Shown here: piece after piece, positions 1 through 32,000 of the stretch
Layout of the letters: every line of letters begins with the position of its first letter
Position numbering within the stretch: position 1 is the first letter of the stretch
DNA from: Thermosulfurimonas dismutans
GTDB taxonomy: Bacteria; Desulfobacterota; Thermodesulfobacteria; Thermodesulfobacteriales; Thermodesulfobacteriaceae
Assembly (NCBI RefSeq): GCF_001652585.1
Contig: NZ_LWLG01000001.1
Span: forward strand, 150,001-182,000
Direction of reading: 5' to 3'
Length of the DNA: 32,000 bases
Program-made: the position numbers and the translations under genes
The notes under the pieces: generated by a model
What the model saw: only the letters and a program-made list of their open reading frames with translations
Database searches by the model: none
What the model was told of the DNA's origin: nothing

Positions 1-164
1 CAAAAACTTGAAAGTTTTTTGAAAAATGGAGGCGAAGTCTATGGTTGAAAAAAGGCCCTTAAGATGCACGGTGTGCATTCCGAGAAAGTAAAACCTGCGG
101 GCAAGAAGGCGTTTTACCAGATGATCTGGGAAAGTGAGAAAGTCCTGGTCTATTAAAATCATAA

Positions 165-239
165 TGGCTGGGGGACCAGGATTCGAACCTGGACTGGCGG
201 GTCCAGAGCCCGCTGTCCTGCCGATTAGACGATCCCCCA
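165..239 (-). tRNA. tRNA-Gln (anticodon CUG), 75 nt with encoded CCA
   Basis: The reverse complement folds as a cloverleaf. Acceptor stem is TGGGGGA/TCCCCCA, T-arm is CCAGG-TTCGAAT-CCTGG, and the anticodon loop is CTCTGGA with CTG at positions 34-36. Discriminator is G followed by CCA. U1-A72 is typical of bacterial tRNA-Gln. Confidence 0.93.
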
Positions 240-260
240 GCTGCCAAGCTTAATTATAAT

Positions 261-1196
261 TTAGCCCTCTTTGAGGTCAAGGGTTGCTATCTTGAGAGTG
301 AGAAAGGGAGTAGCCTGAAGTTCATAATCCCGGGCCAGGGAGGCCGCCATCCCTAGAACTTTCCTGAGCCCTCCCAGGGTCAACCGGTCAAAATTTAGCC
401 GGAGGCCACCTTCGGAGATCAGGGTTAGCTCTCCGGAGAAGCCCTCGATCTCAACCGGTACGGTCTCCCCGGGCTCAGGGAAGATCACCTCTCCCGAAAA
501 CTCCTCTTCGAAATCCGAGGGATCGAGGACATTGAAGCTCACCTCTCCAAGCCGGTCAGAGAGACCGGCCTGATAGCGTAGTTTATTCAAAAGGGCTTCA
601 GGATGGGGCAGGGTGTATGTCTTCCCGCTTTCAAAGGTACTCAGAAACTCCGTAGGTTTAAGGCGCCTCTTAGAAGTAGGATAGGGCAGGATCCCCGAAA
701 GGGAGGCCAGCGTCTCTTCGGACACCCGCACCTGCCGAAACTCGGAAAGCCCGGCTTCGCGAATAGCTTCCCGCCAGAAACGATCACGCTCAAAATCCCG
801 ACTCTCGTAGTCGTATTCGTAATAAACGGCTTTAATGCCTGCTGAAGCAATGAGTTTCAGGCACACGTAACAAGGGGCTAGGGTACAATAAAGTTCTGCA
901 CCTTCCACCGAGATTCCAAACCGGGCCGCTTGGGCAATGGCGTTGGCCTCGGCGTGAGTGGCCCGACAAAAGTTGTATTTGTCTATGTCCGGGATCCCCT
1001 TTTCCCTGCGGAAGCAATACTCTGGCCCACGATCCGTGCAGTGCCAAGCCCCAGGCATAGGGCCATTGTAACCCGTGGCTAAAATTCTCTTGTCCTTCAC
1101 GATCACCGCGCCCGAGGGTCTAGAATTGCACCCCGAACGCAAGGCTACCATCTTGGCAAGCAACATGAAGTATTCTTGCCAGGGAGGTCGCTTCAT
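261..1196 (-). CDS. dCMP/deoxycytidylate deaminase (ComEB-type) with an uncharacterised C-terminal extension of about 145 aa
   Basis: 311-aa ORF. The N-terminal ~165 aa carries the zinc-deaminase motifs HAEANAI and PCYVC and the signature GYNG. The ATG directly abuts the glyA stop (TAGATG). The C-terminal half has no motif I recognise. Confidence 0.85.
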   Translation of the reverse strand: MKRPPWQEYFMLLAKMVALRSGCNSRPSGAVIVKDKRILATGYNGPMPGAWHCTDRGPEYCFRREKGIPDIDKYNFCRATHAEANAIAQAARFGISVEGAELYCTLAPCYVCLKLIASAGIKAVYYEYDYESRDFERDRFWREAIREAGLSEFRQVRVSEETLASLSGILPYPTSKRRLKPTEFLSTFESGKTYTLPHPEALLNKLRYQAGLSDRLGEVSFNVLDPSDFEEEFSGEVIFPEPGETVPVEIEGFSGELTLISEGGLRLNFDRLTLGGLRKVLGMAASLARDYELQATPFLTLKIATLDLKEG

Positions 1197-2444
1197 CTAA
1201 CAGAGGTCCCGATAAACCGGAAATTCCTCGCAGAGACGACGGACTTTCTCACGAATCTCACGAAGAAGGCTCTCATTCTTGGGATCTTTGAGCACTGCAG
1301 ATATCCACCCCCCAACCATCTCCATTTCCCTTTCCTTGAGGCCCCGCGTGGTTACCGCCGGGGTCCCGATACGGATGCCGCTGGTAACTTTGGGAGGAAG
1401 GGGATCGAAGGGGATGGCGTTTTTGTTGACTGTAATCCCGGCCCGACCAAGGGCTTCTTCGGCTTCGGCCCCCGTGAGCCCTTGCTTGGAGAGATCCACT
1501 AGAATGAGGTGGTTGTCCGTGCCGCCGGAAACAAGTCGGAACCCTTCTGCCGAAAGGACCTCGGCCAATTTCCGAGCGTTGGACACCACTTGCTGCTGAT
1601 AAGCCTTGAATTTCGGAGAAAGGGCCTCTTTAAAACATACGGCCTTGGCCGCGATAATGTTCATGTGCGGTCCGCCCTGGATCCCAGGGAAGATAGTCTT
1701 GTCAATCAGTTTCCCGTAGCGTTCTTTGGCCAGAATGAACCCTCCTCGCGGACCACGCATGGTCTTGTGAGTGGTAGAGGTCACGAAATCCGCAAAGGGT
1801 ACCGGTGAAGGATGGATCCCGGCAGCCACCAGGCCCGCAATATGGGCCATATCCACCATGAGATAAGCCCCCACTTCCTGGGCGATAGTATAAAAGGCCT
1901 CGAAATCAATCACCCGGGGGTAGGCACTGGCCCCGGCCACAATCATCTTGGGACGGTGCTCAAGGGCCAGCCGCCTTACCTCCTCGTAATCAATGGTCTC
2001 GGTCTCGCGAGAGACACCGTAGTGCACAATGCGGTAAAGCTTTCCAGAAAAATTCACCGGAGAGCCGTGGGAAAGATGTCCTCCGTGGGCCAAATTCATA
2101 GAGAGGATGGTGTCTCCCGGTTCAAGAACCGCGAAATAAACCCCCATGTTGGCCTGAGTCCCGGAATGGGGCTGGACATTGGCATATTCCGCCCCAAAAA
2201 GCATCTTGAGCCGCTCTCGGGCCAGTTCCTCCACTTGATCTACATACTGACAGCCCCCGTAATAACGGGCCCTAGGGTAACCTTCGGCGTATTTGTTCAT
2301 GAGAGGAGAGCCCTCGGCCTCCATGACCGCTCGCGAGGCCAGGTTCTCCGAAGCGATCATCTCGAGTTGCCCCGAGAGCCTCTCGGCCTCAGACTTGATC
2401 AGTTCCCAGATCTCGGGATCGGTAGTCTTTACAGACTCAAACAT
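1197..2444 (-). CDS. glyA: serine hydroxymethyltransferase
   Basis: Full-length SHMT similarity, including the PLP-lysine region [13 protein letters not shown] prefer the ATG at 2444 ([13 protein letters not shown]) because a GAGG lies about 6 nt upstream. That start overlaps the rpiB stop by 8 nt. Confidence 0.96.
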
Positions 2445-2889
2445 TTTTAACCTCACCAGCAAGCTCTTCTATAAGTCTAAGTCTCCTTTCGTGTCGGTCC
2501 CCTTCAAAGGGGGTCTCAAGGAAGATCTTCACAAGCTCAAGGGCCAGGGCCTCTCCTACCACTCGCCCCCCCATAACCAGCACATTGGCGTCGTTATGGA
2601 GACGGCTCATACGAGCGGTGTAACAATCACAACAGAGGGCCGCCCTTATACCGGGGAACCGATTGGCCGTAATGCTCATTCCGATGCCGGTCCCGCAGAT
2701 GAGGATACCTCTTTCTGCCTCGCCAGATAGGATCTTTTTAATGGCCTCAACTCCAAAAACCGGATAATCCACGGACTCGCAACTCCTACAGCCCACATCC
2801 AGGATCTCGTGCCCTTGCGTCTCAAGATAGGCCTTGATCTTCTCCTTCAAGCTAAACCCTGCGTGATCTGAAGCCAGAACGATCTTCAC
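2437..2889 (-). CDS. rpiB: ribose-5-phosphate isomerase B
   Basis: 150 aa with typical RpiB/LacAB family sequence ([12 protein letters not shown]..., [12 protein letters not shown]). GTG start. Confidence 0.92.
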
Positions 2890-2901
2890 TTCAGTTACCC
2901 C

Positions 2902-4140
2902 TTATTCCTCAAACTTCTTGAAGACCAAAACCGCGTTTGTGCCCCCGAAACCAAAAGCGTTTGACATAGCCACCCGCACCTCTGTGCGCCGGGCCTCATT
3001 GGGAACATAATCCAAATCACACTCGGGATCCGGTTCCTCATAATTGACGGTAGGCGGAATAATATCCTCGTACACAGTTTTCACCGTAAAGACGGCCTCA
3101 AGCCCTCCGGCCCCACCTAAAAGATGCCCGGTCATGGATTTGGTGGAAGATATTGCCAGACGATGGGCGTGATCTCCGAAGACCTTTTTGATAGCCTTAG
3201 TCTCGGCGGCGTCATTAAGGGGAGTACTAGTCCCATGAGCATTGATGTAGTCCACATCCTGGGGCTTAAGGCCAGCATCTGAGAGAGCCATCTCCATACA
3301 CCGGGCCGCACCCTCGCCTTCCGGATGCGGGGCTGTCATGTGATAAGCATCCGCATTAAGTCCATATCCTACAATCTCAGCGTAAATCTTCGCCCCACGG
3401 GCCTTGGCGTGTTCTAGAGATTCAAGGACGAGGATACCGCAACCCTCGGCGATCACAAAGCCATCCCGTTTGGCATCAAAGGGACGGCTTGCCCGCTGTG
3501 GCTCGTCGTTACGGGTGGAAAGGGCCTTCATAATAGCAAAGCCGCCCACCGAAAGGGGAGTTATAAGGCTCTCCGTCCCCCCGCAGATCATGACCTCCGC
3601 CAAACCCTCCCGAATAAGACGAAAGGCCTCCCCAATAGCATGGTTGCCGGCAGCACAGGCCGTACAGACCGCCGTGTTAGGTCCTTTCGCCCCGAAGAGG
3701 ATAGCCACCTGCCCAGCCGCCATGTTAGGAATGACCATAGGGATGAAAAAGGGTGTAATCCGGCGGTAACCCTTTTCCCGTACAACGAGGCTGTAATTTT
3801 CAACCACACCCATGCCCCCCATGCCCACTCCAATGATGGCCCCGGCGGAAGGACCAAGATCCGAGGTAGGAAGACCCGCGTCCTCAAGGGCCATGCGGGC
3901 GGCGGCAATGGCGTATTGAATGAAAGTATCTATTCGGGAAACTAGTTTTCGAGGCATGAACTCCTCGGGCTTAAAGCCCTTGACCTCACCCGCAATCCTT
4001 GAGGGAAGCTCTGAGGCATCAAACTTGGTAATAGGGCCAATTCCGGACTCTCCGGCCACGGCCCGCTTCCAGGTCTCCTCTACCCCGATGCCTAGGGGGG
4101 AGACTGCTCCCAATCCTGTAACCACCACCCGCCGTCTCAC
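2902..4140 (-). CDS. fabF: 3-oxoacyl-ACP synthase II
   Basis: 412 aa. KAS II motifs are present: active-site Cys in AVCTACAAG, His in the NAHGTSTP and [12 protein letters not shown] regions, and a C-terminal [11 protein letters not shown]. Confidence 0.96.
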
Positions 4141-4153
4141 GTAGGCCCTCCTA

Positions 4154-4387
4154 TTACTTGACCCGTTCTTTGATATAGTCTAACACATCTTTTACAGTGC
4201 GTAGCTTCTCCGCTTCCTCGTCCGAGATCTCCATACCGAATTCCTCCTCCATAGCCATCACCAGTTCTACCAAATCCAGGGAATCCGCCCCGAGATCATC
4301 CACAAAGGATGCCTCCGGTTTGACCTGATCCTCAGAAACATTAAGTTTCTCGGCGATGATCTTGATGACCTTCTCCTCTACGGACAT
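4154..4387 (-). CDS. acpP: acyl carrier protein
   Basis: 77 aa with the phosphopantetheine attachment motif [13 protein letters not shown]. It sits between fabG and fabF. Confidence 0.96.
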
Positions 4388-4420
4388 CGCATCCCTCCTT
4401 ACCCAATTGGATTTGGAAAG

Positions 4421-4449
4421 CTTCTAGCCTATTTTAAAAGTTTTTTCAA
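4421..4449 (-). promoter_or_regulatory. candidate sigma70-type promoter for acpP-fabF
   Basis: On the minus strand: TTGAAA, a 17-nt spacer, then TAGAAG. It lies in the 70-nt fabG-acpP gap, upstream of an AAGGAGGG ribosome-binding site. The -10 is weak. Confidence 0.25.
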
Positions 4450-4457
4450 TATCTCGC

Positions 4458-5201
4458 TCACCAAAGGCCTCCGTTCACGTGGAGGACCGTGCCCGTAATG
4501 TAGGAGGCCTTATCCGAGGCTAAAAAGACCACGGCGTGGGCTACCTCTTCCGGGGTACCGGCCCGGCCCATAGGAACCTGCGAAAGAAGCGCCTCCCGGG
4601 CCTTCTCCGGAAGAGCCGCGGTCATGTCCGTCTCGATATACCCCGGGGCCACCACATTGACCGTAATACCCCGTCGGGCCACCTCAAGGGCCAGAGACCG
4701 GCTGAAACCTACCAGACCAGCTTTCGAGGCCGCGTAATTGGTCTGTCCGGGATTGCCGGAAAAAGCCACTACCGAGGAAATATTGATAATACGTCCATCA
4801 CGGCGTTTCATCATCCCCGGAAGCACGGCTTTCGTTACCAAAAACGCACCCTTGAGATTTACCGAAAGCACCCGTTCCCAATCCTCGTCCTTCATACGCA
4901 CCAGTAAGCCGTCCCGGGTAATCCCGGCGTTGTTCACCAAAATGTCAATCCGGCCAAAGGCCTCCTCCACGGCCTTCACCCCTTCGGCCACGGCGGAAGG
5001 GTCTGCCACATCGAATTTGACCAAGAAGGCCCTGCGGCCCAGGGACTCGATCTCGCGGGCGACCTCTTTAGCAGCCTCTTCCGAGACCGCATAGTTCACC
5101 GCCACATCCGCTCCGGCCCGGGCCAGTTCCACCGCCACCGCCCGGCCAATACCCCTTGAGGCCCCGGTAACCAGGGCCACCTTGTCCTTAAGAAGCTCCA
5201 T
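4458..5201 (-). CDS. fabG: 3-oxoacyl-ACP reductase
   Basis: 247-aa SDR with TGASRGIG, NNAG and YxxxK (YAASKAG) motifs. Standard fab-cluster position. Overlaps the etfA stop by 14 nt. Confidence 0.94.
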   Translation of the reverse strand: MELLKDKVALVTGASRGIGRAVAVELARAGADVAVNYAVSEEAAKEVAREIESLGRRAFLVKFDVADPSAVAEGVKAVEEAFGRIDILVNNAGITRDGLLVRMKDEDWERVLSVNLKGAFLVTKAVLPGMMKRRDGRIINISSVVAFSGNPGQTNYAASKAGLVGFSRSLALEVARRGITVNVVAPGYIETDMTAALPEKAREALLSQVPMGRAGTPEEVAHAVVFLASDKASYITGTVLHVNGGLW

Positions 5202-6189
5202 CTCTTCCCTCCTTTATCTCCCGGATTCGGCGAATCAAAAGGGGGAGAATACGAGTGGCATCTCCCACCACCGCTATATCAGCTCGCTGCATCAGGGTGG
5301 CCTCGGGATCGGTGTTGACCGCCACTACCACTTCCGAACCTTCCATGCCAACGGTATGCTGAAGGGCTCCCGAAATCCCAAAACCGATATAAAGCCGTGG
5401 AGCCACGGTCTCTCCGCTCACCCCAATCATATGCTCCTCTGAGATCCAGCCCAGATGACAGACCGGCCTGGTAGCCCCCACCGCTCCGGAAAGGAGCTTA
5501 GCTAGTTCGTGGAGTTTTTCAAAATTCTCTTTGGTAAGGAGACCTCGGCCACCGGCCACCACCACCTTGGCCTCAGAAAGGGGGCTTTCCTTCCGTGGAA
5601 CAGGATAAACGGCCCTGCGTCTCAGAACGCTTTTGGGAACCTCTGAGAGCCTGATCTCCTCGGGTTCTCCCTCTCCAGAGGCCTGTGGTTCGGCCTTAGG
5701 GAAGACCCCCGGACGAACGGTGGCCATCTGGGGCCGGGTTTTTGAGACGATTTTGGCCATGACGTTTTCCCCGAAAGAGGGACGAATCTGGATCAGCCGG
5801 GCCTCATCGTCAACCTCAAAGGCTATACAGTGGGCCGTAAGCCCGAGCCCGAGAAGACCGGCCACCCGCGGGGCTAGGGCCTGGCCCTCAGCCGTGGCCC
5901 CGAAAAGAAAGACCGAAGGATCTCTTTCCTTTATCGCAGCAGCCAGAATTTCGGCGTAAAGATCGTCCCGAAAATATGAAAGCTCGGGATGAATGAAAAG
6001 GAGGACCTTTTCCACCCCGTAGCGAAAAAGTTCCCGGGCAGCCTCTCTAAGATCATCCGTCCCTAAAACTACCACCGTGACCTTTTCGGCAAGTTTCGGG
6101 GCTAGCCTCCGAGCCACGGAAATGAGCTCATAGACCACCGGATGGAAACCATTCTCTCCCCATTCCCCATAAATCCAGAAACCGCCCAT
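5188..6189 (-). CDS. etfA: electron transfer flavoprotein, alpha subunit
   Basis: 333 aa. C-terminal FAD-binding region (VVAGGRG..., GISGALQHTVGM, VVAVNTDP). GAGGAGG ribosome-binding site upstream. Confidence 0.92.
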   Translation of the reverse strand: MGGFWIYGEWGENGFHPVVYELISVARRLAPKLAEKVTVVVLGTDDLREAARELFRYGVEKVLLFIHPELSYFRDDLYAEILAAAIKERDPSVFLFGATAEGQALAPRVAGLLGLGLTAHCIAFEVDDEARLIQIRPSFGENVMAKIVSKTRPQMATVRPGVFPKAEPQASGEGEPEEIRLSEVPKSVLRRRAVYPVPRKESPLSEAKVVVAGGRGLLTKENFEKLHELAKLLSGAVGATRPVCHLGWISEEHMIGVSGETVAPRLYIGFGISGALQHTVGMEGSEVVVAVNTDPEATLMQRADIAVVGDATRILPLLIRRIREIKEGRDGAS

Positions 6190-6204
6190 AGGAACCTCCT
6201 CGCC

Positions 6205-6990
6205 TCAGATTAATCCTCTCTCCCGCAAAATGGAAACTAACTTTTCTACCACTTCTTCCGGTTCGCCAGAAAGGACCTCTCTCTTCCCCTCATAGGTGGG
6301 AGTGAAGACATCGAGGACCTGTGTAGGGGAGCCGGAAAGACCGGTTTTTGTCGGGTCACAATCCACCTGCCTAGCCGAAAGGACTTGAGGTTCAAGGTTT
6401 CTTACCGCAAGCAACCGCTTAAGCGAAGGGGGACGAGGATCGTTTGTCTCTGGCTCAACCGTAATCACAGCCGGAGGAGAAAATTCCACTTCTTCCTCAA
6501 AGTCCTCAAAAATCCGACGGGCTACCCAGGCATCATTCTCCCCCCGGACAAGGGTCTTTACCTGGGTAATACTAGGGATTCCAAGCCAGGCCCCGGTTTC
6601 AGGACCTACCTGAGCCGTCTCCCCGTCTATGGAAGCCTTCCCCATCAAAACCAGATCAAAAGGGGAAAGCTTCTGGATGGCTTTAGCCAAGGCATAACTC
6701 GTGGCCAAAGTGTCCGAGCCCGCAAAGGCTCGATCTGAAAGAAGTACTAGCTCGTCAGCTCCGAGGGCATAGGCCTCCTTGAGGAGCGGCACGGCGTTCG
6801 GCGGTCCCATCATAAGGGCCGTAACCTTTCCTCCGTATCGCTCCTTGAGCTCTACCGCCATCTCAAGGGCAAATCTGTCTGGAGGATTGATAATAAGCTC
6901 TGAACTCGCTCGCTTCAGGGTATGAGTCTCCGGATCAACCTTCACCGTTCCGGGTTCCGGTACGGGTTTGAGGCAGACTATCAAGTTCAT
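6205..6990 (-). CDS. etfB: electron transfer flavoprotein, beta subunit
   Basis: 261 aa with an EtfB-like sequence (MNLIVCLKPVP..., DLVLMGKASIDGETAQVGP). AGGAGG ribosome-binding site upstream. Confidence 0.92.
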   Translation of the reverse strand: MNLIVCLKPVPEPGTVKVDPETHTLKRASSELIINPPDRFALEMAVELKERYGGKVTALMMGPPNAVPLLKEAYALGADELVLLSDRAFAGSDTLATSYALAKAIQKLSPFDLVLMGKASIDGETAQVGPETGAWLGIPSITQVKTLVRGENDAWVARRIFEDFEEEVEFSPPAVITVEPETNDPRPPSLKRLLAVRNLEPQVLSARQVDCDPTKTGLSGSPTQVLDVFTPTYEGKREVLSGEPEEVVEKLVSILRERGLI

Positions 6991-6998
6991 AAGACCTC

Positions 6999-8153
6999 CT
7001 AGTCCCGATAATACTTAAGTAATTCCCGAGCAATGACGTTACGCTGGATCTCATTGGTGCCCTCGTAGATCTGAAGGCACTTGGCATCTCGCATCATCTT
7101 CTCCGCGAGAAAATCCCGCATATAACCATAGCCTCCCATCATTTGGACCGCCCGTTCGGTAACCCACATGGCTACATCAGTGGCAAAGGCCTTGGCCATA
7201 GCCGAGGGACCGGAGATCTCTTTGGCCCCGGCGTCAATATTTTTGGCCGTCTGATAGACCAGACTTCTGGCGGCCTCGATCCGCATGGCCATTTCGGCAA
7301 AGGTATGACTTACGGCCTGAAAGTTGTAAATCGGCTGACCGAATTGCACTCGCGTACGGGCGTGTTTTAGGGCCAACTCCATGGCCCCCTGCGCCAGGCC
7401 CACGGCCTGAGCTCCTACCCCGACGCGAGCGTAATCTAGGGTTTTTAGAGCTATAATGAAACCCATGCCTTCCCGTCCAAGGAGCCGATTCTTGGGGATG
7501 CGGCAGTTGGTAAAAAAGAGCTCCGTGGTTACTGAGGCTCGAAGGCCCATCTTCTTCTCCTTGCGTCCCACCGAAAACCCGGGGTCTCCGCGCTCCACGA
7601 TGAAAGCACTGGCACCGCGGGCCCCCTTTTTGAGATCCGTAAGGGCAATCACGATGTAAATATCGGCGATACCACCATTGGTAATCCACTGTTTGATGCC
7701 GTTTAGGACGTAATAATCACCGTCCTGTTCGGCCCGGGTTTGAATGGCCGCCGCGTCGCTTCCGGCCTGGGGTTCCGTAAGGGCAAAAGCGCACAGCCTG
7801 CGTCCCGCGGCCACCTCCGGAAGATATTTCGCCTTCTGCTCCTGGTTCCCGAAAAGGAGAATAGGGTAGGCCCCAAGGAAACTCGCGGCGTAAGTAGTAG
7901 CCACCCCGGTACAATATTTAGAAAGATGTTCCACCGCCAGACATAGAGCAAAGCTACCAAAACCTAGTCCTCCGTATTCCTTCGGGATGACCACCCCTAA
8001 AAGATCAGCCTTTGCAAGGGCCCTTATGGGGCGGGGATCATAAGTCTCCTCTTCATCCCAATCCCTAGCATAAGGCAAAATGTATTCTCGTCCGATCTGG
8101 TTTACCAGATCCACTAGGATCTCTTCTTCCTCCGAAAGAAAATACGAAAGCAT
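6999..8153 (-). CDS. acyl-CoA dehydrogenase (short/medium-chain, butyryl-CoA dehydrogenase-like)
   Basis: ACAD family throughout, with the catalytic-base context IYEGTNEIQR. I prefer the second ATG at 8153 (MLSYFLSEEEE) because AAGAGGAGG lies 6 nt upstream. The ORF-track start at 8180 adds 9 aa. Confidence 0.9.
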   Translation of the reverse strand: MLSYFLSEEEEILVDLVNQIGREYILPYARDWDEEETYDPRPIRALAKADLLGVVIPKEYGGLGFGSFALCLAVEHLSKYCTGVATTYAASFLGAYPILLFGNQEQKAKYLPEVAAGRRLCAFALTEPQAGSDAAAIQTRAEQDGDYYVLNGIKQWITNGGIADIYIVIALTDLKKGARGASAFIVERGDPGFSVGRKEKKMGLRASVTTELFFTNCRIPKNRLLGREGMGFIIALKTLDYARVGVGAQAVGLAQGAMELALKHARTRVQFGQPIYNFQAVSHTFAEMAMRIEAARSLVYQTAKNIDAGAKEISGPSAMAKAFATDVAMWVTERAVQMMGGYGYMRDFLAEKMMRDAKCLQIYEGTNEIQRNVIARELLKYYRD

Positions 8154-8200
8154 ACTGGGCCTCCTCTTGAGAACCTGCATGCTTTACCATATAAGAAATT

Positions 8201-9079
8201 ATGGAATTTTTAAAGATTACCTTCCCCAATTCGGGAGTCCAAACTTACCTCTTCATTCCTCCGTTGGTAAGCTTTGGACTGGCCTTTTTTGGGGTCATGG
8301 GCGGAGTGACTGGGGCTTTTCTGCTTCTACCCTTTCAGTTCTCCGTACTCCACTATACCTCTCCAGGGGTTTCGGCTACCAACCTCCTTTATAATCTCTT
8401 CACCATTCCTCCGGCCCTCATTCGCTACCGCCGCGAGGGACGTTTTCATGTCCCTCTGACTGTAGTCATGATACTTGGTACCACACCAGGGATGTTTTTG
8501 GGATATCTTTTACGGCTCAAGATCTTCCAAGACCCCGCACGTTTCAAACTCCTGATCGGCCTAGTTCTTCTCTACCTCGCAATCCAGATATTGAAAAACC
8601 TCCTCACCAGTTCCCGTTCCGTTCATACCTCAAGCAAGATCCTGATTCTCCGTTCCAGTCCGCAAAAGCTGATCTTCTCCTTTGGGGAAAAGACCTACGA
8701 GATTCCGGTGATTTTCACCTGGGGGGTGAGCTTTCTAGTGGGCATCATAGGCGGAGCCTATGGCATCGGTGGAGGTGCCATCCTGGCGCCTTTCCTGATT
8801 TCGGTTCTCCGGCTACCGGTACATGCGGTCGCCGGCTCGACACTTGCCACCACCTTTCTGGCCTCGCTCTTCGGACTCTTCGTTTATGGCTTCGGCCCAG
8901 GATCCGGACCGGATACCCGACCGGATCTGCTTCTCGGAAGCCTCTTCGGTCTCGGAGGCATTATTGGAGCTTACCTAGGAGCCCGGTTCCAGAAACGCAT
9001 CCCTGAGCGTCCCATCAAATGGGGACTCTTCGGAACGCTACTTTTTATAGCTTTGAAATACCTCTTCGGAGCGTTTTAA
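8201..9079 (+). CDS. TauE/SafE-family (sulfite/anion exporter-like) membrane protein
   Basis: 292 aa, polytopic and hydrophobic, with two Gly-rich half-repeats (GVMGGVTGAF... and GIIGGAYGIGGGAILAPF) typical of the TauE/DUF81 family. Confidence 0.8.
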   Translation: MEFLKITFPNSGVQTYLFIPPLVSFGLAFFGVMGGVTGAFLLLPFQFSVLHYTSPGVSATNLLYNLFTIPPALIRYRREGRFHVPLTVVMILGTTPGMFLGYLLRLKIFQDPARFKLLIGLVLLYLAIQILKNLLTSSRSVHTSSKILILRSSPQKLIFSFGEKTYEIPVIFTWGVSFLVGIIGGAYGIGGGAILAPFLISVLRLPVHAVAGSTLATTFLASLFGLFVYGFGPGSGPDTRPDLLLGSLFGLGGIIGAYLGARFQKRIPERPIKWGLFGTLLFIALKYLFGAF

Positions 9080-9126
9080 TGATTTTGGGTTGTATGTAAT
9101 AATAATAAAAATCTAGGAGGTCACAC

Positions 9127-10377
9127 ATGTCTCGCTTTACCCCCAGAGATCTGGACCGTAAAGTGTATGAGGCGGTCTTCACCGAAGGTCCGGAAAAGGA
9201 AAAGAGGCTCCTTGAGCTAAAGGGGTTTGCCAAGGAACTGGGGGCCCGACTGGCTTCCATCTATCCCCTTTATCGCGAAATGGCCCAGAAATTTCTGGGC
9301 TTCACTGTGCCGGCCATAAACATTCGGGGGATGACCTATGATGTGGCCCGCACCCTCTTCCAGGTAGCCAAAGAACTCAAGGTTGGAGCGCTCATCATTG
9401 AGATCGCCCGTTCTGAAATGGGTTATACCAAACAAAGACCCTTGGAATACGCTACCGTGATCCTCTGCGCTGCGGCTCGGGAAGAATTTCCGGGGCCGGT
9501 CTTTATCCAGGGAGATCACTTTCAGGCCAACCGCAAGGCCTATCTAGCAAATCCCGAAGCCGAAAAAAAGAACCTGAAAAACCTCATTCGAGAAGCTCTG
9601 GCGGCCGAATTCTACAACCTAGACCTTGACGCCTCCACTTTAGTAGATCTATCCCAAAAAACCCTTGAGGAACAGCAACGACCGAATTACGAGCTTACTG
9701 CTGAACTTGCGGCCTATGTACGTTCCCTTGAACCGGAGGGGGTTACCGTTAACCTGGGGGGGGAGATCGGTGAGATCGGGGGCCACAACAGTCGCCCAGA
9801 GGAACTCCGAGCCTTTATGGACGGCTTCAACCGTTGTTTTACGGAAAAAGTGGGACTTTCCAAAATTAGCGTCCAGACCGGCTCAAGCCACGGTGGTATA
9901 GTCCTCCCAGACGGCTCGGTAGCCAAAGTTCAAATAGACTTTGAAACTCTGAAACTCCTTTCAGAGATTGCCCGTCGTGAATACGGTATGGCTGGGGCCG
10001 TTCAGCATGGGGCTTCCACCCTTCCAGAAGAATATTTCGGAATCTTCCCGGAGGTGGGATGTGCAGAAATACACCTGGCCACCGGTTTCCAAAATATCAT
10101 CTTTGACCATCCGGCTCTTCCCAAAGATTTCCGCCAGAAGATTTATCAGTATCTCAAGGAGAATTTGCGAAACGAGTGGAAGGAGGGACAGAGCGAGGCC
10201 CAATTTATCTATCGCACCCGCAAAAAGGCCTTTGGCATATTTAAAAAGGAGTGGTGGGACCTTCCGGAAAAAGCAAAGAAGCCTATCCTAGAAACATTGG
10301 GGGAGACCTTCGCCAAAATCTTCAAGGCCTTAAAGGTTACGGAGACCCTTGACATGGTCAAACACATCATTGCTTAG
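9127..10377 (+). CDS. class II (metal-dependent) fructose/ketose-bisphosphate aldolase family protein, long form
   Basis: 416 aa. Class II aldolase landmarks are present (IQGDHFQ, GEIGEIGG, SSHGG, QHGAST). AGGAGG lies 7 nt upstream of the ATG. Confidence 0.8.
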   Translation: MSRFTPRDLDRKVYEAVFTEGPEKEKRLLELKGFAKELGARLASIYPLYREMAQKFLGFTVPAINIRGMTYDVARTLFQVAKELKVGALIIEIARSEMGYTKQRPLEYATVILCAAAREEFPGPVFIQGDHFQANRKAYLANPEAEKKNLKNLIREALAAEFYNLDLDASTLVDLSQKTLEEQQRPNYELTAELAAYVRSLEPEGVTVNLGGEIGEIGGHNSRPEELRAFMDGFNRCFTEKVGLSKISVQTGSSHGGIVLPDGSVAKVQIDFETLKLLSEIARREYGMAGAVQHGASTLPEEYFGIFPEVGCAEIHLATGFQNIIFDHPALPKDFRQKIYQYLKENLRNEWKEGQSEAQFIYRTRKKAFGIFKKEWWDLPEKAKKPILETLGETFAKIFKALKVTETLDMVKHIIA

Positions 10378-10801
10378 ATGGGGATCTTTCAGGAGAATAC
10401 ACGACCGCAAGTGTTCTTCCGATAATCAAAAGTAGAATAGCTCCGGCCCATAACATGGTATCAAGCCCTTCAATTTTGCCTTCGAAGATATACAGCAACA
10501 TCTCTCGAAGACAGAAGGCTATTACGACTTCCACCAAGATTTCCAGCCTAACCCTATCATGCTCAAAATAGTCCACAAAAGCTCTAACCAACTCCAAAAC
10601 CACTATTAGAGACAAAACATTGGTAATCAAATCCTTGAAACCCAATCTAATGGTGGGTTCAGTGATAGTAAGACTAATTTCAAAGAGCGTTCTAATGATA
10701 CCTACCACCAAAGCTATCAAAAGGGCAAAAATGATAACACAAAAAACAACATCGATTACCCAGCCATACATAACATGAAGCTTATTTTTTCTAGGCCTCA
10801 T
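10367..10801 (-). CDS. PsiE-like (phosphate-starvation-inducible E family) small membrane protein
   Basis: 144 aa with four predicted TM helices. The LELVRAFVDYFEHDRV... region resembles the PsiE family. Overlaps the pfk stop by 11 nt and the aldolase 3' end by 11 nt (convergent). Confidence 0.6.
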   Translation of the reverse strand: MRPRKNKLHVMYGWVIDVVFCVIIFALLIALVVGIIRTLFEISLTITEPTIRLGFKDLITNVLSLIVVLELVRAFVDYFEHDRVRLEILVEVVIAFCLREMLLYIFEGKIEGLDTMLWAGAILLLIIGRTLAVVYSPERSPSKQ

Positions 10802-12140
10802 TTTTCAACCTCCGCTGTCCTGTAGATTCTAAGACCGAGAGCCAGAAGCGGCTGTGAACGTTCACTTGTTTGCGTTTCTTGACGGCCTCGGAAAGGGGAA
10901 TGTGCACATAATGATGGTTCAGATAACTTATCATGAGGCCAGTCTTTCCGGCCATAGCTGCATGCACAGCATATTGCCCCAGGAAACCACAGTAGATCCG
11001 ATCATCCACCACGGCCGGGACACTGCGAATGATGTAACTGGGATCTATATAACGTACATAAACCTCGATACCCTTTTGTGAGAAATACTCCTTGATGCGA
11101 TCTCTAAGAAAGATTCCGATATCGCCGAGTTTAAGATTGCCGGAGGCGTCGTATTCGGGTTTTTCGCCCTGAACGTATTTCTGTCCGGCGCCCTCGGCTA
11201 CCACGATCACGGCGTGCTTGCGTTCGGCAAGACGTCTTTCGAGGGCTGCCAGCAACCCTCCGGGGCCTTCGAGATCGAAGTCTTCCTCCGGGATAAGGCA
11301 GAAGTTGACCTCTTTGGTGGCCAGGGTGGCCGCGGCTGCGATGAAACCCGAGTACCGGCCCATGACCTTGACCAGGCCGATTCCGTTCGGGGCACCGATG
11401 GCCTCGGTGTGGGCACAGCGAATGGCCTTGCAGGCCTCCTCCACCGCGGTCACAAAACCGAAGGTCCGCGAGACCAGCCAGATGTCGTTATCAATGGTCT
11501 TCGGAATGCCCACCACCGCGATCTTCAATCCCCGGTGGGCGATCTCTTCCTTGATCTTGGTAGCCGCCCGGAAGGTGCCATCGCCCCCGATCATGAAAAG
11601 GATGTTTACGTTCATGCGCTCAAGGGCATCCACGATCTGGTCGATGGGCTGATGTCCACGGGAGGTCCCCAGGAATGTGCCACCGAGTTCGTGAATCTGA
11701 GCCACCACCTCTGGGGTGAGCTCCACCACATCATGGCCATAGCTTGGAATGAACCCCTGAAGTCCGTATTTGATGCCATAGATGTGTCTCACACCGTAGG
11801 AATGATAAAGGGTCAACACGATGGAACGAATGACATCGTTTATGCCGGGGCAGAGGCCACCACAGGTGACAATGGCCGCCCGGGTCTTGGCGGGATCGAA
11901 ATAGATATAGGGCCTCGGGCCCGCAAGCTCTGCCGAGGGTATCCTTCCCTCCTTTTTAAAGGCCTCCCTAAGGGAACCCTCCGAGACCCTCAAAGAGACC
12001 CGCATATCATCGGTTATAAAACAGACCTCTGGAAGCCGCAGGGGATTTTCTATCCGGCACGGGCCGAGATTCTCGATCTCGGTATTAATCTCCTCGGAGA
12101 TCTCTTCTAGAAAGTCAGGAAGAATACAGGTATTCCGCAT
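10791..12140 (-). CDS. 6-phosphofructokinase (long, group III-like; phosphoryl donor ambiguous)
   Basis: 449 aa. PFK-A family motifs are present: TCGGLCPGINDVIR, MIGGDGT, GIPKTIDND and VMGRYSGFIA. The ATG lies 2 nt after the upstream SDR stop, and a GGAGG sits in the SDR 3' end. Confidence 0.9.
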   Translation of the reverse strand: MRNTCILPDFLEEISEEINTEIENLGPCRIENPLRLPEVCFITDDMRVSLRVSEGSLREAFKKEGRIPSAELAGPRPYIYFDPAKTRAAIVTCGGLCPGINDVIRSIVLTLYHSYGVRHIYGIKYGLQGFIPSYGHDVVELTPEVVAQIHELGGTFLGTSRGHQPIDQIVDALERMNVNILFMIGGDGTFRAATKIKEEIAHRGLKIAVVGIPKTIDNDIWLVSRTFGFVTAVEEACKAIRCAHTEAIGAPNGIGLVKVMGRYSGFIAAAATLATKEVNFCLIPEEDFDLEGPGGLLAALERRLAERKHAVIVVAEGAGQKYVQGEKPEYDASGNLKLGDIGIFLRDRIKEYFSQKGIEVYVRYIDPSYIIRSVPAVVDDRIYCGFLGQYAVHAAMAGKTGLMISYLNHHYVHIPLSEAVKKRKQVNVHSRFWLSVLESTGQRRLKNEA

Positions 12141-12142
12141 TA

Positions 12143-13060
12143 TTAACCTCCCTCTTTCGTAAAAAGATTCCTAATGGCTTCTTCGAGACGGGGATAGGAA
12201 AACTCGAACCCTAATTCAAGAAGCCTTTTGGGCCTGGGCCGGCAACTCGTGCTCAAAACCGTCCCGACTTCACCTAGAACGAATTTCAGGAGCTTGACCG
12301 GCAAGGGCAGGAAGGCCGGTCGTCTCAGGACGCGACCTAAGGTACGGGCAAACTCTTTCTGTCGCACGGCCTCCGGGGCCACCAGATTGAAGGGCCCCGA
12401 GGTCTCCTCCCGGCGGGCGAGAAATATGATGGCCGAAACCAGATCCTTCACGTGAATCCAAGGAAACCATTGGCGGCCATTCCCGATGGGGCCTCCCAGA
12501 CCAAGCTTGAAGGCTGGAAGCATCTTGAGCAGGGCCCCACCGTCCGGCCCTAACACGATTCCAAATCTTCCAACACAGACCCTGAGACCCCGCCTCTGCC
12601 ACTTTAAGGCCTCCGCCTCCCACTCTACGCACACCCGAGCCAAAAAGTCCTTTCCCGGGGGATGGGTTTCGTCTACGGCTTCCTCGCCGGTGTCCCCATA
12701 ATATCCTACCGCAGAAGCATTAAAGAGGACTCTACCCTCTCCCCCGATGAGAGCCTCTGCCAGGAATCGGGTTGAAAGCACCCGCGACTCAAGGATTAGC
12801 CGTTTGTATCCCTCGTTCCAGCGGTGGAAGATATTGGCCCCCGCAAGATTGATCCCGATTTCACACTTAGAGGCCTCCTCCTGCCACTCCCCGGGCACAC
12901 AGGCATCCCCGAGAACCGGCCGAACCTTTTCGGGAAGACGCGCGATCCTCTTGCGACTCCTCACCAGGGCCCAAACCTCATACCCTTGCTCCACCAGGGC
13001 CCCTACCAGATGGCGACCGATAAATCCCGTGCCTCCCACCACAAAGACCTTTGAGCCCAT
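12143..13060 (-). CDS. TIGR01777/SDR39U1-type epimerase-family NAD(P)-binding protein (YfcH-like)
   Basis: Rossmann motif VFVVGGTGFIGRHL plus a DUF1731-like C-terminus. I prefer the ATG at 13060 (MGSKVFVVGG), which follows a GGGGGA ribosome-binding site. The ORF-track start at 13099 adds 13 aa. Confidence 0.8.
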   Translation of the reverse strand: MGSKVFVVGGTGFIGRHLVGALVEQGYEVWALVRSRKRIARLPEKVRPVLGDACVPGEWQEEASKCEIGINLAGANIFHRWNEGYKRLILESRVLSTRFLAEALIGGEGRVLFNASAVGYYGDTGEEAVDETHPPGKDFLARVCVEWEAEALKWQRRGLRVCVGRFGIVLGPDGGALLKMLPAFKLGLGGPIGNGRQWFPWIHVKDLVSAIIFLARREETSGPFNLVAPEAVRQKEFARTLGRVLRRPAFLPLPVKLLKFVLGEVGTVLSTSCRPRPKRLLELGFEFSYPRLEEAIRNLFTKEGG

Positions 13061-13147
13061 AACTTCCCCCTTTCCGCTATTATAGACTTGACAGCCCACG
13101 AAAGGGAAGATTAAGTTTAATCAAACAATTGAAACTGAGAATCTATT

Positions 13148-14199
13148 ATGATTTCGAGCTATCTCGTAATACTGTGGCAAATGATACTTGAAAGTGCTCC
13201 CTATCTTTTGATAGGGCTGTTCATAGCAGGGCTTCTTAGGGCCTTTTTACCTCAGGAATTTCTGGCACGACATTTGGGGGACAACTCTTTAGGTAGTGCC
13301 TTTAAGGCCGCCCTGTTCGGTATTCCACTTCCGCTCTGCTGTTGTGGAGTATTACCCACAGCGGTCTCTTTGTATCGGCAGGGAGCTAGTCTTTCGGCTA
13401 CCTTTGCCTTCTTAGTAGCTACTCCTCAAACCAGCGTAGATGCTATCCTTCTGGCCTATGGACTCCTTGGAGGTATTTTCGCAATAGCTTACCCAGTTTC
13501 CGCCCTTTTCGGAGCTTTTTTGACCTCACTAGCCATGGTGATTTTTATTAAAAGTACGTCCAAGGTCCTAAGTCCGGTCTTTTCCTGTGCAATGTGTAAC
13601 GAAGAAACCCCACACACTCACCCCTTCGGAGAGAAAGTCACCTTTGCCCTGCAATATGCCGTAACGGAACTTTTTGCCGAGATAGCAAAACCCCTCCTTA
13701 TAGGATTCCTCGCGGCTGCTCTGGTAGCCCTGATATTGCCCCCTAATCTCGCTGAAAGCCTCTCAGCCCACGGCCTTACCTACCCGGCCATGCTTGTCAT
13801 CGGTCTCCCTCTTTACGTCTGCGCCACAGCCTCCATTCCGCTGGGATACGCCTTTTTACTTAAAGGTTTCAGTCCCGGAAGCGTCCTGGTTTTCCTCATG
13901 GCCGGTCCCGGAACCAACCTTACTTCTTTAAGCGTCCTTTCAAAGATCTTCGGAAAAAAGTAACTGGGATTTATCTCGTGGTCCTCTCACTTGCGGCTTT
14001 ACTTTCGGGAATCATCCTCGACAGTCTGGTAGGTGAAATTCGGCCAAAGGCCCTTACCCCAAAGCAAGAAACCCTTGGTTTCTTGCACTTCCTTGCCGCC
14101 TTAATACTCTTACTACTCTTCCTACACCATTTCATTAGGCAAAGACTTTTGGACAAGAAAAACCATGATCCCATCTGCGGTTGCGGCTGCGGAGATTAG
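13148..14199 (+). pseudogene. COG0701/ArsP-like metal permease, split by a frameshift in an A6 run (ORFs 13148..13963 and 13978..14199)
   Basis: The first ORF ends ...LSVLSKIFGKK*. The adjacent frame continues VTGIYLVVLSLAALLSGIILD..., which is the expected final TM helix. One extra A in the run at 13954-13959 would fuse the two ORFs. There is a membrane CCCG motif (PLCCCGVLP) and a C-terminal CGCGCG tail. Confidence 0.75.
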
Positions 14200-15362
14200 T
14201 CCACCACCGAAAAGCCCTCAAGCTTGTGCTTCCAAAAACCCGTAGCCCGAGGATAGATTTTGGCAAATTCCACCCTGAGATAACCATCTTCCCATCTCAC
14301 CGAACGGATTTCGATTCTCACCTGCGCGTGACGAAAATGGGCCAGCAGGGCTTGAAAGGCCTTCTCCGTACGGAATCGGGCCCGGAAAATCTCCGTCACC
14401 GGCTCGCCACCATCCACTTTATGAAGCAACTCCGAAAGACCCCCTAGCATCTTACGGCCCACTCTGGCCAGATCCTCTTCGGCCGGGCCTCCGAAAAGCT
14501 CCCACTGGCTTATGAAATACCTCACCAGCCGGTGAGTCACATATTCCGGGGGTACCTCTCCGAGATAAGGGAAAACCACCCGGAGATCCTCAAGGTTCGA
14601 AATGGGCGTCACATACTTGACGTAAGGGCCACCGGAAGCCGGCTTTAGGACTACCCCTTCACGCCCTTCGGCCTCATAGCGTCTAAGGAGTTCCTTGAGT
14701 GGAGAAAGTTCCCCGGGATCAAAGGGGCCGTTTATCTCGGGATGAGGGAACCCGTAAGTCTCAAGCAACTGGTATTTTTCCTTCGGGGGAAGCAATTCTC
14801 CCGAGGGCAGGCGCATGAAATCGAACACAAAAAACCGCACATCTTCCCTGATGTAAGGCGGCCATTCACTTACAAAGGGGTTCTCCGGGCCAGCAACCTC
14901 GGCACAGACACAGAGGTTGGGATAAGTTTCAAAGAATTCCTCAAGATGCGGCAAAAAATCTGGAAAACGATCGGTGGCAAAGGGACAGACGAAACCGCGT
15001 CTAGTTACAGCTAGGATCTCATCTTCCACCTTGAAAAGCCTTATGTTATAGCCCTCGATCTTTTCTTCGGCGTAGAAAAATCCGGAAAAATAGCGTGGAA
15101 CGCCGGCGGTGAGCCTGAAGATTCTCGGAATACGTGGGAAACCTGGCACAAAGAGATCCTTTGAGAAAACCGTCCCCTCAAGGAAGCCCTTAAAAGCCCG
15201 TCTTATCCGGAAAAGAGGCTTTGAGACCCCAGAAAGCGGAAGCACCCGTCCTTCTCTGAGGGCTTCCCGCCACGTCTCCTCAGGGAGCCTGCGCAAGAGA
15301 GAATTGTACTTCCAGATTTGGGAAAGTTTTTCCCACTGTTCCTCAAACAATCGGGGTTCCAT
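14196..15362 (-). CDS. ATP-dependent RNA ligase, Rnl3 / Pab1020 family
   Basis: 388 aa, collinear with the archaeal Pab1020-type ligase as I recall it. Nucleotidyl-transferase lysine motif EEKIEGYNIR (K101 by my count), plus TRRGFVCPF, CAEVAGPENP, EGREGVVLK, VKYVTP and a C-terminal ...GFSVVD. Confidence 0.85.
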   Translation of the reverse strand: MEPRLFEEQWEKLSQIWKYNSLLRRLPEETWREALREGRVLPLSGVSKPLFRIRRAFKGFLEGTVFSKDLFVPGFPRIPRIFRLTAGVPRYFSGFFYAEEKIEGYNIRLFKVEDEILAVTRRGFVCPFATDRFPDFLPHLEEFFETYPNLCVCAEVAGPENPFVSEWPPYIREDVRFFVFDFMRLPSGELLPPKEKYQLLETYGFPHPEINGPFDPGELSPLKELLRRYEAEGREGVVLKPASGGPYVKYVTPISNLEDLRVVFPYLGEVPPEYVTHRLVRYFISQWELFGGPAEEDLARVGRKMLGGLSELLHKVDGGEPVTEIFRARFRTEKAFQALLAHFRHAQVRIEIRSVRWEDGYLRVEFAKIYPRATGFWKHKLEGFSVVD

Positions 15363-16383
15363 TTACTATAACCTCGCCTGTTCTTCCTTCCTGGCCCCGA
15401 ATCTCGATTTTGGCCTCCGGGAGAAAGTGGCTTATGACCCAAGCGTTGGTCAGGAGATGGCGGGTGATTTTCGGAGTCACATAAAAGGTCTGGCCTTCAG
15501 CGAGAGCTGCCGGAAGAAGAATCTGATCCGCAAGATATTCGTCCACCGAAGCCCGGGCCCTCATGGTTTCAAGATAAGGCCGAACAGCCTCCTCAGCCAC
15601 CCTCTCAGCCGGTTTACCTCTGGCCCCTAAGGCAAAATAGCCGATCCTCTTGATCTCATCTTGGCCCCACACTCCCACAAAGGTTCCTGGGGAAGCACTC
15701 TTTACACTTTCAAGCCGAACCTCACATGCGAGACCGGCCTCCCTGAGGAGTTTTTCGGCCCTCTGGGCTTGGCGTCTTCGGATATGATCCGGAAGGTCCG
15801 AGGTCACCACCGAAAGCACGGAGGTGGCTTCGGGTGAAAAAGGAGGCTCAAGTCTGATACCCGATAAGGTCTCCAGGGGCCCAATTTCAGCCAGAATCTC
15901 ACCTCCACCTACGGGATAGAAACCGTAGCGCCGGATCTCAAGCCTTGCCGAAAATCCCATGGCCGAAAGCACCGGCAGGAAGACCTCCGCGAGATAGTGG
16001 AAGCACGGACTCATCGGTACGTGGGTTCCCCCGCGTAGGATGAGGCGTCCACCGCCGGCGATGGCCAAAAGCAGATAGAGGGTCTGAAAGAGAAGGCCAG
16101 TGGCCCCGGCGGTCCCAATGTCAAAGGTATAGGCCCCAGGACGGAGCCTTCCGGGGACGAATAGCAGGTCCATGGAGCCCCTTTCGGCCCCGGAGACCTC
16201 GGCTTTCCCAAGGCGGGCCGCGGCCTTCACACAGGCCAGATGTTGCGGTCTGAGACCGGGTTTAGGACGTCCGGCCCGAATGTTTATCAGTCGAAAAGGC
16301 TTCTGGGTAAGAAGTGAAAGGGTAAGAGCGGTACGAAGAATCTGCCCCCCACCCTCACCGTAAGAACCATCGATGGTCAACAA
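15343..16383 (-). CDS. rtcA: RNA 3'-terminal phosphate cyclase
   Basis: 346 aa with the RtcA N-terminal signature IDGSYGEGGGQILRTALTLS and PGLRPQHL. TTG start 6 nt after a GGAGG. The 3' end overlaps the RNA ligase start by 20 nt. Confidence 0.92.
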   Translation of the reverse strand: MLTIDGSYGEGGGQILRTALTLSLLTQKPFRLINIRAGRPKPGLRPQHLACVKAAARLGKAEVSGAERGSMDLLFVPGRLRPGAYTFDIGTAGATGLLFQTLYLLLAIAGGGRLILRGGTHVPMSPCFHYLAEVFLPVLSAMGFSARLEIRRYGFYPVGGGEILAEIGPLETLSGIRLEPPFSPEATSVLSVVTSDLPDHIRRRQAQRAEKLLREAGLACEVRLESVKSASPGTFVGVWGQDEIKRIGYFALGARGKPAERVAEEAVRPYLETMRARASVDEYLADQILLPAALAEGQTFYVTPKITRHLLTNAWVISHFLPEAKIEIRGQEGRTGEVIVNGTPIV

Positions 16384-16386
16384 GGC

Positions 16387-17328
16387 CTACCTCCGGTGAC
16401 AGGCCACCATATGTCTCGGGCCTATCTCCCGAAGCTCTGGAGCAGTTTTTCGACAGATTTCCACGGCCTCCGGGCAACGAGGATGGAACACGCACCCCGG
16501 GGGCAGACGCAGAAGGCTGGGAGGTTCTCCGATGGTCTGCGGCCCCTTTCTCTTCCTACGCCCCGGAACGGAAGAGAGCAAAAGTTCCGTGTAGGGGTGG
16601 AGCTTGCCATTCAAAAAAACATCCCGCGGGCCGATTTCCACGACCTCTCCAAGATACATCACCCCCACACGATCACTCATGAAAAGGACCACCGGAAGAT
16701 CGTGGGAGATGAAGAGATAGCTCAAACCGAATTGATCCTTTAGGTCCTTGAGGAGGGTAAGGATCTGGGCCTGGACGGAGACATCCAGAGCCGAGGTCGG
16801 TTCATCGAGCACGATGACTCTAGGCCGGGAGATAAGAGCCCGGGCCAGAGCCACCCTCTGCCGCTGGCCTCCAGAGAGTTGATGGGGAAAACGCGGAAGA
16901 ACATCCGCCGAAAGCCCTACCATTTCGATCAGTTTTTCGGCTTCCTCACGGGCCGTCTTCCGGTTGACTCCCTGAAGCCTCAAAGGCTCGGATACCAAAT
17001 CCTCTATCTTTTTGCGGGGATTTAGAGAGGCCGCTGGATCCTGGAAAACCGCCTGAAACTTGGGCCGCAAACGCTTCCGCTCTCCACGAGCAAGAGTCCA
17101 AAAATTATGGCCCAAGAAAAGAACCTCTCCAGCATCTGGGGCCTCAAGGGCCAGGGCAATCCTCGCAAGGGTGCTCTTGCCGCAACCGCTCTCTCCCACC
17201 AGCCCTAAAACCTCGTTTTCAAAAAGACTCAAACTAACCCCTCTCAAAACCCGCAAGCTCTCCCCCCGACCGAAAAACCGGCGCAGACGATAACTTTTCT
17301 CCACCCCTTTAAGTTCCAGAACCTTCAT
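16387..17328 (-). CDS. oligopeptide/dipeptide-type ABC transporter ATP-binding protein (OppF/DppF-like)
   Basis: Walker A GESGCGKST, signature LSGGQRQR and Walker B VIVLDEPTSALD. The Opp C-terminal extension carries four Cys. The ATG at 17328 forms an ATGA overlap with the OppD-like stop. Confidence 0.9.
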   Translation of the reverse strand: MKVLELKGVEKSYRLRRFFGRGESLRVLRGVSLSLFENEVLGLVGESGCGKSTLARIALALEAPDAGEVLFLGHNFWTLARGERKRLRPKFQAVFQDPAASLNPRKKIEDLVSEPLRLQGVNRKTAREEAEKLIEMVGLSADVLPRFPHQLSGGQRQRVALARALISRPRVIVLDEPTSALDVSVQAQILTLLKDLKDQFGLSYLFISHDLPVVLFMSDRVGVMYLGEVVEIGPRDVFLNGKLHPYTELLLSSVPGRRKRKGPQTIGEPPSLLRLPPGCVFHPRCPEAVEICRKTAPELREIGPRHMVACHRR

Positions 17329-18323
17329 CTTCTGAAACACCGCACCGCGTGTCCTGGGCCCACCGGCCTCATCTCGGGATGTTCCTCTTCACACCGGAGC
17401 TCCCTTTCCCGGCACCTCGGGGCAAAGCGACAACCCGCGGGCCATTTTCCCGGAGAGGGAACCTGTCCCGGAAGGAGCCGGAGCTTCCGAGTACCGAATT
17501 CCGGGCGGGCGGAAAGCAGGGCCTCAGTATAGGGATGCCGGGGATTTTCAAAAAGCTCGTCTTTGCCAGCCACCTCCACCACCTCCCCGGCATACATTAC
17601 CGCTACCCGGTCGGCCACCTCTCTTATAAGGGCAAGATCATGAGAGATGAAAAGAATGGCTAATCCACGCCTTTCGCGAAGCTCGAGTAAAAGATCCAAG
17701 ATCTGGGCCTGAACAGTAACATCAAGGGCGGTGGTAGGCTCATCAGCCACTAGGAGTTCGGGCTCTCCGGCTAGGGCCATAGCGATCATGGCCCGCTGAC
17801 GCATTCCTCCAGAAAGCTCATGGGGATAGTTCCTGATCCTGGTCTCTGGATCGGGGAGCCTTACTTCGGAAAGAAGCCTTATAGCTTCCGCGCGGGCAGC
17901 TTCCCCTCGGAGTCCTCGATGAAGCTTTAGGACCTCCTCTATCTGGTAGCCTACGGTAAAGACCGGATTCAGGGCGTTCAAAGGTTCCTGAAAGATGAGG
18001 GCCACCCGCCGGCCTCGGTAGGCTCGAACCTCCTTCTCAGGTAGGCAAAGCAGATCTTTTCCCTTGAAAAGGACGCGACCGGAAAAGGGTTTTACACCCG
18101 AGGGAAATAGTCCGAGACAGGCTAGGCCCGTAAGGCTCTTTCCACAGCCGCTCTCCCCCACTAGCCCCAGGATCTCACCGGGGAAGATCTCAAGATCTAC
18201 TTTATCGAGAAGGGCATATCTCTTCGGTATGAAACACAGGCCTAAGGCTTCGATCCGAAGGAGGGGAACTCCCTCCCTAGCTCTAGGCTCAACCGCCGCC
18301 ACACCGTCTGATCTCGGCTGCAA
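17325..18323 (-). CDS. oligopeptide/dipeptide-type ABC transporter ATP-binding protein (OppD/DppD-like)
   Basis: Walker A GESGCGKS, signature LSGGMRQR and Walker B LLVADEPTTALD, with a Cys-rich C-terminus. The TTG at 18323 lies 5 nt after an AGGAG. A GTG at 18302 is an alternative start. Confidence 0.88.
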   Translation of the reverse strand: MQPRSDGVAAVEPRAREGVPLLRIEALGLCFIPKRYALLDKVDLEIFPGEILGLVGESGCGKSLTGLACLGLFPSGVKPFSGRVLFKGKDLLCLPEKEVRAYRGRRVALIFQEPLNALNPVFTVGYQIEEVLKLHRGLRGEAARAEAIRLLSEVRLPDPETRIRNYPHELSGGMRQRAMIAMALAGEPELLVADEPTTALDVTVQAQILDLLLELRERRGLAILFISHDLALIREVADRVAVMYAGEVVEVAGKDELFENPRHPYTEALLSARPEFGTRKLRLLPGQVPSPGKWPAGCRFAPRCRERELRCEEEHPEMRPVGPGHAVRCFRR

Positions 18324-18777
18324 GGATCTCCTGGGGAGTAGCTTCCCTTACAGCCTCAATCCGAATCTTCAGAAGAACGTTTTTCCCAGCAGCAGGATGA
18401 TTAAAATCCGCCTTCACTTTTTTGTCCGATACTTCAAGAACCTTGAAGAAGGTCTTCTGTCCGTAAGGGCCTACCTCTTCATAGTAAGATCCAGGTTTTA
18501 CCTTGTCCGGATGTTTAAGCCTCTCCAGGGGAATCTCCTTTACCAAGTGGGCCTGATACGGACCATAGGCCTGTTCAGGGGGAACGCGAACTGTAATCTC
18601 ATCGTTCTCTTTAGCACCCGAAATAGCCTGCTCGATCAGGGGTAGCACTGGCTCTCGCCCAAAGATGAAGGTAGCTTGAAGCGGTCTCTTGAACCAATCC
18701 GGCGCCTCTTCACCTTCAATATCCAGGGAATAAGTAAGAGTTACCACTTTATCTTGCCCAACCGTAAGTCCTTCCAT
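18289..18777 (-). CDS. FKBP-type peptidyl-prolyl cis-trans isomerase, SlyD-like (with insert-in-flap region)
   Basis: About 162 aa. Typical SlyD/FKBP2 pattern: VVTLTYSL..., FIFGRE..LP.IEQAI.G, AYGPY, FNHPAAGKNV. I prefer the ATG at 18777 after AAAGGGGG. The ORF-track start at 18792 is a TTG. Confidence 0.85.
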   Translation of the reverse strand: MEGLTVGQDKVVTLTYSLDIEGEEAPDWFKRPLQATFIFGREPVLPLIEQAISGAKENDEITVRVPPEQAYGPYQAHLVKEIPLERLKHPDKVKPGSYYEEVGPYGQKTFFKVLEVSDKKVKADFNHPAAGKNVLLKIRIEAVREATPQEILAAEIRRCGGG

Positions 18778-18934
18778 AAAACCCCCTTTCAATATTCCGG
18801 TAACGTCAATTTTCTATTTAACCTCTCATTACCCCCAAGTCAATCGACTTCCCTAATCGAAAATAGTGACTATTTTTTGTACGCCGGAAGCCTTAAAATA
18901 GGGGGGGATAACAAAACAGACATTAAATTTAGAC

Positions 18935-18963
18935 TTGACACAAACTTAAAATTGTTCTATTTA
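18935..18963 (+). promoter_or_regulatory. candidate sigma70-type promoter for the peroxiredoxin gene
   Basis: TTGACA (18935-18940), a 17-nt spacer, then TATTTA (18958-18963). An AGGAGG at 18985-18990 lies 8 nt before the ATG at 18999. Confidence 0.4.
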
Positions 18964-18998
18964 AAAAGTCACCAAAAATATAAAAGGAGGTGTAAATT

Positions 18999-19607
18999 AT
19001 GTGCATTAGGCCAGGTTTAGTAGCTCCGGATTTTGAAGCCCAGGCTTACGCCGATGGACAGATTAAAACCCTCAAACTTTCAGACTTTCGAGGCAAGTGG
19101 GTGCTTCTGGTGTTTTACCCCGCAGATTTTACTTTTGTGTGTCCTACGGAGCTGGTAGCTATCGCTAAAAAGTATCAAGATCTCAAGAACATGAACGTTG
19201 AGGTCCTGGGGATTAGTATCGACACGCCTTTTGTTCACAAGGTCTGGCAGGAGATGGAGCTCTCCAAGATGATCGAGGGTGGAATACCCTATCCCCTGGT
19301 TTCCGATCCGGCTGGGAAGATCGGCCAGCTTTACGGAGTCTATGATGAAAAGGCCGGAATAAACCTTAGGGGTACCTTCCTTATCGACCCCGATGGAGTC
19401 ATCCAGTTCATGGATATCCTCAACGCCCCGGTAGGCCGGAACGCCGATGAGTTAGTACGTCGCATCAAGGCCTTTCAGCATGTAAGGGAGACCGGAGGGG
19501 CGGAAGTGTGTCCAGCCCACTGGGAACCCGGGAAACCAACCCTGAAACCTGGGGCCGAACTTGCAGGCAAAGTTTACGAGACCTGGAAGGCTGAACTCAT
19601 CGATTAG
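18999..19607 (+). CDS. ahpC: typical 2-Cys peroxiredoxin (AhpC/Prx1 type)
   Basis: 202 aa. Peroxidatic Cys in FTFVCPTE and resolving Cys in EVCPAHW. Confidence 0.93.
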   Translation: MCIRPGLVAPDFEAQAYADGQIKTLKLSDFRGKWVLLVFYPADFTFVCPTELVAIAKKYQDLKNMNVEVLGISIDTPFVHKVWQEMELSKMIEGGIPYPLVSDPAGKIGQLYGVYDEKAGINLRGTFLIDPDGVIQFMDILNAPVGRNADELVRRIKAFQHVRETGGAEVCPAHWEPGKPTLKPGAELAGKVYETWKAELID

Positions 19608-19614
19608 CCGTTCG

Positions 19615-19645
19615 AGAGGGGGCCTCTAAGCCCCCTCTTTTTTTA
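19615..19645 (+). terminator. rho-independent terminator after the peroxiredoxin gene
   Basis: AGAGGGGG / CCCCCTCT stem around an 8-nt loop, followed by TTTTTTT. Confidence 0.8.
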
Positions 19646-19666
19646 ATCATTCTGTAGGGGGAAGTT

Positions 19667-20728
19667 ATGAAAAAAGAAATTATTAAAGTATTTGCGGTAT
19701 GGGCTTTGTTTTTGTTTTGGACTACTGGGGCACTGGCTGGAGACCAAAAACTCTTGCAGGAGGCCCAAAGTTATTTTGAACCCTTACCTAGTAAACCTCC
19801 AACCATAAAAGATAACCCTCTTACTCCTACCAAAATTGAACTCGGCAAAATGCTTTACTTTGACCCTCGTCTCTCGGCTTCACACCTTATAAGCTGTAAC
19901 ACCTGTCACAATCTCTCCCTTGCCGGGGTGGACATCCAAGAGACCTCCACCGGTCACATGTGGCAAAAAGGCCCCCGTAACGCTCCTACAGTCCTTAACG
20001 CCGTCTTCAATACTGCTCAGTTCTGGGACGGAAGAGCCAAGGATCTCGAAGAACAGGCCAAAGGGCCGGTTCAGGCCTCGGTGGAAATGAGCAACACCCC
20101 TGAACGCGTAGTTGCCACCCTAAAGTCTATCCCCGAATATGTTAAGATGTTCAAAAAGGCCTTCCCCGGTGAGAAAGATCCAGTAACCTTCGACAACGTG
20201 GCCCGAGCCATAGAAGCCTTTGAGGCTACGCTTCTCACCCCTGATTCTCGCTTCGACCGTTTTCTTAAAGGAGATCTCAAGGCTCTTTCCAGCGAAGAAA
20301 AAGAAGGCCTGCGACTTTTCATAACCAAAGGTTGTGCCGATTGCCACAATGGAGTGAACATAGGCGGAAACATGTATGCCCCCTTTGGGGTGGTGGAAAG
20401 GCCAGGAGCCGATGTCTTGCCTCCCGGTGACAAGGGGCGATTTGCGGTTACCAAGACCGCTTCAGACGAATACGTCTTCAAGGTTCCTTCTCTGCGGAAC
20501 ATAGAGCTCACTTATCCTTACTTTCATTCCGGTAAGGTCTGGAGACTTGAAGATGCGGTGGCCATTATGGGTTCGGCACAGCTGGGGGCCAAGCTCTCCC
20601 AAGATGAAGTCAAGAAAATTACGGCCTTTTTAAAAAGTCTGACAGGACGACAACCCGAAGTCACTTTACCCATTCTGCCTCCTAGTACCGATCGAACTCC
20701 TAAACCGATTTTGGGGAAGGTTAAGTAA
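19667..20728 (+). CDS. ccpA: di-haem cytochrome c peroxidase (periplasmic)
   Basis: 353 aa with an N-terminal signal peptide and two CxxCH haem sites (CNTCH, CADCH). CCP/MauG family sequence, including FWDGRA. Confidence 0.92.
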   Translation: MKKEIIKVFAVWALFLFWTTGALAGDQKLLQEAQSYFEPLPSKPPTIKDNPLTPTKIELGKMLYFDPRLSASHLISCNTCHNLSLAGVDIQETSTGHMWQKGPRNAPTVLNAVFNTAQFWDGRAKDLEEQAKGPVQASVEMSNTPERVVATLKSIPEYVKMFKKAFPGEKDPVTFDNVARAIEAFEATLLTPDSRFDRFLKGDLKALSSEEKEGLRLFITKGCADCHNGVNIGGNMYAPFGVVERPGADVLPPGDKGRFAVTKTASDEYVFKVPSLRNIELTYPYFHSGKVWRLEDAVAIMGSAQLGAKLSQDEVKKITAFLKSLTGRQPEVTLPILPPSTDRTPKPILGKVK

Positions 20729-20754
20729 CCTAAAATCAAATCGGATTTGGACTA

Positions 20755-20786
20755 GGGCGGCCCAAAGGCCGCCCTTTATTTTTTTT
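20755..20786 (+). terminator. rho-independent terminator after the peroxidase gene
   Basis: GGGCGGCC-caaa-GGCCGCCC perfect 8-bp GC stem, followed by TTTATTTTTTTT. Confidence 0.88.
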
Positions 20787-20795
20787 AGGGGGCAT

Positions 20796-20801
20796 TAAAA
20801 T
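20796..20801 (+). promoter_or_regulatory. candidate -10 element (TAAAAT) for an ffs-selC transcript
   Basis: TAAAAT ends 6 nt before the first G of the SRP RNA closing helix. No convincing -35 is present; that region is the preceding terminator's T-tract. Confidence 0.25.
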
Positions 20802-20807
20802 TATTTT

Positions 20808-20909
20808 GGCTGCCGGGTCCTGCGCGACGGATCCCGGTGAACCCCGCCAGGCCCGAAAGGGAGCAACGGTAGCCGGGCTCTCCGGGTGCCGCAGGGGTAC
20901 CCGGCAGCC
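20808..20909 (+). ncRNA. ffs: signal recognition particle RNA, small (4.5S) type
   Basis: A long hairpin closed by GGCTGCCGGGT...ACCCGGCAGCC. The apex CCAGGCCC-GAAA-GGGAGCAACGG matches the conserved domain IV: GNRA tetraloop, AGCA symmetric-loop motif and the 5' CCAGG. Ends are accurate to within a few nt. Confidence 0.88.
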
Positions 20910-20916
20910 GTAAAGC

Positions 20917-21012
20917 GGAAGCGCCAGGGGCCTGGTGGCCCCCCCGGGCTTCAAACCCGGTGCACCGTCGGAGACGGCGGTGGGTGGGTTCGATTCCCAT
21001 GCGCTTCCGCCA
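20917..21012 (+). tRNA. selC: tRNA-Sec (anticodon UCA), 96 nt with encoded CCA
   Basis: 8-bp acceptor stem GGAAGCGC/GCGCTTCC. 6-bp D-stem GGGGCC/GGCCCC with a 4-nt loop. Anticodon loop CTTCAAA with TCA at positions 34-36. Long variable arm (GCACCGTCGGAGACGGCGGTG). T-arm GTGGG-TTCGATT-CCCAT, discriminator G, then CCA. This is the bacterial 8/5 Sec architecture. Confidence 0.92.
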
Positions 21013-21332
21013 TCACATTTCCAAAAAAGATTCTGCATGTATAGCAGTAAGATCCCGCGTAGAAAGGTTCAGCGAAATTGAGAGATTATGCTTAAGACCA
21101 TTGTATGCTAAAGCCACAAGAGACTCTCCATAAGAAAGGGGGGCCAATTTTTGTGAAAAAGAGTAAAGGAGAACCCCTTTAAGGTTTAAGTCATCACAGA
21201 GCCCAGCTACTTTCGTTCCCACATCATATTAGAAGGACTTCGTCTTTATAGTTCATGAGGAGCATCGAAGTAGGACGTCTTCGGTCTGCCTCACAGTTCA
21301 AACAAGGGACACCTTCTGACCCCCTGGTCCCC

Positions 21333-21361
21333 AAAAAGAGGAGATACACCCATTTACTCCT
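21333..21361 (-). terminator. weak candidate terminator after the HD-GYP gene
   Basis: On the minus strand: AGGAG, a 13-nt loop, CTCCT, then CTTTTT. The stem is short and the loop large. Confidence 0.25.
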
Positions 21362-21366
21362 TAACA

Positions 21367-22620
21367 CTATCCTTCTGGGATATGCCCCCAGGCCTCGAAG
21401 CGTTCGTAGCGTTTGGCCCGAACTTGTGTAATAATTTCTCGAACATGATCCAGATTCTCGATAACAAGTTTCACAATCTGAGAGTCTAAAGCCTTCCCAG
21501 AAAGATTCTTGAGAACATCTCGTGCCCGAGTCAAAGGCATTCCGGTCCGATAAGGCCGATCCTCTAAAATAGCCGTAGTAACATCCGCTACCGCGAGCAC
21601 CCGAGCCCCCAAAGATAGATCTCCTGCGGAAAGCTTTGCCGGATAGCCCTTGCCGTCAAGCCTTTCATGATGTGAAGAAGCCCAAGCAGTAATAGTTTCA
21701 AAGTAGGGAATTTTCTCGAGGATACGGTAAGTCACAAAAGGATGAGCCTTCATAATAGCCCACTCTTCTGGGGTAAGGGGCCCCGGCTTGTCAAGAATCT
21801 CCTCCGGTACAGAAAGCTTACCGATATCGTGAAGATAACCGGCTACCTTTAAATTTTCTAAGAGATTCTGCGAAAAGCCCAGGACTTCCCCCAACCATTT
21901 CGCAACCCAAGCTACTCCGGCAGAATGAACCCTAGTAAAAGGACTACGGAGGTCTATAACCACCGAAAAAAGAGAAGCTAGAGAACTTAAATCCTCACAA
22001 GGGAGGTAAGTAGAAAATTGAAGCTGCAAGATCAATTCCGTTTCCTTCTTAAAACGTTCGAGCCTAAGCCAGAAAAGTTCCTTTTCAGCTATCTCGGCCA
22101 AGGCTTCTCGTATCTCTGGGGCAAATCTACTCTTTTGCAATTGGAATTCTTCAAGGATCGCTCCCGAATGTAAAAGAATGGGCCTAAGATCCCGTGTTCT
22201 TACCTCTAGTCTGTCAGCCAAATAGATAATATTGCTGGCCAGAGCCGTATTGTAGTCTGTTTCAGACTTCAGCTCTTCCCAGGGAGTGTGATGATAAAGG
22301 ACGAATTCGGCTGCTCTCTTGAGATAGGGAAACTCCCTCAACATTCGATATCCTAACCTGGTATGCCTCTCTATTATCCGGGGTTCATCCTCAAAGGCCC
22401 AAGCCTTTTCCTTGGTAGTAAAGAGGGCTATGTCATGAAGGGCTCCCGCTATAACTAGAGACTCAAGCTCTCGCCCCCCAATACCTAACTTCTTCCCTAG
22501 CATGCGGACGATATACGAAACCTTGAGCTGATGGTTAACTAAATGGGGAGCCGCACTATCCAAAGCCTCCGAGAGGGCAAAAACTATGCTTTCTAAAGGG
22601 AATAAAAAGGCCTCGGTCAT
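21367..22620 (-). CDS. tandem HD-domain protein: degenerate N-terminal HD plus C-terminal HD-GYP (putative c-di-GMP phosphodiesterase)
   Basis: 417 aa. The C-terminal half has HDIGK, HHERLDGKGYP and ADVTTAILEDRPYR. The N-terminal half has LHDIA and YHHTPW but no GYP. ATGA overlap with the radical SAM gene. Confidence 0.85.
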   Translation of the reverse strand: MTEAFLFPLESIVFALSEALDSAAPHLVNHQLKVSYIVRMLGKKLGIGGRELESLVIAGALHDIALFTTKEKAWAFEDEPRIIERHTRLGYRMLREFPYLKRAAEFVLYHHTPWEELKSETDYNTALASNIIYLADRLEVRTRDLRPILLHSGAILEEFQLQKSRFAPEIREALAEIAEKELFWLRLERFKKETELILQLQFSTYLPCEDLSSLASLFSVVIDLRSPFTRVHSAGVAWVAKWLGEVLGFSQNLLENLKVAGYLHDIGKLSVPEEILDKPGPLTPEEWAIMKAHPFVTYRILEKIPYFETITAWASSHHERLDGKGYPAKLSAGDLSLGARVLAVADVTTAILEDRPYRTGMPLTRARDVLKNLSGKALDSQIVKLVIENLDHVREIITQVRAKRYERFEAWGHIPEG

Positions 22621-23912
22621 CTCAAATAAGGATTAAAATATCCAAATCTCAAGCCTGGAAATTGCTTTCTCAAGGCGCTCAACAGCCCTTTGATGCCTAT
22701 AATACTTGAGGCGGGGCGATATTCTAGTTCTTCGAAGATCCATAAGGGATCTATAGCAAAATTTCGGAGCTGAATAAAGTCCACTCCTAAAGAAATGAGT
22801 TCACATAAGGCTTCGAATTCCTCTTCTTCATCTGTAAATCCGGGCAAAACGAAATAATTCAACGAAACGAAACGGTCGTACTTTTTCATGCTCCGGATGC
22901 TTTCCCGAACCTCGTCAAGCCCCCAGCCACGGGGTCTGAAATAGGCCCTGTGATATCGTTCACGAGCACTAGCAAGGCTTATCCGAATACTATCGAGCCC
23001 GGCGCGGGCTAGGCGTTCCACAGCCTCCGGAAGGCTACCATTGGTATTGAGGTTGATGGTGCCTCTGGAAGTAGCCTTGCGGAGCAACCTAATGGCCTTC
23101 TCAATTACCGGTGCTTGAAGCAGGGGTTCGCCCTCACATCCCTGGCCAAAAGAAACCATAACCGGGCCGGGACGTCTGAGATGCGGCCCCATAGCCTCGG
23201 CTATCTCCTCTGGAAAAGGCACAAAGGTCATCCTTTCCTGAGCCACATGGGGGCCATCCTCGGGTTGTTCGGAAAGACACCCAAGGCAGGCCGCGTTGCA
23301 TCCAGGTGAGACCGGGATCGGGGCTTCAAAACGGCCAAGGACAAAGTTCCGGGCCGCCGGGCAATGATAACGTCGCACACAGTTTTCAACTAGATGGCGT
23401 ACAAGACGATTCTCAGGGAAACGGGCAAGCATTCTTCGAGCCGCGATCTCTATACGCTCGGGATCGAATAACCGTACCTCCTGCCTTACATCCCAATCAG
23501 ATCTAAAAGCGGTGGCCCAGAACCGTCCCTGCCACCAGCCTACACAAGCATAAGAATAGAGAGGGAGGGGGGTGAGCCCATCACGAGTGGGCTCGTAGGG
23601 TGAAAGATACAGCTGGGTGTGAGCCGGTGCTAGGAAGGCCGCCACCGCATAAGCCGGCTCACCAGGCCGGAAAGGGTTCTCGTAAAGTATGACCGGAGTC
23701 CCGGTTTTAGGATCTAAACCCACGGGATGTCTTTCTGGCAGGACGTAAAGGGCCGAACCCAATGGAAGGGGTATAAAGTCATCCGGTTCTGGCAAAACCA
23801 GGTCATATCCTGAAAGACCTAAGGCTAGAAGCTCGGGATGATCATAAATCCGACCCGCGGGGTCCGCAAAAAGCAAACGAGGATGCCTTTCGGGCTGACT
23901 ATAGATCTTCAT
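22617..23912 (-). CDS. radical SAM protein with an uncharacterised ~195-aa N-terminal domain
   Basis: 431 aa. CNAACLGC gives a CX3CX2C motif (C205/C209/C212 by my count). A GEPLL motif and a TIM-barrel-like remainder follow. The ATG follows the folC TAA with zero spacing. Confidence 0.8.
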   Translation of the reverse strand: MKIYSQPERHPRLLFADPAGRIYDHPELLALGLSGYDLVLPEPDDFIPLPLGSALYVLPERHPVGLDPKTGTPVILYENPFRPGEPAYAVAAFLAPAHTQLYLSPYEPTRDGLTPLPLYSYACVGWWQGRFWATAFRSDWDVRQEVRLFDPERIEIAARRMLARFPENRLVRHLVENCVRRYHCPAARNFVLGRFEAPIPVSPGCNAACLGCLSEQPEDGPHVAQERMTFVPFPEEIAEAMGPHLRRPGPVMVSFGQGCEGEPLLQAPVIEKAIRLLRKATSRGTINLNTNGSLPEAVERLARAGLDSIRISLASARERYHRAYFRPRGWGLDEVRESIRSMKKYDRFVSLNYFVLPGFTDEEEEFEALCELISLGVDFIQLRNFAIDPLWIFEELEYRPASSIIGIKGLLSALRKQFPGLRFGYFNPYLR

Positions 23913-25187
23913 TTATGTTAGTTTGGTTAAAATACTACGCAAAGCCCCCACCAAGTAAAGGGACCCCGTAACTAGAACCGTATAGCCCGTCTCCAAGGCC
24001 TCCTTCAAGGCCTTTTCAGGATTTTCGGAAAACTCTATGGGAGTCTTAAAATCCTCTCCTCGAAGATCAACCGCCCACTCCTTTAGAGTTACCGGGTTTC
24101 GTGGCCCCGGAGGCTCACATAAAAAAACCTTCTTGGCCCCAGGGAGGAGTTTTTTTAACATTCGGAGGTAAGGCTTATCACCGCCTTCATTAGTGGCTCC
24201 AAAGATAAGTGTATATACAGAAAGCCCTCTTTGACGCAAAGCCGACAAAAGAGCCCTTAGGCCATCTTCATTGTGTGCGCCATCAAGGATAATCCCCGGC
24301 CCAACAGCCCAAAACTCAAAACGTCCAGGCCAGGAAACCTCAAGAAGGGCTTTCCTTATGAGAGGCTCTTCGAAAGGGAAATCCCTTTCGTGGAGGAGTT
24401 CAAAGGCTGCCAGCGCCACCGCCAAATTTTCCTTTTGGAACTCGCCATCAAGAGAAAGGTTAAGTCCTCGGAGACGGGTCTTAAGGCCGTGGTAGCTAAA
24501 ACCCGCTTTGGTTCTAGCAATTTTAAAATCACGTCCCAGAAGATATAAAGGACTTCGAGTCTCTTGGGCCTTCTCCAGAACCACTTCTTGAGCCGGACGG
24601 CGTAGCCTTCCTGTTACTACCGGCACCTCCGGTTTGAGGATACCGGCCTTCTCGTAGGCGATCTCTTTAAGGGTTCTGCCCAAGTATTTCGTATGATCTT
24701 TAGCCACATTGGTAATCACACAAACCACTGGCTGGCAAACATTGGTGGCATCCAGGCGCCCCCCGAGACCGCATTCGATGACCCCGATATCTACGCCTTC
24801 CTCCGCAAAATAAAGAAAGGCCGCCGTGGTAGTGATCTCGAAATAGGTGGCCGGAAGACTGAGAATCTCGATTTGTCTTTTTATACGTCCCAAAATTTCG
24901 GCCAATCTTTCGGGCGCAATGTTCTTACCGTCTATACTGAACCGTTCACAAACCGAAATGAGATGAGGCGAGGTGTAGAGGCCGGTTCTGAGTCCATGGT
25001 TTGAAAGAAGGCTAGCGAGAATAGCCGCGGTGGAACCTTTGCCGTTGGTTCCAGCAATATGGACACAAGGGAAACTCCTTTCTGGATGCCCTAGGGCGGA
25101 AAGCAAGATAGAAATCCTCTCCAGCCCGGGTTTTATCCCGTGAAACTGATAGCCGTTTAGCCAAGCTATAGCTTCCTCAAATCTCAT
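23913..25187 (-). CDS. folC: bifunctional folylpolyglutamate synthase / dihydrofolate synthase
   Basis: Mur-ligase P-loop HIAGTNGKGST and FolC-family sequence throughout. I prefer the first ATG at 25187 (MRFEEAIAWLNG). The longer ORF-track start (TTG at 25235) would translate through a terminator hairpin. Confidence 0.9.
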   Translation of the reverse strand: MRFEEAIAWLNGYQFHGIKPGLERISILLSALGHPERSFPCVHIAGTNGKGSTAAILASLLSNHGLRTGLYTSPHLISVCERFSIDGKNIAPERLAEILGRIKRQIEILSLPATYFEITTTAAFLYFAEEGVDIGVIECGLGGRLDATNVCQPVVCVITNVAKDHTKYLGRTLKEIAYEKAGILKPEVPVVTGRLRRPAQEVVLEKAQETRSPLYLLGRDFKIARTKAGFSYHGLKTRLRGLNLSLDGEFQKENLAVALAAFELLHERDFPFEEPLIRKALLEVSWPGRFEFWAVGPGIILDGAHNEDGLRALLSALRQRGLSVYTLIFGATNEGGDKPYLRMLKKLLPGAKKVFLCEPPGPRNPVTLKEWAVDLRGEDFKTPIEFSENPEKALKEALETGYTVLVTGSLYLVGALRSILTKLT

Positions 25188-25195
25188 GGGGCCAC

Positions 25196-25233
25196 AAAAT
25201 AAAAAAGGAGAGGGCCTTTGAGACCCTCTCCTC
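25196..25233 (-). terminator. rho-independent terminator after the symporter gene
   Basis: On the minus strand: GGAGAGGG, a 9-nt loop, CCCTCTCC, then TTTTTTATTTT. It lies 25 nt downstream of the symporter stop and 8 nt upstream of the folC ATG. Confidence 0.8.
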
Positions 25234-25258
25234 AAATGTTACCCCGAATCTACAAAGA

Positions 25259-27055
25259 TTACATCTCTTTGGGGTAGCGGAGTTTGAGGACCATTTCCTG
25301 GACCTCCTTGGGAGGCTCTTTGGTAAGCAACGAGACCACCGTGGTGACAATAAAGTTGATGATCATTCCGATCATGCCGATACCTTCCGGAGAAATGCCA
25401 AACCACCAGTGCGCCGGATTGTTGGCCGCAGGATTGATGAACTTAAAGTAGATAATGTAGGCAGCGGTAAAGATGATACCAGAGAGCATACCCGCAATAG
25501 CGCCCTCCTTGGTAGTCCGCCTCCAGAAGACTCCCAAGACTAGGATGGGGAAGAAGGAGGAGGCAGCCAGTCCAAAGGCGAAGGCCACCACTTGGGCCAC
25601 AAATCCAGGGGGATGGATACCAAAGTAACCCGCGATCACAACCGCAATGGCGGCTGCAATACGAGCCGCCAAAAGTTCTGTTCTCTCGGAGATCTGAGGC
25701 GCAAGCACGTTCTTCAGAAGGTCGTGAGAAAGTGCAGAAGAGATGACCAGAAGCAACCCCGCAGCCGTAGAAAGGGCCGCCGCCAAACCTCCAGCCGCCA
25801 CCAGAGCCACTACCCAGGCCGGAAGCTTGGCAATCTCAGGGTTGGCCAAAACCATAATGTCACGATCCACATAAAGCTCGTTGGGGGAATCTTTAATGAT
25901 CTCGTTTTTCACTAGGAGTTGACCGTGTTCCCCCCTCACGAAATTCCCGTTTTCATCCTTAACGAAGATCGGCTTCCCCTTGAAAGGCTTGCCCGGCCCA
26001 TATTGCATCTTACCGTCACCGTTCTTGTCCACCCAAGCCACCAAACCGGTCTTTTCCCAGTTCTTGAACCAGGAAGGCGCTTCGGCATACGACTTGCCGT
26101 GAACGGTTTTAATAAAGTTGAGCTTGGCAAAGGCTCCGACCGCCGGGGCCGTAGTATAGAGGATAGCAATAAAAAGCAAGGCCCAACCCGCGGAAGCCCG
26201 GGCATCTTTCACCTTGGGAGTAGTAAAGAAACGGATGATGATGTGAGGAAGCCCAGCGGTACCTACCATCAAGGTTAGGGTGATCGCAAAGACGTCAATT
26301 TTGGGCTTGATTCCCGAGGTAAAAGCCGGCAACCCTAGGTCTCTCTGAATTTGGTCTAACTTTTCCAAAAGAAAGCCGGGATCACTATTAAGCAAACGCT
26401 GGCCGGCCTCGCTAAGGGCCGCTCCCAGGCCGATCTGAGGGATAGGAATACCGGTAAACATCAAAGAAATGAATATTGCCGGAATAAGATAAGCGGTAAT
26501 AAGCACACAATACTGGGCTACCTGAGTATAGGTAATACCCTTCATGCCTCCGAGAACAGCGTAAAAGAACACGATGGCCATCCCAATGAGAACTCCGGTA
26601 TTAATGTCCACTTCCAAGAATCGAGAGAAGACCACACCCACACCTCGCATCTGACCGGCAACATAGACAAAGGAGACAAATATGGCACAGATAACCGCTA
26701 CCGTTCGGGCCACCTGAGAGTAGTATCGCTCACCCACAAACATGGGGACCGTGAACTTACCATACTTACGGAGATAAGGCGCAAGCAGCATGGCCAAAAG
26801 CACGTAACCTCCGGTCCATCCCATGAGATACATGGAACCGTCGCGTCCGAGGAAGGAGATCATACCGGCCATAGAAATAAAGGAAGCCGCCGACATCCAG
26901 TCCGCTCCGGTAGCCATACCATTTAATACCGGATGGACTTGCCGAGCAGCCACATAAAAGTCTCCTGTACTACGAGCTTTGGACCAGATAGCAATGCCTA
27001 TGTAGACCGAAAAAGTTATACCCACCATTATCCATGTCCAGGTCATTATGCTCAT
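25259..27055 (-). CDS. sodium:solute symporter, VC_2705/ActP-like large subunit
   Basis: 598 aa, polytopic SSF-family sequence with the long hydrophilic insertion (KNWEKTGLVAWVDKNGDGK...) seen in the subfamily that pairs with DUF4212. Confidence 0.88.
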   Translation of the reverse strand: MSIMTWTWIMVGITFSVYIGIAIWSKARSTGDFYVAARQVHPVLNGMATGADWMSAASFISMAGMISFLGRDGSMYLMGWTGGYVLLAMLLAPYLRKYGKFTVPMFVGERYYSQVARTVAVICAIFVSFVYVAGQMRGVGVVFSRFLEVDINTGVLIGMAIVFFYAVLGGMKGITYTQVAQYCVLITAYLIPAIFISLMFTGIPIPQIGLGAALSEAGQRLLNSDPGFLLEKLDQIQRDLGLPAFTSGIKPKIDVFAITLTLMVGTAGLPHIIIRFFTTPKVKDARASAGWALLFIAILYTTAPAVGAFAKLNFIKTVHGKSYAEAPSWFKNWEKTGLVAWVDKNGDGKMQYGPGKPFKGKPIFVKDENGNFVRGEHGQLLVKNEIIKDSPNELYVDRDIMVLANPEIAKLPAWVVALVAAGGLAAALSTAAGLLLVISSALSHDLLKNVLAPQISERTELLAARIAAAIAVVIAGYFGIHPPGFVAQVVAFAFGLAASSFFPILVLGVFWRRTTKEGAIAGMLSGIIFTAAYIIYFKFINPAANNPAHWWFGISPEGIGMIGMIINFIVTTVVSLLTKEPPKEVQEMVLKLRYPKEM

Positions 27056-27071
27056 GATCCACCTCCATCAA

Positions 27072-27335
27072 CTAAATTTCAGCTACACCAAACTCTTTAT
27101 CAAGTTTATTCATCAACTTGACGTAAACAGCTATCAAGACCACAAAGATCATCTCAGAACCCTGACAAGCAAACCAAAAACCCAAAGGATAACCACCAAG
27201 TTTAATTTTATCTAAAACGTCAACAAAAATAATACCACAAAGGTACGAAACCGTAAACCAAATAGCCAACAACACCACAATGTACTTCAAATTTTTTCGC
27301 CAATAACTTTGCATTTGCTCTTTAGACAAGCTCAT
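27072..27335 (-). CDS. DUF4212 small membrane subunit of the sodium:solute symporter
   Basis: 87 aa with two TM helices. Pattern YWRKN...WF.VS...GYPLGFWFACQGS...MNKLD. Located immediately upstream of the SSF gene, with an AGGAGGAGG ribosome-binding site. Confidence 0.85.
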   Translation of the reverse strand: MSLSKEQMQSYWRKNLKYIVVLLAIWFTVSYLCGIIFVDVLDKIKLGGYPLGFWFACQGSEMIFVVLIAVYVKLMNKLDKEFGVAEI

Positions 27336-27389
27336 CTCACACCTCCTCCTAAAATATTTTCAACTAAAATACTTACACCAAAAGTTTAC

Positions 27390-28044
27390 TCATATATCAC
27401 CCCCTTTCTTAGAAATACAGACTAAATCTCCAAGAGTTGTTATGCCATAACCTTGCAGTTGCCATATTTGTCTCTGAAAAATTTGAGCAGTAATGTAAGC
27501 ATCATATAAAGCATTATGCAAGGTCTTCACCTCAATGCCATATTTATTAGCCATGTCTTCTAAAGATACCCTTTCATTCACAGGACTATAAAAAGCATCT
27601 GTCATTAGACTTTTTTTTAAGCCATTGATAAACCCTATAGACATCCACACTAGTTACCCGAGGAAACATTAAGTTGAATTTTCTGAAATACTTTTTGATA
27701 AAAGTCAAGTCTATCTTTGTATGATAGCCTACAAGCACACTATCTTTTATGAATTCTAAAAATTCTGGCAAAATTTTGGATATCTCCGGGGAATCTTCTA
27801 TCTCAGAGGGCAAAATTTTATGAATAGCTACGGTCTCCTTGGAAAAACGCGAGACATAAACCTCGCGATAAAATATTTCCCCCAAAAGGATTTGAGAACC
27901 TCTCATCTTAATGGCCCCAAGCGACAAAAGTTCATCTCTTTTGACGTCAAGTCCGGTCAATTCTGTATCCAATACCACAAAAAAACAATCCTTTATGGCT
28001 TTAGACTTGGCAGAATCCCTAAATCTTTCCAGAAATTTCAACAT
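27390..28044 (-). pseudogene. DEDDh 3'-5' exonuclease (DnaQ/epsilon-like), split by a frameshift in an A8 run (ORFs 27586..28044 and 27390..27650)
   Basis: The upstream ORF carries Exo I (VVLDTELTGL) and Exo II (GYHTKIDLTF). The downstream ORF carries Exo III (HNALYDAYITAQIF). Removing one A from the A8 run (T8 on the plus strand, 27611-27618) gives the continuous reading ...YQWLKKSLMTDAFYSPV... Confidence 0.8.
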
Positions 28045-28046
28045 TT

Positions 28047-29627
28047 TTACATCAAACGCCCCAAGAAATATTTGTGTTCAATTAAATCTTGGATATGACT
28101 AATGAGGCTACAAACCTCTTTAAAAAACTTCTTTTCCAAGTTACTCAAATGGTTGGGATTAATATAATTATCTGGTTGCTTACCTTTTAATATTTGTTCA
28201 TATTGATGGTGAATCCTAAGAGACATTAGGAACTGGAATGCTTCTGCCAATTCTTCGGCATAGTCTTTCATCAAGGAATGGATATCCTTGAGTCTCTCAA
28301 GTCTATCCAAAGTAGAAGTCTCTCCTATCGGAACCTCCAAAGCAGCCAGCCTTACAATGTTCACTATAGGAGCCAGACATCGATATTTCAGATTAAGTTC
28401 GTTTTTATGTTCACCGCTCTTTTCAACCACGAAAGTCCTAAAAAAGCCCAAAGGAGGCTTAAACTGCACGGTAAGCTTGGCCATATGTAGGAGAAAAATA
28501 TCTTTCTTCTGAACTTCTTTTAACAAAAAGCTTCTCAATTTCTCCGCTAGAGACAAATCACCATAGAGGCCTCTAAAGTCAAACAAAATTACAGATCTTA
28601 GAATAGCCTCAGGAGTAGGAGTATTGATCCACTTACGAAAGTAATCTTTCCAAGTCTTAAGAGGTTGGCACCATTGAGGATTACTCGCCATATAATTCCC
28701 ACGACACCGGGCAAAACCACATCTAACCAAGGCTTCGACCACAAATTCGGAAAACTCCTTGAAATACCTTGCGCATTCTTTGGCCTCTTCCGAAGAAGAA
28801 GGATCGAGATAAACCAGCCCGTTGTCCTGATCGGTGGTAAAGGTTTGCTCCCGGCGACCTTCTGAACCATAAACGAGCCAACAAAAAGGCACTGGCGCCG
28901 GTCCCAGTTGATTTTGTGCAATATCAATCACACGGCAGATGATACTATCGTTTATTTCGGTAATTATGCGCAAAATGTTTCTAACGGGTACTTCTTCCTT
29001 TATCAGGAGCCCGATAAAAGGAATCACCTTCTGGGATACCTTAGAAAGCCCTTCTATCGTCTCTTGATTTTGGATCTCCTGGGCGATAGCCAAAGGCGAG
29101 ATCCCCTGAAGAAGCAACAAATCGTGATTGGTTAGCATGCCACAGAGCCTGCCATCCTGTACCACCGGCAAGTGATGAATACGATTTTTTATCATAGTCG
29201 TTATCGCCTCAAAGGCGTACCGATCAGCCTCTACCGTAATAAGAGGGGCGTTCATAATCTCTCTAACAGGCCTTGATATCGGCCTTCCCGAAGCCACCAC
29301 CTTCTCTCGCAAATCCCTATCGGTAATGATACCCACCGGCACCCCATTATCATCCACGACAATAAGAGAACCTATCCTCCTCTCAGCCATAAGTGAGGCC
29401 GCTTCTTGGATGGACACCTCCTCCTTTATGGTATGCACCTCTTTACTGGCGATATCTTTTATCTGCGTAGTAAATAGCGCCCTCTCAAGCCCGGTCTTTA
29501 TCTCCGAACTCTTAAGACGCTCCTTCACAATACGATCTAGGTACTTAGAAATGTGCTTCTTGAGAAAAAATTCACTAAAAAGACCTTTTTGGTCCAGCAA
29601 TTCCACAACTTTATCTTTAGGAAGCAA
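28047..29627 (-). CDS. CBS-pair plus DUF294 nucleotidyltransferase plus DUF294_C protein (C-terminal part of a normally fused cNMP-CBS-NTase protein)
   Basis: 526 aa. Two CBS motifs are followed by a pol-beta-type NTase motif GSEGRREQTFTTDQDNGLVY and a helical substrate-binding C-terminal domain. It begins at a TTG immediately after an in-frame TAG. Confidence 0.8.
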   Translation of the reverse strand: MLPKDKVVELLDQKGLFSEFFLKKHISKYLDRIVKERLKSSEIKTGLERALFTTQIKDIASKEVHTIKEEVSIQEAASLMAERRIGSLIVVDDNGVPVGIITDRDLREKVVASGRPISRPVREIMNAPLITVEADRYAFEAITTMIKNRIHHLPVVQDGRLCGMLTNHDLLLLQGISPLAIAQEIQNQETIEGLSKVSQKVIPFIGLLIKEEVPVRNILRIITEINDSIICRVIDIAQNQLGPAPVPFCWLVYGSEGRREQTFTTDQDNGLVYLDPSSSEEAKECARYFKEFSEFVVEALVRCGFARCRGNYMASNPQWCQPLKTWKDYFRKWINTPTPEAILRSVILFDFRGLYGDLSLAEKLRSFLLKEVQKKDIFLLHMAKLTVQFKPPLGFFRTFVVEKSGEHKNELNLKYRCLAPIVNIVRLAALEVPIGETSTLDRLERLKDIHSLMKDYAEELAEAFQFLMSLRIHHQYEQILKGKQPDNYINPNHLSNLEKKFFKEVCSLISHIQDLIEHKYFLGRLM

Positions 29628-29951
29628 CTAGCAAAGGGTGTCCTCGAGAGTTTTGACCGTTGTTTGCTGTTGTCCTTCAATCAAAGACCACAAACCAAAG
29701 GTCTCGCCCTCGCCCCTCATATCTACCAACATTTCTTCGCCATTTTCCCCTCTCAAAGTGATTTTTACGGCCCCCTTCTTGATTAAATAAAGAAATTCGC
29801 TACTTTTACCCCCTTCTTCCAAAATTACAGTACCTTTTGGATAAAATTCTAAACGAAGATATGGAATGATCCCATAGAGGGTCTCTTCGTCCAAAAACTG
29901 AAAAGGCGGAACTTTTTTCAAAAATTCTTTGGCTTCGTCATAGACTATCAT
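29628..29951 (-). CDS. cyclic-nucleotide-binding (CAP-effector-like) domain fragment, ended by an in-frame TAG
   Basis: cNMP-binding beta-barrel pattern (FPKGTVILEEGG...LYLIKKGAVKI...GETFG). It ends ...TLEDTLC*, in frame and contiguous with the next ORF. I prefer the ATG at 29951 over the TTG at 29990, with uncertainty. Confidence 0.7.
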   Translation of the reverse strand: MIVYDEAKEFLKKVPPFQFLDEETLYGIIPYLRLEFYPKGTVILEEGGKSSEFLYLIKKGAVKITLRGENGEEMLVDMRGEGETFGLWSLIEGQQQTTVKTLEDTLC

Positions 29952-30015
29952 CGTGGTGGTTTTATTTCTCTTTTTTGGAGCACTTGTCAAGTTTGTGAAA
30001 TTTCGGCCAAAGGAC

Positions 30016-30044
30016 TTGCCAAAATGAACCTTCGCTGCTATAAA
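30016..30044 (+). promoter_or_regulatory. candidate sigma70-type promoter for the isochorismatase-porin genes
   Basis: TTGCCA (30016-30021), a 17-nt spacer, then TATAAA (30039-30044), about 55 nt upstream of the ATG at 30099. Confidence 0.35.
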
Positions 30045-30098
30045 GGCCTTGGCCTTTTCAGCAACTATAACTTAAAATTTTTTTAAAAAGGGAGTATC

Positions 30099-30650
30099 AT
30101 GTTCATCAAACCTCAAGACAGTTTCTTGATGGTTATAGACCCTCAAGAAAGGCTTTTAAACGCCATTTATCAACCAGAAAGGGTTGTTAAGAATATTATT
30201 CTCCTTATCAAGGCTTCTCAGGAATTCGGAGTTCCTGTTGTACCTACCACTCAATACCGCAAAGGACTGGGAGATTATCTTCCAGAAATAAAAGATGCTT
30301 TAGGAGAAATTGAACCTCTGGACAAAATCGAATTCAGTGCCTTTAAAAACCAGGTTATTGCAGAAGAAGTCCAAAGGCTTTCTCGGCAAACTGTAATTCT
30401 TTGTGGGGTAGAAACACATATTTGCGTATATCAAACCGCTCTTTCAGCCTTAGAAAAAGGCTTTCGGGTAGTTGTGGTTGGAGATGCCACTTCCTCACGC
30501 TCGCCAGAGAATATCTCTTATGGTTTATCTCGAATGCGTGAGTTAGGAGTGGCGGTAGTTTCCACCGAAATGTTGATCTACGAATGGCTAGAAAAGGCCG
30601 GGACACCGGCCTTTAAAGCGCTTTTACCTTATTTCAAAAATAAAAACTAA
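30099..30650 (+). CDS. isochorismatase-family cysteine hydrolase
   Basis: 183 aa. Family pattern with the catalytic Cys context VILCGVETHICV and the downstream VVVGDATSS. Confidence 0.8.
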   Translation: MFIKPQDSFLMVIDPQERLLNAIYQPERVVKNIILLIKASQEFGVPVVPTTQYRKGLGDYLPEIKDALGEIEPLDKIEFSAFKNQVIAEEVQRLSRQTVILCGVETHICVYQTALSALEKGFRVVVVGDATSSRSPENISYGLSRMRELGVAVVSTEMLIYEWLEKAGTPAFKALLPYFKNKN

Positions 30651-30663
30651 AAAGGAGGGTGTC

Positions 30664-31962
30664 ATGAAAGGGCTTTTGGGCAAGCTTTCGGCGATTTTTC
30701 TGCTGTGTTTGTTGTGGATAGCCCCGGTTTGGGCGACTGAGGATGTGGAGGCTCTTAAGGCCCAAATTGAGCTTCTTAAGCGCCAGATGGTTGAGATGCA
30801 GGCCGCCATGCAGGCCCAGATAGAGGCCCTGCAAAAAAAGCTTGAAGAAGTTCAGGCGAAACAGGCAGTAGCTCCTGCGCCTAAAAAGGCCAACGTGGTC
30901 TTAAGCAAACCGGGGATCCAATGGAAACTTTATGGTCGTGTAAAAGCTGATTTCAACTATGACACCGCTAAGTTTAAATATTACAACGACTTTCTGGGAG
31001 CGGTGGCCAATAGAGTCACCAATCCGGACTACCAAAACGATTCTACCAACTTCAATCCCCGAGACACCCGTTTTGGTTTTTGGGCTACCTACAAGGAAGA
31101 TCAGTGGTTGATCAAGGGACGGTTTGAAATCGACTTTTACGGTGACAATAATGGCAACAATCTTATTCCCAGAATGCGCCTGGCCTATGCGGACATCTTG
31201 AACACCAATACCAACACCAGCCTGCGTATCGGGCAGGACTGGATACCGGTGGCCCAGCTCAACCCCAGCACGGTGGACTTTGGTATCCTTTCGGCGGCGG
31301 GTAACCTCTGGTGGCGCGTGCCTCAGATCACCTTGCGGCAAAAGGCCTTTAACAACTTCGAATTCCTGGCCTCGCTCATGAAACACCGTCGTACAGACAC
31401 CGCCAGTGAGGACCGTATGCCCTGGGTCTTGGCCCGGATCGCTTACACTGGCGGCATCCTTGGTGGTAAAAACATGATCGCCATCGGCGGTGGCTATCGC
31501 CATGCAGATTATGGTTCCGCCAATTCAGAAAATACGGATCGCTATCTAGTGGTAGGAGAGTGGAAATTCGCCTTCCTGGAGAACAAGGTTATCTTCAAGG
31601 GTGAAGCCTGGTGGGGTAAAGGAGTAGGACGAGACTTCCTGCGTTACGATCTGGATATGGCCCAGGATGGTAGTCCGGCTGAGGCCTACGGTGGCTGGGT
31701 TGACGTAACCTGGAAATTTGCCCCCAGGTGGTCTCTCACTGTGGGCGCTGGCTTCGACAACCCCAATGACAGCGACATGCCGGCTATAGAAGCGATGAAC
31801 GAGCGGCAGTTCACTAAAAATACCCAGTATTATGCCAATGTTTGGTACAAGCTCACCAACCCCCTAAGCCTAGGCTTTGAGGTCGTACACGTAGAAACCG
31901 AAAGATACGATGTCACCGATACTGGGAATAGGTTCACCTTCTCTATGAAGTATGATTTCTAA
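30664..31962 (+). CDS. outer-membrane beta-barrel porin with N-terminal coiled coil (DcaP-like)
   Basis: Signal peptide ...APVWA/TED. A heptad-like Q/E/L-rich segment (ALKAQIELLKRQMVEMQAAMQAQIEALQKKLEEVQ) is followed by alternating amphipathic strands. The C-terminal ...FTFSMKYDF is a terminal-Phe OMP signature. Confidence 0.6.
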   Translation: MKGLLGKLSAIFLLCLLWIAPVWATEDVEALKAQIELLKRQMVEMQAAMQAQIEALQKKLEEVQAKQAVAPAPKKANVVLSKPGIQWKLYGRVKADFNYDTAKFKYYNDFLGAVANRVTNPDYQNDSTNFNPRDTRFGFWATYKEDQWLIKGRFEIDFYGDNNGNNLIPRMRLAYADILNTNTNTSLRIGQDWIPVAQLNPSTVDFGILSAAGNLWWRVPQITLRQKAFNNFEFLASLMKHRRTDTASEDRMPWVLARIAYTGGILGGKNMIAIGGGYRHADYGSANSENTDRYLVVGEWKFAFLENKVIFKGEAWWGKGVGRDFLRYDLDMAQDGSPAEAYGGWVDVTWKFAPRWSLTVGAGFDNPNDSDMPAIEAMNERQFTKNTQYYANVWYKLTNPLSLGFEVVHVETERYDVTDTGNRFTFSMKYDF

Positions 31963-31988
31963 CAAAATCTTGGTAAAGGAGGTGCGTC

Positions 31989-32000
31989 ATGGGTGAGTCG
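31989..32000 (+). CDS. start of an unidentified downstream ORF (truncated by the window edge)
   Basis: The ATG at 31989 is preceded by AAAGGAGGTG. Only 4 codons are visible. Confidence 0.3.

Follow-up and report, generated by a model that had tools for sequence, protein, structure and literature searches.

The window analysed here is a stretch of 32,000 nt of Thermosulfurimonas dismutans (contig NZ_LWLG01000001.1, positions 150,001-182,000, forward strand). It contains an RNA cyclase gene and an RNA ligase gene that overlap on the minus strand, preceded by three co-oriented genes. The features of this region are as follows.

18289..18792, minus strand: FKBP-type isomerase gene, upstream of rtcA and co-oriented with it (Pfam)
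17325..18323, minus strand: Opp/Dpp-type ABC ATPase gene, upstream of rtcA and co-oriented with it (Pfam)
16387..17340, minus strand: Opp/Dpp-type ABC ATPase gene, the nearest upstream gene to rtcA (Pfam)
16390..16394, minus strand: GGAGG Shine-Dalgarno motif, 6 nt upstream of the rtcA TTG (sequence reading)
15343..16383, minus strand: rtcA, RNA 3'-terminal phosphate cyclase, 346 aa, TTG start
15372..15375, minus strand: Shine-Dalgarno-like GAGG within the rtcA coding sequence, 9 nt upstream of the rnl3 ATG
15343..15362, minus strand: rtcA/rnl3 overlap of 20 nt, with the rtcA stop TGA at 15345..15343 and the rnl3 ATG at 15362..15360 (sequence reading)
14196..15362, minus strand: rnl3, Pab1020/MthRnl-type ATP-dependent RNA ligase, 388 aa, ATG start

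Profile searches of the window ORFs matched the rtcA product to the Pfam families RTC (1.5e-75) and RTC_insert (1.8e-11), and its TIGR03399 score of 360.1 bits lay above the family cut-off of 250. The Rcl1 model TIGR03400 gave 45.9 bits, below its cut-off of 228, which sets the protein apart from the non-catalytic Rcl1 paralogues. It also matched a solved RNA 3'-phosphate cyclase, presumably that of Pyrococcus horikoshii (PDB 4o89, 2.5e-68). Alignment of 37 operon RtcAs with E. coli RtcA showed that the nucleophile H309, together with E10, R17, R36 and H48, was invariant in all 38 sequences, and R39 and Q47 could be read straight from the window. H309 aligned with the nucleophile of the E. coli enzyme (His309, numbering as in PMC3854526). 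The product is a bona fide RtcA in which all catalytic residues are kept, and such enzymes cyclise both 3'-phosphate and 2'-phosphate ends (Das & Shuman 2013, PMC3854526).

The rnl3 product scored 302.1 bits against TIGR01209 (cut-off 136.9), 66.4 bits against Pfam RNA_ligase PF09414 (4.4e-18, cut-off 27) and 92.2 bits against Lig_C PF18330, the Pab1020 C-terminal region (3e-26, cut-off 25), where the match spanned model positions 1-124 of 125. Structure comparisons aligned residues 28-387 with positions 7-369 of 3qwu (1e-72) and residues 61-387 with positions 60-388 of the Pab1020 chain 2vug (3.3e-70), with a further match to MthRnl 5d1o (7.5e-34) and a full-length alignment with 8uce. Motif I, AEEKIEGYN, aligned to VEEKVDGYN of Pab1020, such that K101 is the motif I lysine; in an alignment of 15 diverse homologues K101, F180, D181, E235, G236 and K249 were invariant and K240 nearly so. 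The initial annotation had named the two genes as rtcA and an Rnl3 ligase and had placed the catalytic lysine in EEKIEGYN, and the profile scores, collinearity and alignment bear out each of these assignments. The protein is a full-length Rnl3-type ligase with catalytic K101 and intact motifs III-V. Like Pab1020 and MthRnl, with which it is collinear over its full length, it has every nucleotidyltransferase motif and a C-terminal domain of the Pab1020 type. It differs from these archaeal enzymes in its bacterial host and in motif I, which is KIEGYN across the whole Thermodesulfobacteria class and not KVDGYN as in Pab1020; compared with Aquificota homologues, it has an N-terminal extension of ~25 residues.

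C/D-box sRNAs are not known from bacteria. For archaeal Rnl3 enzymes, circularisation of both ssRNA and C/D-box sRNAs has been reported, and Rnl3 that circularises ssRNA cannot ligate 3'-phosphate or cyclic phosphate ends (PMC5599603). The same enzyme itself cyclises 3'-phosphates, and 2',3'-cyclic phosphate ends also arise by its 3'-deadenylation (PMC5599603). The suggestion that the end chemistries of RtcA and Rnl3 do not match is therefore weaker than was first claimed, because the ligase makes the very ends that RtcA makes.

The 20-nt overlap was confirmed at its exact coordinates and was identical in independent gene calls from the complete genome of Thermosulfurimonas marina. With GAGG positioned 9 nt before the ATG, translational coupling of rnl3 to rtcA, as originally proposed, is likely; GGAG/GAGG-type motifs (e.g. 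GGAGAGGT, GGGGAGGT) occur at similar spacing before the ligase in most related loci. The GGAGG before rtcA abuts the TAG (16389..16387) that ends the nearest upstream ABC ATPase gene, and throughout the block 16387..18792 and rtcA the neighbouring gene ends overlap or are 3 nt apart. This spacing suggests that the FKBP-type isomerase and the two ABC ATPase genes are probably carried on one transcript with rtcA-rnl3. A promoter and terminator scan of 13900-19100 returned counts at shuffle background. The FKBP isomerase/ABC ATPase order is common to T. marina and six further loci (L002, L004, L011, L013-L015). Being confined to a single subclade, this flank lies outside the conserved core.

To assess conservation we used the best 80 of ~566 ligase loci. 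Within this sample, rtcA lies upstream on the same strand in 38 of the 44 evaluable Thermodesulfobacteria-type ligase loci, which are not 38 independent events because the adjacency has a single origin. It directly abuts the ligase in 37 of the 38, and the genes overlap by 7-23 nt in 33 of the 38, an apparent conservation that is inflated because overlapping genes are mechanically harder to part. The adjacency is far beyond chance, and a test of its uniqueness to this genome, set beforehand, showed that it is shared by relatives. Both flanks vary among subclades, and only the rtcA-ligase pair is constant: one subclade carries ABC ATPases and ArsP, and the others carry a creatininase-family gene or fabG upstream and a cysG N-terminal-domain gene downstream. 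The pair, its gene order and its overlapping junction are kept down to ~47% protein identity. The adjacency is dispensable, since one subclade (L006, L009, L012, L016) has lost it.

On the ligase tree the rtcA-linked ligases form one clade, whose sister is the HARP-linked ligase of Thermosulfuriphilus. No rtcA adjoined the ligase in Thermosulfuriphilus or in any sampled Aquificota, Nitrospirota, Planctomycetota or archaeal ligase locus. As read from gene order and the tree, this distribution shows a single origin of the pair, at the base of the Thermodesulfobacteria once Thermosulfuriphilus had diverged; the predicted rtcA-rnl3 unit is a real operon that traces back to this one origin and has long been kept. 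A candidate for independent linkage in Aquificota, in which two loci (L073 and L065) carry rtcA 3-6 kb upstream of the ligase, was rejected on reading the intervening ORFs, which resemble the housekeeping genes gyrA (with an intein in L065) and purQ. The literature search found no paper linking RtcA genetically to Rnl3 or Pab1020; the neighbourhood survey of Burroughs & Aravind 2016 lay outside that search.

A more informative comparison, which the initial annotation overlooked, is with HARP, the known usual partner of the ligase. HARP is a protein-only RNase P published as the 'RNA ligase partner' of Rnl3, the two genes being typically convergent and within 5 kb of each other (Seshadri & Gopalan 2025, PMC12153264). 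Most sampled ligases outside the rtcA-linked clade adjoin HARP: the two are neighbours in 22 non-clade loci and in four further sampled contexts. HARP (PF08745/TIGR03875) was absent from the window and from every rtcA-linked locus. Table S1 of PMC12153264, a paper in which RtcA is unmentioned, scores Thermodesulfobacteria as HARP-positive and ligase-positive but 'not co-localized'. Our HARP search recovered proteins of T. indicus, T. dismutans, T. commune and Caldimicrobium, and the HARP gene of relatives is located elsewhere in the genome, convergent with lptE-leuS. The idea that RtcA replaces a missing HARP was thus rejected, because HARP is present elsewhere in rtcA-linked genomes. These results show that in the rtcA-linked clade the ligase has been uncoupled from its usual neighbour. 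The ligase family is the same as in the HARP-Rnl3 pair, and both kinds of host have HARP as well as the ligase; however, the ligase here is co-directional and overlapping with rtcA rather than convergent with HARP, which has been relocated.

Searches for the genes of the better-known RtcA context gave negative results. A tblastn search with E. coli RtcB found no match in the window or in 82 loci, no PF01139 gene was called within +-10 kb of the pair in T. marina, and the literature search found no paper mentioning RtcB together with Thermodesulfobacteria. RtcR, already noted as missing, had no match in the window, and sigma-54 activators near some loci were rejected as RtcR because they matched only its generic AAA+ core (RtcR residues ~190-435). 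The premise that bacterial rtcA normally sits with rtcB proved to be overstated, as rtcA-rtcB linkage is the exception in bacteria. Compared with the E. coli-type rtcBA unit under RtcR/sigma-54, the cyclase gene here comes first, and the ligase is an ATP-dependent, lysine-AMP Rnl3 acting on 3'-OH/5'-P ends instead of a GTP-dependent RtcB acting on 3'-P/5'-OH ends. There is no RtcR, CARF domain or sigma-54 activator nearby, and rtcA-rnl3 is embedded in housekeeping operons, in contrast to the stress-inducible rtcBA unit.

Although the specific roles of the two enzymes are read from gene content, we can postulate certain activities for them. We give an even chance to the reading that rtcA-rnl3 is a two-gene RNA-end-modification cassette whose co-made enzymes serve as parallel branches of RNA-end maintenance. 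Both ATP-dependent enzymes would be made together from one mRNA and would act side by side on RNA ends at high temperature. RNAs with 5'-phosphate and 3'-OH ends would be sealed or circularised by Rnl3. Ends with a 3'- or 2'-phosphate, which this ligase is unable to join, would be converted by RtcA to 2',3'-cyclic phosphates. Such cyclic ends may then be shielded, kept out of ligation, or handed on to another enzyme (RtcB, for instance) whose gene lies elsewhere, so that free RNA ends would be either sealed or capped. Co-transcription alone is no proof of a shared pathway, because the cassette sits among unrelated housekeeping genes.

It is conceivable, if rather unlikely, that the operon persists by descent only, as the product of a one-time rearrangement in which separation is costly owing to the overlap and shared transcript, and the enzymes act on unrelated RNAs. 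The single origin on the ligase tree, the placement of the cassette in unrelated housekeeping operons of varying membership and the subclade loss would all be expected from such a history, as would the assorted, unrelated neighbours of rtcA genes elsewhere. However, the pair, with its order and junction, outlasted replacement of both flanks over the full range of divergence noted above, and both proteins are ATP-dependent nucleotidyltransferases whose chemistries at RNA ends overlap, which would hardly be expected of two genes paired at random.

We regard as doubtful the stronger proposal that the two enzymes constitute a dedicated bacterial pathway, so far undescribed, with RtcA functionally replacing HARP as the partner of the ligase. 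For example, 5'-phosphate RNAs would be circularised if the 3' end is OH; if it is phosphorylated, they would stay linear but resist exonucleases, ending in a 2',3'-cyclic phosphate and perhaps bearing a 5'-App cap as well. If true, this would be an RNA-end protection or circularisation system for thermophilic bacteria, and the first RtcB-independent cellular role of RtcA.

Heat-driven RNA cleavage yields 2',3'-cyclic phosphate and 5'-OH ends, and a sequential scheme modelled on T4 Pnkp-Rnl1 would have RtcA normalise such breaks, enzymes encoded elsewhere heal them by opening, dephosphorylation and 5'-phosphorylation, and Rnl3 join them. RtcA does turn mixed 2'-P/3'-P ends into a uniform cyclic end (PMC3854526), and classic ligases require healed ends. 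The operon also resembles heal-and-seal cassettes (T4 Pnkp-Rnl1, bacterial Pnkp-Hen1) in that an ATP-dependent RNA ligase is co-encoded with a terminus-remodelling enzyme; however, the end-modifier here makes the cyclic phosphates that theirs removes, and cyclising a 3'-phosphate is a step away from the 3'-OH required by the ligase. When every ORF of the window and the conserved neighbour clusters were annotated with Pfam, no polynucleotide kinase or 2',3'-phosphatase emerged, and across ~45 loci the surroundings of the pair hold no conserved kinase, phosphatase or 2H/HD phosphoesterase. With no kinase or phosphatase, unlike those cassettes, RtcA and Rnl3 alone cannot form a linear pathway, and we consider the sequential scheme improbable. 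Least probable of all is the hand-off suggested by the initial annotation, in which RtcA would make AppRNA by 5'-adenylylation for Rnl3 to seal to a 3'-OH; none of the present results supports it. The activity exists, 'AppRNA for a separate ligase' is a speculative role in the literature (Das & Shuman, PMC3854526), and Palaeococcus Rnl3 is reported to be weak at the sealing step, but RtcA 5'-adenylylation proceeds at 0.18 per min, ~1e5-fold slower than 3'-P cyclisation (PMC3854526), and an external supply is not needed because the ligase keeps its own lysine and all motifs for adenylylating RNA and the Palaeococcus enzyme is cited as a strong adenylylator of its substrate.

The overlapping rtcA-rnl3 operon, a single-origin arrangement of known enzymes read from genes alone, adds a new variant to the gene clusters for RNA-end processing, and one for which we infer the mechanism of parallel branches set out above. 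What the two enzymes do in the cell is not settled: the RtcA reaction looks 'wasteful' beside RtcB (Das & Shuman 2013, PMC3854526), HARP is the sole partner proposed so far for Rnl3, and no bacterial Rnl3 substrate is known. The operon offers a testable handle on these roles, and it qualifies the HARP-ligase story, as in one bacterial class the ligase left HARP and joined RtcA. Defence-system models did not match RtcA or Rnl3 of the window, and its ABC ATPases matched them only in generic ATPase parts. RNA genes in the window (SRP RNA, tRNA-Sec and tRNA-Gln) were considered as linked substrates and rejected, as none adjoins rtcA-rnl3. The operon is kept across cultivable thermophiles, with Thermosulfurimonas marina, Thermodesulfatator autotrophicus and Thermodesulfobacterium hydrogeniphilum as candidate organisms, and thus provides a natural system for asking whether the formation of cyclic phosphates is coordinated with 3'-OH/5'-P sealing, and one that may show whether bacteria make Rnl3-dependent circular RNAs.

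Two minus-strand genes of the window, an RNA 3'-phosphate cyclase gene (rtcA) and a gene for a Pab1020/MthRnl-type ATP-dependent RNA ligase (rnl3), overlap by 20 nt at 15343..15362 in the ORF calls. Both ORFs match exactly the coordinates proposed in the initial annotation.

Gene pair and leading gene of its co-oriented group (positions in the window)
15343..16383, minus strand: rtcA, 346 aa, TTG start
14196..15362, minus strand: rnl3 ligase, 388 aa, ATG start
18289..18792, co-oriented with rtcA and rnl3: FKBP-type isomerase (Pfam)

The upstream ORF (15343..16383) is a predicted RtcA, as the initial annotation had named it. It matched the Pfam RTC (1.5e-75) and RTC_insert (1.8e-11) domains and TIGR03399 (360 bits, cut-off 250), scored far under threshold against the Rcl1 model, and had as its best solved relative the RNA 3'-phosphate cyclase 4o89 (2.5e-68). 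The catalytic residues are kept: the nucleophile histidine (H309 in the window), E10, R17, R36 and H48 did not vary when 37 operon RtcAs were aligned with E. coli RtcA, and R39 and Q47 can be read from the window sequence. The downstream ORF (14196..15362) is a predicted full-length Rnl3, and here too the proposed identity and catalytic lysine held. It scored 302 bits against TIGR01209 (cut-off 137), carries PF09414 and the Pab1020-specific C-terminal domain PF18330 (Pfam), and aligned end to end with 3qwu (1e-72), Pab1020 (2vug, 3.3e-70), 8uce (6e-67) and MthRnl (5d1o, 7.5e-34). Its K101 (AEEKIEGYN) aligned with the motif I lysine of Pab1020, and K101, F180/D181, E235/G236 and K249 were invariant, and K240 nearly so, among 15 diverse ligase homologues. 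A Glu replaces the motif I Asp (KIEGYN) throughout the class Thermodesulfobacteria, including a single lineage in which the ligase is unlinked to rtcA, indicating that the substitution does not track the pairing.

Reading of the sequence placed the ligase ATG within the 3' end of rtcA (...GGC GAG GTT ATA GTA AAT GGA ACC CCG ATT GTT TGA), with a GAGG at 15375..15372, 9 nt 5' of the ATG. A GGAGG 6 nt 5' of the rtcA TTG start (16383) touches the TAG with which the upstream ABC-ATPase gene ends, leaving rtcA tightly packed against this neighbor. The FKBP-type isomerase, two Opp/Dpp-type ABC ATPases, rtcA and rnl3 form a run of five co-oriented genes that overlap or nearly touch, and promoter and terminator scans around the pair gave background levels.

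To assess conservation, the best 80 loci were kept from 566 ligase relatives in a scan of species-representative genomes, and RtcA and the ligase were located in each by tblastn. Among these 80, 46 loci including the window had a Thermodesulfobacteria-type ligase (at least 45% identity), of which 44 had sufficient upstream sequence for judging. A same-strand upstream rtcA was present in 38 of the 44, as expected if the adjacency extends to relatives, and directly abutted the ligase in 37 of the 38. Junction lengths, taken from the start codon nearest the aligned ligase N-terminus, gave overlaps of 14 nt (22 loci), 17 nt (3), 20 nt (5), 23 nt (2) and 7 nt (1), and gaps of 4–64 nt in four loci; in most loci, GGAG/GAGG-type motifs preceded the ligase start (e.g. 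GGAGAGGT, GGGGAGGT). The remaining locus (L023) has a 1.5-kb ORF between the two genes (4391-5926), encoding a 511-aa multi-pass membrane protein, and is the sole split but still co-oriented pair; it is labelled an uncultured Thermodesulfatator MAG, and its ligase groups with the Thermodesulfobacterium type on the tree.

The complete Thermosulfurimonas marina genome (CP042909.1), whose genes were called independently, has the layout of the window: FKBP, ABC, ABC, RtcA (10001–11041), ligase (11022–12188) and, convergent with these, ArsP, with no RtcB found within 10 kb of the pair. Across the class the flanks vary: ABC ATPases lie upstream in the Thermosulfurimonas/Thermodesulfatator group and fabG upstream in Caldimicrobium, while in Thermodesulfobacterium the pair is preceded by a creatininase-family gene and followed by a cysG N-terminal-domain gene. 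Nothing but the pair, with its gene order and overlap, is constant, down to about 47% ligase and 46% RtcA identity. In the Thermodesulfobacterium/Caldimicrobium subclade (L017-L042, about 7750-8330, minus strand), a conserved convergent NUDIX hydrolase, under all equivalog thresholds, follows the cysG N-terminal-domain gene that overlaps the ligase 3' end. Some NUDIX enzymes take off 5' RNA caps, so a link between this hydrolase and 5'-adenylylated RNA (AppRNA) is conceivable.

Outside the rtcA-linked clade, the ligase was not adjacent to rtcA. Neighbor clustering identified a recurrent convergent ligase neighbor as the "RNA ligase partner protein" TIGR03875 (228 bits, cut-off 95), now known as HARP, a protein-only RNase P that co-occurs with Rnl3, often as a convergent neighbor (Seshadri & Gopalan 2025, PMC12153264). 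Among the best 80 of 566, HARP lay in 22 ligase loci, none of them rtcA-linked; it was also beside the ligase in four further, distant contexts that were sampled (those of a 42%-identity bacterial homologue, a Planctomycetota one, an archaeal one, and one from an unassigned sequencing-run contig). Within the class, the ligase of Thermosulfuriphilus is convergent with HARP, and rtcA was not found in the roughly 950 nt present upstream. In a neighbor-joining ligase tree without bootstrap, the rtcA-linked ligases formed one clade, sister to Thermosulfuriphilus, with adjacency lost in a small internal subclade (L006, L012, L009, L016).

Loss of HARP from the rtcA-linked clade was rejected, because HARP occurs elsewhere in these genera: our search found HARP proteins from them, and in Table S1 of PMC12153264, Caldimicrobium, Thermodesulfatator and Thermosulfurimonas are entered as positive for both HARP and the ligase, with the two "not co-localized". 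The HARP-linked sister, the single rtcA-linked clade and the presence of HARP elsewhere together indicate that one relocation moved the ligase from HARP's side to that of rtcA, followed by long retention. Whereas the known HARP–Rnl3 pair are often convergent neighbors, here the ligase lies beside rtcA and HARP elsewhere in the genomes of the clade; RtcA is not mentioned in PMC12153264.

The initial annotation had described the ligase as standing in for RtcB. No RtcB, RtcR, Pnkp or 2H phosphoesterase was found among the other genes of the 32-kb window, in keeping with its remark that an RtcR-like regulator was missing there. One close RtcA relative outside the class adjoins a methyltransferase gene and another has a divergently oriented RtcB 1.4 kb away, so that "instead of RtcB" is a weaker contrast than was assumed, and "instead of HARP" a sharper one.

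In Thermodesulfobacterium commune and Caldimicrobium, HARP is convergent with lptE–leuS (sites in rtcA-linked lineages: L088 4582-6582, L089 6001-7115). In T. commune the gene immediately upstream of HARP encodes a beta-CASP/RMMBL metallo-beta-lactamase ribonuclease, which might be an alternative partner for HARP in RNA processing. The ligase on a contig binned as "Candidatus Heimdallarchaeota" (L010, JAMOVR010000164.1) is of the Thermodesulfobacteria type (57% identity) and falls within the bacterial clade of the tree; the contig is probably mis-binned. By reading, an Aquificaceae gyrA-like ORF (L065 330-5171) encodes a 1613-aa product with two intein-like insertions, which are absent from its 779-aa orthologue in L073.

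The pair is a conserved bicistron of overlapping genes, both of which encode intact ATP-dependent nucleotidyltransferases of RNA ends. Rnl3 enzymes circularize single-stranded RNA that bears a 5'-P and a 3'-OH; a 3'-P end is not usable for them but is cyclized, and they clip a 3' adenosine to leave a 2',3'-cyclic phosphate (>p) end that blocks ligation, leading the authors to speculate on doubly capped AppRNA>p species (PMC5599603). RtcA cyclizes 3'-P quickly and 2'-P slowly, and its adenylylation of 5'-P is about 1e5-fold slower than its cyclization of 3'-P (PMC3854526). As the best reading, we infer that the two enzymes act in parallel, each on one of two complementary kinds of 3' end. Rnl3 would seal or circularize 3'-OH ends and RtcA would cyclize phosphorylated ones, which might then be protected, kept from the ligase, or handed to an enzyme encoded elsewhere.

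Pure inheritance, with no functional coupling of rtcA and rnl3, is a serious rival to parallel action, since the adjacency has a single origin and overlapping genes resist separation. The hand-off suggested by the initial annotation, in which AppRNA made by RtcA is sealed by Rnl3, is unlikely, because Rnl3 keeps every motif needed for its own RNA adenylylation and the Palaeococcus enzyme is cited in PMC12153264 as strongly adenylylating RNA itself. A linear heal-and-seal pathway ending in Rnl3 would involve a kinase and a phosphatase, which were absent from every locus examined. The gene identities and their conservation are secure and the joint function is not; the pair may represent a variant of known RNA-end-processing gene clusters. 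Our literature search, which did not take in the main RNA-repair neighborhood survey (Burroughs & Aravind 2016), found no paper on an rtcA–rnl3 operon, and an earlier mention is possible. Neither RtcA nor Rnl3 matched anti-phage defence models.

The ArsP family permease gene convergent on the ligase 3' end is split in the window into a 271-aa ORF (13148..13963, plus strand) and a 73-aa ORF in a different frame (13978..14199, plus strand). The break adjoins an A6 run at about 13953-13958, and the T. marina orthologue is intact (351 aa). Either 13148-14199 is a frameshifted pseudogene or its split is a homopolymer sequencing error. At 20811-21012 on the plus strand, a tRNA-Sec (82.9 bits; anticodon TCA) comes directly after a bacterial small SRP RNA (73.6 bits), and use of selenocysteine by the organism is evident; a tRNA-Gln is found at the window start (165-239, minus strand), and none of these RNA genes adjoins the pair. 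The minus strand at 25259-29990 carries a sodium:solute symporter gene and, after it, genes for an RNase T-type exonuclease and a CBS/DUF294 nucleotidyltransferase and a cNMP-binding ORF, a combination that recurs in bacteria. The G+C content of this stretch is markedly lower (0.36-0.44, against about 0.53 elsewhere), and it may be acquired DNA.
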